Source: an uncultured Fibrobacterota bacterium
Lineage (GTDB): Bacteria; Fibrobacterota; Chitinivibrionia; Chitinivibrionales; CAYFVL01
Assembly (NCBI GenBank): GCA_964586285.1
Contig: CAZPHU010000001.1
Span: 63,463-127,462 of the forward strand
Length of the DNA stretch: 64,000 bases
Direction of reading: 5' to 3'
Positions within the stretch are counted from its first letter, which is position 1. Each line of letters opens with the position of its first letter. Of this stretch, positions 1 to 64,000 are shown piece after piece. The notes beneath the pieces are model-generated. The model ran no database searches. It saw nothing but the letters and a program-made list of their open reading frames with translations, and was not told the origin of the DNA. A program made the translations under genes and the position numbers.

Positions 1-228
1 AAACGGATTAAAAAACAGGGTTATATTTATAATAGAGCGCAAAGATTTTCTTTCGGAGGACGGCATGCGTCTAATTTTGATCCCGTTGTATTCGGCGCTT
101 CGAGGCTCATCACGCAGATTCCTGGCAAATACGGTCACCTCATCACCGGTGCGCTTAAAAGATTCGGCAATTTTTTCGATTCTTATGTCCCAGGGAAATT
201 CACAGTCATAAACTAAAAGAATACGCAT
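1..228 (-). CDS. Glycosyltransferase (GT-B/GT4-like). Only the N-terminal 76 codons are present; the gene runs off the left edge.
   Basis: Hand translation of the minus strand from the ATG at 228 gives MRILLVYDCEFPWDIRIEKIAESFKRTGDEVTVFARNL..., a typical GT4 N-terminus. It sits next to an O-antigen-ligase-like gene. Confidence 0.5.
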   Translation of the reverse strand, partial: MRILLVYDCEFPWDIRIEKIAESFKRTGDEVTVFARNLRDEPRSAEYNGIKIRRMPSSERKSLRSIINITLFFNPF

Positions 229-242
229 ACTTATAAGTCCTG

Positions 243-1664
243 TTAATCGCCTGCGGTTAAAACGGATAACCCCGGATCTTCACCTTTTGTTTTTTGTTCA
301 TCCAGATCTCGGGTAAACTCGGAGGTACGGTTTTCGGCAACACTTCTCATTCCGTTCAGGGCGATAGCCGTTCCGGCAGCAAACCACCAGTATATTTCAT
401 ACAAATCCATTCCGAACATGCCCAAAGCAAGTCTAACAATTACAAATGTTAACATGGCTGAGCATATTGCCCGCATGAATCGAATATTCTTAAAATGATC
501 TTTTAGGGTAATATCCGATTCCCCGCCACTTTGATTTTCCAAATACTCGGAAAGAAATTCCTCTTGATCTTTTAAATTGATGTGGTTTGATCTTAGGATT
601 CCGATCAGTGCCCCTATAAAGAGAAAAAAAGCAATAAACCCCTGAACCCCCAAATTTGTTGCTACCTCAAGGTATAAATTGTGCGTATCCTGAACACGAT
701 TAAACATCTGCTCACGTACTGCCGGAAACGCTCCAACCCCTACCCCTTCCGGATACTCCCTAAATACCTTCCAAGCATCCTTAAGTATTTGAATACGACG
801 TTGGGCTGAATTTCCCTCCGCTTCCTGTAAGGTGAATATTGATGTGAATCGATTCCTGTATTGAACGGGGGTAAATATTACAGCCATAATAAGCAGCGGC
901 AATGATATCGCTGCCCAAAGTTTTTTCCTCCTTGATCTCATGAACAGAACTGTCATAAAGAATGCTAAAGCCACGTAACCAGTTCGTGATCCTGTAAACA
1001 GGATAATGTTAATGGAAAATACCGTCAATACCGCAAGGCCGATTTTCCCTACCTTTCCAACGACTGGATAAAGGTAATAGATGAAGGGAAGGACACCGAC
1101 TGCAAAACCGGAGTATGAATTGGGATGATGATACAGACTGGTACTACCGTGTAATCGTAAAATTCCCTGATTCTCCCACATCATATTTCCCGTCAGCACA
1201 CCATAGACCCCCTCCTGGCCCATCTTTGCCCATGCAAGCATGAAAGTAAATACGAACCATTTAAGATCACGGGGACTTTTTACGAATGCGGCGATAAAAA
1301 GCCCCATCATACCAAACTTTACAACTCGATTCCAGAAAACATTCACGGAATGATCAAAGGCGTGAGAGAAAGGAATCTGGATTGCTACCATCGCAAGATA
1401 TAGAACTATAAATTTCACAAGTGGTGAACTCACCGGTATACCCACAAAAGGCAGGAGCGCAACTAAAATGAGTCCAAATACAAACTCCAATCTCACAGCT
1501 CCAATCTCAGGCCACCGTTCGCCAACTTGTAAATACCATATGAAAACATAGCCGCAAAACATCATTAGAAGAATGAACGGCACCCTCTTGTAGACCACTT
1601 GACTTTCCTCTATCGCAGTTTCTTGCCTTTTATCCATAGTATCGCACACATTCCCACTTGACAT
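243..1664 (-). CDS. O-antigen ligase / polymerase-like (Wzy_C-type) polytopic membrane protein
   Basis: The 473-aa ORF has about 10 or more hydrophobic segments and a large loop after the central TMs (..FTGSRTGYVALAFF..), as in O-antigen ligase family proteins. Neighbours are polysaccharide-modifying enzymes. Confidence 0.6.
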   Translation of the reverse strand: MSSGNVCDTMDKRQETAIEESQVVYKRVPFILLMMFCGYVFIWYLQVGERWPEIGAVRLEFVFGLILVALLPFVGIPVSSPLVKFIVLYLAMVAIQIPFSHAFDHSVNVFWNRVVKFGMMGLFIAAFVKSPRDLKWFVFTFMLAWAKMGQEGVYGVLTGNMMWENQGILRLHGSTSLYHHPNSYSGFAVGVLPFIYYLYPVVGKVGKIGLAVLTVFSINIILFTGSRTGYVALAFFMTVLFMRSRRKKLWAAISLPLLIMAVIFTPVQYRNRFTSIFTLQEAEGNSAQRRIQILKDAWKVFREYPEGVGVGAFPAVREQMFNRVQDTHNLYLEVATNLGVQGFIAFFLFIGALIGILRSNHINLKDQEEFLSEYLENQSGGESDITLKDHFKNIRFMRAICSAMLTFVIVRLALGMFGMDLYEIYWWFAAGTAIALNGMRSVAENRTSEFTRDLDEQKTKGEDPGLSVLTAGD

Positions 1665-1966
1665 TTTACATTATTACACTCACTGCATGATAAGATGGCG
1701 CAAAAAACGTACCAGCGCCCCCTTTTAACCTTCAGAGGTGAATATCAATTCGTTTTCATGTACAGTACAGTTTGCTCTTTTTCCGGGAATGGTTTTAAAA
1801 TTGGGAAACGAACCTGTCAAAAAAAGCGAAACTTTTCACATATTTCAGGCATTGTGTTTGCTTTAGTATGGATTTTGGTTTGTGAAGTTGAAGCGGATCT
1901 GTCTAAAAAAATTAAATGATCTTTTCCCAGAAGATATGATCATTTCCGAATTCGAGGGGGTAAAAA

Positions 1967-3133
1967 TTGCAAGCAGGGTGGCAGCGCAAAGCAAAAGATT
2001 TATTCTGGCATACTCTTTATTATTGTGGAGGATTCAATCTTTTGCATTCTTTGAATGGTAATGCGAAGATTCTCATGTATCACAGGTTCAGCGAAAAGCC
2101 GTCTTTCCGAAAAATTAGTTTGCAGACGTTTGAATCGCAACTACGCCTGATAAAAAAACATTTCGAAATTATATCGCTTGGGGAATTTGTATGCTCTCTA
2201 AAGCGCGGCATCAGTCCTGGTTCCAATACGGTCGTACTGACTTTTGACGACGGATATCAGGATTTTTATTATTATGCTTTTCCCTTGTTGCAAAAGTATA
2301 GCCTGCCTGCAACTCTTTTTGTGACGACCGATTTTATTGACGGGAAAATGTGGATGTGGCCGGATGTGCTTGAGTATGCATTTTTACACACTCATAAGCG
2401 AACGATTCATTTACCTTTGGGGAATATTACTTACCGCTTCATGCTTGATTCCTATATATCTCGAATCAACGCATGGAATACGATTGCCGATCATTGCCTA
2501 AAAGTGAGTAACCTTGACAAATTTGTAATCATCGACACTGTTACTAGAATATGTGGTGTGCAAATACCGCAATACCCAGTATCGGACTACCAGGCATTGA
2601 ACTGGGATCAGCTGCGATACATGTCACATCATGACATAGAAATTGGTTCGCATACAGTTACACATCCGATACTCAGTAAAATGGAAAAAGCTGAGAACCT
2701 ATCATATGAGATAAACGCTTCCAAGAAAAGGATTTCCGATTGTCTTGATGTTGATGTAAATTCCTTCGCCTATCCAAACGGGAATTTAGGAGATTATAAC
2801 ATGCTTGCAAAACAGGCCATAAAGAAAGCCGGCTATGAATGCGCGGTGGTAAGCTATCCCGCTGCCCCCGGGCCGAATACGGATTCTCTTTTCGAATTGG
2901 GACGCAGTTCAGTTGGGGAGGATATCGTTTGTTTCAAAAAGAAAATCTATAATGTGGAAAAACCATATATACGCTTCTTTTCCCCCGGGTTGAGCACTCA
3001 TGATTTTCGCAATACCCATAACCCGCTGATTGAAACTCAACCGGACAGGCGCACCGAAAAGTCAAGCGACAGGCATTTTTCTTTAAACATGATTTCTTCA
3101 AAAAACAAAAAATCAGCTCAGAGGAACGTATGA
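1967..3133 (+). CDS. Polysaccharide deacetylase (NodB / CE4 family)
   Basis: NodB motifs are present: LTFDDGYQDFY (TFDDG), GSHTVTHP (HxxxH) and AYPNG. The TTG start is preceded by GAGGGGG. The stop overlaps the next start (ATGA). Confidence 0.85.
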   Translation: MQAGWQRKAKDLFWHTLYYCGGFNLLHSLNGNAKILMYHRFSEKPSFRKISLQTFESQLRLIKKHFEIISLGEFVCSLKRGISPGSNTVVLTFDDGYQDFYYYAFPLLQKYSLPATLFVTTDFIDGKMWMWPDVLEYAFLHTHKRTIHLPLGNITYRFMLDSYISRINAWNTIADHCLKVSNLDKFVIIDTVTRICGVQIPQYPVSDYQALNWDQLRYMSHHDIEIGSHTVTHPILSKMEKAENLSYEINASKKRISDCLDVDVNSFAYPNGNLGDYNMLAKQAIKKAGYECAVVSYPAAPGPNTDSLFELGRSSVGEDIVCFKKKIYNVEKPYIRFFSPGLSTHDFRNTHNPLIETQPDRRTEKSSDRHFSLNMISSKNKKSAQRNV

Positions 3134-4179
3134 ATCGAATATCTCCCGAAATAGTAAGAGCCGAACCGGCTCGAGAAAAGGATAAGATCAATGCATTATG
3201 GGAAAAGAACTTCGGCAAGGATTTAAATGCCAGATATAGCTGGTTATATGAAAATGAACGCTCACCCGCACCTTTTGTTTTCACCGCTGAATCGGAACAG
3301 TCGGCGGTCGTGGGTATGATTGCCCTCATGCACAGGAACTTTTCATTCAGAGAAAAGGATGTGCCCGGTGGACAAACTATTGATTTTATGGTAGATAAAG
3401 AATACAGAAACCTTTTCACCGCCCTAAAGCTTCAAAAAAGTGTCATCCAGGCTGCACATGATATGAGAATCGAACTGGTTTACGGCTTTCCCAATGAGAA
3501 GAGTGAACCTGTTCAAAAGCGTACAGGCTTTGCTGATATCGGTCCCTTTCAAAGATGGGTTAAGGTATTGCATACCGAACCGCGGCTAAGCAAGATCCTT
3601 AACAGCAGCCAAGCCGCGAAACCGCTTTCAGCGGCTGCCGATTTTGCATTACACATCGGCTCCCGTGAGTTTTGGCACTCTCATACTAATCAGATTCAGG
3701 CATCAATCGAGCAAGGGTTTGACAGCCGGTTTGACGATTTATGGAAATCAGTCAGGAGGCACTATCCGTTGATTGGAGAAAGAAATGCAGACTTTCTTTC
3801 CTGGCGATTTAATAACTGTCCTCATAAGAAATACAGAGTATTTTGCATTCACGATAATAATCGGCGACTCCTGGCCTATGCGGTTTTCTTTCAGGAAAAC
3901 GATCGCATACATGTCGACGACTTTCTCGCCCGCGATGAAAAATGTCTGGATCATCTATTAATACAACTCAGCGCCTTGATGCGCAGATCGGTGGTCTCAT
4001 CTATTTCATTACGATTTCTGGGAAGTTCAAATGTAGAAGAGGTTCTTAGCCGCAATGGTTTTCTAAGACGTCCTAGTCAAGAACGCTTACTTGTTCATGC
4101 ATCACACGAACACAATTTTGGATCTTACGTATCCAACAAACAAGCCTGGTACATGACCGAAGCGGACCATGATACATAA
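3130..4179 (+). CDS. GNAT-like acetyltransferase (tandem acyl-CoA N-acyltransferase fold), function unknown
   Basis: The 349-aa ORF is translationally coupled to the deacetylase. Its overall pattern resembles the ~350-aa GNAT family proteins found in exopolysaccharide loci. No sharp motif was identified by eye. Confidence 0.45.
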   Translation: MNRISPEIVRAEPAREKDKINALWEKNFGKDLNARYSWLYENERSPAPFVFTAESEQSAVVGMIALMHRNFSFREKDVPGGQTIDFMVDKEYRNLFTALKLQKSVIQAAHDMRIELVYGFPNEKSEPVQKRTGFADIGPFQRWVKVLHTEPRLSKILNSSQAAKPLSAAADFALHIGSREFWHSHTNQIQASIEQGFDSRFDDLWKSVRRHYPLIGERNADFLSWRFNNCPHKKYRVFCIHDNNRRLLAYAVFFQENDRIHVDDFLARDEKCLDHLLIQLSALMRRSVVSSISLRFLGSSNVEEVLSRNGFLRRPSQERLLVHASHEHNFGSYVSNKQAWYMTEADHDT

Positions 4180-4279
4180 AAACTCTCTTGTAGTGGGAGA
4201 GGCAATAATCTTTTTCCTCTCATTGCCACGCAAGTTTAGATACTGAGACTTAAAGTTTTGCGATTTGAAGGGAATTTCT

Positions 4280-5284
4280 ATGAACCAAGAGCAGGATAAT
4301 GATTTTAAGCAACTGAAGGAAAAATTGCCGCAAATGGATATTTCTCAAGTCTATTACCTGCTTCAGGAAACGAATAAAAACACTCAACCCAGGCGGTATA
4401 ACTTACTCAAAAAACACTTGGCCGAGATGGAAGAGATTCGAAGCGGTTTACTGGGTAAAAGCAATACTTCCCCCGAAAAATATCCCAAGCTCAGCAACGC
4501 GGTTTTATTGCTTCTTTTCTTGGTTGCCTTACAGCTTGCGGTAACCATAACGGCGCGGTGGTTAGTTAGCAGGATTGGAATCGGATTAAACAATTCAATC
4601 GAGATCGCTATTGCGGGTGTTGCTAATCTGGTTGCTTTCACGACCGTTATCATTTATGCAAGCCGGTATATCGCTTCCGATATAAAGAAAGTGATGCTTA
4701 TTAATGGATTTAATATTTTTTCCCTTTTTCCACTCATCATTTCCGTAATCGGATTGAGCATCATCGGTTCGGAAATAGATAACCTTATACGCCATCTTTT
4801 TCCACCATCCGAACTTATTGAAAAGACGATGAGGGATATTACGACATCCGGACCAGCCGGTATTTTCACTCTGGTTATAATAGCCCCACTAACCGAAGAG
4901 TTTCTTTTTAGAGGGCTTTTTCTTCACGGATTTGCACGAAATTATGGAAAAAGGGGCGCAATCATTGCTTCCGCCTTACTTTTTGCTCTAATTCATCTAA
5001 ATCCATATCAAATGATTCCCGCTTTTCTTGCGGGCTTGTTTCTTGGTTGGATCACTCTAAATAGCGGATCAATATGGCCGGCAATCATCTCACATGGTCT
5101 TACAAATGGTCTGCTGCTCCTTGTCAGTTGGCTGCGTCCGGATATTTCCGGTGTAGTTCAACGTGGCGTGTTGGAGTATCAACCTTTGTGGCTGAATGCT
5201 CTTGGGGTTATACTTTTGATAGCGGGTATAATGTGGCTGATGAAAATCTTCCAGACTAAAGATATAGAAAGCATCTATTCATAA
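4280..5284 (+). CDS. CPBP (CAAX/Abi) family intramembrane glutamic protease
   Basis: All three CPBP motifs are present: PLTEEFLFRG (EExxxR), LLFALIHL (FxxxH) and ISHGLTNG (HxxxN). The protein is multi-TM. The ATG at 4280 is preceded by GAAGGGA. Confidence 0.85.
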   Translation: MNQEQDNDFKQLKEKLPQMDISQVYYLLQETNKNTQPRRYNLLKKHLAEMEEIRSGLLGKSNTSPEKYPKLSNAVLLLLFLVALQLAVTITARWLVSRIGIGLNNSIEIAIAGVANLVAFTTVIIYASRYIASDIKKVMLINGFNIFSLFPLIISVIGLSIIGSEIDNLIRHLFPPSELIEKTMRDITTSGPAGIFTLVIIAPLTEEFLFRGLFLHGFARNYGKRGAIIASALLFALIHLNPYQMIPAFLAGLFLGWITLNSGSIWPAIISHGLTNGLLLLVSWLRPDISGVVQRGVLEYQPLWLNALGVILLIAGIMWLMKIFQTKDIESIYS

Positions 5285-5306
5285 CAAAACATTTTAATGC
5301 GATTTT

Positions 5307-5571
5307 TCAATCTGTCGGTTGAAACATAACGCGAAGAATGAAGACGTTTGAGGCATATCGAACGCCTCGGTCAGAGTGGAACATCAGCCCAGACTGCGGC
5401 CCTACGCCTTCCTATGGCGCGCCACAGCGCCTTCAGCACGCTCTGATGGCTCAAGGAATCACTGACCGCCCACCCAACGATCATTTGCGAAAACAGATCG
5501 ATAATAACCGTCAGATAGGCACAGCCTGCCTTGGTACACAAGTAGGTAATGTCAGCACTTTCAATAGCCAT
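5307..5571 (-). pseudogene. IS3-family transposase fragment (rve/DDE core), frameshifted and truncated at both ends
   Basis: The minus-strand ORF reads ADITYLCTKAGCAYLTVIIDLFSQMIVGWAVSDSLSHQSVLKALWRAI, matching the DITYI..W.YL..VIDLFSR.IVGW motif. The expected continuation GLMFHSDRGVRYASNVF (HSDRGxQY motif) lies in a different frame (5307-5390). No N-terminal HTH part and no C-terminal part are present. Confidence 0.7.
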
Positions 5572-6107
5572 TTGGCCATCTTAAAAAGTCATTTGGACGA
5601 CGAACGATACATTTGTCTACCACCAAACCATTTCTGGGCATTTTAAGAGCATATTTTGGGGAATGTGATCCTTCATTATAAGCGACGGCTATCATATCTG
5701 ACAGCTTTTTGGGTAAACTGAGAAGATATAAACAGCTCATATCATAGTTATTGCATATTGCATCTTTTAGTCAGATTATTTATCCTTCTTTCAGCAACAT
5801 TTTTTCTCTTGCCTTTAAGATGACTTCAGCAACATTGGAAGCACCTTCTGCTTTCAATTAAATTTTCCGCAATATGCGATTGGAAAAATCGAATTGTTTT
5901 TAAAATCACTCAAGAAGGGAAATCACACAGATGCTGTTGCCACTATTTCTAAGTACTCTGATTTTTTCAAGCTATCTTTTCTTGCGCTTTTCTCGCAAAG
6001 CGACGCCGATTTACATTTCCGCGATAAAGCACACAGGCGACCATTCCGAATGATATAACTGTAAGCCCTTTTAGTTGAAAATTATTGAAATTACAGGAGG
6101 TCTTCCA

Positions 6108-6266
6108 ATGACTGAGAAGTCTGTTGATTCCAGCCGCCTTTTCCGTGGCCGCCCAAACAGAAAAAACGACATCGAAAGAGATGATGTCATAAGCCTGAAG
6201 ATCGATTTAGAAGTACTCGATACCGAAGAGCTGTATAGGAAATATTTCTTGATTGCTAAGAAGTAA
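6108..6266 (+). CDS. Small hypothetical protein (52 aa)
   Basis: The ATG at 6108 is preceded by AGGAGG at a good distance. The product, MTEKSVDSSRLFRGRPNRKNDIERDDVISLKIDLEVLDTEELYRKYFLIAKK, belongs to no family I recognise. Confidence 0.3.
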   Translation: MTEKSVDSSRLFRGRPNRKNDIERDDVISLKIDLEVLDTEELYRKYFLIAKK

Positions 6267-6382
6267 GACGCTCTTTTTTAATATATCTTCACTACACTCG
6301 TTTCAATCAAGCCGGACACGACCGCTCAGATGAACCGACAGTCTTGTTGAGAACGTAACATTACACACTCTTGTCATAATTC

Positions 6383-6412
6383 TTGACACAGATGATGCCG
6401 TTTTTGTATAAT
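6383..6412 (+). promoter_or_regulatory. Sigma70-like promoter upstream of ablA (TTGACA-N18-TATAAT)
   Basis: TTGACA lies at 6383-6388 and TATAAT at 6407-6412, with an 18-nt spacer. A second, weaker TTGACA-N15-TATAGT follows at 6427-6453. Confidence 0.35.
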
Positions 6413-6656
6413 TATAAACGTAGATATTGACATTATTTTGGCAATACTATAGTCCTCTTTTTGCCTCTGGTTAAAATGAGCGGTATCCTCATTTCAAACT
6501 TGAAGAGAAACTACATAATCAATTTTGGAATCAAATCTTCAGTGGATATCCGGTTAAATTCGACATTTTTCATCTAAATGTTCTTTTTACCAGGGGTAAA
6601 TTACATAATTCTTGAAAATCAAGAAAATAAACAGCACCCATATAAAAGGAGATAAT

Positions 6657-7985
6657 ATGCCATTGATCCAGCAACGCGAAATGGAAATTACCCGTAAGAT
6701 TCATCCGGAGCATAACAAATCTCACTGGCGCGATTGGAGATGGCAGATGAGACATGCAATAAAGGATATCGAAACTTTCGAAGAGCTTACCGGGATTAAA
6801 TTCACCGAAAAGGAAAAGAAGGAATATCATAAGGTCTTAGAGAAGTTTCCTCTCTCAATTACTCCATACTACCTGAGTTTGATTGAAAAGGATAATTACA
6901 AATATGATCCTATTTTTCTGCAATCCTTTCCATCTATTCATGAGCTTCAAATTGATTTAAATGATCTTCGTGACCCTTTGGCCGAGGACAAGGACAGCCC
7001 GGTTCCCGGAATCACTCATCGTTATCCGGATAGAGTGCTGTTTCATGTCAGTAATACCTGCTCCATGTATTGTAGGCATTGTACCCGAAAGCGTAAGGTC
7101 GGCGATATGGATTCGATTCCCGGTTCGGAAGAAATGAAACAGGGTATCGAATATATCAAAAACACTCCGATGGTAAGAGATGTATTGCTCTCGGGAGGAG
7201 ATCCTTTCCTTTTGTCCGATAAGACACTTGACTGGCTTCTCGGTGAACTCAGCGCAATAGAGCATGTTGAAGTCATACGTATTGGGACAAGAACCCCGGT
7301 TGTTCTTCCCTACCGAATAACCGATGAACTGGTTGAGGTACTCAAGAAACATCACCCTGTTTGGATCAATACACATTTTAACCATCCACGCGAAGTTTCG
7401 GCCGCATCCAGGGAAGCTTTGCGCAAGTTGGCCGACGCCGGAGTTCCACTTGGCAATCAGACGGTTTTACTTGCCGGAGTAAATGACTGCCCTCGCATTA
7501 TGCGACGCCTGGTACATAAGCTGGTGGCCAATAGAGTGCGCCCGTACTACCTTTATCAATGTGATCTGTCGGAAGGTCTTACTCATTTCCGCACCCCTGT
7601 AGGTAAAGGTATCGAAATAATCGAAAGTCTGATCGGGCACACAAGTGGGTTTGCCGTACCTACATATGTAATTGACGCTCCTGGTGGCGGCGGAAAAATC
7701 CCTGTTATGCCTCAGTACATGATTTCGTTGTCTACCAATAAGGTTGTGCTGAGAAACTATGAGGGAATGATAACAACATACAAAGAGCCCGATTCTTATG
7801 AACCACAGTTCTGTGATCGTAACTGCGAGACCTGTAAGCTTCAATTGAAACTTGAAGGAACCGAATCCGAAGACGCGAAAAGTATCGGCATAGAAATGCT
7901 TCTGGCCGATCATGACGACACAATTTCTCTTGTCCCCGAAAATAACGATAGGATGTCTCGACGCGAAGACGATTCGGAGGATTAA
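6657..7985 (+). CDS. ablA: L-lysine 2,3-aminomutase (radical SAM, PLP-dependent)
   Basis: The radical-SAM motif [11 protein letters not shown] is present, with strong overall KamA-like sequence ([37 protein letters not shown]). The ATG at 6657 lies 5 nt after AGGAG. Confidence 0.9.
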
Positions 7986-7987
7986 GA

Positions 7988-9445
7988 ATGACATGGACGC
8001 GTCACCTCTTATGCTTTCTTTTCCTTAATCTTTTTCTCCTACAAACGGTTTCAGCAGCGACCGAGAGCTTCTCGGTCGCTCTTACCGGAAAATATCCACC
8101 TTTTAGTTTCTACGATAAGGATGGTGAACTTTGCGGCTTTGATGTTGATGTTTCCAAAGCCGTAGCCAACGATCTCAATCGCCGTTTAGAGATCATAACT
8201 ACCGAATGGGACGGAATACTCGCTGGTTTGCTTGCCGGAAAATTCGACGCGATCATCGGTTCCATGGCGATAACGCAGGAGCGTTCGAAAAAGGTTACCT
8301 TTTCGCTTCCTTACTATGAATCCGGAGCGCAGGTTTTTATTCATCGTAATAACGTAAACCGTATCACCGGAATAAAAGACCTCGAGGGTAAAAAAGTAGG
8401 GGTTGTTCTTGGCGAAACCTACGAGCATTACTTGCGAAATAACCATCCGGAAATTTCGGTAGTGGCATATAAAAGCACTGTCGACATTTTCCAGGACATG
8501 AAAAACGACCGCCTTAGCGGCTTTCTCAGCGATCGATTAGTCGGAATGTATCAGATCAAATCGGCAGCCATGCCGTTTGTTCCTGCCGGTGAACTATTAT
8601 ATAAGGAACAAATGGGTATTCCGGTCAAAAAAGGAAAAATTGAGATTGTCAATGCAATCAACGCCTCTTTACACCGCCTACAATCCAATGGGACTCTTGG
8701 TTCCATCCATGAAAAATGGTTTGGTGCGATTGACACAAAAGCCCCCGTCGAGCCTCAGGAGGGGAAAATTCCGACAACGACCTCTTCCTCGGCATTAGAA
8801 TCGGCAACGGTTGTCTCGAAATTGATTCAGGGTTTTGCCGTGACCGTTGGGATTGCGCTCATTTCCCTTTTGCTCGGTTTTGGGCTTGCCATTCCGGCAG
8901 GTTTAGTTTTACACGCCGAGCCCAAAGGTTGGTATCATATAATAAGGGCGATAACCGATTTTATTAGAGGAACACCTGTTTTGATACAGCTGTTTTTTGT
9001 TTATTTTGGTGCGCCTCAGATTGGGATTTCGATTTCTCCCATCACCTCCGCTGTTATAACACTTACAGTAAACTCTTCCGCCTATATGTCGGAGGTTATT
9101 CGATCGGGGTTAATGGCGGTAGATAGAGGGCAAGCCCTTGCCACAAAGGCCCTTGGGCTTAGTCGACTGCAATCATTTCGACATGTAATATGGCCTCAGG
9201 CTTTCAGAGTTGCCATGCCGCCGCTTGTCAACTCATCAGTAGCACTTTTAAAGGATACGGCACTGATTTCCGTGATATCGGTCAGCGAAATTATCCGCGA
9301 GGCACAATCCATCATCTCCGTGACCTACAATCCTATGAAGTACTACCTGATTGTGGCGATCATGTTCTTTGTTTTGACCTATCCATTGATGAAACTTGCG
9401 GGCAAGCTGGAGAAAATCATAAAAAGTAAGGGATTTACCGCATGA
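7988..9445 (+). CDS. Polar amino-acid ABC transporter: periplasmic substrate-binding domain fused to the permease domain
   Basis: It has a signal peptide and a type-3 SBP-like N-half (GFDVDV, GKFDAIIGSMAIT). The C-half is a HisM/GlnP-type permease with an EAA-like loop (ALGLSRLQSFRHVIWPQA). Confidence 0.85.
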   Translation: MTWTRHLLCFLFLNLFLLQTVSAATESFSVALTGKYPPFSFYDKDGELCGFDVDVSKAVANDLNRRLEIITTEWDGILAGLLAGKFDAIIGSMAITQERSKKVTFSLPYYESGAQVFIHRNNVNRITGIKDLEGKKVGVVLGETYEHYLRNNHPEISVVAYKSTVDIFQDMKNDRLSGFLSDRLVGMYQIKSAAMPFVPAGELLYKEQMGIPVKKGKIEIVNAINASLHRLQSNGTLGSIHEKWFGAIDTKAPVEPQEGKIPTTTSSSALESATVVSKLIQGFAVTVGIALISLLLGFGLAIPAGLVLHAEPKGWYHIIRAITDFIRGTPVLIQLFFVYFGAPQIGISISPITSAVITLTVNSSAYMSEVIRSGLMAVDRGQALATKALGLSRLQSFRHVIWPQAFRVAMPPLVNSSVALLKDTALISVISVSEIIREAQSIISVTYNPMKYYLIVAIMFFVLTYPLMKLAGKLEKIIKSKGFTA

Positions 9446-10161
9446 TATCAATCGAAAATTTAACCTATTCTTATATATCGGGAACCCCGGCACTTAATAA
9501 TGTGTCGGCTACATTGCCGGATAAAAGCAGTATTTCGGTTGTTCTGGGAGAAAGTGGATCAGGCAAGACAACCTTCCTGCGTTGTTTCGGTAAATTCATA
9601 AAACCTCAAAATGGACGCATATTGGTTGACGGTACTGATATTCGGCACATTGATGAAAAACATTTCAGAAAGAAGGTAGGGATAGTTTTTCAGCGGCTGT
9701 ATCTGTTTCCCCATTTATCGGTGATGGGAAATCTTACGCTTGCGCTGGAAAAAGTTGCTCACCTCCCCAAAAAAGAAGCGCGGGAAAGGTCCATGGGAAT
9801 GCTTCAGAGGCTGGGAATCGAACAACTGGTGGAGAATTATCCCGTTCAATTAAGCGGCGGTCAGGCACAAAGAGTAGCCATTGCCCGAGCGCTGGTTCTT
9901 AAACCTCGGTATCTGCTTTTGGATGAACCGACCTCCGCCCTTGACATAAACACAACCAGAGATTTTGGAGAATGGCTGGTTCATTTGCAAGAGCGTACTA
10001 AGTTCATTATTGTCACTCACGACATTCCTTTTGCTCAAGAAGTCGCCTCTGACGGCATCCTGCTGGAAAAAGGCAAAATTAAAGACTGTGGGGATATTGC
10101 GGATATAATTGAAACTTTTACGGTTCTTCACCAGTCGGCACAAACCGCAAATAACGCATAA
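9442..10161 (+). CDS. Amino-acid ABC transporter ATP-binding protein (GlnQ/HisP-like)
   Basis: Walker A (GESGSGKTT), ABC signature (LSGGQAQRVAIARAL) and Walker B (LLLDEPTSALD) are present. The start overlaps the upstream stop by 4 nt. Confidence 0.9.
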   Translation: MISIENLTYSYISGTPALNNVSATLPDKSSISVVLGESGSGKTTFLRCFGKFIKPQNGRILVDGTDIRHIDEKHFRKKVGIVFQRLYLFPHLSVMGNLTLALEKVAHLPKKEARERSMGMLQRLGIEQLVENYPVQLSGGQAQRVAIARALVLKPRYLLLDEPTSALDINTTRDFGEWLVHLQERTKFIIVTHDIPFAQEVASDGILLEKGKIKDCGDIADIIETFTVLHQSAQTANNA

Positions 10162-10230
10162 AAGACTACTTTTTTCTCTCTTTTATTGTAACTTGGCCGG
10201 ATTAATTCGGCACGTGTATTAGGAATTACT

Positions 10231-11073
10231 ATGAACACAACAACTGATAAAATTATTAATGTAGGTAAATCAACCATTCAGCATGGGGAATATAATGACC
10301 GTATTTACCTGATGCATCTGGCTCCGGAAGATCTCCCGCAAATTCTTCATACGCTGGATCAGATAGGTGAAGAAAATGATTATTCCAAAATCTTCGCAAA
10401 AGTGCCCCAAATTGCGCTATCGGATTTCGAAAAAAACGGTTATGTAGTTGAAGCAAAGATTCCTACTTACTTCGAAGGTAAAGGCCCTGCCTTTTTCATG
10501 GCAAAATACATGAAAGAATCACGCAGACAGGCACATAGTAAGAAAAGAATTGCAGATGTTCTGGACAATGCCCAAAAAATCACTCCCCCCGAACAATTAC
10601 CGCAATCGGTGTCCGGTTATGGCGTTTCCGTGTGTAGGCCGTCGGAAGCAAACGAAATGGCCAAAGTGTATGGAATCGTGTTTGACTCATATCCTTTTCC
10701 TATCTATGATCCCGCCTATATTCGTGAAACCATTGAAGAAAATGTCGTATACTTTGCCGTACGTCACCGGGGTGAAATTGTAGCTCTCTCTTCGGCCGAA
10801 ATGGATACTCACGCACGAGCCGCAGAGATGACGGATTTTGCTACACTCCCTGAATTTCGCGGAAAGAGTCTGGCCACAGTTCTTTTAGGTCGCATGGAAG
10901 AGGAGATGAGAAGTCGAGATATTCCGACTGTTTATACAATCGCAAGAGCAATGTCCTTTGGTATGAACGCCGTTTTTGCAAAACACGGCTATGTTTTTGA
11001 TGGAACTCTTATTAACAATACAAATATCAGCGGACAGATAGAAAGTATGAATGTGTGGTGGAAAAAACTGTAA
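10231..11073 (+). CDS. ablB: Putative beta-lysine N6-acetyltransferase (AblB-type GNAT)
   Basis: The 280-aa protein has an N-terminus (STIQHGEYNDRIYLMHL) and a C-terminal GNAT core (FATLPEFRGKSLATVLL) as I recall for AblB. It shares strand and cluster with ablA. Confidence 0.7.
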   Translation: MNTTTDKIINVGKSTIQHGEYNDRIYLMHLAPEDLPQILHTLDQIGEENDYSKIFAKVPQIALSDFEKNGYVVEAKIPTYFEGKGPAFFMAKYMKESRRQAHSKKRIADVLDNAQKITPPEQLPQSVSGYGVSVCRPSEANEMAKVYGIVFDSYPFPIYDPAYIRETIEENVVYFAVRHRGEIVALSSAEMDTHARAAEMTDFATLPEFRGKSLATVLLGRMEEEMRSRDIPTVYTIARAMSFGMNAVFAKHGYVFDGTLINNTNISGQIESMNVWWKKL

Positions 11074-11140
11074 GCGCGGTATGTCTGAATTTTCTTGCAA
11101 GAGAATATGATCCCGCTTAAAAATCTTGTACACAAAATAG

Positions 11141-11173
11141 ACGGCCGGCAGGGTTAGAGCACCCGACGGCCGT
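11141..11173 (+). terminator. Weak hairpin after ablB
   Basis: ACGGCCG-N19-CGGCCGT is followed by TGGTCGTTTTC. The loop is long and the T-tract poor. Confidence 0.25.
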
Positions 11174-11398
11174 TGGTCGTTTTCGGCAGTTCACTCACTA
11201 AAAAATACTGGATAATACCATTTTTTTTGTGCGATTTTGCATGAAGAGTAATATTTTACATAACATGAGAAGAAACACCTACCTTTTCAGCCGTTTGAAA
11301 AATAGTTCTAGATTGGTGAATACCCAATCGGATATGAAGAAGGCTGTCTCAGCACGACACGGATCAGAGAAGACGCATGCGACTGGAAAGGAATAAAA

Positions 11399-14300
11399 AT
11401 GAAAATTCTCAAAGCTCTCCTTTCGACTCTGCTGCCGTTTTGCCTGTTCTCTCAAGTACCTGACTCATTTTACATTGAAAATTTGCGTGTAGTCGAATCA
11501 CAGGACGATTCGGTTTGCATATTATGGTATACTTCCAGCCCAACAGCCAACAACAAAGTTGTGTATGGTTTGAGCACGCCGCCATCCGAAACAGCTATAG
11601 AATCAGCACATAAAGAAATAGCTTCAAAATTCCACACTGTTAAAATCGGCGGGCTGGAGAATAAAAGAAAGTATTATTTCTATATCGAATCGGATGGTAA
11701 AATAGACGATAATGACGGTACTTATTATACGTTTACCTCCCCAACCGATCACCATGACATTTATGCGGACGCCTATATCACCAGTGACCTGAGTGGAACA
11801 TGGTTCCTTACTTTCCAATTCAAAGATTCAAATTCGTTTATCGATTTCAGAGATACGACTCTCAGATCGCTTGAAACACGTTTTTATTTAAGAGCAACCG
11901 AATATCAGATGCGGAATGTAACGGCTGAGCTTGCTAACTTCGGATACGGCAAGTTTGAGCACTATTATAATACGTTGAGGAATGTGTTTCAGGAAATCAA
12001 ACCCGTTAAAGTAGATGACAGCTATGATCCAAACGACCATACCTATTCATGGTCTTTTAGCTTACCTATTGGCGAAGCACACTATCAGTTTTATAGGAGT
12101 GGTGGAGGAAATTACTGTCCTATCGATATAACTATAAATAACATGGATATGAAAGAGCTGCCGAATGGAAATCACTGGAGTTTCAGAGAACACAAAACAT
12201 CTGATGGTGACCATATGGATTTTCCGGGGATTTCAACTCCAGACAGAAAAACGGTTATTTCTAATCCTTATGTGACTCTAATTAAGGATGATGAAATTAT
12301 TTGGGGACAGTCTCCCGACGACCTGTATGCTAAGAGACATTTGGATCTGTCTATTTCCACAACGATCACCAGCCCGCTTTCAAATCCGCCCGATCAAAGG
12401 CATCAGATGATATCCGAAGAAGAAATGATTCAGCTTACGGGATGGGCTAAAGTAACGCTCGACGGGAAAATTGACGACATATGGGTTAACGGTGTCTCTG
12501 TAACTCCCCTATCGGATGCAGTGTGGTATGACCAAACCAAAGATGTTTTTAATTTCAATCTGAATTCGGCAGTGAAGTACGGCCCGAACCATTTCGACAT
12601 CACATTTTTTGCTGCCCCTTCGAGCGATTGTATGAATTGCACTGGTTCCAGTTATTCGAATCATAGCTTCATTATAGATGTTTTGAAATCCGATTTTCAT
12701 TTATCCCAAATGTTGATAACAAACAATGGACTGCAAATAGAATCGGATGTAATCACTCCGGATACATCTTCACATTTCACGATCAAGATCAATGACAAAA
12801 ACAGAGATCAGGATAAAAACCGGATCGATTCACTCTTTGTTGAGATTACGACATCGCGAGGTGACAAATACCTAAACCTGCTCATTGAGGACAGCATATC
12901 GAGTGGAAACTTTACCAGTGCCGAGACGTTCAGTTTCGTTTCCGATCCTTCTTTAATGACAGCGAACGACTATTTTGTTGAGCACCTCGATTATGTAACG
13001 ATACGGTATGAAGACCCTACCGCCCCCTCCGATACTCAGTCGGTTACTCTTATTGTCCAAGATCGGCCTCAAAGACCATCCATTCCGCTAATACCGATTT
13101 CCGGGCTTATATTCGATACGGATGGGAACGGCAAAGCCGATCGCGTGGTTATCGATTATTCAAATACAATTGATGAGGCGGGAGATTCAGTTATGATTCC
13201 GTTTCCGTCTCCGCAGAGTAGGGTGGTGTATGACAAAACTCGTTTCGAAATAATGGGATCGAGGGTGTTTATCACGGATCACACAGCTTTTCCACAGAAC
13301 GCTACATCGTTTGCAGGCGTGGAAAAAACTCAAGGCATTCTATGGACCGCATCGGATGACACCCCAAATACGTTCGACATTTTAGAAAAAATAGGGCCTG
13401 TTTTAACAGAGGCATTGTTTTACGAGACGCAACACACCGATCGAGACAGTATGTGCATCCGATTATCCGAGGAGGTTTTTTATGAAGATTCGACTGCTGA
13501 TTCCATGATTCTTATCCGCGACGGTGAAGAGATTATTCTGTCGATAACCGATGTGCGCAAAACTGCGGATACTGAAATCACACTGAGAATAGCAGGTAGT
13601 GTGCGCCCGCAACCGGGCGACAGTTTGCGTCTGTGTTCAAGCGAATTTATTTCAGACACTTACGGTAATACTCCACACCCTCAAAACAGGCCTGTTGCAA
13701 TCACTATAGTTCCCGGCCCACCGTTTATCAGCTCGGGAACATACCACGATGGAAACGGAGACGGGATCATCGACAGGCTGATGTTACGTTTTACAAAGCC
13801 CGTAATAACTGATTCTCTAGAAAAGCTCATTTGTGAATGGCAGTCGGAGAGTTTCCTTATACCGAAACAAAATTTGGAAAAAACGGCCGATTCGGTTATT
13901 ATTGCCGATCTTTCGGGGCTAATTAAAAGCCGATCGACAAATGGTTCCATGAAAATTTCAGCCAAATTTCATGGACACGAGGCTTCCAGCCCCCACGTTA
14001 TCTCGGACAATGCGGCCCCGGTTATCCTTTCAGCGGTTTACATTCCTCATACGACCAAATCTGCCGGTGGTGAAGCGTCTGGAGACCAACTGAAAATCGA
14101 GTTTTCAGAGCCCGTGAATATAAACCAAATCATTTACCCTAAGCCTTTTAACACACTACGAAGAGATTCTGTTAATTATGTCTTTCAAATAGCCCGTTCC
14201 GGTGCTCGAAATATAGGCAATACTGTCATTTTCAAGGTAAATGAGATTGATCTTTATCCTCAAACCGGTGATCTCATTAACATTTCGGTAACCGGAGGGA

Positions 14301-14764
14301 TATACGATACTTGTGGAAATGTACAGGATAATCCCCAAAACACATTTGCATCTCTTGTTTCTCAGCCTTTTACGGTTACCTTTAATGCAGGACCCAACCC
14401 GTTTACGCCCGGCATCAGTGAGGTACCGGCGGTTCCTGGGCTGACAATTACCTCGGGGACAAGCATAGTGGCTAATTTCAATGGAAATCTTGGTATGTGG
14501 TCGTCGGATATAGACGCAAAAATATCCATTTATGACAATGTTGGCAACCTTGTTTGTGAGACAAAGAACAAACAAGATCTTCATTCCCAAGTCCAATACT
14601 CAATGTTTCAGCTAAACCCTTCCAAGTTAATCTTCCTATGGGATGGATATTCCAGGAACAACAGAAAGGTTGGTTGCGGAGCCTATTTGGCCGTAGTCAC
14701 TGTTACCGATCCGTCAGGAAACAGTGTTACAGAAAGAATCACGCTTGGGGTCAGGAGTGAATAG
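11399..14764 (+). CDS. Large secreted or surface protein with an FN3/purple-acid-phosphatase-N-like N-terminal domain and a FlgD-Ig-like C-terminal domain
   Basis: There is a signal peptide (MKILKALLSTLLPFCLFSQ). The N-terminal domain reads ...VCILWYTSSPTANNKVVYGLS...FHTVKIGGLENKRKYYFYI. The C-terminus, ISIYDNVGNLVCE...LWDGYSRNNRKVGCGAYLAVVTV, resembles FlgD-Ig / T9SS-type sorting domains. Confidence 0.6.
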   Translation: MKILKALLSTLLPFCLFSQVPDSFYIENLRVVESQDDSVCILWYTSSPTANNKVVYGLSTPPSETAIESAHKEIASKFHTVKIGGLENKRKYYFYIESDGKIDDNDGTYYTFTSPTDHHDIYADAYITSDLSGTWFLTFQFKDSNSFIDFRDTTLRSLETRFYLRATEYQMRNVTAELANFGYGKFEHYYNTLRNVFQEIKPVKVDDSYDPNDHTYSWSFSLPIGEAHYQFYRSGGGNYCPIDITINNMDMKELPNGNHWSFREHKTSDGDHMDFPGISTPDRKTVISNPYVTLIKDDEIIWGQSPDDLYAKRHLDLSISTTITSPLSNPPDQRHQMISEEEMIQLTGWAKVTLDGKIDDIWVNGVSVTPLSDAVWYDQTKDVFNFNLNSAVKYGPNHFDITFFAAPSSDCMNCTGSSYSNHSFIIDVLKSDFHLSQMLITNNGLQIESDVITPDTSSHFTIKINDKNRDQDKNRIDSLFVEITTSRGDKYLNLLIEDSISSGNFTSAETFSFVSDPSLMTANDYFVEHLDYVTIRYEDPTAPSDTQSVTLIVQDRPQRPSIPLIPISGLIFDTDGNGKADRVVIDYSNTIDEAGDSVMIPFPSPQSRVVYDKTRFEIMGSRVFITDHTAFPQNATSFAGVEKTQGILWTASDDTPNTFDILEKIGPVLTEALFYETQHTDRDSMCIRLSEEVFYEDSTADSMILIRDGEEIILSITDVRKTADTEITLRIAGSVRPQPGDSLRLCSSEFISDTYGNTPHPQNRPVAITIVPGPPFISSGTYHDGNGDGIIDRLMLRFTKPVITDSLEKLICEWQSESFLIPKQNLEKTADSVIIADLSGLIKSRSTNGSMKISAKFHGHEASSPHVISDNAAPVILSAVYIPHTTKSAGGEASGDQLKIEFSEPVNINQIIYPKPFNTLRRDSVNYVFQIARSGARNIGNTVIFKVNEIDLYPQTGDLINISVTGGIYDTCGNVQDNPQNTFASLVSQPFTVTFNAGPNPFTPGISEVPAVPGLTITSGTSIVANFNGNLGMWSSDIDAKISIYDNVGNLVCETKNKQDLHSQVQYSMFQLNPSKLIFLWDGYSRNNRKVGCGAYLAVVTVTDPSGNSVTERITLGVRSE

Positions 14765-14873
14765 AATTTTTGATTGATTACTACTATTTGCCGCCGACAC
14801 TTTCATGCCGGTCCAAGCTGCATGACTTCCACCAAAACAGCTCATATCCATTCAAGATAACCGGTTTTTAAAA

Positions 14874-15200
14874 CTATCTTACAGGCAATCGTTGACGAAT
14901 CAGGTCTCGTCTTTGGCGTCGCGGAATTTTTTTTATTCTCATCACACGAATTTCCCTTAAGTGAGGACGCCTCTTATATCTTCTGATTGCTCGTTTGGTA
15001 TTTTCTTGATTTTGAGGAACCGGATGTTCATCACGAGCCGAATCAATTAACCCTTGCGGTTCTTTATCAAGATGTTCACGATGTCCATATTCCAGGCGAT
15101 GGGACGATCGGTGATAAACTATCTTAATTACAGCCCAAACAGCCGCAAGAGTCGTTGTTACTGTCATCCCAAAAATTACCCATTTCGATCTGGCTTTCAT
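14874..15200 (-). CDS. Small membrane-anchored protein with an extremely Arg/Lys-rich C-terminal tail (108 aa)
   Basis: The ATG at 15200 follows AGGGAG. One N-terminal TM is present (WVIFGMTVTTTLAAVWAVIKIV). The tail reads KRAIRRYKRRPHLREIRVMRIKKIPRRQRRDLIRQR. Confidence 0.4.
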   Translation of the reverse strand: MKARSKWVIFGMTVTTTLAAVWAVIKIVYHRSSHRLEYGHREHLDKEPQGLIDSARDEHPVPQNQENTKRAIRRYKRRPHLREIRVMRIKKIPRRQRRDLIRQRLPVR

Positions 15201-15373
15201 ATGAATCTCCCTAATCACACAAGTTTGAGATACAAACTCTCTTTCTACTAGCAATTTTCAAACCTTTTTTGGGCACTTTTTTTACCTTCTATCTAATTAT
15301 GATGCAAATCATTGTGCAAAATTTGCTGCCGAATAGTTATAATAAAAATTAAACCGTTTATCATAAGCATCTA

Positions 15374-15392
15374 CATTTTCAATTTGAAAATG
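15374..15392. promoter_or_regulatory. Perfect 19-nt palindrome CATTTTCAA-T-TTGAAAATG in a divergent intergenic region
   Basis: Read directly from the sequence. It lies about 145 nt upstream of the 15537 ORF. A second palindrome, ATGAT-GCAA-ATCAT, lies at 15299-15312. Confidence 0.3.
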
Positions 15393-15536
15393 ATTGCATA
15401 TCGGAAAGCTTTTAGAGCTTTTTTAAACCTTAAAGCAACTGTTCTTTTAGATAAGATGGATAAGCCTTTAAGAATCATTGACAGAGGGCACATTATTTGC
15501 TCATTATAAACTATGCCCCCACAATAGGAGCCAAAC

Positions 15537-16010
15537 ATGACCGGTACGAAAAGAGGGTTTTTGCATAATGGCAGCTTCTCGGCTATGTTCTCGGTTTTGA
15601 TGCTCAAGAAAAGAGATTCCGATAAGAGGGCGGATAACAACGGTATCGCACCAAGACCAATTTTATCCACCGATGAAGGAGGAAACTTGGTGATAGATAT
15701 TCGCCTGGACCAATTCAAAGAACTCTGCTCTGTTGGCGGGGCTGTAAACTTTACTGTAAAAGAGGACGGTAAGTCTGTTTTATTAGTTCGTCGGTCAAAG
15801 GACACCTTTACTGCGCTTTCCTACCGCGGTACTCATACTGCTAATAGAGTAAAGCGCAGTTATAATCATTCTGTTTTTTACAGCCGATACAAAGCCGTGC
15901 GCTCCTTTACACGCGACACGAAAAGTACGGCACTTACCGCCCCGCTTTTTCGTTTAAAAACAATTTACAGACAAAAGCAGGAAACTGTAATTATCGCTTA
16001 TAAATCCTGA
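15537..16010 (+). CDS. Hypothetical protein; possible degenerate Rieske-fold protein lacking the cluster ligands
   Basis: A strong SD (AGGAG, 7 nt) precedes the ATG. The N-terminus TKRGFLHNGSFSAMFSVLML resembles a Tat signal with KR in place of RR. The C-half, VLLVRRSKDTFTALSYRGTHTANRV...VFYSRYKAVRSF...LTAPLFRL, follows the Rieske pattern (A.S..CTH.GC.V...F.CPCHGS.F...GPAP.PL) but with the Cys and second-box His ligands substituted. Confidence 0.45.
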   Translation: MTGTKRGFLHNGSFSAMFSVLMLKKRDSDKRADNNGIAPRPILSTDEGGNLVIDIRLDQFKELCSVGGAVNFTVKEDGKSVLLVRRSKDTFTALSYRGTHTANRVKRSYNHSVFYSRYKAVRSFTRDTKSTALTAPLFRLKTIYRQKQETVIIAYKS

Positions 16011-16028
16011 CAGCAAAAGGAGGGCGGC

Positions 16029-16313
16029 ATGAAAATACTACTAATCTTAACGGCAAACATTCTTCCCCTGGTTTTGATTCAGGGATATGCGGCCCGATCC
16101 TTTATGGAACAATTTCGCCCACCACTTGTTCACGGACTGTTTATCGGTTGGTTTGGTATCTTTTTTGCCGGCATACAACTGTATCTTACATACATTGTGC
16201 ACGGCAGGTATTTGGGAAAAGATGACTTGCGCTTACGTCGAGGCTCTTTTGCTGTTCCAAATGGAAATTTTCCCATTGAACCGGTACCGATAATGGTAAC
16301 TGAGAAATCATAG
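16029..16313 (+). CDS. Small integral membrane protein (94 aa)
   Basis: A strong SD (AAAGGAGG) is present 18 nt after the previous stop. Two to three hydrophobic segments are visible. Confidence 0.45.
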   Translation: MKILLILTANILPLVLIQGYAARSFMEQFRPPLVHGLFIGWFGIFFAGIQLYLTYIVHGRYLGKDDLRLRRGSFAVPNGNFPIEPVPIMVTEKS

Positions 16314-16410
16314 CCCTGCGCGATTAATCATTTGTTTTTAAATGGTTTGCTTCCGAAAAACAAGGACAGCCCGGCGATAATGTCGCAGGTTGTCGCAATG
16401 GCTGTCCAAT

Positions 16411-16722
16411 TTACTGACCAACCGGCTTTATTGAGGTTATCTCGATTAGTTTTCCCCACATATGGATTGTGGCCATATCGGTTCGAATTTTGCCCTCGAA
16501 GCGAACGGAAAGGCTGTCTTTCTGAAACTGCTCGGGCAGGCTTATCGGATTGTAACGGGATCCGTCCTTTGCTACAATACCATAGAACCCCCCTTCTTGC
16601 GCAACAAATACGACCATTCCTTCGGTCTTAACTTTTCCGCCCCCATTGCCCTGGTTGCATCCCCCACACAAAAGGGACATAATCAGGACAACGACAGGCA
16701 AAACCACACTCGGTTTTGGCAC
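16411..16722 (-). CDS. Small lipoprotein (103 aa)
   Basis: The GTG start lies 6 nt after AGGAGG. The signal peptide has a lipobox-like LLCGGC, followed by a Gly/Asn-rich linker. Confidence 0.6.
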   Translation of the reverse strand: MPKPSVVLPVVVLIMSLLCGGCNQGNGGGKVKTEGMVVFVAQEGGFYGIVAKDGSRYNPISLPEQFQKDSLSVRFEGKIRTDMATIHMWGKLIEITSIKPVGQ

Positions 16723-16891
16723 TCATATCCTCCTTTAAACTCCACAAATATCTCGTAAAGTTTCCGTGTAAAATACACGCATCATCTTACCCATTCGGGC
16801 TTATTTGCCAGTCGATAGTATTGAAATAGAGATTAGAAACAAATAAAGGGCAATTACTTTTATGAGGTGAAAAAATGTAAAGTGACAATCG

Positions 16892-16919
16892 AAGGAGTTG
16901 CCCTTTTGGGCAACTCCTT
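16892..16919 (-). terminator. Hairpin terminator after the GH94 gene
   Basis: The hairpin is a perfect 12-bp stem with a 4-nt loop (AAGGAGTTGCCC-TTTT-GGGCAACTCCTT), starting 9 nt past the GH94 stop. A T-rich tract follows a little further on the minus strand. Confidence 0.6.
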
Positions 16920-16927
16920 AAATGGAA

Positions 16928-19345
16928 TCAGGAACCCATGATTACTTCGACTTTATGGGTTTTGCCGTCAGTGAAAATAGGAATGACATTTCCTTGGATT
17001 TCTTTTCCGTCTACCTTGATGTATGAGATTCCTCTACTTACATGATTAGGATTTTTTACATCTATTTCAAAAGCAGCATCTCTAAACCGTCTGGTAACCG
17101 AAAAGCCATCCCACTCTCGAGGAATACATGGATCGATTTCGAGCCCCTGATGATTCGGACGAATACCCAGGATATACTTGGTTCCGGCCTGATAGGTCCA
17201 GGATGAAGTACCACTGAGCCAGCTGTTTCTGCCCAGTCCGAACTGAGGATGTTCGTCGGCAAGAATATTCTGTGCATAAACATACGGCTCGATTTCGTAC
17301 ATCTCGACGATATCGTTCTTTGCGGCCGGGTTAATCTGATCGTAGTATTGAAAAGCACGATCACCGTTACCCATCATGGTTTCGGCTATCATCACCCATG
17401 GATTCGTATGAAGGAAAATACCGCAGTTTTCTTTTGCTCCGGGAGGATAGGTGGACACACCGCCTACTCCTTCTACAAAGCCGTTATAACCGGGTGTTCC
17501 CAGCTTAATACCATTTTCGGTGTTTAAATTTTTATTTACCGAGTCCAATGCCTTCTTTGCCCGCTCCGGTGTGGCAAATCCGGAGAATACCGGCCATGAC
17601 TGTCCGTTTGTGTAAATCCGGCATACATCATTTTTACTTGATCCAAGCGGATTACCTTCTTTGTCGAAATACCTGATATACCACTCACCATCCCATGCAT
17701 GTTCATTAACACGCTTCTTCATGGTCTCGTAATATTCTGAATATTTCTTCTCAAGATCGCCGTCATTAAGGTATGCCGCAAGTTCAATCATATCTTTGAG
17801 AGCACGCCCATAAAGATTGGCGATAAAGAGAGATTCCGCACCAAGCGGCAGGTTCACGCTGTCGTTCCAGTCGGCATAGCCAAGAAGCGGAAGACCGTGC
17901 TTGCCAACATTGTTTTTGGTAAATTCGATTGCTCTCTGAAGGTGATCCATGACGGAACCCTTTTCGACGGGAGAGCCCTTCTTATCCTTTGTATAGTATG
18001 GGATTTCTTCTTTGAGATAGTCGTAATTTCCGGTTTCCTTGAGATAGTCGCATACTGCAAGTACTATCCACAGGTGATCATCACCGTAGTAGTCGACAAA
18101 ATCATCACCGTACTCGCCCGCTTCCCCTATGGACGCTTCCATACTCAACGGATTCATGGAGTGATATGCCGAACCGTTTGTTCTCTGGATGTGAAGCAGC
18201 ATGGAGATAAGCTCACGTCCCTCTTCCGGCACACTGGGCAAAATTCCAAGCACATCCTGAGCACTGTCACGAAAACCGATGCCGCGAGCCCCCATACCAA
18301 GTTGGTAGTATGAAAGGTAGCGTGACCAGTTTTTGGTGATGTAGCACTGACGCGGATTGTGTATGTTAAGCATGTGGTTCATGCTTGCGTTGGGCGTAGT
18401 GACCTGCATATGGGAAAGATATTCATCCCAGAAGGACTCCAGTGTTTTCAGTGCTTTTTCGACTTCTTGTTCCGAGCGGAATTTTTCGATCTGTCCCCGC
18501 GCCTTTTCTATATTTTCATCCTGCCCCAACTGAGTTATCAGCCTTTTAGTCTCACCCGGTTTTACTTCGCCCAGGTGATGAAGCAAAGCGCCAATGTTAT
18601 CTCCCCGATGAGCCTGGTAGTTGCTTAATTCATCTTCTTGCAATGCCTTGGGATTACTCCATGTACCGTATTCGTTTTCTCCAAGGAAATTTTTCCTGTC
18701 TGTTTCGAATGAAGAAACCGCATGATTCGATGTAAAGTAGTTGATTTTCACATCCCTGTTCATGAACGGATACTGGATCAATATTTTTAGATCCTTATCT
18801 TTGTCTACCAATCTGCTGATCATGGTCTGAGGAACCCAGTCGGCGTTGGTAAACTGCATGATAGCCATGGGATGGGTGTACTCGACCACCGGGATCACAT
18901 CTATTTCCCTGGCCTGTTCGCCAATATTGGTGATTTTTATATCTCTTACCTCACAGAAACTGTCGCGAGGAACAAAAATGGTTACTTCTGTGCGTATGTC
19001 GTAAAACTCCGAAACGATACGGGTGTAGCCAAGCCCGACATGGCATTCATACTTATCAAACGGATCGAGAGTCGGCACATAAAAAGGTGAGAATACACGA
19101 TATCCGCTTTTCTCCTTAACACGCACGTACAGAGTGGTTCCCTTGAATTCGGAGCTGGGCATTCCCTGAATGTACTTGGTGATGCGGTTGGATGCCGGGT
19201 CGCCTTTGCACAGAAGAGATCCCCCGGTATGGTCAACAAAACCACCGAACTTCAGTGTACCGATATAATTGATCCACTTGGTAGGCGTTTTGGGATTAGT
19301 AATCACATACTCTTTCCGAGGATCGTCAAAATAACCATATTTCAT
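16928..19345 (-). CDS. GH94 cellobiose (or chitobiose/cellodextrin) phosphorylase
   Basis: The 805-aa protein starts MKYGYFDDPRKEYVITNPKTPTKWINYIGT, the typical GH94 start, and has the size and overall pattern of cellobiose phosphorylases. It lies downstream of a GH1 beta-glucosidase. Confidence 0.88.
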   Translation of the reverse strand: MKYGYFDDPRKEYVITNPKTPTKWINYIGTLKFGGFVDHTGGSLLCKGDPASNRITKYIQGMPSSEFKGTTLYVRVKEKSGYRVFSPFYVPTLDPFDKYECHVGLGYTRIVSEFYDIRTEVTIFVPRDSFCEVRDIKITNIGEQAREIDVIPVVEYTHPMAIMQFTNADWVPQTMISRLVDKDKDLKILIQYPFMNRDVKINYFTSNHAVSSFETDRKNFLGENEYGTWSNPKALQEDELSNYQAHRGDNIGALLHHLGEVKPGETKRLITQLGQDENIEKARGQIEKFRSEQEVEKALKTLESFWDEYLSHMQVTTPNASMNHMLNIHNPRQCYITKNWSRYLSYYQLGMGARGIGFRDSAQDVLGILPSVPEEGRELISMLLHIQRTNGSAYHSMNPLSMEASIGEAGEYGDDFVDYYGDDHLWIVLAVCDYLKETGNYDYLKEEIPYYTKDKKGSPVEKGSVMDHLQRAIEFTKNNVGKHGLPLLGYADWNDSVNLPLGAESLFIANLYGRALKDMIELAAYLNDGDLEKKYSEYYETMKKRVNEHAWDGEWYIRYFDKEGNPLGSSKNDVCRIYTNGQSWPVFSGFATPERAKKALDSVNKNLNTENGIKLGTPGYNGFVEGVGGVSTYPPGAKENCGIFLHTNPWVMIAETMMGNGDRAFQYYDQINPAAKNDIVEMYEIEPYVYAQNILADEHPQFGLGRNSWLSGTSSWTYQAGTKYILGIRPNHQGLEIDPCIPREWDGFSVTRRFRDAAFEIDVKNPNHVSRGISYIKVDGKEIQGNVIPIFTDGKTHKVEVIMGS

Positions 19346-19461
19346 AGATTATCCCTTCCCAAACACTATTTGAATGGTTGTTCTTGCGGTATACAAAGCT
19401 ATTAAATTACATTTTGGCAACAAAAATACAAAGTGAGAATGATCGGAATTGCCCAAGATCT

Positions 19462-20811
19462 CTACAAATCAGCCCCACGTGATGCAATAAGATCTCTATA
19501 AAAAAAGGCCGAATCTTTAAGGGTCCTTTTAAGCGTCGTGAAATCTACGTGAATCAATCCGAAGCGCTCCTTATAGCCCTGTGCCCATTCGAAATTATCC
19601 ATTATCGACCAATAGAAGTAACCTCTCATATCGATGTTTTCATCCGTTGCCCGCCGAAGATTTTGCAAATACCGAGCCATAAAATCTATTCTTCCCTTAT
19701 CATGGACATTGCCGTCAAGGCTGACCCAGTCGCGCATAGAGATCCCATTTTCCATTATGTACATGGGCATCTTATAGCGCTCATGTATAAAACGAGGCGT
19801 CCAGTACATTGATTCCGGCACCACGTACCAGTTAAGTCCGGTCATCGGAAATCCGGGACTAAAAGGTATATCTCTGGGCTCTCCATTCTCCCCCGCCCGG
19901 GCAGTGTTGCCGTAATAGATATTCACGCCCAGAAAATCTATCCGCTCGGAGATAACCTTCAGATCATCCTGGGGAAATGAAATCATACGATCTCCGAAAA
20001 CTTTCCCCTCATCCGGATAACGACCGAATACCACAGGATCCAGCCACCATGAGTTGCTCCACAAGTCATCGGAGTGAGTCTCAAACATCTTTTGACGCGC
20101 AGCCTGGATGTTCTGCTCGGTTTCATCCTGCGGTATCGTATTTACCGGCGCAACCACATAACCCACATTAGCCGGGCGACGCGCAAATGCCCGGATTGTC
20201 TGAACACTCTTCCCATGCGCCAGGAGAACATGATGGGCCAGACGAACGAGTTCGGAGATTTCGTACTTCTGCCCGGGAGCATGTGCCCCGTTGTGGTATC
20301 CACATTCGACAAACACCTGTGGCTCATTGAATGTCATCCAGTTGGTTACACGATCCGACAGCTTCTCGACCACAATTTTTGTGTACTGTGCAAACCAGTC
20401 GGCACTGCATCGATTGAGCCATCCTCCCCTGCAAAACAGCTCATGTGGCATATCCCAGTGATACAGTGTCACATAAGGATCTATCCCCTTCTCAAGCAGA
20501 CTGTCTACAAGCCTGTCGTAAAAATCCAGCCCTTTATGATTTACCGCTCCCGTGCCCGCCGGCAAGACTCTCGGCCAGCTGATTGAAAACCGATAGGCCC
20601 CAATGCCAATCTGTTCCATTAACTGAACGTCTTCTTTATATTTATGGTAGTGATCGCAGGCGACGTTACCATTCTCATTCCCAAAAATGGCTTGAGGCTT
20701 CCTGCAGTGAACATCCCAGACAGATACACCTTTGCCGTCCTCAAAGGCAGCGCCTTCTATCTGGTACGACGATGATGCTGCTCCCCAGACAAACGATTCC
20801 GAAAAACTCAT
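19462..20811 (-). CDS. GH1 beta-glucosidase
   Basis: The start FVWGAASSSYQIEGA, the acid/base motif TFNEP and the nucleophile motif YIMENG are all present. Length is 449 aa. Confidence 0.9.
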   Translation of the reverse strand: MSFSESFVWGAASSSYQIEGAAFEDGKGVSVWDVHCRKPQAIFGNENGNVACDHYHKYKEDVQLMEQIGIGAYRFSISWPRVLPAGTGAVNHKGLDFYDRLVDSLLEKGIDPYVTLYHWDMPHELFCRGGWLNRCSADWFAQYTKIVVEKLSDRVTNWMTFNEPQVFVECGYHNGAHAPGQKYEISELVRLAHHVLLAHGKSVQTIRAFARRPANVGYVVAPVNTIPQDETEQNIQAARQKMFETHSDDLWSNSWWLDPVVFGRYPDEGKVFGDRMISFPQDDLKVISERIDFLGVNIYYGNTARAGENGEPRDIPFSPGFPMTGLNWYVVPESMYWTPRFIHERYKMPMYIMENGISMRDWVSLDGNVHDKGRIDFMARYLQNLRRATDENIDMRGYFYWSIMDNFEWAQGYKERFGLIHVDFTTLKRTLKDSAFFYRDLIASRGADL

Positions 20812-21489
20812 CCCTTATTCTTATTCCCTTCAAGCAAACGTAAAAACTAACTCAATGAATTAATTCACGATACCGGTGCAATCCCGGATTACCCATTCGG
20901 AAAGATGGAAGGTGGAAATAGCCGCTCCCTTTTAAGCAATTGCTTCTTTTTCCTGAACGAAGCGAACAAAAATACAATCGATGTAAAGAGGTACCATTAA
21001 AAATCAGGTAAAGGAGTAAACATGTGAATCAATTTTTAGGAAACTTTATGAACAAATCATCTAATTGTTTTAGAACCCAAGCGGCGGTTGAAGAGAATCA
21101 TCACTTTGTAAGACCATAGATGAGTATATAAGGGTTTCCCTGAAGCCAAAAAGAGATGCATGCAATTTGTTACGATCTTTACAACAAATACCACGCGTTT
21201 CTTTTCTGAGCGAACCTCCAGGGTCTCGGGCACCTTGTGCGCAGCGGCAAAATGCAAAATAGAAGGGAAAAATGCATTGATCGGATCGATCTTGGGTGGA
21301 CTTTGCGCGACGTTATCAACTTATACCTTTTATTTTCTTAGACGAAAAGTTAAAATGGAAACTAAAGTCCCCAATATTTTTTGGGGATTCTTGAGGTCAT
21401 GCTGATTCTTATTGATATACACATATGGAATAAACGCGGATACATAAAACGAACTTGAATCCGCTGTTTTGCCAAAAGGAAATGCTCCC

Positions 21490-22179
21490 ATGAATTCACC
21501 TTCTATTTGGTACAAACTGGCTATTATTGTTTTCGCATTTTTTCTCTCCAGAGTTTCAGTCCAAGGCTCCACTCCCCACCACGAGTTTACAATCCGTACG
21601 GACAGCCTTTTTCTGCTTTCCGATTCAACACAGAAGACCATAGTCAGTGCGCGCAAATCGGCTCGTACGGTCTATCAGGCGACTACGGTAAAAACCATTT
21701 CCTGCTCGTTAGAGGAAGCCTTATATGTTTTGGATAATTTCAACCAAACCGCACCTCAATTGCCGTATGTACGTAAATTTAAACATTTAACTGAGGCAAT
21801 GTCCAAAAAAAATCGGCGCTCGTTTCTGCTTGTGGTGGGAATTCCTCTTGCGGTAAGCTGGTTTGTCGGGGAAATGCCTGAGCCTCAAACAACGGGGGAG
21901 GGGGAAGTTTTCTACCGCCTTAACAAGATCGATTGTTCCCTGGAAGCGGCATCCTATGCCAGTCAAACAGGGGGACTGATAAAAGTCAGATACCATTCGT
22001 TCCAAATGTATTTTCGTCTAAAACGGATAGGTACAGATCGGACTCGAATCATGCTCACCAGCTTTGTTGAACCAACTATCTGGATTCCCCGCTGGTTGTA
22101 TAGAATCGTGGCTAAAAAGGTTTTCCCCGACATGTTGTCCGGATTCGAGGAAATTGTTTTTGATAATCGAGGGGAATGA
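21490..22179 (+). CDS. Hypothetical secreted or membrane protein, START/SRPBCC-like
   Basis: The ATG at 21490 follows AAGGAAA. An N-terminal hydrophobic segment is present. The C-terminus, ...TRIMLTSFVEPTIWIPRWLYRIVAKKVFPDML, resembles the C-terminal helix region of START-like lipid-binding domains. Confidence 0.4.
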   Translation: MNSPSIWYKLAIIVFAFFLSRVSVQGSTPHHEFTIRTDSLFLLSDSTQKTIVSARKSARTVYQATTVKTISCSLEEALYVLDNFNQTAPQLPYVRKFKHLTEAMSKKNRRSFLLVVGIPLAVSWFVGEMPEPQTTGEGEVFYRLNKIDCSLEAASYASQTGGLIKVRYHSFQMYFRLKRIGTDRTRIMLTSFVEPTIWIPRWLYRIVAKKVFPDMLSGFEEIVFDNRGE

Positions 22180-22552
22180 AACTCAAAATAACTGCGCCAA
22201 GTATATTAACACCCATGAAGGAATTTTTTCCCATGAAGCTTTCAAATCGTGGCAATTTTAGGGCTTAAATAAATCACTCCAATAGTCGAATTTACCTTGA
22301 ACAGGAAAATTTTCCTGCCGTCGAAGGCAGGAACGCGCAAAATTCATATTATATTGAGCCGTTTCTATGAAGATGTGTATAATTAGCACGGAATCGCTGG
22401 TTTGGTGACTTTTGTGCCGTATCTTCTCACCTATTCCATCTAATTACTCCAAACTCAATGCTCCAAACTCGGTACTTATTATATATATTTATGACATTCA
22501 ATTTTTCCATCGATTGATTGTTTACAGCCTCCTTCTTAAGGAATAATCGGTT

Positions 22553-23860
22553 ATGCCCAAGAGTTCTATCCGAAATGCTCTGCTTTTTTGTATGCTCGCA
22601 GGAAGTGTCGTCTGCCTTTCAGCCCAGAAAATTACAGGTGTTGCGCGGCTGATGTTAAACTCTCCTGCAACACACGAACATAGACAGCAAATCAAAGCTC
22701 TTGCTCTGGACAGCCTCAAAGGCTCAATTGTCGAGTGGATGGAACAGACTCATAGACGAGTTCCTGATTCGACGCGCCCAGTCGAGTGGCATCATTTCAT
22801 GTCTTTTGTCGAAGAGTGTGCCAAATCGGGTGAAAAGGAGTCGTTTGTCGAGCAACGCGAGTGGACTCTGCGTATAGAAGTGGCGCCCGACAGGCTTGTG
22901 TCTCTTCTGGACGATCATAACGCCAGGGTTAAGCCCCTGGCACTCAAGTACTGGGCCCTGGCTCAGGAAGGTATAAAACACAACCGCGCTACGGTTATTT
23001 TTACCGGCTCCGTGCATACGCTTTATCATGCGCTGGGTTACCTTGGAGCGCCTTTTCTGATAGAAAGAAATAACGAACCCATCGACTTAAAAGAAGAGTC
23101 GCGCAAAGCGCTTCAGCAGGTGCTGGACAGCCTCAAAATTCAGTATAGTTCTTTTATAATAAAGGGAAAGCCGGGCAATTCTCCGGATAATTTCGTAACC
23201 ATAACAGCGGCAATAGATTCAGTTCCTCTGGCGGGTCTTCCTTTCACCGCAAGCCTTCCAAACGGGCGCCATCTATTCAAAGTCCAGACCGGTACCGACG
23301 GCACGACTCCCCTTGGCGAATTTTCTATACCATTTGTTCCTTACGGCACGTTTCTTCATATCCAGCCGAATCTGGGGGGAATTGTCAAACCATCCCTTCA
23401 CTTCGGCCTTGCCGATTTCGGACTTGCTCCCGGAGAGGGACACGATCAGACTTTAATTTTCAATATTGTAAAGCAGTCTTATACATTGGATTACAAGGTT
23501 TCGGGTGGAAGTCAGATGAATGTCCCGCAGAATTTCGTCAACGGGCAACTGGTGAGAAATTTCCTTGAGGATTCCTGCAATCTGATCCAGTCCTCAAGCT
23601 CCAACCCCTCTGATCTTGAAATCGTAATCCAGACCCAGGTTTCCAGCTACACTTTCGACAGCCGCGAAGAGACGGAAATTAAGGCGGAGGTGCTGGCGAA
23701 AGTCAAACAGCTTCAAAGCGGGGGGAATCAGGTTGAGAAGACCTATGTACTTAATCAAAAGGTATTCGACAGCAATCACGAAATCCCAACCGGTCTCTTT
23801 TTCTGGGAAACGACTTCTTCTTTGCGCAATTTGCTTAGGGATATGCTCAACAGCCTATAA
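22553..23860 (+). CDS. Secreted hypothetical protein (435 aa)
   Basis: It has a signal peptide (ALLFCMLAGSVVCLSAQ) and a long uninterrupted ORF. I recognise no family. Confidence 0.5.
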   Translation: MPKSSIRNALLFCMLAGSVVCLSAQKITGVARLMLNSPATHEHRQQIKALALDSLKGSIVEWMEQTHRRVPDSTRPVEWHHFMSFVEECAKSGEKESFVEQREWTLRIEVAPDRLVSLLDDHNARVKPLALKYWALAQEGIKHNRATVIFTGSVHTLYHALGYLGAPFLIERNNEPIDLKEESRKALQQVLDSLKIQYSSFIIKGKPGNSPDNFVTITAAIDSVPLAGLPFTASLPNGRHLFKVQTGTDGTTPLGEFSIPFVPYGTFLHIQPNLGGIVKPSLHFGLADFGLAPGEGHDQTLIFNIVKQSYTLDYKVSGGSQMNVPQNFVNGQLVRNFLEDSCNLIQSSSSNPSDLEIVIQTQVSSYTFDSREETEIKAEVLAKVKQLQSGGNQVEKTYVLNQKVFDSNHEIPTGLFFWETTSSLRNLLRDMLNSL

Positions 23861-23884
23861 CAACCGCAAACGGGGAGATAACTC

Positions 23885-26143
23885 GTGCCGATTTTCAATA
23901 TGGCCGGCCATTTGCCGAAGATAGCCGTAATAGGAAACCACTTACCACGCCAGTGTGGAATCGCCACCTTTACGACCGATCTGTGCGAATCTCTGGCACA
24001 TGAAATCGGACGCAGCGATCATGTCGGTGCTATCGCCATGGATGATACGCTGGACGGCTACGCCTACCCTCCTACAGTAAAATTCCAGATTCAGGCACAA
24101 CGCCAGGCCGATTATCTCAGGGCGGCCGAGTTCGTAAACGTAAGCGATTTCGATGCGCTTATTCTTCAACATGAATACGGTATTTTCGGGGGAAAATCGG
24201 GCGCATATATTATTCATCTTCTTAAACAGCTGCGTATGCCGATAATCGCCACGCTGCATACGGTTCTCGATGAGCCAACACAAGAGCAACGAAACATTTT
24301 GATTGATCTGGCAAACTATTGCGCCAGGCTGGTGGTCATGAGTGAGCGGGCAATTGATATTCTCAAAGACGTCTACGACATTCCCGAGGAAAAGGTTAAG
24401 CTAATTCCTCACGGGATTCCCGATCTGCCTTTCGTTGACCCCAGTTTTCACAAGGATCAATTCGGCGTGGAGCGAAACAAGGTGATGCTTACATTCGGAC
24501 TGCTCGGCCCGGGTAAAGGGATCGAGCACATGATTGACGCAATGCCCTCGATCATAAAAAAACATCCGGATATCATTTACATAGTTTTGGGTGCAACGCA
24601 TCCGCATATTAAAAAGGTTTCGGGGGATGCATACCGTCATACGCTTCAACAGAAAGTTGCGCAGCTTGGTATAGGGGACCATGTTCAGTTTCACAATCAG
24701 TTTGTCACGCTTGATATGCTCTGTCAGTACATCGGAGCGGCGGACGTTTACGTTACTCCTTATCTGTCGCCCAAACAGATCACCTCTGGTACTTTGGCAT
24801 ACACCATGGGGGCAGGTAAGGCGGTTGTATCAACCCCATACTGGTATGCCGAGGAACTTATCGGCAAGGATCGGGGACGATTGGTGCCTTTTGCCGATCC
24901 GGAAGCCATCGGCGAGCAGGTGGTTGATCTGTTGTCGGATGATCATGAGCGCAATTCTTTACGAAAGCGCGCTTATCAGCATTGTCGCCCGATGGTATGG
25001 AAAGAGGTTGCCAGGAGCTATCTCGAACTAATCAACGAAACGATAAAAGAGCGTATCAGATTCCCCCAACCCCACTACGGCGAAACTTTCCTGACCACAA
25101 TCATAGATGAGCTTCCGGAGGTCAGATTAAAGCATCTGGAAGTACTCACAGACGATACTGGCATCGTGCAGCATGCCAAGTATGCCACACCCAACCGTTT
25201 CGAGGGCTACTGCACCGACGACAATGCGCGAGCGCTTATCGCGGCATGTATGCATTATCATCAGAGCGAGGACGATTCGGTAATTCCCCTTATCCACCGC
25301 TACCTTTCATTCCTTCATCACTCCTACAACCCGGATGAGAAAATGTTCAGGAATTTTATGTCTTACGACAGGCGGTGGCTGGAGGAGGTTGGCAGTGAGG
25401 ATTCTCAGGGGCGAACCATTTGGGCGCTCGGGGCGGCCGTGAGGTTCTCTCCCAATTCCTCTATTCGCGATCATGCCACGCACCTTTTCTCCCACGGTCT
25501 TCCCATGCTGGAAACGCTTAGTGCTCCAAGGGCATGGGCATTTTCTATCATAGGGCTTCACCACTACCTGGCTATATACGGTGGAGATGCCTCGGCGCGG
25601 CGTTCCAGAAATGAGCTTGCCGAAAGGCTGTTTTCGCTCTACCGTAAGAACAAAGACAAGTCGTGGATGTGGTTTGAGGATGTGGTGACTTATTCAAACG
25701 CCAAGCTCTCCCACGCCCTCATACTTGCGGGACAATGGATACCAAACGGCAAGATGTTTAACGCCGGCCTGGAATCGCTTCAATGGCTTCTTGAGCAGCA
25801 AATTCACCCCGACGGTCATCTAAGTCTTATCGGTAACGCCAGATGGTTTAGACGAAACGGCGAGAAATCCAATTTCGATCAACAGCCGGTGGATGCGATG
25901 TGTTTAGTGGAGGCGTGCGTTGAGGCGTACAGGGTTACCCGTGACAAGCAGTGGCTTGAGTATGCGCGGTTATGTTTCGCGTGGTTTCTTGGCCGCAATG
26001 ACCTTAAAACTCCCATGTACAATTTTAACACCGACGGCTGCCATGACGGTCTGGAGCCCGACGGAGTAAATGCCAATCAGGGCGCGGAGTCTACACTCGC
26101 ATGGTTGATATCGGTGCTGACTATGAAAGAGATGCTTGGCTGA
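23885..26143 (+). CDS. GT4 glycosyltransferase fused to a ~350-aa uncharacterised helical C-terminal domain
   Basis: The N-half reads KIAVIGNHLPRQCGIATFT...LTFGLLGPGKGIE...YVTPYLSPKQITSGTLAYTMGAGKAVVSTP (GT-B, EX7E-region like). The C-half is rich in W/H/Y-containing helices (alpha/alpha-barrel-like). The GTG start lies 7 nt after GGGGAG. Confidence 0.75.
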   Translation: MPIFNMAGHLPKIAVIGNHLPRQCGIATFTTDLCESLAHEIGRSDHVGAIAMDDTLDGYAYPPTVKFQIQAQRQADYLRAAEFVNVSDFDALILQHEYGIFGGKSGAYIIHLLKQLRMPIIATLHTVLDEPTQEQRNILIDLANYCARLVVMSERAIDILKDVYDIPEEKVKLIPHGIPDLPFVDPSFHKDQFGVERNKVMLTFGLLGPGKGIEHMIDAMPSIIKKHPDIIYIVLGATHPHIKKVSGDAYRHTLQQKVAQLGIGDHVQFHNQFVTLDMLCQYIGAADVYVTPYLSPKQITSGTLAYTMGAGKAVVSTPYWYAEELIGKDRGRLVPFADPEAIGEQVVDLLSDDHERNSLRKRAYQHCRPMVWKEVARSYLELINETIKERIRFPQPHYGETFLTTIIDELPEVRLKHLEVLTDDTGIVQHAKYATPNRFEGYCTDDNARALIAACMHYHQSEDDSVIPLIHRYLSFLHHSYNPDEKMFRNFMSYDRRWLEEVGSEDSQGRTIWALGAAVRFSPNSSIRDHATHLFSHGLPMLETLSAPRAWAFSIIGLHHYLAIYGGDASARRSRNELAERLFSLYRKNKDKSWMWFEDVVTYSNAKLSHALILAGQWIPNGKMFNAGLESLQWLLEQQIHPDGHLSLIGNARWFRRNGEKSNFDQQPVDAMCLVEACVEAYRVTRDKQWLEYARLCFAWFLGRNDLKTPMYNFNTDGCHDGLEPDGVNANQGAESTLAWLISVLTMKEMLG

Positions 26144-26233
26144 TCGGCGCCCCCCAAGCGCAAGATTAGTTGAAAGCTAATTGTGCAATCCCCAGGTACC
26201 GCAACGAGTATAATTTGCTGAATACCGCACCCG

Positions 26234-26845
26234 CTACTCCTTGGCAATCTCGTCTGCCGTCCAGCTTAGGAAACTTTGCCAGAACCGTTCCCTGCTGTCG
26301 TGCTGCTCTACACTGTAGCATACACCCTGGTGTTGAAGCGTGAAGATTTTATGAAAAGCCTTCATCTGTTCTTTATGTTTGGAGCGCTTGATCTTGTCAC
26401 ACTTGGTGAAAACCGGGAAGAAAGGCAAATGCAATGATCGTATCCACTCATATGCCTGCAAATCGGCATCCGTGCCCGGGTGGCGAATATCCAGAAGCCA
26501 GATTATTCCCGAGAGGTTTTCTCTTGTAGAGCAGTAATCGGCAATAAGCTTCGACCAGCGGACTTTCTCCGTTTTAGACGTTTTGGCGTAGCCGTAACCG
26601 GGAAGGTCGACCCAAAAAAGCTCGGGAGTGATTCGAAAAAAATTGGCCAAGCTGGTCTTTCCCGGTTTCCTGGAGACCATCGCCAGTTTTCTGTTTTCCA
26701 TTACGTGGTTTATAAAGGATGACTTTCCGACATTCGAGCGGCCGAGAATACAATACTCGGTTCCGACCGGCTTTGGAAAATCCTTCCTTGTGGCCGCCGA
26801 GAGTACGAATGCAGCATTCTTTATCATCAGTGTTTGATTATCCAT
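26234..26845 (-). CDS. engB: Ribosome-biogenesis GTPase YihA/EngB
   Basis: G1 (GRSNVGKSSFIN), G3 (DLPGYGYA) and G4 (TKCDK) motifs are present. Length is 203 aa. Confidence 0.9.
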   Translation of the reverse strand: MDNQTLMIKNAAFVLSAATRKDFPKPVGTEYCILGRSNVGKSSFINHVMENRKLAMVSRKPGKTSLANFFRITPELFWVDLPGYGYAKTSKTEKVRWSKLIADYCSTRENLSGIIWLLDIRHPGTDADLQAYEWIRSLHLPFFPVFTKCDKIKRSKHKEQMKAFHKIFTLQHQGVCYSVEQHDSRERFWQSFLSWTADEIAKE

Positions 26846-27023
26846 ACGGGTTATGATCCAGTCCCAGGAGTTAATGTGAGATCCCGCGAATGACCGCGGC
26901 CGATTCTGTTTATTATTTTCGAATAGAAATGTAATCTATTGAACGCAATTATCTTAGGGATAGAATATATATTCTGTTTTAAACAGCACTTATATACAAG
27001 GGTTTGGGGGGTAAGGTACTATT

Positions 27024-28043
27024 ATGATCAGGGAAGCCATAAAGAAGGTAATTGCCGGAAATAATCTCTCGCTTGAGGAGACGCGGATTGTTTTTGATGA
27101 AATCATGAGCGGAAAGGCGACAGGTGCTCAAATCGCGGCATTGATAGTGGCTATGAACATAAAGGGTGAGAGCGTCGACGAGATAACCGGCGCGGCTCAG
27201 ATTATGCGCGAAAAGGCAACGCGAATTGTCCCTAAAAACGATTCCGCCCTGGTGGATACCTGCGGCACCGGAGGTGATTCATCCGGTACGTTTAATATCT
27301 CCACCGCGGCAGCCTTTGTAGCCGCCGGTGCGGGAGCGACCGTGGCCAAGCACGGTAACCGATCGGTTTCCAGTAAAAGCGGCAGCGCCGATGTTCTGGA
27401 GGCTCTCGGGGTGAATATCTCGATCAGTCCCGAGAAGATGAAAGAGTGTTTGGATACCATCGGAATTGCATTTCTTTTTGCCCCGGCGATGCATGGAGCG
27501 ATGAAATACGCAATCGGCCCAAGAAAAGAAATCGGAGTGCGCACGATATTCAATATCCTGGGTCCTCTTACCAATCCTGCCGGAGCCACCAATCAGCTGC
27601 TGGGCGTGTTCTCTCCCAAGCTGACCGAACCTCTGGCCCATGTCCTTTGCAACCTTGGAAGCTCCAGGGCTTACGTAGTTCACGGGATGAACAGCATCGA
27701 TGAAGTTTCGCTTGCCTCGGAGACAAGAATCTCGGAGTTGAATGGAAAGTCGGTAAATACCTACACTGTTACACCAGAGGAATTCGGCCTGAAAAGATCG
27801 CCCGCCGAATCGGTCCTAGGCGGTGATGCTGAAGAAAACGCGGAAATAATCCGCAAGATTCTTTCGGGGAAGAAGGGCCCCTACAGAGATATCGTCATCT
27901 TTAACGCGGCGTTTGCGATAGTTGCCGCCGGCCTGGCCCAAAATCCGGTTGAAGGAATACTCAAGGCCCGGGAGGCTGTTGATTCCGGTGCGGCAGAATA
28001 TAAACTGACCTGCCTGATCGATCAAACGGCTTCTCTAGGCTAA
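27024..28043 (+). CDS. trpD: Anthranilate phosphoribosyltransferase
   Basis: The sequence DTCGTGGDSSGTFNISTAAAFVAAGAG..VAKHGNRSVSSKSGSADVLEALG is a canonical TrpD signature. Confidence 0.92.
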   Translation: MIREAIKKVIAGNNLSLEETRIVFDEIMSGKATGAQIAALIVAMNIKGESVDEITGAAQIMREKATRIVPKNDSALVDTCGTGGDSSGTFNISTAAAFVAAGAGATVAKHGNRSVSSKSGSADVLEALGVNISISPEKMKECLDTIGIAFLFAPAMHGAMKYAIGPRKEIGVRTIFNILGPLTNPAGATNQLLGVFSPKLTEPLAHVLCNLGSSRAYVVHGMNSIDEVSLASETRISELNGKSVNTYTVTPEEFGLKRSPAESVLGGDAEENAEIIRKILSGKKGPYRDIVIFNAAFAIVAAGLAQNPVEGILKAREAVDSGAAEYKLTCLIDQTASLG

Positions 28044-28131
28044 AACACCGTTGAGAGCAAGTGTTTTTCACGTCAGATCACACTTTTGCGGTTCGGGAAA
28101 ACCACTTTCCAAGCAGTAAAGACAGTCACTA

Positions 28132-28827
28132 CTACGAGCCGGGATAAAAACGGCGCATGAAAGCCGCCACCTCATCCAGCGGAATCTGCCCGGGCGCAAC
28201 CGACTCGACCGCAAACGAATAGGTTAATAGGGAACCGAAAAGAGGGGCTGTAACGCGAGAGATTGCCCCTTGCTCCCCCATCGCCATAGTAACTATAGGC
28301 GTTTCGGTATCCTGAGTGAAACGAAGCAGCCGGGTTACATCATCCCGACTACGTGCCGTAACCGCGATCTTAACGATATCAGCCCCCTGCTCTACAGCCT
28401 GGTCTACTATCTGATGAAGGGTTGCATCATCGGGTGTCTTTTGGAAATCATGCTCCGAAACAATAACCGTTTTTGTTTCAGCCGCCTCAATTACTTCTTT
28501 ATTTATATCGGCATCGATCTCAATATCGATTGCATCAACCGAGGGCAAAATTTTTTGGAAAAGAGCGAGACGATTCGCTTTCGTACGGATGTTTTCGCGA
28601 ATCGTGCCTATTATGGGCAGCCCCGACCACTCACGAACCCGATGTATGTAATCCACGGTTTTTTCTATATCCTGATCAAAACAGTCGACCCGCATCTCGA
28701 TTATCGACGCTCCCCTCGCACCCAGCGCGGAGATTTTTACTGCCTCCAGCTGACGATCGACCGCCACCACGATATGCGGTTTGTCTCCCAAAATGCAGGA
28801 ACCCAGTTTCAACTCTTTGCCTCTCAT
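28132..28827 (-). CDS. aroD: Type I 3-dehydroquinate dehydratase
   Basis: IEMRVD, IGTIR, VIVSEHDF and KIAV (Schiff-base Lys region) match type I AroD. The ATG at 28827 follows AAAGGAGAGGGG; the alternative ATG at 28842 overlaps the upstream stop. Confidence 0.85.
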   Translation of the reverse strand: MRGKELKLGSCILGDKPHIVVAVDRQLEAVKISALGARGASIIEMRVDCFDQDIEKTVDYIHRVREWSGLPIIGTIRENIRTKANRLALFQKILPSVDAIDIEIDADINKEVIEAAETKTVIVSEHDFQKTPDDATLHQIVDQAVEQGADIVKIAVTARSRDDVTRLLRFTQDTETPIVTMAMGEQGAISRVTAPLFGSLLTYSFAVESVAPGQIPLDEVAAFMRRFYPGS

Positions 28828-28838
28828 CCCCTCTCCTT

Positions 28839-29819
28839 TCATGATTCCAACTTAAGCATTTGCGCCGCCCGATTATCCAGATACTCCGTAAGACCTCTTG
28901 GTATCCGAGACATCATGCCCGATTCCTCCCACACCTCCGGGCTTTCCATGCACAGATAGAGTGTGGTTTGTGCAGCCCTCCTTTCCACCTCCTCCCGGAT
29001 CGCCCGGTAAAAAGCAGTTCGCACAGGTCTCACATATCGATATTTGCGGTCTTGTCCAAGAACCAGCTCTCCCGAGAAAAGCGGCAGATGCATCAATTGT
29101 TTTTTGAGACGGCTCTTAAGCTCCGGCATCGATCGAAACGCTCCGACACTCCACCATGCGATTCGGGACGGATCGCCTATAGTGTCTAAAATGCGGTTGA
29201 CTACCATTCGGTAATCGGGTTCCCACTGAGCATACCAAACCATCGGGTCGAAATGGAAAGCCACCCAGAAGCCCTGCTCTACACACCATCTGGCTGCCTT
29301 CAAGCGCTCATCCAGGGAGCTTGTACCAGCTTCAAGCACTTGGATCATTTCCGGAGTGTTTATCGAAAACCCAACCACTACCTTCTCCTTATGTCTGATA
29401 TCTTCAAGCAAGTGGACGAAGGTACTCTTCTTGGTTTTAAACTCAACCAGCACATTGGCATAGGGCTCCAGAAGGGATGCGATCCTCTTACATATTCCCA
29501 GTTTGGGCTCCAGGTACAAACTGTCGGCGAACTCACCCGTTCCGAATCGCACCACCCCCGAACGCGAGGCCATTTTTTCTCTTATCTCGTGCTCCATATC
29601 ATTAAGATTGGTATAGCAGACCTGATGGTCGTGATTGAAGTAGGCCTGAAGCACGCAGTAGGTGCAATACATGCCGCAGCCTGTAACCGGTGTTATTATC
29701 TGATATCCGCAACAGATATAATCCCCGGTGGTTCCCGGGCAGGGTTTCCAGAACTCGCCTTCGAAGCGCTTGCTCTCCAGGATGTTTCTTTCACGTATCA
29801 GATGTTGGCACGGTTTCAA
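28839..29819 (-). CDS. Spore-photoproduct-lyase-family (SplB/COG1533-like) radical SAM protein
   Basis: KPCPGTTGDYICCGYQIITPVTGCGMYCTYCVLQAY contains a CxxxCxxC cluster in the context typical of SPL-family proteins. Length is 326 aa. Confidence 0.7.
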   Translation of the reverse strand: MKPCQHLIRERNILESKRFEGEFWKPCPGTTGDYICCGYQIITPVTGCGMYCTYCVLQAYFNHDHQVCYTNLNDMEHEIREKMASRSGVVRFGTGEFADSLYLEPKLGICKRIASLLEPYANVLVEFKTKKSTFVHLLEDIRHKEKVVVGFSINTPEMIQVLEAGTSSLDERLKAARWCVEQGFWVAFHFDPMVWYAQWEPDYRMVVNRILDTIGDPSRIAWWSVGAFRSMPELKSRLKKQLMHLPLFSGELVLGQDRKYRYVRPVRTAFYRAIREEVERRAAQTTLYLCMESPEVWEESGMMSRIPRGLTEYLDNRAAQMLKLES

Positions 29820-30027
29820 ACTTCGTCCTTTTGTTTTTGCAGTTGAGCACGCCGAACAAAAATACGTCTAAGCAACAAACATTTGCCATAACCGTATTTT
29901 TCAAACAGTTTTGTTTTGCGATGAAACTAAAACAATGAATTATTTTACATGACACATTGGAACAGATTTTGGTTCAAACCGATCCTTAAAAACTACTTCG
30001 GTTGCTTTGAGGTGGAGAGAGGTAGCT

Positions 30028-30783
30028 ATGTTTAATCTCGTTGTCGGACCGGGGGTAAAAACGGCGGCACTGTTTATGTCAGTTATGGCGACTCTTGCCT
30101 TTGGTGCTCCCATGATAGAGGTGGACAGTGCCGATTACAACGTTGGTGTTATCCAGGAGGGTAGTGTCAAGGTTGTGAAGCACGATTTCAAGATCCGAAA
30201 CACGGGCGACAAACCGTTGAAGATCGAGAAAGTGAGCCCCGGCTGAGGCTGCGCAGTGATCGGATTCGATTCGATTATCCCGCCCGGTCGGGTGGGAACA
30301 GTGAGTCAACAAATCGATATCAGCAATATGCATGGCGGTAATTTCAAAAAAGGAGTGACCGTCAAATCCAATGCTAAAAACCATAACATTTTACGTCTGT
30401 ATCTGGGTGGATCGATAAAGCCGTTTGTCGGAGTGGATAAAAGCTATATTCGGCTTAAAAGCACGGCAAACGATTCAGAGATAGTAAAACTTGAATCTCA
30501 GAAGAGCGATTTGAAAATAAAAGAGGTGATTTTCAATCCGGACAAAAGCGATCACAGCACGCCTCTCTGGGCTGCAAATACGCCGCTTGTCATGAATTAT
30601 TCCCTGAAAAAGGAGCCCGAGGTCAAGGGTAGCGGAGGGTATGAGAAGTACACGCTTATCCTTAAAACTGCCTCACCGGTGGATTTTACGCGCCATGGAA
30701 GGTTTCTGATCAAGACGAATCACCCCAAACGTAAGGAGATTCAGATCAGAGGAATGATTCAGGCGAAAAGCGAACACAGGTAA
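30028..30783 (+). CDS. DUF1573-type secreted protein with a single in-frame TGA (30244-30246). It is either a candidate selenoprotein or a pseudogene.
   Basis: The two track ORFs (30007-30246 and 30256-30783) share one frame. The joined product has a signal peptide and reads NTGDKPLKIEKVSPG-[TGA]-GCAVIGFDSIIPPGRVGTV, which matches the DUF1573 signature NTG..PL.I..V..SCGCT...I.PG..G.I. Confidence 0.5.
30279..30296 (+). other. Candidate SECIS-like hairpin CCCGCCC-GGUC-GGGUGGG
   Basis: The hairpin has a 7-bp stem (one G-U pair) and a GGUC tetraloop, the same apical loop sequence as the E. coli fdhF SECIS. The stem starts 32 nt after the UGA. Confidence 0.3.
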
Positions 30784-30807
30784 GTCGTTTTTTTCGGCAA
30801 GATGCAG

Positions 30808-30866
30808 GGACGCGCGGCTGCGCGTCCGAAAGACCCACGGCCGCGCAGCCTCAAAAGCGCGGCCGT
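30808..30866 (+). terminator. Two consecutive GC-rich hairpins after the DUF1573 gene, with an alternative pairing between them
   Basis: Hairpin 1 is GGACGCGC-GGCT-GCGCGTCC (30808-30827). Hairpin 2 is ACGGCCGCGC-N10-GCGCGGCCGT (30837-30866), followed by TTGCATATT. GGCTGCGCG (30816-30824) can instead pair with CGCGCAGCC (30842-30850). Confidence 0.35.
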
Positions 30867-30969
30867 TTGCATATTAACGCTGTCGTCGATCAAAGACACG
30901 GCGCCGGCGTATCAGTATGATTTGATCCGTTTTTTTCCGGATAAACAATCGTAAAAAGGGGGAATCCGG

Positions 30970-31929
30970 GTGAGCAGAAAGGCGTTTACTCATCTTTTCG
31001 GACCTGTGAACTCAAGGCGGCTGGGAATAAGCCTTGGCGTGGATGTTGTTTCTTTCAAGACCTGTTCTCTGGATTGTATTTACTGTGAGTGCGGTGCTAC
31101 AACCTTACATACGCTGCAGCGGGCCGAATATGTACCGGTTAGCGAAATCCTCGGTGAGCTTGAGCAGTACCTTAGAGACAAGCCTAACCTGGATGTAATT
31201 ACATTTGCGGGAAGTGGTGAGCCGACACTAAACAGCGGTCTGGGAGAGATGATCGAGTTTGTTAAAACCAACTACCCTCGGTATTCAGTCGCTGTTTTAA
31301 CCAACAGCACCTTGCTGCACCTTCCAAAGGTGAGAGAGGAACTTTTGGCCGCCGATTTCGTACTTCCCTCTCTGGATGCGGTTTCGCCGGAAGTGTTTGG
31401 AAAGATAAACAAACCGGCCCTGCATCTTACCCCCCAAATGGTTGTGGAGGGGCTGAGAGAGTTTTCTCATCAGTTCAAGGGAAATCTTTGGGTGGAAGTT
31501 TTCGTAGCCGAAGGAATAAACGACTCGGAGCAGGAACTGGGACTGCTTAAGGATGCTCTTCTGAGCATGAAACTTACCCGAGTCCAGCTCAACAGTCTCG
31601 ATCGGCCCGGAACCTGCGGCTGGGTTGCTCCGATTTCTCCCCAAAAACTCGAACAGATAGCCGCTTTCTTCCAACCTCTTCCGGTAGAGATTATCGCGCG
31701 CAATATGAAAGAAATACCCGTTCACACCACGGATGAGCTTGATACAGCCCGCGTGTTGGCGTTTCTGTCGCGACGGCCCGCGCCGGTAGAAGAGCTGGCG
31801 ACAGCTCTTGGAGCCAGCATCAATGAAGTCGTTCGATTCCTCATATCTCTGGAAAAGCAGGGAAAAGTCTCCCCCCACCGAATCGGTACGAGAACGATTT
31901 ATAAGCTGGAGAATGCGCAAAAGGAGTAA
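30970..31929 (+). CDS. Radical SAM protein with a C-terminal winged-helix-like domain
   Basis: LFGPVNSRRLGISLGVDVVSFKTCSLDCIYCECG contains a CxxxCxxC cluster. The GTG start lies 6 nt after GGGGGA. The C-terminus, LSRRPAPVEELATALGASINEVVRFLISLEKQGKV, looks like wHTH. Confidence 0.8.
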   Translation: MSRKAFTHLFGPVNSRRLGISLGVDVVSFKTCSLDCIYCECGATTLHTLQRAEYVPVSEILGELEQYLRDKPNLDVITFAGSGEPTLNSGLGEMIEFVKTNYPRYSVAVLTNSTLLHLPKVREELLAADFVLPSLDAVSPEVFGKINKPALHLTPQMVVEGLREFSHQFKGNLWVEVFVAEGINDSEQELGLLKDALLSMKLTRVQLNSLDRPGTCGWVAPISPQKLEQIAAFFQPLPVEIIARNMKEIPVHTTDELDTARVLAFLSRRPAPVEELATALGASINEVVRFLISLEKQGKVSPHRIGTRTIYKLENAQKE

Positions 31930-32103
31930 CTGCTCGTTTTTTCTCCACACCTAACAGTGGGTTTGAGGTTTAAAAATCAATATCAATACCGAATCTTGCC
32001 GATTGTTCAGGGATTATTAATGAAATTTCAGCGCACTGCCGATATACTTAGATAAGCCGGTTTTGTCGATTATCTTCGCTGTATTAAGGTTCAATAACAA
32101 TTG

Positions 32104-35049
32104 ATGGTGTTACAGGTGCGGAAAATTCATTCCATACTCTCTTATGGACAAATATCTCTATGGGCACTGTTAGTACTTTCTCAAACAGCCTGGGGTGGGC
32201 TGTCTTTTGACGGACTCACCGACATACGCGGTCGCAACGGCGGCCAAAGTGTCGCGAGCTTCCTGACCCTTCCGGCCGGCGCCGCTCTTCTGGGCTCCAA
32301 TATGATCGCCGTCACAGGAACATCCGACGCCTCCGATGTATATTGGGCTCCTGCGAACACCGCGTTTTTTAACGAACACACTTTCGGTGCATCCCATCTG
32401 GAGTGGTTGATGGGCCTTAGAAAAGAGTTCGCGGCGGCGAGTTTCTTTTTGCTCGACATAGGTACCATTGGAGTATATTCACAGGTTTTTACGGTCGGAC
32501 CATTTGATCACGCCCGTACAATCGAGGAAACCAGGTCTCAACCTCGAGCGATGGAATACACCGTAGGAGGCTCATTCAGCCGCATGCTGATACCGCGAAC
32601 CCTGGCGGCCGGGCTGCAAATTTCATTTCTGGAAAGCAGACTGGACAACCGCGTCGCACGCGCGCTGAGCGCCGACATGGACATCCAACACAGGCTCTTG
32701 GAGCAGCTAACATATCGCTTCTATGCTAAGCACATAGGCTCTCCCCTGACCTACTCAAACGAATCCGAACAGCTTCCCTTTGTGACTGGTTTTGCCTCAA
32801 AATTTTCATCCCGATCACACGAGGATACCCTTAAACCCGACTTTATTACCTGGGAGATCTCGGGCGGTGTTCGAAAACAAATAGATGAGCCTTTGAAGGC
32901 GGCAATAGGAGCCGCCCTGAAACTCGGGCCCCATCTCACCTTCCGTTCGGGCTACGAACACTCTTACGGCTACGAATACTCACTGGAAGGTTTGAGTGCT
33001 GGGCTGGGACTGGATTACAAAAGATACGGCATAGATGTCGGCTGGAAAAATCAGTCGCGGGAGTTCGGGCCGGTATGGGCGGTGACTGTTCGTTACCGGA
33101 CCGAAGAGCTGATTCCCAAAAACGCCGAGGATTATTATCGCATAGCCCGCAAGCATCTTAACAAAAAACGCTACCGCTCGGCCGTCCGCTACGCAAAAAG
33201 ATCTCTCAGGGTAAACCCAAATTTCTGGCAGGCTCATCAACTTATCAATGAGACGATTTCTCTTGTACAAAGGAGCCGGGGTACCGAGATAGGATTGATC
33301 TATACGGGCAATATTGGCGGTCAATTTCTGCCTGTTGTCGCCGACGAAACCAGCCTGGGCGGTCTCAGCCGTATAGCATCGGTGGTGCAATCGCTTCGCC
33401 GAGCGTATCCGGTGTCCATCGCGCTGGAGACGGGTAACCTCATAAAAAAAAGATCTCACCCGCTGAAAGCGGCTGCTGCGGATACCTATCTCAGAGAGGT
33501 TGATTTTGACGCCCATGCTCTTGGTGAGGCGGAGCTTGCTTACGGAATAGAAGAATACGGAGGTACAACCGACGGATCGAAGGCAACCTTTGTCTGTACC
33601 AACTGCGGGGGTCCCGATTCGGACGACCTGATTCGCAGCCGTATTCTTACTCCCGGCAAGTATAGGATAGCCGTTCTTTCCGTGATAGATGATCAAAAAA
33701 ACAGTCAATTGGTAAGCTGCCGGAGCGCTCTTCGCAGCCGGCTTTCTCTTCCCGCGATCTCCTCAGCAGATTTACGTATAGTCATATTCCACGGATCTTG
33801 GGATGTGGTGTCGAGGCAAATAGGATCGTTCAAAGATATTGACATAGCAATAGCCGGATCGCTTGAACAGAAGTTTGACCTGCCTATGAAAATCGGCAAC
33901 ACAAAGATTTTGTCGGCCGGATCGCTTGGCCGTCATGTGGGGCTTCTTCGTTTGCGCTTTGACGAGAAGAAGAGCCTTATCGGTTTTTCCAACAAGCTCA
34001 TTCCGGTAACCTCCGACATCGAGCCAAACCAACGAATCGAAAAAGAGATCACCCGACTTACTGCACAGACAAATCTTATGGAACAGGGAAGCTCAATTGG
34101 AGTCGGAGGTAATTCCGATACCACCGGTCTGTTAACATTCCTCTCCGACCGTCACGGCAGACCTCATGTATTTCTCAAGGTGATGCGCAAACATGCCGAA
34201 TTTCCACTGACAACCGGCAAAAGCTCCTACGGATGCTACGCTTCGGCCTTTTCGACTGGAAAGATCGCCGCCGTTTCCGACACACAAAACGACAGCACCG
34301 CGATTATCATGGACTTGACTGGTTCGAACAAGCGCAAAACATCTTTACGTAAGGTTACTTCCCTGTCCTTTGGCCCCAGGGGTAAACACCTGTACGCGGC
34401 AACCCGCACCGACAGCTCATCATCATTATATCGAGTTTTTCAGGACGGTACCGATAGGACTCTTCTTTTAACCGGGCCCTATTCAGCTATCCGGAACCTG
34501 TCTTTTTCCCCCGAGGGTTTGCTGGCATTCAGCGCCTTCACCGAGGATCGTTATCATGTGTTCATTACAGATACCTCCTCATGGAAACCGCTGCGCATAA
34601 GCGAGGCTCGGGCCGATCATGTCGGGCCTTTGTTCAGTCCAAATGGGAGATATCTTTCATGGATGTCGGACGAATATAATTTCGGCGGCCGTAAAGACCT
34701 TTGGATACACGACAGGCATACAGGTATCACGGTACCCATAACGCGTAGAACAGCGCTTTCATCATATCGCTGGATCGACAATCGCAACATAGTATATGCA
34801 TCCGGTCAAAACATGCAGTCTCTGTATAAAGTCGACATTTTCAGTCGTGAAAGCTCCCCCCTGATTGCACGCAGAATCGACAAGCCTTATCAGGAGCACT
34901 CACCTCGGCTTCTGCGAACAGCCGGGGGATTGAAGATCGTTTACACCCGAGAATATCGTAATGGTAAACGCGAAATTTACATGGTAAATCCCGACGGCGG
35001 CGAAGAAGAAAGAATCGTAAACAGCGCCGGCTCCGACTGGCTGGAGTAA
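32104..35049 (+). CDS. Multidomain envelope protein: N-terminal beta-barrel-like domain, TPR, degenerate metallophosphatase/5'-nucleotidase-like domain, and C-terminal TolB-like PD40 beta-propeller
   Basis: It has a signal peptide. The N-terminal domain carries ASFLTLPAGAALLGSNM...ANTAFF, which is PorV/UPF0164-like. A TPR segment follows (YYRIARKHLNKKRYRSAVRYAKRSLRVNPNF). IGLIYTGNIGGQ and ETGNLI stand in place of the metallophosphatase HTND.HG and GD motifs. PD40-like repeats follow (SFSPEGLLAFSA, FSPNGRYLSWMS, REIYMVNPDGGEEERI). Confidence 0.65.
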   Translation: MVLQVRKIHSILSYGQISLWALLVLSQTAWGGLSFDGLTDIRGRNGGQSVASFLTLPAGAALLGSNMIAVTGTSDASDVYWAPANTAFFNEHTFGASHLEWLMGLRKEFAAASFFLLDIGTIGVYSQVFTVGPFDHARTIEETRSQPRAMEYTVGGSFSRMLIPRTLAAGLQISFLESRLDNRVARALSADMDIQHRLLEQLTYRFYAKHIGSPLTYSNESEQLPFVTGFASKFSSRSHEDTLKPDFITWEISGGVRKQIDEPLKAAIGAALKLGPHLTFRSGYEHSYGYEYSLEGLSAGLGLDYKRYGIDVGWKNQSREFGPVWAVTVRYRTEELIPKNAEDYYRIARKHLNKKRYRSAVRYAKRSLRVNPNFWQAHQLINETISLVQRSRGTEIGLIYTGNIGGQFLPVVADETSLGGLSRIASVVQSLRRAYPVSIALETGNLIKKRSHPLKAAAADTYLREVDFDAHALGEAELAYGIEEYGGTTDGSKATFVCTNCGGPDSDDLIRSRILTPGKYRIAVLSVIDDQKNSQLVSCRSALRSRLSLPAISSADLRIVIFHGSWDVVSRQIGSFKDIDIAIAGSLEQKFDLPMKIGNTKILSAGSLGRHVGLLRLRFDEKKSLIGFSNKLIPVTSDIEPNQRIEKEITRLTAQTNLMEQGSSIGVGGNSDTTGLLTFLSDRHGRPHVFLKVMRKHAEFPLTTGKSSYGCYASAFSTGKIAAVSDTQNDSTAIIMDLTGSNKRKTSLRKVTSLSFGPRGKHLYAATRTDSSSSLYRVFQDGTDRTLLLTGPYSAIRNLSFSPEGLLAFSAFTEDRYHVFITDTSSWKPLRISEARADHVGPLFSPNGRYLSWMSDEYNFGGRKDLWIHDRHTGITVPITRRTALSSYRWIDNRNIVYASGQNMQSLYKVDIFSRESSPLIARRIDKPYQEHSPRLLRTAGGLKIVYTREYRNGKREIYMVNPDGGEEERIVNSAGSDWLE

Positions 35050-35121
35050 GGCGCCGGCTTTCGACTCGGGCTTACAGGCGCAGAGAAAATGGCCGAGGGC
35101 TTTGCCGAATTCGGCGTACAC

Positions 35122-36579
35122 TCAAGCCAGGTATGTGGATGAGGCGGTGTCACCCCCGCGACCGGTCCAGTTGGTGTGAAAGAAACGCCCTCTGGGTTGA
35201 TCGAGCCTCTCGTAAGTATGGGCACCGAAATAGTCCCTTTGTGCCTGTATCAGATTAGCGGGAAGACGTCCCGTGCGATAACCGTCATAAAAGGCAAGCG
35301 CGGTTGAAAACGCCGGCACGGGTATTCCCGAAAGTGCGGCACGGCTTATTACCCGCCGCCAGGCATCCTGAGATTCATGTATGATATTTTTGAAGTAATC
35401 GTCCAGCAGCATATTGGTGAGATTTGAATTTTTATCAAAGGCTAACTTGATTTTGTCAAGAAACGCGCTCCTTATAATGCATCCGCCGCGCCACATAAGC
35501 GCAATATCCCCGTAGTTCAAGTCCCAACCATACTCACCGGCGGCCTGTCGAAGAAGCATATATCCCTGGGCGTAACTGACAACCTTGGAGGCCAGAAGGG
35601 CCTTGCGTATATCAACAATCAATTGCTCTTTATCACCATCAATTCCCGGAGTTGGGCCTTTTAAGATACCTGCAGCCTGCTCCCGTTCCTCTTTGAGGGC
35701 CGACAGAAATCTGGCGTATACGGCTTCGGCGATAAGTGTCAGGGGCATTCCGCCTTCAAGAGAGCTTATCGCAGTCCATTTCCCCGTACCCTTCTGTCCG
35801 GCACTGTCAAGTATTGTGTCCAGCGTGAATTCCCCTTTGTCGTCCTGATAAGACAGTATATCACGGGTGATCTCGATCAAATAACTGTCAAGATCTCCCC
35901 TGTTCCATTGGTCAAACACTTCATGCATCCGCTCGTTTGTTAATCCGAGTCCGGCTTTCATCAGATGATATGCTTCCGCGATAAGCTGCATGTCGCCGTA
36001 TTCGATGCCGTTGTGAACCATTTTGACATAGTGCCCCGCCCCATCCGAGCCGACCCACTCACAGCAGGCGGAACCGTCGGGAGCCTTGGCGGCGATCGTC
36101 TGAAAAATCTCTTTAACCAGCGGCCAGGCCCCGGCACTGCCTCCGGGCATTATCGACGGTCCCCTTCGAGCACCTTCCTCACCCCCGCTTACACCGGTGC
36201 CGATAAAAAGAAACCCCTTCTCCTCCAGGTAGCGGGTTCTTCGGATTGAATCCCGGTAGTTGGAGTTGCCTCCGTCGATGATAAGATCGCCGCATTCCAA
36301 ATGAGGCAGCAGCTGTTCGATAAAATCGTCAACCGCCTTGCCCGCTTTCACCATGAGCATGACCTTGCGTGGAGACTTAAGCCCCTTTATCATCTCCCCT
36401 ATCGAATGCGCCCCCAAAACATTTTCGTGCCCTTTAGCCGCACCGTTAATGAAATCATCCACTTTCGAAACCGTACGATTATATGCCACAACTTTATATC
36501 CGTTATCAGCCATGTTGAGAATCAGATTTTGTCCCATTACCGCCAATCCAATCACCGCGATATCAGCACGTTGTTGCAT
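35122..36579 (-). CDS. gnd: 6-phosphogluconate dehydrogenase (decarboxylating)
   Basis: IAVIGLAVMGQNLILNMADNGY and the rest are highly Gnd-like (GTGVSGGEEGAR, HNGIEYGDMQLI). The ATG at 36579 lies 6 nt after AGGAG. Confidence 0.93.
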   Translation of the reverse strand: MQQRADIAVIGLAVMGQNLILNMADNGYKVVAYNRTVSKVDDFINGAAKGHENVLGAHSIGEMIKGLKSPRKVMLMVKAGKAVDDFIEQLLPHLECGDLIIDGGNSNYRDSIRRTRYLEEKGFLFIGTGVSGGEEGARRGPSIMPGGSAGAWPLVKEIFQTIAAKAPDGSACCEWVGSDGAGHYVKMVHNGIEYGDMQLIAEAYHLMKAGLGLTNERMHEVFDQWNRGDLDSYLIEITRDILSYQDDKGEFTLDTILDSAGQKGTGKWTAISSLEGGMPLTLIAEAVYARFLSALKEEREQAAGILKGPTPGIDGDKEQLIVDIRKALLASKVVSYAQGYMLLRQAAGEYGWDLNYGDIALMWRGGCIIRSAFLDKIKLAFDKNSNLTNMLLDDYFKNIIHESQDAWRRVISRAALSGIPVPAFSTALAFYDGYRTGRLPANLIQAQRDYFGAHTYERLDQPRGRFFHTNWTGRGGDTASSTYLA

Positions 36580-36657
36580 TATCATCTCCTTTAAAGCAGT
36601 ATTTTTCATCTAATTTTATATAAAACTTTTCTGTTCCAAAGCTTCTGCGATCATCAC

Positions 36658-37788
36658 CTATTCCACAGAAAACCCAAGCCTTGAGAGCTGCGTGTGCTCA
36701 TTGGATTCCCGGGAAACGCCTTGGATTTTGTAGTGGCTGAATTCAAGACGCTTAGGGTAGTCCCGCCGCAAGGAATCAAAGTATTCTCCACGCTTTTTCT
36801 CGGGTATTCCCCCCAGGGCACGAAAATCCTTATCATCACGCATGATCGGATACGCATTTCGAACGGCTTCAGCTGCCGGATCGGTGGAGTTACTTAAATC
36901 GATCGTTTTCATTTCCTCGGATTTCAACGCATCGCTCATGCTCCAAACCGGTTTCTTGAAGAAAAACGCGCATGCCGACTCATAAATCATGGATGTCCCT
37001 TTCACCTTACCGTCATAAGAATATCCGGCAATATGTGGAGTGGCGATATCGGTGGCCTTAAGCGATTCTACACTGATATTGGGCTCGTTTTCCCATACAT
37101 CCATAACCACGCTGTTCAAACGATTTCTGTTTGCGCGCAAAACCTTTTCGTCGACAATCCTGCCTCTGCTGGTATTGATCAGGTCGGCATTTTTCTTCAT
37201 CTCCAATAAAAAACCGTTATTGACCATGTGGTAGGTCGCATCGTTGCCTTGCATGTTCAAGGGCACATGCAAGGATACGATATCCGATTCCCTTAGCACC
37301 TTCTCCAAAGGCAGGTAGCTGCTGCTTCCCGAAATTTTCTTTTTGGGCGGATCGTTGAGCAGACAGTGCATTCCTAAAGCCTGGGCATGGCGAAAAACCC
37401 GACTGCCGATGTTTCCGCACCCGATTATACCCAAGGAAAGCTCATGGACTTTCTTACCTCTCTTTTCGGCCAGCTCAAAAAGAGCGGCCGTCATGTATTC
37501 GGCTACTGAATCGGCATTGGAGCCGGGTGCATATGCAAAACCAATATTGTTCTGAGCCAGATAGTCCGTATCCACGTGATCGGTGCCGATCGTGGCGGTA
37601 GCGACAAATTTTATACCCGATCCTTCCAGCAGATTCTGATCAACGGTGGTGATCGAGCGAACAAGCAGGATTGTCGCCCCTTTTAAAACCTCCGGCTTTA
37701 TATCACGTCCCGGAAGTGTATGTACCTCTCCGAAATCCTTGAATGCTTCTTCTACAAAAGGAATATTAGCATCGGCAATTATTTTCAT
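36658..37788 (-). CDS. pdxB: 4-phosphoerythronate dehydrogenase
   Basis: The start MKIIADANIPFVEEAF..FGEV is PdxB-like. A D-2-hydroxyacid dehydrogenase NAD fold (GIIGCGNIGSRV) and a PdxB-type C-terminal dimerisation extension are present. Length is ~376 aa. Confidence 0.85.
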   Translation of the reverse strand: MKIIADANIPFVEEAFKDFGEVHTLPGRDIKPEVLKGATILLVRSITTVDQNLLEGSGIKFVATATIGTDHVDTDYLAQNNIGFAYAPGSNADSVAEYMTAALFELAEKRGKKVHELSLGIIGCGNIGSRVFRHAQALGMHCLLNDPPKKKISGSSSYLPLEKVLRESDIVSLHVPLNMQGNDATYHMVNNGFLLEMKKNADLINTSRGRIVDEKVLRANRNRLNSVVMDVWENEPNISVESLKATDIATPHIAGYSYDGKVKGTSMIYESACAFFFKKPVWSMSDALKSEEMKTIDLSNSTDPAAEAVRNAYPIMRDDKDFRALGGIPEKKRGEYFDSLRRDYPKRLEFSHYKIQGVSRESNEHTQLSRLGFSVE

Positions 37789-38055
37789 CATTCTCCCCTT
37801 CATCGATACTCAACCATTCAAAATACAGTTTTTCGTAAGCATTCAGGAAAAAAACTGCAAGAACTTTGTAAGTATTGTATTTTTTCCTAATGATAACTAC
37901 GTCACGACCGGTGAAAATCGAGACAAAATACCTTCGCGTTCATAAAAACACCCGGTTCAAGGTACATCCTTTCCTGGTGTAACAAGCCGATGCATACGGA
38001 CCGACACCGATGTGTGTGTGAATCTATAAAATAAAAGGATTTAGTTAGAATTTAT

Positions 38056-39009
38056 ATGAATAACGGACAAAAGATACGAAACGCCTTATATGGAGCAATT
38101 CTTGGTGATGCTCTGGGGGTTCCGGTAGAGCATTCGACCAGACAGGAACTTGCGCTGTGTGCGGTCAAAAACATGCTCGGTTACGGTCGATACGATCAGC
38201 CCAAGGGGACCTGGTCGGATGATTCTTCCATGATACTCTGTACCTGTGAAGCACTGTTAAAGGAATATAACCTTGATACGATCGCAAATGTTTTTGAGAA
38301 ATGGCTTTTCGAGGGATATTGGACTCCGTACGGTCATGTGTTTGATTCGGGTCTGACAACCGTCACCGCATTGGAGTCGATTCGTTCGGGAGCTGGTCCT
38401 CGCGAATCCGGACAAACCACAGTCGACGACAACGGCAACGGATCACTGATGCGCATTTTACCGGCTGCTTTATACTTTGCACGTCTGCCGCTGGATGAAT
38501 TCCTCAACCGTATCCACGAGATTTGTGCGATAACCCATGCTCATGCAAGGGCCCAGATTGGTTGTGGAATTTATTCATTAATCGTTCGAAACCTCTTACT
38601 TTCTCAATCCGATAAGCTCAATGCGGTTATGTCGGCTGTGGATTGTGCGGTTGAGTACTATCAGCGGCTTGAACCGTTTCGCAACGAACTGCGCCTGTTC
38701 TCAAGGATAACCGATCACAAGACAGCTGATCTAAAAGAGACTGCGATTAGATCATCCGGCTATGTGATTGATACGCTGGAAGCATCGCTGTGGTGTTTTT
38801 TACGTCATGACGATACCCGCTCGATTCTGCTCTCGGCCATTAATCTTGGACTGGACACCGATACCACCGGAACCGTAGCTGGAGGAATAGCGGGCCTTTA
38901 CCATGGACTGCAATCCATTCCTTCGGACTGGCTCAGCTCTCTTGCACGCAAAAGTGACATCGACCAGTTGATCGAAGCCTTTGCCCAAACCGTTGAAAAA
39001 CACCGCTGA
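38056..39009 (+). CDS. ADP-ribosylglycohydrolase family protein (DraG/YegU-like)
   Basis: GAILGDALGVPVE, WSDDSSM, GNGSLMRI and GLDTDTTGTVAGGIAG are classical ARH metal-site motifs. Confidence 0.85.
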   Translation: MNNGQKIRNALYGAILGDALGVPVEHSTRQELALCAVKNMLGYGRYDQPKGTWSDDSSMILCTCEALLKEYNLDTIANVFEKWLFEGYWTPYGHVFDSGLTTVTALESIRSGAGPRESGQTTVDDNGNGSLMRILPAALYFARLPLDEFLNRIHEICAITHAHARAQIGCGIYSLIVRNLLLSQSDKLNAVMSAVDCAVEYYQRLEPFRNELRLFSRITDHKTADLKETAIRSSGYVIDTLEASLWCFLRHDDTRSILLSAINLGLDTDTTGTVAGGIAGLYHGLQSIPSDWLSSLARKSDIDQLIEAFAQTVEKHR

Positions 39010-39020
39010 TCGGAGATCTA

Positions 39021-39955
39021 TGAAGCTGCCTAAAATTCGTGATTACGACTTACTAGTGTTGGGAGAGGTGCTGGTTGAATTCCGCTGCGACTGCAATATC
39101 GCTCTTTGCGACAGTTATCAAAAAGATATTGGCGGTTCGGATGTATACGTCGCTGCAACAGCCGCACGCCTTGGTTCCAACGTGTCATTTCTTTCTTCTA
39201 TTGCCCGCGACCCATTTCATGGTCTAATAAGGGAACGCTTTCTTTCGCAGGGAATAAATATCGACCATGTGGTTACGCGCGACGGATTTAATGGTATCTA
39301 CTTCGTCAGCAGCCGCAATCAGCTGGACCGTGAGTATCTGTTTCATCGCCCCGGAACCACAGCCGCTTACATCAGTCCGTCAATGGTATATGACAATCTC
39401 CTTCAGGACAGCAAGATTGTATACGCCGGCAGCGAGCTGCAGTCGGCTTCAAAAGCCGCCCGTCACGCAGTGTTCAAAGCCTTTCACGGGGCGCATATCA
39501 ACGATGTGATGGTGGCCTACGATCCAAACCTTCGCCTTCACAGATGGTCGCTGGATGATGCAAAGGAGAGTCTGTGGAGCGTTCTTCCTCTACTGGATGT
39601 CATTCTGCCGTCTTCTCCCGATGAGTCCAAGGCACTGTTTGGGTATGAACGACCATTGGATGTGATCGGGTTTTTATGGGATCGCGGGGTTTCCATAGTC
39701 GCGGTAAAGATGGGAAACGGGGGGTGTATGATAGGCTACGACGGGAAAGTAGAAGAATTCACCCCACCGCATGTACCCGAATCGGTAAATCATGTAGCAC
39801 TGATTGGATCGGCATTCAACGGCGCTTTTCTACACTCCATAGCCCGCGGACACGATCCTTTTACCGCCGCACAACTTGCCAACAGTGTTGCGCTTTTTAA
39901 GGGGCTTAGTGGAGACGGGATTTCATCTCTGCCTACTGAACAGGATCTGGAGTAG
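39021..39955 (+). CDS. PfkB-family carbohydrate/nucleoside kinase (KdgK/YegV-like)
   Basis: DLLVLGEVLVEF, GGSDVYVA and the C-terminal ALIGSAFNGAFLHSIARG (DTxGAGD-region variant) are present. The ATG at 39021 lies 11 nt after the ARH stop. Confidence 0.8.
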
Positions 39956-39956
39956 G

Positions 39957-41516
39957 TTACATCTCTTTATAAAACTCGAATGGATATCTGATTTTCATGG
40001 CTCCCAGTGAATCGGGAACCGGTCGAAAACGCCAGGAGTTGATTTTGTCGGACACCAGCCTCTCAAACTTCTGATCTCCAAGATTGGATTGTACAATCCT
40101 TAAATTAGCGACGGCACCGTCTGCCTTGATTTCCATTTCGACAAGCATTTTGCCCGACAGATTGTCACCCGAGCGCAGCCTTTTATTATACAGATAACGA
40201 AGCTGAGACGCGTTTTCGTCTATTGTGTTTTTAAGTACGCTTGGCCGACGAAAGGGGTTTCCGGCAAGAAGTTGCTTTCTTTGCAGTTCTATCGCCTGAG
40301 ACTTGCTCAACCCCTGCTCTTCAATCATTTTACGGGTCAGTTCCTCCATCTGCTTACGGCGCTCTTTCTTGCCGGTCAGATCCAGGTCTCCGATATTATT
40401 TATCAGACTCATCAGCTCTTGGTCGGAAGGATTCCCGCCGGCGCTGCTTTTCTGAAGTTCTTTCTCCAGCTCGTTTCGTATCGAACTGGTAGACATCATC
40501 TTACTGAACTGTTCAACCTTTGCCATAAATTTCTGGTCTTTATATGCCTCCAACTGCTCACGCGCTTCCTGCGCCATCTGTTTCTTCTGCTCGTAAAACT
40601 CACCCAGCATGAGCATGCGGCGATTGGCTTGCCTCACCCATTTTCCTTTATTTCTTATAACCGCTCTATACTCGATCAACGCTTCCTCAACCTCTCCCAG
40701 TTCCTCATGCGAACGTCCCTTGAAAAACCGAGCCTCTATTGTCGCTTTATCATTGTTGTCCGATCGTAGAAAACCCGAATAGTTCTTTATCGCTCCGCGG
40801 TAGTCCATCAGAAGGTAGTACTGTTTAGCCTTATCAAGCTGCGTCAGATTCCTTTTACTTAGTTGCTCTCTTTGCTTTTCGATCGACTGAATGAAATCTA
40901 GAAGTTTCCAGGAGAGAATCCCCGCGTCGGTATGAGGATATTGATTTATGACCCTTTCATAGATTCCCTTTGCCGACTCATATTCACTCATCATCGAGTG
41001 GCAAAACGCCTTATGTATCAGTACGGATGCACGTATGTCGTTGTCGATATCATTCATCCCCAGGACATCTTCATAAGTTTTTATCGCCTCGGAGTATCTT
41101 CTGGTCCGTTCCCAGAAATAACCTATCTCAAGTACCTCGAAAATCTTATTCTCTTCCCGAGGGTTTATGACCGGTTTACCCAAAACCACCCGAATACCAT
41201 TGAGTATATGACGAACGGGAACTAAATATGTCTTATCCTTTCCGTCATCTTCTTTTAATTGCTCTCCCGACATAAGAGTCTGGATTTTTGCCTCAAGCTC
41301 ATAATCTTCGAAATCTGCTTCCCCCTGCTCTATACGCCTCTTGATCAGCTCGTATTTGGTTACGATTCCAAGAGAACGTGAGGTACCCTTGTCGTCCGCG
41401 GCTTTGCCCAGAAGGTAATTCATCTCCCGCATTCGAATATCGATTGACCCTATATTCAACGCAAGCGTTATCGCCAGCAAAAGGATAATCAAAAAAAACC
41501 GCAGAACCGTTTTCAT
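39957..41516 (-). CDS. TPR-repeat protein with a C-terminal TonB_C-like domain
   Basis: An N-terminal TM is followed by TPR-like helices (YSEAIKTYEDVL, YESAKGIYERVINQYP, YRGAIKNYSGFL). The C-terminus, GKMLVEMEIKADGAVANLRIVQSNLGDQKFERLVSDKINSWRFRPVP, resembles the TonB C-terminal fold. The start overlaps the upstream stop (ATGA). Confidence 0.65.
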   Translation of the reverse strand: MKTVLRFFLIILLLAITLALNIGSIDIRMREMNYLLGKAADDKGTSRSLGIVTKYELIKRRIEQGEADFEDYELEAKIQTLMSGEQLKEDDGKDKTYLVPVRHILNGIRVVLGKPVINPREENKIFEVLEIGYFWERTRRYSEAIKTYEDVLGMNDIDNDIRASVLIHKAFCHSMMSEYESAKGIYERVINQYPHTDAGILSWKLLDFIQSIEKQREQLSKRNLTQLDKAKQYYLLMDYRGAIKNYSGFLRSDNNDKATIEARFFKGRSHEELGEVEEALIEYRAVIRNKGKWVRQANRRMLMLGEFYEQKKQMAQEAREQLEAYKDQKFMAKVEQFSKMMSTSSIRNELEKELQKSSAGGNPSDQELMSLINNIGDLDLTGKKERRKQMEELTRKMIEEQGLSKSQAIELQRKQLLAGNPFRRPSVLKNTIDENASQLRYLYNKRLRSGDNLSGKMLVEMEIKADGAVANLRIVQSNLGDQKFERLVSDKINSWRFRPVPDSLGAMKIRYPFEFYKEM

Positions 41517-43096
41517 ACAGTCCCGTCCCCGCGAGAATTACGTTTGGGATGTTCGCCCCGTTTTTTTATTACTGATGCGGGCGGCATCTGTGCCTGGTCA
41601 ACAGGCCCCATACCACCGTTTTGATTCACAGGACCGTTCGGATTGACAGTACCCATACCACCGTTTCGGTTGACAGGAGCGGGACCACCAACACGTTTGA
41701 TGGAAACTGGGCCCACATTGCGGGTCGGGTTTACATTTGTAGGTATCGCCGAGCGCGGTATCCGCTGAGTCGGACTGACCGGAGCCGTTCTCCGGTCTAT
41801 GGCATAGCAGGATCCGTCCATCTTTTTAACATACGATTTGACTTCAGCGGCGACCTGTATCATTTCGGCATGGCGTCGGAAAGGACGTGTTTTGTTGGTT
41901 ACCACAGCCACCGATATACTCATGAGAGGAAATCGTTGGCGTTCTCCCTGTCGGTTGATTGATTCAATAAAACCGTTACGCGCATCAACTGAGTTATAAA
42001 ACTGATAAACACCCCGGTCAAAGGTTGTAATGAAAGCTTTAGCAAACTGCTCCCAACAGCTGTAATCGCAAACAACAACAAAATCATCACCGCCTTCATG
42101 GCCGACGAAAACATTTCGCATGTCTTTTCTCTTTGCCACACTGACAAGACAGTCCCGTGTATAGAGTATGGCCTCATCTCCTTTTGTAAATCCATACTTA
42201 TCATTGTATGCCTTGAAGTTATCCAGGTCGCAGTATAAAACGCTAATAAAATGACCGTTTCTCAAGCACTCGTCTATGTAATTGGCGATGGTGACATTTC
42301 CCGGCAGCCCGGTCAGCGGGTTTGCACCTTTGGCTTCGTCCCTCATTCTTTGAAGTGCGACACTCATTTCGTTAAACGACGTAGCAAGCTGGCCGATTTC
42401 ATCATCCCTGACAATTGATACACGGATATCCAGATCACCCCGGGAGATGGAATGGGTCGCATCAAGCAAATTACGCAACGGTATGATGAACATCTTGGAG
42501 ATCGCTACCGCAAAGACGACATGTATACCGATAATCAATAAGGCGATTAACAGGCATTGACGGTAAAGATAGGACATCTGCTTATTTATATCTTTCATCT
42601 CCAGCGTTATCGCAGCAGCACCGATTTTATCCCCTTCATAGGTAAAAGGTATATACAGATCTATTGTTTTTTCCCTTTTATCCACCTTATGATAATAGAG
42701 CTTATCTTCAAAAGACCTTTTAGTAATTGCCATATTGATCATTTTCAGCTGATCAACACTCGCCTCGTTTCTCTCTATTTTGGTGTTTTCCTCTACGGCA
42801 ACAAATACTTTTCCCGCTTCACTGAAAAGTGTTATAGTATGGATTCCAAGCGTGCCGGCCTCTTTGAGTATTCTATTGATTGTAACGGCATTAAGACTGG
42901 CCTCTCCCTCGATTACTTTATCTATGTGGTGTCTGAGTGTGGAACCTTTGTGCTGGCTGTTGAGGATGGCATTTTCAGCGATCAGATCAAGCTGGTTTTC
43001 AAAAACCATAAGCACGAATACGGACACATTAAGAACCGTTACAAAGAAATAGATGAGCCCTGTTTTAAAGATTATGGATTTTGCCCGTAACTGCAT
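41513..43096 (-). CDS. Membrane sensor with HAMP and a non-canonical GGDEF domain (GGDDF), plus a Pro/Gly/Asn-rich repetitive tail
   Basis: Two TMs flank a ~150-aa extracytoplasmic region. HAMP is present (PLRNLLDATHSISRGDLDIRV...EIGQLATSFNEM). The GGDEF-like core reads NPLTGLPGN...DLDNFKAYNDKYGFTKGD...GHEGGDDFVVV. The tail carries NGGMG(T/P)V repeats. Confidence 0.8.
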   Translation of the reverse strand: MQLRAKSIIFKTGLIYFFVTVLNVSVFVLMVFENQLDLIAENAILNSQHKGSTLRHHIDKVIEGEASLNAVTINRILKEAGTLGIHTITLFSEAGKVFVAVEENTKIERNEASVDQLKMINMAITKRSFEDKLYYHKVDKREKTIDLYIPFTYEGDKIGAAAITLEMKDINKQMSYLYRQCLLIALLIIGIHVVFAVAISKMFIIPLRNLLDATHSISRGDLDIRVSIVRDDEIGQLATSFNEMSVALQRMRDEAKGANPLTGLPGNVTIANYIDECLRNGHFISVLYCDLDNFKAYNDKYGFTKGDEAILYTRDCLVSVAKRKDMRNVFVGHEGGDDFVVVCDYSCWEQFAKAFITTFDRGVYQFYNSVDARNGFIESINRQGERQRFPLMSISVAVVTNKTRPFRRHAEMIQVAAEVKSYVKKMDGSCYAIDRRTAPVSPTQRIPRSAIPTNVNPTRNVGPVSIKRVGGPAPVNRNGGMGTVNPNGPVNQNGGMGPVDQAQMPPASVIKKRGEHPKRNSRGDGTV

Positions 43097-43197
43097 AAGG
43101 CTGGACTTCCTTCATTGTAATTACAATATTTCAATGGGTTACCCATGTGAGAGTCGTCGTTTGAACAACAAAGAGGCACAACATGGTTATCTGATTA

Positions 43198-43226
43198 ATG
43201 ATACCCTTTCAATAAGGCAATGTCAA
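43198..43226 (-). promoter_or_regulatory. Sigma70-like promoter for the GGDEF/TPR-TonB_C operon (TTGACA-N17-TATCAT on the minus strand)
   Basis: The -35 element is tgtcaa at 43221-43226 and the -10 is atgata at 43198-43203 (plus-strand spelling), with a 17-nt spacer, about 100 nt upstream of the ATG at 43096. The perfect 14-nt palindrome ATTGTAATTACAAT (43114-43127) lies between the promoter and the RBS. Confidence 0.4.
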
Positions 43227-43592
43227 TAAAAGTCGCATACTTACCAAAAGAAATCCGGGGAGCATATTGCAAAGGTTCGCCGTTTTTCGTTTGCAGAAAA
43301 TTATAATCCCGCAGGCTGCGCAAGCCTTTGGTTTGCAGTGTGGCAGGAGATACAGATTCCGATCGAGATCGGGAAGGTGAGTAGTATCGATACGCCCCCG
43401 GCAATTTTATGGGAGGAGCCGACGTGAAAGCACCGGCCTATGGCTGAGTCGATAGAGGAATTGCACTTAAACTGCCCAACCCTTAGCAGAATCAATATAA
43501 AAGTGGCTTTTTAAAACAGATCGGATCGGCAGCCGAATCGATTGAAAACTTAGTTTGAAAATCGGCAAAGAGTTGGGCTCAGTTTGCTCAAG

Positions 43593-44927
43593 CTATGATG
43601 CCTCGTATTCATTTAACTTGTTTCGCAAAGTCCTGATAGAGATATCAAGCATTTGAGCTGCTCTGGTGCGGTTATTATCACAATAATCGAGAGTTTTCAT
43701 GATCAACTCTCTTTCGGCCTCCGCTACGGTCATTCCCGCAGCCAATCCGTCATTTGATGACTTACCCGGTACCGAGAAATTAAACATTTTCGGCTTTATC
43801 AGTCCGTTTCGGGTCAGAACAACCGCGCGCTCCACCGCATTCTCCAGCTCCCGAATATTCCCAGGCCAGGTATGCTTGCGCATCACGGCATAACATTCTG
43901 ATTCCAGACCTTCAACATGAAACCCGTTTTCATCACTGCACTTTTTGACGAAATGGTTGGCCAAAACTTCCAGATCCTCCAGACGTTCCCGAAGCGGCGG
44001 CAGTTGGATATGAAAAACATTCAGGCGGTAAAAAAGATCCTCTCTGAAATTACCCTTTGCTATCTCATCCTGAAGGTTACGGTTGGTGGTCGCGACGATT
44101 CTCACGTCTACACTGACCGAATTATCCCCTCCCACCTTGCTCACTTCACGCTCCTGAAGAACTCGAAGCAGCTTTGCCTGAACGTGGATAGGCATCTCGC
44201 CTATTTCGTCCAGAAGGAAAGTACCCCCTGAAGCGCGCTCAAACATGCCCGTGCGGCTTCGAAGTGCTCCGGTAAAAGCACCTTTCTCATGACCGAAAAG
44301 CTCCGATTCGATAAGCCCTTCGGGAAGCGCTGCACAGTTTACCTTAATGAAAGGCCCGGCCTGACGGGGGCTTAGGTAGTGTATTGACCGTGCGATCAAT
44401 TCTTTTCCCGTACCGGATTCTCCCGAAATCAAAACTGTCGAGCGGCTCTGGGCCACCGTTTCAACAAGCTCTTTTATCTCTTTGATTGAATGTGTCTCGC
44501 CGATATAATTCCATTTATCCGCAAGAGCTGTCTTCAACATTTTGTTTTCGGTAATTAAAGAACGATACTTCAAGGTACGATCTATATTCAGCTCCACCTG
44601 ATCCAGAAGGTTCATACCTTTCTGAATAAAATCATATGCACCTTTTCTCATTGCCTCAACGGCAAGATCGACTGCACCAAAGGCGGTTATGACAATAAAG
44701 GGCACGTCTTCGTCTATCCGCTTGATTTTTTCCAAAAGCTCGATACCGCTCATGCCGGGCATTTTAATGTCGGATATGACCAGGTCGAAATCTTCGCCCC
44801 GAAACACTTCAAGCGCCTGCGCGCCGTTTGAACACGGATATACTTCCAGACCCTTACGCTCAAGAATCTCTACGATCGATTCGCGCATATGCAAGTCATC
44901 ATCAACAACAAGTATTTTCTTTGCCAT
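43593..44927 (-). CDS. Sigma54-dependent response regulator (NtrC/AtoC family)
   Basis: A REC domain (KILVVDDD...DLVISDIKMPGMSG), AAA+ sigma54-interaction motifs (GESGTGKE, GAFTGA, ELFGHEKGAFTGA) and a C-terminal Fis-type HTH (NRTRAAQMLDISIRTLRNKL) are present. Confidence 0.9.
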   Translation of the reverse strand: MAKKILVVDDDLHMRESIVEILERKGLEVYPCSNGAQALEVFRGEDFDLVISDIKMPGMSGIELLEKIKRIDEDVPFIVITAFGAVDLAVEAMRKGAYDFIQKGMNLLDQVELNIDRTLKYRSLITENKMLKTALADKWNYIGETHSIKEIKELVETVAQSRSTVLISGESGTGKELIARSIHYLSPRQAGPFIKVNCAALPEGLIESELFGHEKGAFTGALRSRTGMFERASGGTFLLDEIGEMPIHVQAKLLRVLQEREVSKVGGDNSVSVDVRIVATTNRNLQDEIAKGNFREDLFYRLNVFHIQLPPLRERLEDLEVLANHFVKKCSDENGFHVEGLESECYAVMRKHTWPGNIRELENAVERAVVLTRNGLIKPKMFNFSVPGKSSNDGLAAGMTVAEAERELIMKTLDYCDNNRTRAAQMLDISIRTLRNKLNEYEAS

Positions 44928-44945
44928 TGCGGTTAACAACCTTCT

Positions 44946-46211
44946 CTATATCGAACGAGGCAAAAACACACTTACAGTAGTACCCTTATCGGGCATGCTG
45001 TCAACGGTAATATAGCCTGAATGGTAATCAATAAATTTTTTAACAATCGCAAGACCGAGTCCGGTACCGTTTTCCTTTGTAGTATGGAAAGGATCGAATA
45101 TTTTTTCAAGACGTGTCTTTTCGATACCCACCCCGTTATCCTTTATACGAAAACAGACATACTCACCGCGATTAACCGCGGCATCGATAGAAACGCATAA
45201 ATGCCCCCCGCCGCTCATTGCCTGAACCGCGTTGAGACACAGGTTCATTACAACCTGCTGCAGCTTCTCAGGATCAGCCCTGACAGTAAAATCTCCGCTT
45301 TGGGCATCCCAATCCTTTTGCACGCTTATCGCCCATTCGAGTCTCTCGATCTCTATCTCTACGAAATTTATGGTCTCGGTCAACAGATCACTCAGTGATA
45401 TGTTGCGCAACTCGGCCCTAATCGGCCTGCTGTAAACCAGAAGGTTGGAAACGATCTTATTGAGTCGCGATAGACCGTCGGTTATTTTCTTCAGCGTTTT
45501 GCGCCTGGGATCGTCAGCATCAAAATCCCGCTCAAGCAGTCCCGCCCAGACTCCCATTGCCCCCAGTGGATTGCGGATTTCATGAGCGACCGTTGCGGAC
45601 ATCTCACCAAGAACAGCCATTGTCCTGGTTCGTTGCATTTCCTCTTCCATGGCCTTGATTTGCGAGATATCACTGAAAATCTCCACCGCCCCCAACGATC
45701 GTCCACTCTGATCACGAAGCGCGCCGGTCTGATAAGAAACAGGAACAGGATACCCGTCCTTATGCCATATCACCTTTTCATCCCACTGATGTCCTTTACC
45801 GGTGGTCAGAACAGATGTCAACCAGTTGTCCTGATCATTCTCTTGGGGTTTGACGAAAGCCTCGGTATACGGCTTGCCGATCACCTCTGAGGGCAGGTAG
45901 CCGGTGATTTTGGAAGCAGCGCCGTTGAATTGGGTGACCCTGCCACTCATATCGATACCGATTACTCCACTGCTCATGCTCTCGAGGATGCTGTTGAGGT
46001 ATGTGCGGGTTTCCTCAAGTTGAGCCAGACTCGAGGCCAGTTCGTTATTTTTACTGTCCAGCTCAAGGTTTACTTTCTTGAAATCTTCCTGCATCCCCGC
46101 ATACGCCAGACTCAACTTTTCGGCCCGTTCCTGAAAAGCTGCAAACGCATTTTGTAAAGACTCGAACATATCGCCGGAAACCACCCGGCTTGCGTCATTA
46201 AGCTCGCTCAT
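44946..46211 (-). CDS. PAS-domain sensor histidine kinase, cytoplasmic
   Basis: A coiled coil is followed by PAS (GVIGIDMSGRVTQFNGAASKITGY), an H-box (ATVAHEIRNPL), N-box (NLCLNAVQAM), G1 (DNGVGI) and G2 (GTGLGLAIV). The exact start is uncertain (46229, 46211 or 46166). Confidence 0.85.
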   Translation of the reverse strand: MSELNDASRVVSGDMFESLQNAFAAFQERAEKLSLAYAGMQEDFKKVNLELDSKNNELASSLAQLEETRTYLNSILESMSSGVIGIDMSGRVTQFNGAASKITGYLPSEVIGKPYTEAFVKPQENDQDNWLTSVLTTGKGHQWDEKVIWHKDGYPVPVSYQTGALRDQSGRSLGAVEIFSDISQIKAMEEEMQRTRTMAVLGEMSATVAHEIRNPLGAMGVWAGLLERDFDADDPRRKTLKKITDGLSRLNKIVSNLLVYSRPIRAELRNISLSDLLTETINFVEIEIERLEWAISVQKDWDAQSGDFTVRADPEKLQQVVMNLCLNAVQAMSGGGHLCVSIDAAVNRGEYVCFRIKDNGVGIEKTRLEKIFDPFHTTKENGTGLGLAIVKKFIDYHSGYITVDSMPDKGTTVSVFLPRSI

Positions 46212-46602
46212 TACTCTTTTCTTCCCCACTGCTCATGAGATGCTCTAAATATCGCCTGACCTGATCCTCCGTTGAAAGAAACCGCTGAATTGACTTGCGT
46301 GTATTCTCAAATATCGAATCGAGTGTCTGAGCTTTTAAATCGTGTCGCATTTGATCTTTCTTCTCCTGCCAAATTCGGCTCTCCGTTGTCGATTGTTCCC
46401 GGACAGTCGATATTTGATCTAATAAAAGCTGTTTCTCCTCAAAAAGCGGCATTACCTTGTTTAAATCTCCCCGGGAAACGGAGAGCTGTCCGAGGATTCG
46501 CTGCCCAAGAGTAGTCAGCCTTCGATATAGTTCAAGCTGTCTGGTGTAAGATTCCGTAAGGTGGTCAATCAGCTCTTTGTGAGAAATATCATGCATAGGC
46601 AT
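46198..46602 (-). CDS. Hypothetical coiled-coil protein, possibly FlgN-like
   Basis: The ~134-aa helical protein (LIDHLTESYTRQLELYRRLTTLGQRIL...LFEEKQLLLDQI) lies between the TPR gene and the sensor kinase. The FlgN assignment rests on pattern resemblance only. Confidence 0.35.
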   Translation of the reverse strand: MPMHDISHKELIDHLTESYTRQLELYRRLTTLGQRILGQLSVSRGDLNKVMPLFEEKQLLLDQISTVREQSTTESRIWQEKKDQMRHDLKAQTLDSIFENTRKSIQRFLSTEDQVRRYLEHLMSSGEEKSNERA

Positions 46603-46618
46603 TCGGGTACATTCAGTG

Positions 46619-48619
46619 TTAGCGCAGGACCCCGCGGTACTCATTCTCCCAGACCGCATCTTCCATTTTCCATGCGGCCTGACGAGCCCAGTAATCGTCG
46701 GGGAACTTTTCCATTAATATTTTATACATTTTTATGGATCTGTCGTAATCGCCGGTGTTCTTATAGATGTTGGCGATCTGAAACAAACCCCAGGGAGTAT
46801 CCTGAAAATTGGGATATTTTCGCGTAACCAGCATATAGTTTTTCAAGGCCTCATCATACTCTTGATTTTCATAATAGTAGTCGGCCATCTTATAGTATGA
46901 ATCGGGTACACGCTCGTAAAGATTGTTTTTATTACCCTCGGATACAGCTTTTTGCAAAGCGGCTACTGCACGCTTCCCGTTTCCCAGCTCCAGATAGGTT
47001 GTTCCCTGCTTGTATAAAGAGTACACCTTGTCGGCGGGAGTAACAGCCTTCCGGCCTGCATATTCGTAAGCATCCACGGCCTTTCTTTGTTGATCCAGTT
47101 CATGGTATGTGTCCCCAAGTTTCTCATAAGCTTTTCCTATCCACTTATGACTTCGCTGACTCTGAATAAAGCGGCGAAACATCGGTTCGGCCTGGTTAAG
47201 CTCTTTTCTTTCGAAATATGACAGTGCTTTGAGAAATGTGCTCTGTGCGGCGACATCGTAGGTCGGATATCGATCGATTACTTGTTGAAACTGGTTTTCC
47301 GCCGCAGCATAGTTATTCAATTTCATGTAACAGATGCCGATATTGTAAAGCGAACGCGCCGCGACATCCCCGCGGGGATAGTCAATGAGTAACTTGCGAA
47401 ATTCCTCTATCGCCTTATCGTAATTACCCTTCTGAAAAGCACGCACTCCCCTGAGCATCGCCTGCCCCGGATCGGTCAAGGTATCCACGATGCTCATGGA
47501 TAGAAGCGAATCTATGCGTACCTGTACAGGTGCGATAGGCTTCTGCTCAGGGACTTTGCTGATTTCGCGGTGAAGCTCATCCTGGGCTAATTCGTTTATG
47601 TCTATGGTGACTTTCTCACGCTGAGACGGACTGAGAGCCTCACGATACTGTTGCAGCAACTTTTGCGCTTCACGCTTGCCGGGTTCATAATTGGTCTTAC
47701 GTATGTATTGCGCCAGATGTTTGATTGCCGGAGAGTACGCTTTTTCTTCTCCGTAAATCTTCCCTAGATAAAAATGCGCGTTATAACCCAGATCAGGGTA
47801 GCTTAAGGCGTTTTGAAAATTGACCTTAGCCATATTGTTGCGCCCCTGACGGCGGCGGATAAGGCCGGCGTAGTAGTAAGCTCCCGGATGTTCGGGTTGT
47901 TTTGAGATTGCTTTGCGAAGGTGTTCAAGTGATTTAGAAAATAAACGATCATCCCTGTTTTCGACTGCCTTTTGATATGCGGCTACTCCCTTGTGAAACT
48001 CTTGCTGAGCGATTCCTCTCCGGGCGGCAGCTGCGGAATTTGCGCCGCCGGAAGAACCTTTAGCCGGTGAATGCTTCTTTTTCGTTCCGGATGGAGAAAA
48101 AGAGGGCTCATCGGCAGAGGCGACGGTTGTCGTATCGTCGGTCGTGCCGCCATTGTTTCCAGTGCCGCCGGAACTAACTTTTCTGATCAAGCGATCAATC
48201 TGAAGCTGTATACTGTCACGCTCCTGCGGATCACTGGATTGCAGATAGTTCTGAAGCTCCTTGATCGCATTCTGATACTGCCTGTCGTCCTCATAAGCCG
48301 CCGCCAAAAGTTTGTAGGCTTTACCCCATCCGGGGTTATATACCAGCGCTTTTTTGAGGTTGTAGATGGCCAGACGCTGTCTTTTCTGCCGCATTCTTAT
48401 TTCGGCAATATGCATATATGCGTTGTAATTGTCGGGATAGGCAGCCAATACCTTCCTGAAAGATTCTATGGCCTGATCCTGCTTGTTCTCATTTTTATAC
48501 TTCACACCAAGCCGATAATGTACATAATCATGAGTCGTCTCGCTTTGCGCAATGGTATGCAACACCAAAAGCATCACAGCAAACACCGGAACCACCCTGA
48601 TCCAAAGCACTTTTTTCAT
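46619..48619 (-). CDS. Secreted TPR-repeat protein (~666 aa)
   Basis: After the signal peptide there are many TPR units (e.g. AIESFRKVLAAYPDNYNAYMHIAEI, AENQFQQVIDRYPTYDVA, ALKNYMLVTRKYPNFQD) and a Gly/Thr/Ser-rich linker. Confidence 0.75.
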   Translation of the reverse strand: MKKVLWIRVVPVFAVMLLVLHTIAQSETTHDYVHYRLGVKYKNENKQDQAIESFRKVLAAYPDNYNAYMHIAEIRMRQKRQRLAIYNLKKALVYNPGWGKAYKLLAAAYEDDRQYQNAIKELQNYLQSSDPQERDSIQLQIDRLIRKVSSGGTGNNGGTTDDTTTVASADEPSFSPSGTKKKHSPAKGSSGGANSAAAARRGIAQQEFHKGVAAYQKAVENRDDRLFSKSLEHLRKAISKQPEHPGAYYYAGLIRRRQGRNNMAKVNFQNALSYPDLGYNAHFYLGKIYGEEKAYSPAIKHLAQYIRKTNYEPGKREAQKLLQQYREALSPSQREKVTIDINELAQDELHREISKVPEQKPIAPVQVRIDSLLSMSIVDTLTDPGQAMLRGVRAFQKGNYDKAIEEFRKLLIDYPRGDVAARSLYNIGICYMKLNNYAAAENQFQQVIDRYPTYDVAAQSTFLKALSYFERKELNQAEPMFRRFIQSQRSHKWIGKAYEKLGDTYHELDQQRKAVDAYEYAGRKAVTPADKVYSLYKQGTTYLELGNGKRAVAALQKAVSEGNKNNLYERVPDSYYKMADYYYENQEYDEALKNYMLVTRKYPNFQDTPWGLFQIANIYKNTGDYDRSIKMYKILMEKFPDDYWARQAAWKMEDAVWENEYRGVLR

Positions 48620-48858
48620 AACTTCTTGTTCTTCCAAACCGTTTTAACTATCCCGATCATTCCCCTGCATATAAGAGATGTCGAAGAAACTAAACAGGCG
48701 CTGATTCATCTCTACTGATAAGTATAGTATCCCGGAAATGCATTGTAAACCGTTAAATCCATGCTATACGAGCATTAAAGTACGACATAAGGTAATGTGC
48801 GAATCGCCCGGAGAAAATCGCTCGTTTCGGTTAATTTGTTTTACCGGATGAACTCAAT

Positions 48859-50226
48859 CTACACCTTTGCAAACACCAATCTATTCTCTTTAACGGTTAC
48901 CAGGATATTTGTCATAAGTGTGTTTATCAGCTTTCGCTTCTCACCGTACTGAATGATTGTATTGGGTTGAATCTCCTCGGCATGAATCGACGGTCCCGTC
49001 CTGTTTTGCCACCCGGCTTTAAGCTGCTCAACTGTCTCGGAAAGATGATTATACTCTTTCTGAATGCCGTAAATGTGTGATTTTAGCTCGTTTACTTTCA
49101 TTTCTTCATTATGCGGCAACTTTCCTGAATCATTCATCCCGTGGCGGACAAGAAGAAAAAGTTCTTCCTTGCAATTTTGTATTTCGGAAGCCAGATGACC
49201 CATTTCTTTCATTCGTGATTCGATTGATTGGACAATCTCCGCCTGCGCCCCGATATCAAGAAATGTTTTCGTTTCAGTTGCCGCTCCTATTGTCTTAATA
49301 AATATTTCATCGGCTACACTGATTCTGCCGCCAAGAACCGTCTGAGCACGAAAACTTCCACCGGCGCTGATTTTACTGTTTATACAGTGTTCAATAAAGG
49401 TAATGTCGGATTTTGCGTCAATCGTACAATTTTCTGCATACCGCGCCTTCAAAGATCCACCACAGCTGATTTGGGCGCGACTTCCTCCCACGATTCCACC
49501 CACAACGCGGCAGTTACCGCCGCATTCGATCTCTGCCTCCTCGATACTTCCTTTTACAGTCAAGTTACCGTCTACCTGAACAGTGAACCCGCTTTTGACG
49601 GTTCCGCAGATCTCCAGATCGCCCTTGAATTTCACGTTTCCGGTGCTGTAATCTACATCACCGTTAATGGCCCTTTTTGTTACCACCGAAACAATCCCAT
49701 CGGGACTTATGCTTAAAGCCCCATTTTCACAGGCTACAAGCGTGCTCGGATCATTTTGCGCAAATGAGACATTTTCACCGGGCTTTATGGTTGATTTTTT
49801 CGATAAAGGAGCCTCGATTGGTTCACCCCTGACGTTTAATCCGGCAATTCCCTTCTCAGGAGGTATGATCCGCAAAAGAGGAGTTCCTTTACTTACGTTG
49901 ACAATGGCGTGAAGCTCTTTATGATCGACTCTTCCATTCATGAGTTCCCGAGGTTTACCCCGGGACTGATTATCCACCAAAAACTCAACTTCAGCATCAC
50001 GGCCGGGCACGGCAGCTTTTCCTCTTGCAACTACGATCCGCCTTCCATGAACTTTCTCCTCACACATTTGCATCAAGGCTGCCTTGTCGATGCCTGCGCG
50101 TATACCCTTTTGTTTTAAAAATTCATGCACGATCTGAACATCAGGATAGCTCTCATTATCGGCCACTTGTATTTCAAGATACGCCTCAAGTGCATTGGGG
50201 GACAAAGTTACACGAAAATTTGCCAT
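48859..50226 (-). CDS. FapA-like (DUF342) protein
   Basis: The start FRVTLSPNALEAYLEI and the central beta-helix-like repeats (GDVDYSTGNVKFKGDLEICGTVKSGFTVQVDGNLTVKGSIEEAEIECGGNCRVVGGIVG...) are typical of DUF342/FapA. Confidence 0.75.
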   Translation of the reverse strand: MANFRVTLSPNALEAYLEIQVADNESYPDVQIVHEFLKQKGIRAGIDKAALMQMCEEKVHGRRIVVARGKAAVPGRDAEVEFLVDNQSRGKPRELMNGRVDHKELHAIVNVSKGTPLLRIIPPEKGIAGLNVRGEPIEAPLSKKSTIKPGENVSFAQNDPSTLVACENGALSISPDGIVSVVTKRAINGDVDYSTGNVKFKGDLEICGTVKSGFTVQVDGNLTVKGSIEEAEIECGGNCRVVGGIVGGSRAQISCGGSLKARYAENCTIDAKSDITFIEHCINSKISAGGSFRAQTVLGGRISVADEIFIKTIGAATETKTFLDIGAQAEIVQSIESRMKEMGHLASEIQNCKEELFLLVRHGMNDSGKLPHNEEMKVNELKSHIYGIQKEYNHLSETVEQLKAGWQNRTGPSIHAEEIQPNTIIQYGEKRKLINTLMTNILVTVKENRLVFAKV

Positions 50227-50228
50227 GA

Positions 50229-51212
50229 CTACTCTTTCGATGGATCAAGAGGAGAATCGGTGTTCAGATACTTTTGCACATAATCTTCAATCGCCTGCTC
50301 CAGACTCATACATTTATGATCACAGCCGGCATCACGAAGTTTTTGCATCGTCGCGCATGTGTAGTATTGATACTTGCCGCGAAGGTGCTCCGGCATCGGA
50401 ATGTAGCGAATATCAGGTTTTTTACCCACTGAAGAAAAGATCGCACGGGCCACATCGTTCCAGGAGCGAGCCTCTCCGGTACCGATATTGAAAATTCCGC
50501 CAATCTGGGGATTATCGTAAAAAAACATCGTCATGGCTACAGCGTCTTTGACATACAAAAAATCACGTTTCTGTTCTCCGTCGGCATACTCCTCACGATG
50601 CGATGAAAACAGATTCATGACACCTTCATCCCTGACAATCGGATATGCCTTGTTTATCACACTGCGCATATCCCCTTTGTGCCCTTCATTGGGACCGAAG
50701 ACGTTGAAGAATTTTAATCCTACGATCTTCTCAAGCCATCCCTCTTTCATTGCCAATAGATCGAAAAGGTGTTTTGAGTATCCGTACATGTTAAGAGGTC
50801 GCAGACTCGGCAGCAGAGCTTCATCATCGATATATCCCTGATCGCCATTCCCATAGGTTGCGGCGCTGGATGCGTAAACAAACCGACATCCGTTGGAAAG
50901 AGCCCAGTCGGCGATTCTTGACGTATACCTGAAGTTGTTTTCCATCAAATAATCGGCATTGCGCTCCGTGGTTGCCGAGCAGGCTCCCATATGGAAGATC
51001 GCCTCGAGTTCACCGGCAAAGGCACCTTTTTCCAGCGCATCGATAAACACCGACCGATCCAGGTAATTGCGAAACCTCAACGGCACCATGTTTCGCCACT
51101 TTTCAGATTCGCCAAGATGATCTACAATCAGGATATCTTCAATCCCTCGTTTGTTGAGTTCCCATACGATTGCACTCCCTATGAATCCGGCACCTCCGGT
51201 TACTACTATCAT
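50229..51212 (-). CDS. hldD: ADP-L-glycero-D-manno-heptose 6-epimerase
   Basis: MIVVTGGAGFIGSAIVWELNKRG, AIFHMGACS, YASSAATYG, NMYGYSK, FFNVFGPNEGHKG and FNIGTGEARSW align closely with E. coli HldD/RfaD as I recall it. Confidence 0.9.
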   Translation of the reverse strand: MIVVTGGAGFIGSAIVWELNKRGIEDILIVDHLGESEKWRNMVPLRFRNYLDRSVFIDALEKGAFAGELEAIFHMGACSATTERNADYLMENNFRYTSRIADWALSNGCRFVYASSAATYGNGDQGYIDDEALLPSLRPLNMYGYSKHLFDLLAMKEGWLEKIVGLKFFNVFGPNEGHKGDMRSVINKAYPIVRDEGVMNLFSSHREEYADGEQKRDFLYVKDAVAMTMFFYDNPQIGGIFNIGTGEARSWNDVARAIFSSVGKKPDIRYIPMPEHLRGKYQYYTCATMQKLRDAGCDHKCMSLEQAIEDYVQKYLNTDSPLDPSKE

Positions 51213-51608
51213 TTGCGGCTACCCCTTTCAACTCCACGGAAAGAAACCATTTTTGCTACGGTTAAAGCGGCTGTCCAAATCTGAATCAAGCCTGTATGAA
51301 CAAAAAAATAAGAAAAGGTACGGGATTCGCCCATCAAAAATGCTTCCGCTTCCATTTGGGGGTGACCGATAATCATTTTCGGCATGATTTAAGTTCTGTT
51401 AATGCTGACTGATATTGTATTTTTCCATTACTTATTTTCTGTTCAGAAAAAGTACTTCACCGATCTCATGCCGGTATCCTGCCTTCCCCTCCACCCGCAA
51501 GCGGTAGGACGGGAAGGATCACAGATGAATCAGTTGTGGTTATTCTGAACAGATACTACTTAAGTATTATATGTCTGCCTCCAAAATTCAATTCTTTTGA
51601 AAGTCGCT

Positions 51609-52346
51609 ATGATTCAATGTCCCAAGTGCGGAAATATGAACGTTTTCCAATCGATTGCTTACGAGTGTCGGATCTGCGGAACTCTGATTCCCCATGTTAA
51701 ACCAACTGCCCGGCCAACTAATCCGGTAGCCTGGGATAATTTCGAAAACACGGGAGTCGTACAGGCTTTGGTACAGACAATCTATGATGCGATATTACAT
51801 CCTTTTCGATTCAGCAAAAATGTCGCGGATAAGGAAGACTTTGTTAAAGCCGTCATTTTTGCATTGCTCATCGGCTCAGCGACAACTCTGATAACGACTC
51901 TTCTTTCGCTGCGGTTTTCCCATCCGATATTTGGTTTTTCCACCGGAGATTACCTCTCCGCTGCAAAAAATCTGATTTACTCCCCTGCCGGCATGTTATT
52001 ACGCATACTTTTTACAGGCCTGTACGTGCACATGATGCTTTATATCGCGGGACATAGATCCAGACCGCTTGGTTCGACTCTGCGTATTGTCAGCTACGCA
52101 CATGCGGTTTTCTTTCTTTCTATATTGCCCTTTTTCGGAGTTTTTGCATCTACGGTTCTTTTTTTGTACGTTCTTTTGACGTCATCTGCCTTTGCACACA
52201 AGATAAGCCCGGTAAAAACGGCATTCATTCTTGTGATGCCACTATTGATTTTCCTTACATTCGCGACGCTTTCACTTATTTTTGCGGCCGGGACAGGTCT
52301 TTTTATCACCGATTTGATTACAGAGCTGATTTTTTCGTTACAATAA
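51609..52346 (+). CDS. Yip1-like multi-pass membrane protein with an N-terminal zinc ribbon
   Basis: CPKCGN...CRICGT forms a zinc ribbon. It is followed by the conserved cytoplasmic stretch and 5 TMs typical of Yip1-domain proteins. Confidence 0.6.
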   Translation: MIQCPKCGNMNVFQSIAYECRICGTLIPHVKPTARPTNPVAWDNFENTGVVQALVQTIYDAILHPFRFSKNVADKEDFVKAVIFALLIGSATTLITTLLSLRFSHPIFGFSTGDYLSAAKNLIYSPAGMLLRILFTGLYVHMMLYIAGHRSRPLGSTLRIVSYAHAVFFLSILPFFGVFASTVLFLYVLLTSSAFAHKISPVKTAFILVMPLLIFLTFATLSLIFAAGTGLFITDLITELIFSLQ

Positions 52347-52405
52347 GATACAATCAGATAGAAATCCAAGAATTTGCTTAGAACCTGGAAGAAAGAAAAT
52401 CTAGT

Positions 52406-52666
52406 ATGGCCAGTAGTATAAATATGCTTCTAGATGTCACCATGCCCATTTCGGTCCAGCTGGGGCAGACACGCATGACTATCCGGGAGCTGTTGAACCT
52501 CAAGAAAGGAAGTCTTGTTCAGCTCAACCGTATGGCCGGTGAACCTGCAGATGTATCCATAAACAACAAGATGCTGGCAAAGGGAGAAATTACAGTTGTC
52601 GATGATCGTTTGGCGGTAAGAATAGGAATACTGTATGGAGCACGGGAGAAGTTTAAACATCTTTAA
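52406..52666 (+). CDS. fliN: Flagellar motor switch protein FliN (SpoA domain only)
   Basis: LLDVTMPISVQLGQTRMTIRELLNLKKGSLVQLNRMAGEPADVSINNKMLAKGEITVVDDRLAVRI is a canonical FliN/SpoA domain. Confidence 0.8.
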   Translation: MASSINMLLDVTMPISVQLGQTRMTIRELLNLKKGSLVQLNRMAGEPADVSINNKMLAKGEITVVDDRLAVRIGILYGAREKFKHL

Positions 52667-52775
52667 CAGCCTTGCGCGGATTTTTTTCGGAATGTATTTA
52701 TAAGATCGATTTAAAGGGAGATTTCATTCGACTGATATAGCCAAAAACTCCTTTTCCGCCGCAAAGTTTCCCAAA

Positions 52776-55700
52776 ATGACTGAAAAATTTCCGCTCCTGC
52801 CGATAGCCATTCTTTATTTGTGCTTATGCGGCTTTCCGATTTGTGCTCATGAAGGTGCGATCAACCCCTCCCCATCGATTCTGTACCTTAACTCCTACCA
52901 TCATGGATTGGAGTGGTCCGATAATGTTTACAGCGGGTTTATGAGAGAAATAGAAGATTCTCCGCTGCATATTCGTGTTTCCGCGGAATACATGGATTCA
53001 AAATTCCATAGTAACAGATCAGTCGATTCACTTCTTCTTATGATGCTGCTCAGAAAGCACGCCCAAAATCCTCCCCAGCTTATCGTCACCTCCGATAACA
53101 ACGCTTTGAATTTTGTAACAAAATACCGCGATGAATTCTTCCCAAATGCTCCGCTGGTATTCTGCGGAATTAATTACGTGTCCGGCGCCAGACCAAGAAT
53201 TCCCAACTCCACCGGAATATATGAAGATATTTCAGCCGTCAAAACCATTGAAATGATTAGAAAATTACATCCTCTGACACAGACAATTGTTTTTATCAGT
53301 GACACAACTTACACCGGACGCATTCTTCAAAGACGAGCGCTCGCCGACACTCTTCTTTTTAGCGGTACAGTTTCTTTTGATACCATTTCGGCCGAACCAA
53401 CCGACAGCTTTGTAAGAAAGTTAAGTTCCATTCCTCAAAATGCCGCCATTATCATACTTTCAACATACCGCAATCGACATGGACAGTATGTATCCGTCAG
53501 AAAAGCGAATGAGTTCATAGCAGAGTATTCTTCGGCGCCGGTTTACAGTTTATGGGAGCACCGAATCACCGGCGGTGTGATTGGAGGATATGTTCTTCAG
53601 GATGCAAAGCATGGTAAGAAGGCCGCGAAGATTGTGCGGCGGGTGCTTTCAGGTGCCCACGCGGATGATATACCTTTTCAGGTAGACTCTGTGGTCAAGC
53701 CGGTTATAGATTTTTATGCCGCCAAGGCAAAAGGCTTGAAACTTACCGACCTGCCAAACGAGTATACGATTTACAACCGGCCGGTTCCCATCTATGAGAA
53801 GTACCGTCCTTATGTTTTGGGAGCCTTATTCGTTTTTGCTTTCCAAACGATGATCGTGGTGACACTTCTATTAAACATTTCCCGGCGTAAACGTGCCGAA
53901 AAGCACTTGGCCGAAAACGAATCGTACACACGAGACATCATAGCAAATGCACCGGTTCCGATGGCGGTTGTAAACCGTAACGGGAACTTTGAGATGATAA
54001 ACAAAAAAGTCACCGAAGTTTACGGATACACGATTGAGGAAATACCCGGTATTCTCAGTGGGCTGGAAAATGTCTATGCCGACGGTGAGAACCGTGAAAA
54101 AATGATAGCAAACTACAAAGCGCAAGATAATGAGCAGTTCTTTCAAGGTGGTCCCGAATGTGTCTCCATTCGCTGCAAAGACGGTTCAATAAGGTATGTG
54201 GAATTCTACTTTCGAAAGGCTCACTACGACCGCTACATACTGGTTGTCCACGATATAACCAGTCAGCGTGAGGCGGAAAAAGCACTACGGGAAAGTGAGC
54301 GTGAATTGAGAATGATGTTTGAAAATCATTCCGCGATTCTGTATTTAGTGGATTTTGAGACTCTGGCCATTATTGACGTAAACGAGGCAGCTTGTGCGTT
54401 CTACGGATACTCGCGTGAGCAGTTCAAGAGCATGCATGTATATGATATAAATGTAGATAGTGCCTTGGAAATCCGCAAAAAAATCACCGTCCTGAACAAC
54501 AGAGGAACCGGCTCTACATACGTAAAGCATCGACTTGCAAACGGCGATATTCGCGACATGGAAATACGCGCATCACTTATCGAGCCAAGCGAAAAAAGAA
54601 AGTACTACTTCATTATCGGCTACGATATCACAGAGCGTATTCGCATGGAAGAGCAATTGCGCCACACCGAAAAGATGAGTGTTGTCGGTCGTCTGGCGGG
54701 TGGAATCGCGCACGATTTCAACAATCAACTCACCGGAATTTTAGGCACTGCCGATCTTCTTCGCAGCAGTTTCGATACACAGAGTGATCACTATGCCTTG
54801 GCGGAAGTGATATTTAAATCGGCTCGGAACGCATCCACTTTAACTCATCAGCTGCTTACTTTTGCAAGAAAAGGCAAACAGCGAAATGAGATGGTCGACA
54901 TCCATCAAACACTCCTCGAAACTCTTACGCTCTTTTCACATAGTGTTACAAAAAAAGTCACTATCGTACAAGATTTTAAGGCCCCTTTGTCAAAGATAAC
55001 GGGCGATCATGCTCAACTCCAAAATGCATTTCTGAACCTGGCAATAAACGCCCGTGATGCATTTGACACAGGCAGGGGGACTATTGTTTTCACAACACGT
55101 AACTGTGAGATAAGAGATGAGGACATCTCCCGTGATACTTACCTTTCGGAACTCTCCCCCGGGTCATATATATTAGTACGCGTATCCGATACCGGCAGAG
55201 GAATAGATCCCGAAGTTTTAAAACACGTATTCGAGCCTTTCTTTTCAACAAAGTCTCCCGACAAAGGAACGGGAATGGGATTATCCGCCGCATACGGTAC
55301 AGTCAAGAACCATAACGGCGCAATACGAATAGAGAGCAAAATCGGGAAGGGCACTACTGTCTCGATATACCTTCCTCTACATTCGAATATCGCGGGTAAA
55401 CGCGTTGAGACTTCCAAACATCAACCACAACCAAACACTGCCGGCAAGCCCGGGAAAACGATACTCGTGGTGGATGATGAAGAAATCATACGTATTACGG
55501 CAAAAAGTCTGTTAAACTGTATCGGGTATACTTCAATACTATGCAGCAACGGAAAAGATGCCGTCGAAAGATTTAAATTAAGCGGTAATGAAATCGATTT
55601 GGTTTTGATTGATATGATAATGCCTGGTCTGGACGGTGCTGAAACCATTTCCCAACTCAGGAAAATTAATCCCCTGCTGCCGGCAGTCATCTCCTCCGGA

Positions 55701-55838
55701 TACAGCGAAAGCTCCATTCAGAATCTTGTCGATAATAGATATACCTTTTCCATTCAAAAGCCTTACACGCTTTCCGAATTGAAACAAAAATTGGCAATCG
55801 TTTTCTCTTTATCGACTTCGACACCCGATATTGCATAG
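52776..55838 (+). CDS. Hybrid sensor histidine kinase: periplasmic ABC-substrate-binding-like sensor, TM, 2x PAS, HisKA, HATPase, REC
   Basis: The periplasmic domain starts [24 protein letters not shown] modules are present, as are the H-box ([17 protein letters not shown]), G boxes (DTGRGID, GTGMGLS) and REC (ILVVDDEE...[14 protein letters not shown]). Confidence 0.9.
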
Positions 55839-55902
55839 CTTGATACCGGTATCGATGCCGATGTTAATACCGCCCGGATATCGGTAAGAAAAACACACAC
55901 AT

Positions 55903-55942
55903 CCGTTGCAGCCGACCCGTTGCAGTCAACCCGTTGCGCAAC
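55903..55942. repeat. Three tandem copies of a ~14-nt direct repeat, CCGTTGCAG(C/T)C(G/A)AC
   Basis: Read directly: CCGTTGCAGCCGAC, CCGTTGCAGTCAAC and CCGTTGCGCAAC. A related CTGTTGCACC follows about 20 nt later. The repeats lie between the hybrid kinase and the thioredoxin gene. Confidence 0.6.
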
Positions 55943-56118
55943 ATCTTAACATGTAATAACTGTTGCACCTCCATACTGTTCACACTCGCTTAGGTAACAA
56001 AACGTTCTATTTTAGGCCATTTAGCCCGTATTTTTGAGATACAGCATTGTGGCATGCATTTTGATTTGTTTGTTGAGTACAGATGTATGATGCAACACTT
56101 TCACACGGGAGCGATTCA

Positions 56119-56565
56119 ATGAAACATGGTCCAGATCTATTCAAGGGAAGATACTTTTCAACTACCGCAACGGTAATGCTGTTTTTGCTTTCGGTTTTTT
56201 TCACGGCCGAATCGTCGACGGGATCACAGAAAACCGAATCGGTAAGGCATATCAACAGCGTAGAAGAATTTAAAGACGTGATCGAATCCTCCGAAGATCG
56301 GCTTCTTGTCTTTGACCTATATGCCGACTGGTGCATGCCCTGTAAGATACTGGGCCCCCGGCTCGAGAAAGTAGCGGCCGAGAATCAGCAGTTCGCTTCG
56401 GTTTACAAAATCAACGTGGATAAACATCCAGGCATAGCGGGTATGTTCGGGACAAGAGGTATACCGTTTGTTGTTTTTGTCAAGGGAAAAACCGCAGTAC
56501 ACGCCGTTACCGGAGTTCAGCCCGAGGAGGTTTATGAAGATGCCATACGAAAATATTTCGAGTAG
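56119..56565 (+). CDS. Membrane-anchored or secreted thioredoxin-family protein (WCMPC active site)
   Basis: An N-terminal hydrophobic segment is present. VFDLYADWCMPCKILGP and GIPFVVF are classical thioredoxin-fold motifs. The ATG at 56119 lies 7 nt after GGGAG. Confidence 0.85.
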   Translation: MKHGPDLFKGRYFSTTATVMLFLLSVFFTAESSTGSQKTESVRHINSVEEFKDVIESSEDRLLVFDLYADWCMPCKILGPRLEKVAAENQQFASVYKINVDKHPGIAGMFGTRGIPFVVFVKGKTAVHAVTGVQPEEVYEDAIRKYFE

Positions 56566-56716
56566 AACCGCTTGAAATTTTCGCCGGGCATTACTCTGTA
56601 TTTAGAAGAAATGCATTGTCATAGTCCCCGATAGAGAGGAGCTGATCGGTCAGGTTTTCGATGTATCGTTCGCCTTCGTTCAATTCCAACGTAATCGGCT
56701 GTTTTTGGCCTTGCAG

Positions 56717-57385
56717 TTACCTCTCTTCCATTCTTTGCCAAAACGATGGAGCGATTGTAAGCGATGTGCCCTCCCAGATCAACGCTCCTTCGGCTTTTAA
56801 GCGGACAAGCAAACGTGAAAGCGTCTCGGGGGTCGTTGCGATAGCATTGGCCACATCTTTTTTGGAAAGAGAAATGGATGCTTTCTGTTTTATCCCGATG
56901 TGCTCTTTAAGGAAAATCACCAAACGATCCTCCACATCATGTGCAGACAATGAACGTATCTGTTCGGCAAGATAGCGCATTTTCCTCATCATTGCGGCCA
57001 AAAAATCATCCCGAAACATCTCATTTGCAAGCAGACATTTAAACTGATGCTTTGGTATCATGTAAACCATACCTGTTTTGAGCGCAACCGCATTGACCGG
57101 ATAGCTGCTTTGTTCAAACAGTATAACCTCCGCAAACATTTCCCCAGGATTTATAATTTTTATTACTATCGGTTTACCTTCGGGTGATGTTTTATACAAC
57201 TGAACAAGTCCGGTTACCAGTATGTAAATCGAGTGCCCCGGATCACCTTCCAGAAAAAGAATCTGCTTTTTTGTCAGATGTTTCTCCAGGCAAATATCGG
57301 CAAGTGACAGAAGACTTTTTTCCGATATCGATTCAAACAGACTGATTCGCGACAGTATTTCCTCTTTTGTTACCCCTGCAGGCAT
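56717..57385 (-). CDS. Crp/Fnr-family transcriptional regulator (candidate HcpR-type regulator)
   Basis: A cNMP-binding-like beta-roll (FLEGDPGHSIYILVTGLVQLY) and a C-terminal HTH (ATTPETLSRLLVRLKAEG) are present; the HTH shares the E--SR recognition residues of FNR. There is no FNR-type N-terminal Cys cluster. Confidence 0.85.
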   Translation of the reverse strand: MPAGVTKEEILSRISLFESISEKSLLSLADICLEKHLTKKQILFLEGDPGHSIYILVTGLVQLYKTSPEGKPIVIKIINPGEMFAEVILFEQSSYPVNAVALKTGMVYMIPKHQFKCLLANEMFRDDFLAAMMRKMRYLAEQIRSLSAHDVEDRLVIFLKEHIGIKQKASISLSKKDVANAIATTPETLSRLLVRLKAEGALIWEGTSLTIAPSFWQRMEER

Positions 57386-57449
57386 CGCTTTACTTTCCTT
57401 TGACTAAATATTACAAACCAAGCTCAAGCCTGGATTCCAGACTCTTAAC

Positions 57450-59771
57450 TCACCCCATCACACCTTCAATAACCGCAAGCAGCTCTTTTGTTTGAAAAGG
57501 TTTTTTAATCAAACCCACGGCTCCCATCCTGTCGATATCTATCGACTCCCTGTCCCCGCAATAGCCTGTCGAGGCAATCACCTTGATTTGACGATCTATA
57601 TCTTTTAGCCTCTTTATAAACTCTTCACCACTAATATAAGGCATGATCATGTCTGTAATTACAAGATCTATTGATTGCCGGTGCTTTCGAAAATAGGTAA
57701 GAGCTTCCCTGGGATCATTAAACTCTACCGTATCATGCCCCGCAACCTTGAGCATCATGGCCGCCGCCCGACATACCAGGCTCTCATCATCCACGACAAC
57801 AATTCGATATCGCTTTCCGGGTTCTATAAAAGCGGGGCGCTTAGGTCTGTATCCATGACCCGCGGGTTGAACAACCGGAAGAAAAATATCAAAGCAGGTA
57901 CCCTCATTTTCCGTGCTGCACACCTCGATTGTACCGTTTGTTTTATTAACAGTCTCGTAAATCGCGGCCAGTCCCAATCCCGTCCCCTTACCTTTTCTCT
58001 TGGTTGTAAAGAACGGCTCGAATATCCGGTCTATAATTTCCGGCTTGATGCCGACTCCCGTGTCGCTCACACGTACATGAAGGCAGTTGTCACAGCTTAG
58101 TTGAGAAGGGACTTTATCCTTTTCTACCACATTCGTTTCGAAGGTAATGGCCCCTCCCCGGGGCATGGCATCCCGGGCATTTATCCCCAGATTCAAAAAT
58201 GCACTTTGAAGGTATGCGGGATCACCCAGCACAAAGGAATTTGACGCATTAAATATACGACTGATTGTAATATTCTTTTCGATACTGCGCTCCAGTAAAC
58301 CCGTTACCTCGAGAAGAATCGAATGAATGTTGACAACCACCGGATTGTACTGCCCCCTTTGAGAAAACGCCAGCAGCTTGTTTACAAGATCCGCCGCGTG
58401 TCTGCTTGCCGACAGTATGCTTTGCGCATAGTCGCGAACCAACTCCACCTTATCGGCTTCGATACATATCAGATCCGCATATCCCATGATCCCCGCAAGC
58501 TGATTATTAAAATCATGAGCCACTCCCCCCGCCAGTCTGCCGACAGCTTCCATTTTCTCCGAGTGACGAAGCCGCGCTTCCATCTGCCTTCTTTCAGTCA
58601 CATCCCCGGCAATGATAAGATAAACCTTCTCCGCACCGGTTTCAACCAATGTAATTGAAACGTTGCATTCAATCAACTCACCGCATTTCTTTTCGAAAAA
58701 CCAGTCAAATGAATAAACATCGCCTACAGCCAAATCAAAAAGAGCGTTTTTCATATTCTCCAGCGTATTTGCATTTTCCGGCTGACATTTCGGAGAAAGA
58801 TCGATCGGCGATTTTCCCAGCAACTCCTCGCTGCTGAATCCAAAAAGTTTCTGTGCCTGCATATTGGCCTGAACTACCCGCGGGATATGGTCCTCAACTT
58901 TCAGCATCATGATAGCTTCACCCGCATGCTCAAACAACGCGCGATACTTGCGCTCAGATTTCGCGCATTCAAGCGCCACCATTTTCTTCTCCGTAATATC
59001 TCTTCCCGCTGCGGTTACACCGCAAATCTCCCCGCGCTCATTGCGAATCGGATTGAAAGACAGCGAGAGCCATCGCACACCCCTTCTCGTAAGCGCCCGT
59101 AATTCCGCCTGAAGCTGCTTGCCCCGTAAAACCTGACTTACAATTTCTTCGACCGAAGCTCCGTCGTCGTCGTGTATCAGCGACACGAAATCTTTTGCGT
59201 AAAGTTCTTCCTTGCTTCCTTCGAAAAGATCCAGAAAAGAAGAGTTGATAAAAAGATACTTACCCGAAATGTCAAGCTGAACAATCAAATCGGTTTGCAC
59301 CTCGAACAATGACCGATATCTGTGTTCGGTCTCGGCCGCTCGATGATTGGCCCTTTGGTATTGCGTTACATCCTGGAAAGTTAACGTGCACCGTCTTTCC
59401 CCGTTGTGAAAAGCATGCATCTCAAAGACCCTTTTTAGTTGTTCTTCCTCTAAGCTGATAAGGCATTTACTCCAGGGTTCCCCACCCCGGGCCACAAGCT
59501 TGAGTTTGCGCACATCAGCCTCACTTATACCCTCGATTGCCTCCTGAATCGCCTTACCTTGCTGACTACTCCCCAGAAGCTCATCCGCACGAATGTTTGA
59601 CTCTTCAAGGATAAGCCTCTTTCGATTATCGAGTCGATATCGATGGATTCCAATAGGTATGCGATCCAGATCATATTCGAGCCTGAGATTACGGGCCTCA
59701 AGATTTTCAATGCGCTCTATCAATTCTTTTCGCGTCAACTTATCATGCTCAGTCAACTGTACTCTCCGCAA
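57450..59771 (-). CDS. Hybrid sensor histidine kinase (3x PAS, HisKA, HATPase, REC), cytoplasmic
   Basis: PAS modules are present, as are the H-box ([17 protein letters not shown]), G boxes (DTGVGI, GTGLGLA) and REC (IVVVDDES...DLVITDMIMPYISG). It appears to start at TTG. Confidence 0.88.
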   Translation of the reverse strand: MRRVQLTEHDKLTRKELIERIENLEARNLRLEYDLDRIPIGIHRYRLDNRKRLILEESNIRADELLGSSQQGKAIQEAIEGISEADVRKLKLVARGGEPWSKCLISLEEEQLKRVFEMHAFHNGERRCTLTFQDVTQYQRANHRAAETEHRYRSLFEVQTDLIVQLDISGKYLFINSSFLDLFEGSKEELYAKDFVSLIHDDDGASVEEIVSQVLRGKQLQAELRALTRRGVRWLSLSFNPIRNERGEICGVTAAGRDITEKKMVALECAKSERKYRALFEHAGEAIMMLKVEDHIPRVVQANMQAQKLFGFSSEELLGKSPIDLSPKCQPENANTLENMKNALFDLAVGDVYSFDWFFEKKCGELIECNVSITLVETGAEKVYLIIAGDVTERRQMEARLRHSEKMEAVGRLAGGVAHDFNNQLAGIMGYADLICIEADKVELVRDYAQSILSASRHAADLVNKLLAFSQRGQYNPVVVNIHSILLEVTGLLERSIEKNITISRIFNASNSFVLGDPAYLQSAFLNLGINARDAMPRGGAITFETNVVEKDKVPSQLSCDNCLHVRVSDTGVGIKPEIIDRIFEPFFTTKRKGKGTGLGLAAIYETVNKTNGTIEVCSTENEGTCFDIFLPVVQPAGHGYRPKRPAFIEPGKRYRIVVVDDESLVCRAAAMMLKVAGHDTVEFNDPREALTYFRKHRQSIDLVITDMIMPYISGEEFIKRLKDIDRQIKVIASTGYCGDRESIDIDRMGAVGLIKKPFQTKELLAVIEGVMG

Positions 59772-60094
59772 GCAATTAGTTCGGGAATTTTGACAGATTT
59801 TCTAAATCTTAAATTCATAGTCCGACAAAAACGCGTCTTTTACCCGATTACATGTCCACTTGTTTGATCATGGTCGGAATTTCGAGCAGCCCAGAGAAGG
59901 AATCCCGGAAACCGATCAAGACTTGCCGGATCAGACTTAAAAATAGTCTATCGGCCACAATTTTCCCTACATATCAAAGAACAAGGCCAATAGACCCCAA
60001 CCGCCGCTCATCGTAATGGCCGGGGCTGATATCATATCATAACCTGTGTTTTTTGGAACAGTCACCCATGGGACAGCACCTTTTATCATTTCTC

Positions 60095-60108
60095 TTGATT
60101 CACATCAA
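60095..60108. promoter_or_regulatory. Perfect FNR/CRP-type box TTGAT-TCAC-ATCAA upstream of the ferredoxin-hcp operon
   Basis: Read directly. The box centre lies about 100 nt upstream of the ATG at 60202, in the divergent region next to the operon encoding the Crp/Fnr regulator. Confidence 0.5.
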
Positions 60109-60201
60109 GGTTATAATCCCCTTTGGTTCGTATCTTTATAACATGGCAAACGACAATGCGTCCGGATCAAAGGACACCAACATAAAGCAGGAGGAATTCT
60201 A

Positions 60202-61050
60202 ATGAAACGCAAGGTTATCGAAATAGACCCAAAATCATGCAACGGCTGCGGAGTATGTATCCCAAACTGTCCGGAAGGGGCAATTCAGATCATCGACGGA
60301 AAGGCTCGTCTGATAAGTGACCTGTTCTGCGACGGGCTTGGGGCCTGCATAGGTAACTGTCCTGTGGGAGCAATCAGTGTCATCGAACGCGAAGCCCAAG
60401 CCTATGACGAGCCTCGCGTGATGGAAAACATCATCAAACAAGGCCCAAACACCATAAAGGCCCATCTTAAACATCTGGACGATCACAACCAGGAGGAATT
60501 CCTCCGACAGGCAATTGCAGTGCTGAAGGAGAAGGGAATCGATATACCCGAGTACAAGGAGAAACAAACAATGCATGCACCTCACGCTTCCGGCGGATGC
60601 CCCGGATCACAGGCGATGTCTTTCGCGAAACGTGAAAACAACCAGCCTCAAGACTCCACTCGCCGCCCCTCAAAGCTTGGCCACTGGCCGATTCAGATGC
60701 ACCTGATATCGCCCCACGCCCCTCACTATAAGGGCGCGGACGTGCTTCTGGCCGCGGACTGCGTGGCTTTCTCCATGGGCGATTTTCATCGGGACTTCCT
60801 CGATGGCAAGGCTCTTGCTATAGCCTGCCCCAAACTGGATGATGGTAAGGATGTGTATGTGGCTAAGATCAAGGCTCTGATCGATGAGGCCAAAATCGAC
60901 ACCCTGACCGTCATGATGATGCAGGTACCCTGCTGTAGTGGACTTCTTCGCCTGGCCCAACAAGCTGCCGATGAGGCACAACGCAAAGTTCCGATCAAAA
61001 CCATTGTGGTTAGCCTGGAGGGTGAAATCATTCGGGAAGAGTGGGTCTAA
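60202..61050 (+). CDS. 4Fe-4S dicluster ferredoxin-domain protein with a Cys-containing C-terminal domain (hcp-associated)
   Basis: CNGCGVCIPNCP and CDGLGACIGNCP are two ferredoxin-type cluster motifs. The C-half carries conserved Cys (LAADCVAF, IACPKLDD, VPCCSG). It lies immediately upstream of hcp. Confidence 0.8.
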   Translation: MKRKVIEIDPKSCNGCGVCIPNCPEGAIQIIDGKARLISDLFCDGLGACIGNCPVGAISVIEREAQAYDEPRVMENIIKQGPNTIKAHLKHLDDHNQEEFLRQAIAVLKEKGIDIPEYKEKQTMHAPHASGGCPGSQAMSFAKRENNQPQDSTRRPSKLGHWPIQMHLISPHAPHYKGADVLLAADCVAFSMGDFHRDFLDGKALAIACPKLDDGKDVYVAKIKALIDEAKIDTLTVMMMQVPCCSGLLRLAQQAADEAQRKVPIKTIVVSLEGEIIREEWV

Positions 61051-61191
61051 CTCCAATTCTCTTGATACGGATCAAGGAAATGAAAAACCGCTTAGTCTAT
61101 CTTTATTAATGACAAATGAATGAACATAAAAAACAAATTACTGATTACTAAGTAGATGTACTTTCTTAACCACAAATAAAGGAGTTTTCCC

Positions 61192-62841
61192 ATGAACATG
61201 TTTTGCTTTCAATGTGAACAGGCTGCCAAGGGTACAGGATGCGAAGTTAGCGGCGTGTGTGGAAAGAAACCGGAGGTTGCCGCACTGCAGGATGTGCTTA
61301 TCTATCAGCTCAAGGGTATAGGATACCTGGCACATCAGGCCCGCCTTAGCGGTGTCTCGGATGATGAGATCAATCGTTTTACGGTCGAGGGGCTTTTTAC
61401 CACGGTAACCAATGTCGATTTCGATCCTCAGCGTCTTATAGGATGGATCGAAAAGGGCGAACAGATGCGCCAAAAAGCCGCGCGGCTGCTGAGCCAAACA
61501 GGGAAAGCTCCTGATGCTTCCTCTTGGCCCGCACCTGCAAACTATACACCCAAAAACAGTGTGGAAGAGCTGGTCGGGGAAGCGGCGGTTATTGACGGCA
61601 TCGGTGTATTGACCGCTACACCCCAGGAGGACATTCGATCACTCAAGGAGCTTTTGACATACGGACTCAAGGGAATGGCCGCCTACGCCGATCATGCCTA
61701 TATTCTTGGCAAGAAGGATGAAGCGATCTTCGCTTTCATTCATGAGGCGCTCAGTGCTCTTACCGAGGATGATATCACCATGGAGCGTCTGGTCGATTTG
61801 AACATGCGCTGCGGAAAGACAAATATTCGCACGATGGAGATTCTTGATGAGGGTCACACCAGCCACTTTGGTCATCCCGAGCCCACTCCAGTGCATCGCG
61901 GCCTCAAGAAGGGTCCCGCTATTGTGGTCAGCGGTCACGATCTGGTCGATCTGGAAGAGCTTCTCAAGCAGACCGAAGGAACCGGTGTGAATGTTTACAC
62001 TCACAGCGAAATGCTTCCCGCGCACGGTTATCCGGGTCTAAAAAAGTACAAGCATCTGGCGGGACATTTCGGCACGGCCTGGCAGAATCAGCAACAAGAG
62101 TTCGATGGTGTTCCGGCCGCTTTTCTGTTCACCACCAACTGTATTCAGAAACCCCGCGACTCCTACAAGGATCAGGTTTTTACGAGTGGTATTGTAGCGT
62201 GGCCCGATGTGACGCATATCAAAAACCGGGATTTTACACCGGTGATCCAGAAGGCAAAGCAGCTGGGGGGTTACGATGAAGATCAGCCCGCAAAGCAGCT
62301 GATGACCGGATTTGCACGCAATGCGGTTCTCGGCGTTGCCGATAAGGTTGTGGAAGGTGTCAAGAGTGGTGCGATCAGGCATTTCTTCTTGGTGGGAGGC
62401 TGTGACGGGGCCAAACCCGGACGTAATTACTACACCGAACTGGTTGAAAAGTCTCCCAAAGACACGATCATTCTGACCCTGGCCTGCGGAAAGTTCAGAT
62501 TCAACGATCTTGAAATCGGCGACATAGGCGGAATCCCGCGTCTTCTGGATGTAGGACAGTGTAACGATTCTTATTCTGCAATCAAGATAGCCGAGGCGCT
62601 GGCGGGAGCGTTTGAGTGCGGCGTAAACGATCTGCCTTTAAGCCTGATTCTCTCCTGGTATGAGCAGAAAGCGGTTGTTATTCTTCTGTCGCTTCTATCG
62701 CTTGGAATCAAGGGCATTCGCCTGGGTCCGACACTGCCGGCGTTTATCACGCCCAATGTGCTGAACTTCCTGGTGGAGAATTTCGATATCAAACCGGTAA
62801 CCACCGCGGAAGAAGACCTCCAAGCAGTGCTTGGGAAATAA
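61192..62841 (+). CDS. hcp: Hybrid cluster protein / hydroxylamine reductase
   Basis: MNMFCFQCEQAAKGTGC...GVCGK is the characteristic N-terminal Cys cluster. The 549-aa length and the remaining sequence (FLVGGCDG, LACGKFRF, GQCNDSYS, SWYEQKAV) are typical of Hcp. Confidence 0.95.
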   Translation: MNMFCFQCEQAAKGTGCEVSGVCGKKPEVAALQDVLIYQLKGIGYLAHQARLSGVSDDEINRFTVEGLFTTVTNVDFDPQRLIGWIEKGEQMRQKAARLLSQTGKAPDASSWPAPANYTPKNSVEELVGEAAVIDGIGVLTATPQEDIRSLKELLTYGLKGMAAYADHAYILGKKDEAIFAFIHEALSALTEDDITMERLVDLNMRCGKTNIRTMEILDEGHTSHFGHPEPTPVHRGLKKGPAIVVSGHDLVDLEELLKQTEGTGVNVYTHSEMLPAHGYPGLKKYKHLAGHFGTAWQNQQQEFDGVPAAFLFTTNCIQKPRDSYKDQVFTSGIVAWPDVTHIKNRDFTPVIQKAKQLGGYDEDQPAKQLMTGFARNAVLGVADKVVEGVKSGAIRHFFLVGGCDGAKPGRNYYTELVEKSPKDTIILTLACGKFRFNDLEIGDIGGIPRLLDVGQCNDSYSAIKIAEALAGAFECGVNDLPLSLILSWYEQKAVVILLSLLSLGIKGIRLGPTLPAFITPNVLNFLVENFDIKPVTTAEEDLQAVLGK

Positions 62842-62864
62842 GAATCAGAGTCAAAAAACATGTT

Positions 62865-62935
62865 CAGAGTCGAGAGAAGAGAGATGAGTTCAAAACTATT
62901 CTCACTCGACTCTCGACTCTGAATTTTGGATTTTC
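62865..62935 (+). terminator. Rho-independent terminator after hcp
   Basis: CAGAGTCGAGAG (62865-62876) pairs with CTCTCGACTCTG (62910-62921). AATTTTGGATTTT follows. Confidence 0.65.
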
Positions 62936-63155
62936 ATGCACTTTGAAGCCCGTGCCTCTGAGCTTAGCCGGGCAATTCTGCCTTTTGTCTGAACTGTGAT
63001 CCGTCTGATTTGTGATGGATTCTGATGAGACTGACCCTGTTATCAGGCATTTGTTGATAAAAGCGAATCTATTTTATGGACCTCAATGATCACCTTATGA
63101 TGATCTTTTGTGATAGTGCCGGATTGCAAAAGCAAACCGGCACATTGTTTACGGC

Positions 63156-64000
63156 TTAGATTAGGCCCGGCGCTTCGATCTCCTCCGCCATGATTTTGAG
63201 TCCACTCTCCATCTCTTCTTCGCTGCATTGAGTGAAGTTCAACCTCATGCACTTAAGCTCTTTCTCTCCCGCGAAAAATGATGCTCCGTCGGCGAAGGCC
63301 ACATCCCTTTTCAGACATTTACGAAGAAGCCCCTGAGCGCTTGTGCCGTTGCGAAGCGATGCCCAGAAAAACATACCTCCGCGTGGGTTGTTCCATTCCA
63401 TCTTGTCACTGAGGTATTTGTTCATGTACAGATTCATTTTGTCACGTTGTCCGGTGTAAAAGGACCTGTTCCTTTCCAGATGATTTTTAAGATCCAGTCT
63501 CTTTAACACTTCACATAGCAGAAGCTGCTGAAAGAGTCCCGTGCACAGATCCGCCGCCTGTTTAACGGTTATCATAGCCTCAATTATACCAGTGTTGGAC
63601 CACACCCAGCCTAGTCTAAACCCGGGAGATACCATTTTGGAAAATGTTCCCAAAAAGACAGCTCTCTCTGCTCCCATTGCGCTTATGGGCGGCGGAGGTG
63701 CCTGATCGTAGTAGAGTTGGCTGTAGGGATCATCCTCCACCACCAGACAACCTTCCCTGTTCAAAATATCGACTATCTGCGCACGACGACTAAGGCCGCA
63801 GCAGGTTCCCGACGGATTCTGAAACGAGGGGATGGTGTAAAAGAAAGCGTGCTTGTGTTTTCTGAGCTTGCTCCGAATACACTCCGGCACCGGCCCCTCA
63901 TCGTCCATGATCACCTCGTCGTACCGAGGCTCATATGCGGCAAAGGCCTGGAGGGCGGCAAGGTAGGTCGGGCGTTCAACCAAAAGGTGTGCACCGGGAT
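63156..64000 (-). CDS. PLP-dependent aminotransferase (class I/II, COG1167/ARO8-like), C-terminal part; the gene continues past the right edge
   Basis: FSKMVSPGFRLGW contains the PLP-lysine SxxK region. The frame stays open to position 64000, reading ..PGAHLLVERPTY (the GDxVxxExPxY motif). Confidence 0.8.
   Translation of the reverse strand, partial: PGAHLLVERPTYLAALQAFAAYEPRYDEVIMDDEGPVPECIRSKLRKHKHAFFYTIPSFQNPSGTCCGLSRRAQIVDILNREGCLVVEDDPYSQLYYDQAPPPPISAMGAERAVFLGTFSKMVSPGFRLGWVWSNTGIIEAMITVKQAADLCTGLFQQLLLCEVLKRLDLKNHLERNRSFYTGQRDKMNLYMNKYLSDKMEWNNPRGGMFFWASLRNGTSAQGLLRKCLKRDVAFADGASFFAGEKELKCMRLNFTQCSEEEMESGLKIMAEEIEAPGLI

Follow-up and report, generated by a model that had tools for sequence, protein, structure and literature searches.

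Two open reading frames or one gene with an in-frame UGA

The question raised by this locus is whether two adjoining open reading frames (ORFs) on the forward strand of a 64-kb stretch of DNA (hereafter the window) are separate genes or the two parts of a single gene in which a UGA codon is read as selenocysteine (Sec). Our analysis makes it highly likely that positions 30028-30783 form one gene, coding for an exported two-domain Ig-like selenoprotein of the DUF1573/OS_HP2 type, with the UGA read as Sec via the SelB system.

The first-pass annotation of the window had described two same-frame ORFs parted by a TGA and three further codons, and sequence and translation agree with this description. 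The ORFs 30007-30246 and 30256-30783 lie 249 nt apart, counted from start to start, and the TGA at 30244-30246 together with GGC TGC GCA is all that separates them. The TTG at 30007 is the mechanical ORF start. The likelier start is probably the ATG at 30028, which was overlooked in the first-pass annotation; GGAGAGAGG is found by direct reading at 30014-30022, 5 nt 5' of this ATG. The gene and its UGA codon were delimited as follows.

30028-30783, + strand: complete selenoprotein gene of 251 codons, the UGA among them, with TAA as stop codon (basis: sequence, translation and the DUF1573 profile across the UGA)
30244-30246, + strand: in-frame UGA, residue 73, the U of the U-G-C motif (30244-30252) (basis: alignment to the first Cys of C-G-C and same-column TGA in relatives)

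The gene reads PG-U-GC at this motif, and the tryptic peptide around residue 73 is VSPG-U-GCAVIGFDSIIPPGR. The earlier statement that TGA acts as an ordinary stop in other parts of the window was found to be correct: TGA closes 10 of the 38 long ORFs, including 1967-3133 and 28839-29819, and the genetic code is therefore standard. A scan of in-frame TGAs with at least 50 codons on each flank revealed coding-looking flanks at 30244 only.

Protein domains of the joined product

Three parts were recognized in the product of the joined frame.

30028-30105, + strand: signal peptide, MFNLVVGPGVKTAALFMSVMATLAFG ahead of AP (probable; hydrophobic N-terminus, with similar N-termini in homologues)
30115-30411, + strand: DUF1573/OS_HP2-type Ig-like beta-sandwich domain, residues 30-128, holding the U-G-C motif (PF07610, NF041425 and the AlphaFold2 model of homologue P0002)
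30412-30780, + strand: second, C-terminal beta-sandwich domain, Cys-free and containing the conserved motif IKTNHP (conservation in full-length homologues, model and PDB matches)

When U was treated as C, the product of the joined frame matched Pfam DUF1573 (PF07610) over residues 30-128 with 61.1 bits (E = 1e-16), above the Pfam gathering score of 26.1 bits. Profile positions 1-96 of 98 are covered and the match runs through the UGA, which indicates one gene and not two. In alignments the UGA sits at the leading Cys of the C-G-C motif of DUF1573, as had been proposed earlier. The sole match in NCBIfam was NF041425 ("OS_HP2 family (seleno)protein"), with 83.3 bits (E = 1.2e-23) over profile positions 3-97 of 98. 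This score does not reach the curated 100-bit cutoff. Nine other UGA-type members scored 71-107 bits against the same model and only one of the nine reached the cutoff. Since UGA-type members mostly score below 100 bits, the curated model covers only the narrow core of a wider clade.

The product is probably exported and not a lipoprotein, as read from its hydrophobic N-terminus and from its homologues. The mature protein has one U-G-C motif and no further Cys. In the AlphaFold2 model of the Cys homologue P0002 (pLDDT 86.9) the motif is seated in a tight turn between two beta-strands, and the second domain is all-beta. A search of the PDB by sequence found no match for the protein, and Foldseek comparison of the model gave tandem ASH/Ig-like PDB matches, among them 2qsv (P. 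gingivalis) and CEP192 SPD-2. Tandem all-beta sandwiches are shared with the ASH or HYDIN-VesB-CFA65-type Ig-like domains (PF22544, E = 2.9e-7), but this likeness is at fold level only, with 7-14% identity and TM-scores of about 0.3 for the two-domain query, and none of the matched proteins is known to have a redox or selenium centre. Function is therefore not transferable from these matches.

A new member of a known selenoprotein family

The gene had been put forward as a candidate new selenoprotein, with the remark that DUF1573 is not known to be among the described selenoprotein families. The literature contradicts this remark. DUF1573 with U-x-C is the OS_HP2 family of Zhang and Gladyshev, 2007 (PMC1976440), the 2008 GOS paper lists OS_HP2 with pfam07610 and UxC (PMC2398784), and reviews of 2022 and 2026 list the family as "DUF1573, UGC". 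OS_HP2 is missing from the Figure 5 legend of the 2007 paper and the SECIS of the family is not shown there (PMC1976440). Hence one part of the proposal, a Sec UGA with a SECIS-like hairpin, is upheld by more than 100 orthologues, by recoding and by covariation (see below), whereas the claim of novelty is not, as the family has been described since 2007 and has its own model, NF041425. The window gene is a new member of the known U-G-C OS_HP2 selenoprotein family and not a new family.

Like the published members, the window protein has the PF07610 domain with Sec at the first Cys of C-G-C, giving U-G-C, and a stem-loop in the coding region follows the UGA. Unlike the published members, which come from deltaproteobacterial Olavius symbionts, it is Fibrobacterota-like, includes a further beta-sandwich domain at the C-terminus, has a radical-SAM neighbour that is conserved, and scores under the NF041425 cutoff. 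Our literature search on Sec decoding in Fibrobacteres/Fibrobacterota found nothing informative.

Conservation of the UGA codon and pairing of Sec with Cys

Cys/Sec pairs, which the first-pass annotation had advised looking for, were found at the UGA column. In the Cys-type homologues (P0002-4, P0007-10, L005-L011 and L013-L016) this codon is TGC or TGT, and the UGA aligns with the first Cys of their C-G-C motif. TGA in the same column was found in L001 and L002, in the MAG loci L003, L004 and L012, and in 108 distinct metagenome sequences; the last were gathered by a pattern in which the P-P-G codons were fixed and the 3' arm of the downstream hairpin H2 was free, which biases the 5' arm of H2 in this set. 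In every UGA-type copy not cut by a contig end, the frame is coding upstream of the UGA and stays open over a long stretch downstream of it (130 to more than 199 codons where the contig allows). The median protein identity of UGA-type orthologues to the window is 33%, protein conservation is strong on both sides of the UGA, and the geometry TGA-GGN-TGY is kept as the codons of the C-G-C motif in more than 100 sequences. Open frames in more than 100 divergent orthologues exclude the pseudogene pattern that the first-pass annotation had weighed against Sec.

The gene order at locus L004 is that of the window, namely g26234, trpD, aroD-like, SPL-like rSAM, UGA-DUF1573 and rSAM-wHTH; judged by this synteny the two loci are orthologous. 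A Logan contig (L161, run SRR11308339) is 99.97% identical to the window and begins at 30269, 23 nt past the UGA, and so it cannot confirm the TGA base call.

Tandem hairpins downstream of the UGA

Two hairpins follow the UGA within the coding sequence.

30256-30278, + strand: hairpin H1, 10-bp stem with UCG loop at 30266-30268, encoding V-I-G-F-D-S-I-I (fold, recoding z and covariation)
30279-30296, + strand: hairpin H2, CCCGCCC-GGUC-GGGUGGG, 7-bp GC-rich stem with GGUC loop at 30286-30289, encoding (I)-P-P-G-R-V-G (fold, shuffles, family folds and covariation)

H2 had been reported in the first-pass annotation as starting 32 nt after the UGA with its loop at about 39 nt, and both its position and its fold were reproduced here: the hairpin begins 32 nt past the UGA, its loop begins after 39 nt, and its stem consists of seven perfect base pairs, one of them G.U, with no bulge. 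H1, which lies between the UGA and the GGUC hairpin, had been overlooked. Its loop is 19 nt past the UGA and neither of the loop's first two nucleotides is a G, and it adjoins H2 with zero unpaired bases between them. H1 alone folds at -7.1 kcal/mol, H2 alone at -13.0 kcal/mol (z = -2.83, with none of 200 shuffles equally stable) and the two together at -20.3 kcal/mol.

Analysis of minimum free energy (MFE) folds across the family revealed H2 in 97 of 102 sequences, with G in the first two loop positions in all 97, and H1 in just 68 of the 102. Among the 97 folds containing H2, the loop lies 38-40 nt from the UGA in 96, loop and stem sizes are within the limits of the bacterial SECIS (bSECIS) model in 96, and 80 of the hairpins reach an MFE of -7.5 kcal/mol or lower.

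Structure was tested by codon-usage-weighted synonymous recoding (uniform recoding was also run) in UGA-type (n=108) and Cys-type (n=14) genes. The UGA-type z values were -2.15 for H1, -1.76 for H2 and -2.34 for both, against +0.37 for the following 30 nt, and the corresponding Cys-type values were +0.34, -0.37 and -0.67. The H1/H2 region is thus structured beyond the needs of the peptide in UGA-type genes only. The possibility that the hairpin merely follows from the Pro (CCN) and Gly (GGN) codons was considered; it is partly true, yet it was rejected because the recoding and the Cys-type controls show the excess structure in UGA-type genes only.

Paired cells make up 83.4% of the H1/H2 alignment, compared with 35-50% when the partners are slid. 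Double-sided changes numbered 114 against 39 in shuffles, and none of 500 shuffles reached the observed number. Covarying pairs in H1 include CG 83 / UA 12 and CG 24 / UA 15 / GC 13; in H2 the middle pair is represented by UA 50 / GC 11 / GU 5 and the innermost pair by CG 40 / UA 19. Across the family, Val changes to Glu or Ala and Arg changes to Gln in step with the Pro codons. Loss of the hairpin in orthologues with UGA, the other outcome that the first-pass annotation had set against Sec, is excluded by these compensatory changes and by the 97 folds with H2. RNAalifold on 102 sequences gave only five consensus pairs (-0.77 kcal/mol), and because of this weak consensus the pair counts of the named structure and the recoding controls were relied on instead. 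Rfam gave no match at the gathering threshold in the whole window, and chance-level matches only at a permissive threshold in 30200-30360.

Comparison with bacterial SECIS elements

The bSECIS criteria used here are those of the bSECISearch model as summarised in PMC13188914: an apical loop of 3-9 nt with G in its first two positions, an upper stem of 4-16 bp, a UGA-to-loop distance of 16-37 nt and an MFE of -7.5 kcal/mol or lower. Like this consensus, H2 of the window is a coding-region stem-loop 3' of the UGA with a 4-nt loop beginning G-G-U, a stem of 7 bp and an MFE of -13 kcal/mol, and it agrees with the model in loop size, stem size, loop G and MFE. It differs in spacing, 39 nt against 16-37 nt, so that the caution on spacing in the first-pass annotation was accurate. 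H1 at 19 nt is within the spacing range but fails the loop-G rule. Unlike the consensus, the family places H2 at 38-40 nt and has another conserved hairpin, H1, in the intervening stretch. Some bSECIS elements are noted to lie outside the model (PMC13188914).

In the E. coli fdhF SECIS the SelB determinants are G23/U24, U17 is bulged and the upper stem is 11 nt from the UGA (PMC8659212). The resemblance of the GGUC loop to this element, pointed out earlier, holds in that G and U of the H2 loop match G23/U24; the resemblance is one of sequence only. In contrast to the E. coli element, H2 is without a bulged U such as U17 and its stem starts 32 nt from the UGA instead of 11 nt.

Search for the selenocysteine machinery and other readings of the UGA

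Neither the 64-kb window, as the first-pass annotation had cautioned for the sel genes, nor about 1 Mb of related loci yielded selA, selB, selD or tRNA-Sec. With ARAGORN, the window and 12 related loci gave no tRNA, and among all 161 fetched loci the program identified 14 tRNA/tmRNA genes, of which none is a tRNA-Sec. Ten window ORFs sized like selD, selA or selB gave no match in NCBIfam. Crude SelB/SelD/SelA motif scans over 1.05 Mb found nothing, a weak negative.

These searches, together with the spacing of H2 outside the bSECIS consensus, are consistent with a UGA that is read through without Sec, the hairpins stalling the ribosome or otherwise helping a standard residue (Cys, Trp or near-cognate) to be inserted in an organism without Sec machinery. 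The literature found likewise presents the family as a computational prediction, with no demonstration of selenium in any OS_HP2/DUF1573 member. Such a readthrough is nevertheless improbable: alignment of a UGA with Cys is the classic Sec/Cys pair, the G-G-U-N loop of H2 fits the bSECIS loop pattern and the E. coli G23/U24 determinants, and the pattern recurs in more than 100 sequences from many environments, in agreement with the selenoprotein surveys of the family.

Termination at the UGA would leave a 72-residue N-terminal fragment, possibly with a separate product from GTG 30256. Gene callers divide the gene in this way in the window, L001 and L002, and TGA does serve as an ordinary stop elsewhere in the window. 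Against this, a stop would cut mid-way through a single beta-sandwich domain that is spanned by the Pfam profile as well as by the AlphaFold2 model; the second piece would be without a signal peptide; just 9 nt lie between the pieces; and TGA-GGN-TGY is kept as the codons of C-G-C in the many sequences described above. A true stop is accordingly very unlikely. The least probable reading is a pseudogene, or a TGC or TGT turned into TGA by faulty sequencing or assembly. In its favour, TGA is one base from either codon and the site lies outside the independent Logan contig; against it, the same TGA occurs in more than 100 independent assemblies with no other disruptions, the protein is conserved on both sides, and RNA structure specific to the UGA type follows the codon.

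Proposed decoding and significance for the family

Overall, our analysis suggests that the UGA at 30244-30246 is very probably a real selenocysteine codon. The ribosome would read it as Sec via the bacterial SelB / Sec-tRNA(Sec) system, and decoding would be directed by the abutting hairpins H1 and H2 within the coding sequence. On its consensus loop features, H2 is the proposed SelB-binding part of the SECIS. H1 is proposed as a spacer or accessory helix; its folding probably brings H2 effectively closer to the UGA, or else H1 stacks on H2. In the exported protein, U-G-C is most likely a periplasmic redox centre that alternates between a selenol/thiol pair and a selenylsulfide, or it may bind a soft metal. 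An exported Ig-like domain with U-G-C in a beta-turn as its only redox-capable residues is an unusual setting for Sec, one that is already implied by the published OS_HP2 family.

Beyond the literature found, this study indicates that the family is abundant in metagenomes, far more so than would be expected from the two GOS sequences or from the one example given in a review, and that its SECIS is a conserved tandem hairpin with the GGU-loop hairpin 38-40 nt from the UGA. Each such UGA locus is mis-annotated as two hypothetical proteins, the gene being split in the window and in all relatives looked at, and at the narrow NF041425 cutoff most of the clade would be missed. As the SECIS of the family consistently breaks the spacing rule of the predictors, these could miss or under-score it. 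Tentatively, the family may have a bacterial SECIS class of its own, a tandem hairpin in which the SelB-binding H2 lies beyond the usual range and H1 brings it near the ribosome or stacks on it; the 37-nt rule would then describe a folded and not a sequence distance, and Sec decoding would extend to a Fibrobacterota lineage for which we found no published record.

Reading frame and family assignment

The open reading frames at 30007-30246 and 30256-30783 lie in one frame and are separated solely by a TGA and the codons GGC TGC GCA, as the first-pass annotation had described. The elements of the recoding site are as follows.

30244-30246, + strand: in-frame TGA separating the two same-frame ORFs
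30256-30278, + strand: hairpin H1, 10-bp stem, UCG loop, 19 nt past the UGA
30279-30296, + strand: hairpin H2, CCCGCCC-GGUC-GGGUGGG, loop 39 nt past the UGA

The ATG at 30028, preceded by GGAGAGAGG at 30014-30022, is the likelier start, giving a gene of 251 codons with a TAA stop at 30781-30783. When U is treated as C, the joined product scores 61.1 bits (cutoff 26.1) for Pfam DUF1573, in a match that runs straight through the UGA and aligns residues 30-128 to positions 1-96 of the 98-position profile; it also matched the HYDIN/VesB Ig-like family. Consistent with the earlier view of TGA as a normal stop, this codon terminates 10 of 38 long ORFs in the window and the genetic code is therefore standard. 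A six-frame scan of the window revealed no further in-frame TGA with coding-looking flanks on both sides besides that at 30244. Gene callers in public collections systematically restart at the GTG three codons past the UGA (window 30256-30783; related loci L001, 258-782, and L002, 2971-3492), and this mis-annotation yields orphan proteins of about 175 amino acids without a Pfam match (P0005 and P0006) plus a short upstream fragment.

The sole NCBIfam match of the product was NF041425, "OS_HP2 family (seleno)protein" (E = 1.2e-23, 83.3 bits), spanning profile positions 3-97 of 98. This score falls under the narrow cutoff of the family, as do most of the UGA-type members tested (TGA at the first motif position, U-G-C), which scored 71 to 107 bits. 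OS_HP2, "Olavius symbiont's hypothetical protein 2", is one among six selenoprotein families described in 2007 from the Olavius algarvensis symbiont metagenome (PMC1976440), and the 2008 Global Ocean Sampling listing gives it as pfam07610, UxC, with 2 sequences and 354 Cys homologs (PMC2398784). Since pfam07610 is DUF1573, this listing covers DUF1573, and the initial belief that DUF1573 was an undescribed selenoprotein family is wrong. The window gene is a new member of an already known selenoprotein family. In the publications consulted, the family rests on computational prediction, and no experimental demonstration of selenium in a member was found there.

Conservation of the UGA

Protein searches returned few relatives. 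The full-length ones (P0002-4 and P0007-10) read C-G-C where the window has U-G-C, in agreement with the alignment first proposed. P0005 and P0006 start exactly at the Val following "x-G-C-T"; their contigs show an upstream ORF, TGA, 9 nt and GTG, the same layout as the window, and readthrough gives KPG*GCTVVGFDSIIPPGRVGKV and RAG*GCTVVGFDSIIPPGRVGKV. The closest relatives in the genome collection are all Fibrobacterota MAGs, comprising UGA-type loci (L003, Chitinivibrionales; L004, Fibrobacterota; L012) and TGC-type loci (L005-L011). L004 and the window share the gene order g26234, trpD, aroD-like, SPL-like radical SAM, UGA gene and radical SAM with winged-helix domain (trpD identity 64%), and the L004 gene is therefore a positional orthologue. 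The window hence very probably derives from a Fibrobacterota bacterium.

A metagenome scan with a pattern constraining solely the UGA and the peptide-coding frame as far as P-P-G identified at least 108 distinct UGA-type sequences, with a median protein identity to the window of 33% (minimum 27%). Every copy uncut by a contig end has upstream coding sequence and a long open frame downstream. A pseudogene or base-calling error cannot give a UGA with intact frames across at least 108 divergent sequences. The UGA at 30244-30246 is very probably a genuine Sec codon. An independent Logan assembly (SRR11308339) matches window 30269-39875 at 99.97% identity; its contig begins 23 nt past the UGA and therefore gives no confirmation of the TGA base call.

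Several contigs carry UGA-type beside Cys-type (TGC/TGT, C-G-C) paralogues, or two UGA-type copies: L012 has a UGA-type copy at 6130 and two Cys-type copies, L013 a Cys-type copy at 1425 and a UGA-type copy at 2488, and L096 two copies (5220-5263 and 6427-6470). The L013 Cys-type copy (IIPPGGEG; CCUCCCGGUGGGGAAGGG) retains H2 remnants, which suggests a recent Sec/Cys switch.

Tandem hairpins downstream of the UGA

The fold of 30244-30320 consists of two directly abutting hairpins, H1 then H2. H2, the hairpin noticed in the first-pass annotation, is real and folds alone at -13.0 kcal/mol (z = -2.83; as-stable folds in 0/200 shuffles). Some pairing follows from the conserved peptide P-P-G-x-x-G alone, since Pro codons (CCN) are complementary to Gly codons (GGN). 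Each sequence was hence compared with its own synonymous recodings, weighted by the codon usage of the gene set (GC3 = 0.74). Mean recoding z for the UGA-type genes (n=108) was -2.15 (H1), -1.76 (H2) and -2.34 (both hairpins), compared with +0.37 in the 30 nt that follow. For Cys-type genes of matching spacing (n=14), the H1, H2 and combined values were +0.34, -0.37 and -0.67. Uniform recoding gave stronger z values than weighted recoding. Excess structure is present in UGA-type but not Cys-type genes and therefore travels with the UGA, not the peptide.

Pair counts for the two-hairpin structure across 102 aligned sequences are given below; the shuffle control ignores shared ancestry, and the scan pattern had pre-set the CC dinucleotides of the H2 5' arm.

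Pairing in the two-hairpin structure (observed; shuffled 3' partners, with shuffles reaching the observed value; slid 1-3 columns)
Standard-pair cells: 83.4%; 77.7% (0/500); 35-50%
Both-sided changed cells: 114; 39 (0/500); 12-41
Covariation score: 0.146; 0.082 (0/500); <=0.081

The middle pair of H2 is U-A in 50 sequences (CCU/GAG, Glu), G-C in 11 (CCG/GCG, Ala) and G.U in 5 (CCG/GUG, Val), and the innermost is C-G in 40 (CCC/CGG, Arg) and U-A in 19 (CCU/CAG, Gln). Amino-acid changes thus keep the RNA pairing intact. Three H1 pairs also covary (CG 83 / UA 12; CG 24 / UA 15 / GC 13; CG 13 / GC 12 / GU 10). H1 occurs in 68/102 family MFE folds. RNAalifold unaided recovered just 5 consensus pairs, probably due to shifted registers, bulges or internal loops in many sequences. 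The Logan contig L161 differs from the window at 3 of 9607 nt. One difference, a synonymous T-to-C change at 30276 (ATT to ATC), turns the H1 G.U pair 30258-30276 into G-C; it lies at L161 position 8, close to the contig end, and may be an assembly artefact.

The bSECIS (bacterial SECIS) model specifies a 3-9 nt loop, a 4-16 bp stem, a G at one of loop positions 1 and 2, a UGA-to-loop distance of 16-37 nt and an MFE of -7.5 kcal/mol or lower, and a subset of elements falls outside it (PMC13188914). As a SECIS candidate H2 agrees in loop and stem size, loop G and MFE but not in spacing (39 nt). Among 97 family folds containing H2, 80 agree with the three non-spacing criteria and 96 place the loop 38-40 nt past the UGA. 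H1 lies within the spacing range, but its loop does not carry a G at either position 1 or 2. The loop G and U of H2 correspond to G23 and U24 of the E. coli fdhF SECIS, whereas the window H2 has no bulged U17 and starts 32 nt past the UGA, compared with 11 nt in E. coli. H2 is the putative SelB-binding element, and folded H1 would cut the effective UGA-H2 distance or stack on H2. No selA, selB, selD or tRNA-Sec gene was found within the 64-kb window or about 1 Mb of related loci, and no literature report of Sec decoding in Fibrobacterota was found.

Protein and gene neighbourhood

The N-terminus is hydrophobic and signal-peptide-like, and U-G-C is the sole Cys-type centre, the mature protein having no other Cys. 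P0002 (~45% identical), the nearest Cys homologue of full length, gave a confident AlphaFold2 model (mean pLDDT 86.9) with two beta-sandwich domains, in which C-G-C (residues 74-76) occupies the turn between strands 65-72 and 77-81. Foldseek matched this model to tandem ASH/Ig-like domains of HYDIN-type ciliary proteins, CEP192 SPD-2 and the uncharacterised P. gingivalis protein 2qsv, with no enzyme fold among the matches; a PDB sequence search gave no match. An envelope location agrees with the detection of DUF1573 proteins in outer-membrane vesicles of Tannerella forsythia (PMC10682907). Going by C-x-C and U-x-C motifs in general, U-G-C may either cycle as a selenylsulfide/selenol-thiol redox couple or bind a soft metal.

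The following genes were identified in the window.

6612-7985, + strand: lysine 2,3-aminomutase AblA (772.6 bits, confident)
19462-20811, - strand: GH1 beta-glucosidase (527.8 bits, confident)
28839-29819, - strand: spore-photoproduct-lyase (SPL)-like radical SAM, divergent, upstream of the selenoprotein gene
30970-31929, + strand: radical SAM with C-terminal winged-helix (319 aa; Pfam Radical_SAM plus DprA_WH)
32101-35049, + strand: 982-aa fusion, PorV/PorQ-like + UshA/5'-nucleotidase-like + TolB-like beta-propeller
50229-51212, - strand: ADP-glyceromanno-heptose 6-epimerase (394.4 bits, confident)

The Radical_SAM/DprA_WH gene lies directly 3' of the DUF1573 gene, and its product matched no NCBIfam family at cutoff. 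The pairing recurs in 10 related loci (L002 3535-4500, L003 3246-4166, L004 6700-7635, L008 6805-7752, L086, L045, L094, L113, L118 and L157), nine UGA-type and one Cys-type (L008). The SPL-like protein scored 73 bits, far under the SPL equivalog cutoff of 400, and its gene is kept upstream in five related loci (L094, L113, L086, L004 and L002; 58-70% identity). The fusion gene, two genes 3' of the selenoprotein gene as in L003 (4384-7245) and L157 (3484-6345), has no in-frame UGA in the window; its product matched NF041198, "UshA-like (seleno)protein", weakly (53.8 bits against 275), and its PorV/PorQ-like region reached 88.9 bits (cutoff 90). AblA, the beta-glucosidase and the epimerase, all ordinary genes, can serve as taxonomic or metabolic markers of the source organism.

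Compared with the publications consulted, two points are modestly new: the metagenomic abundance of the family and its conserved SECIS of two tandem hairpins, with a spacing of 38-40 nt.
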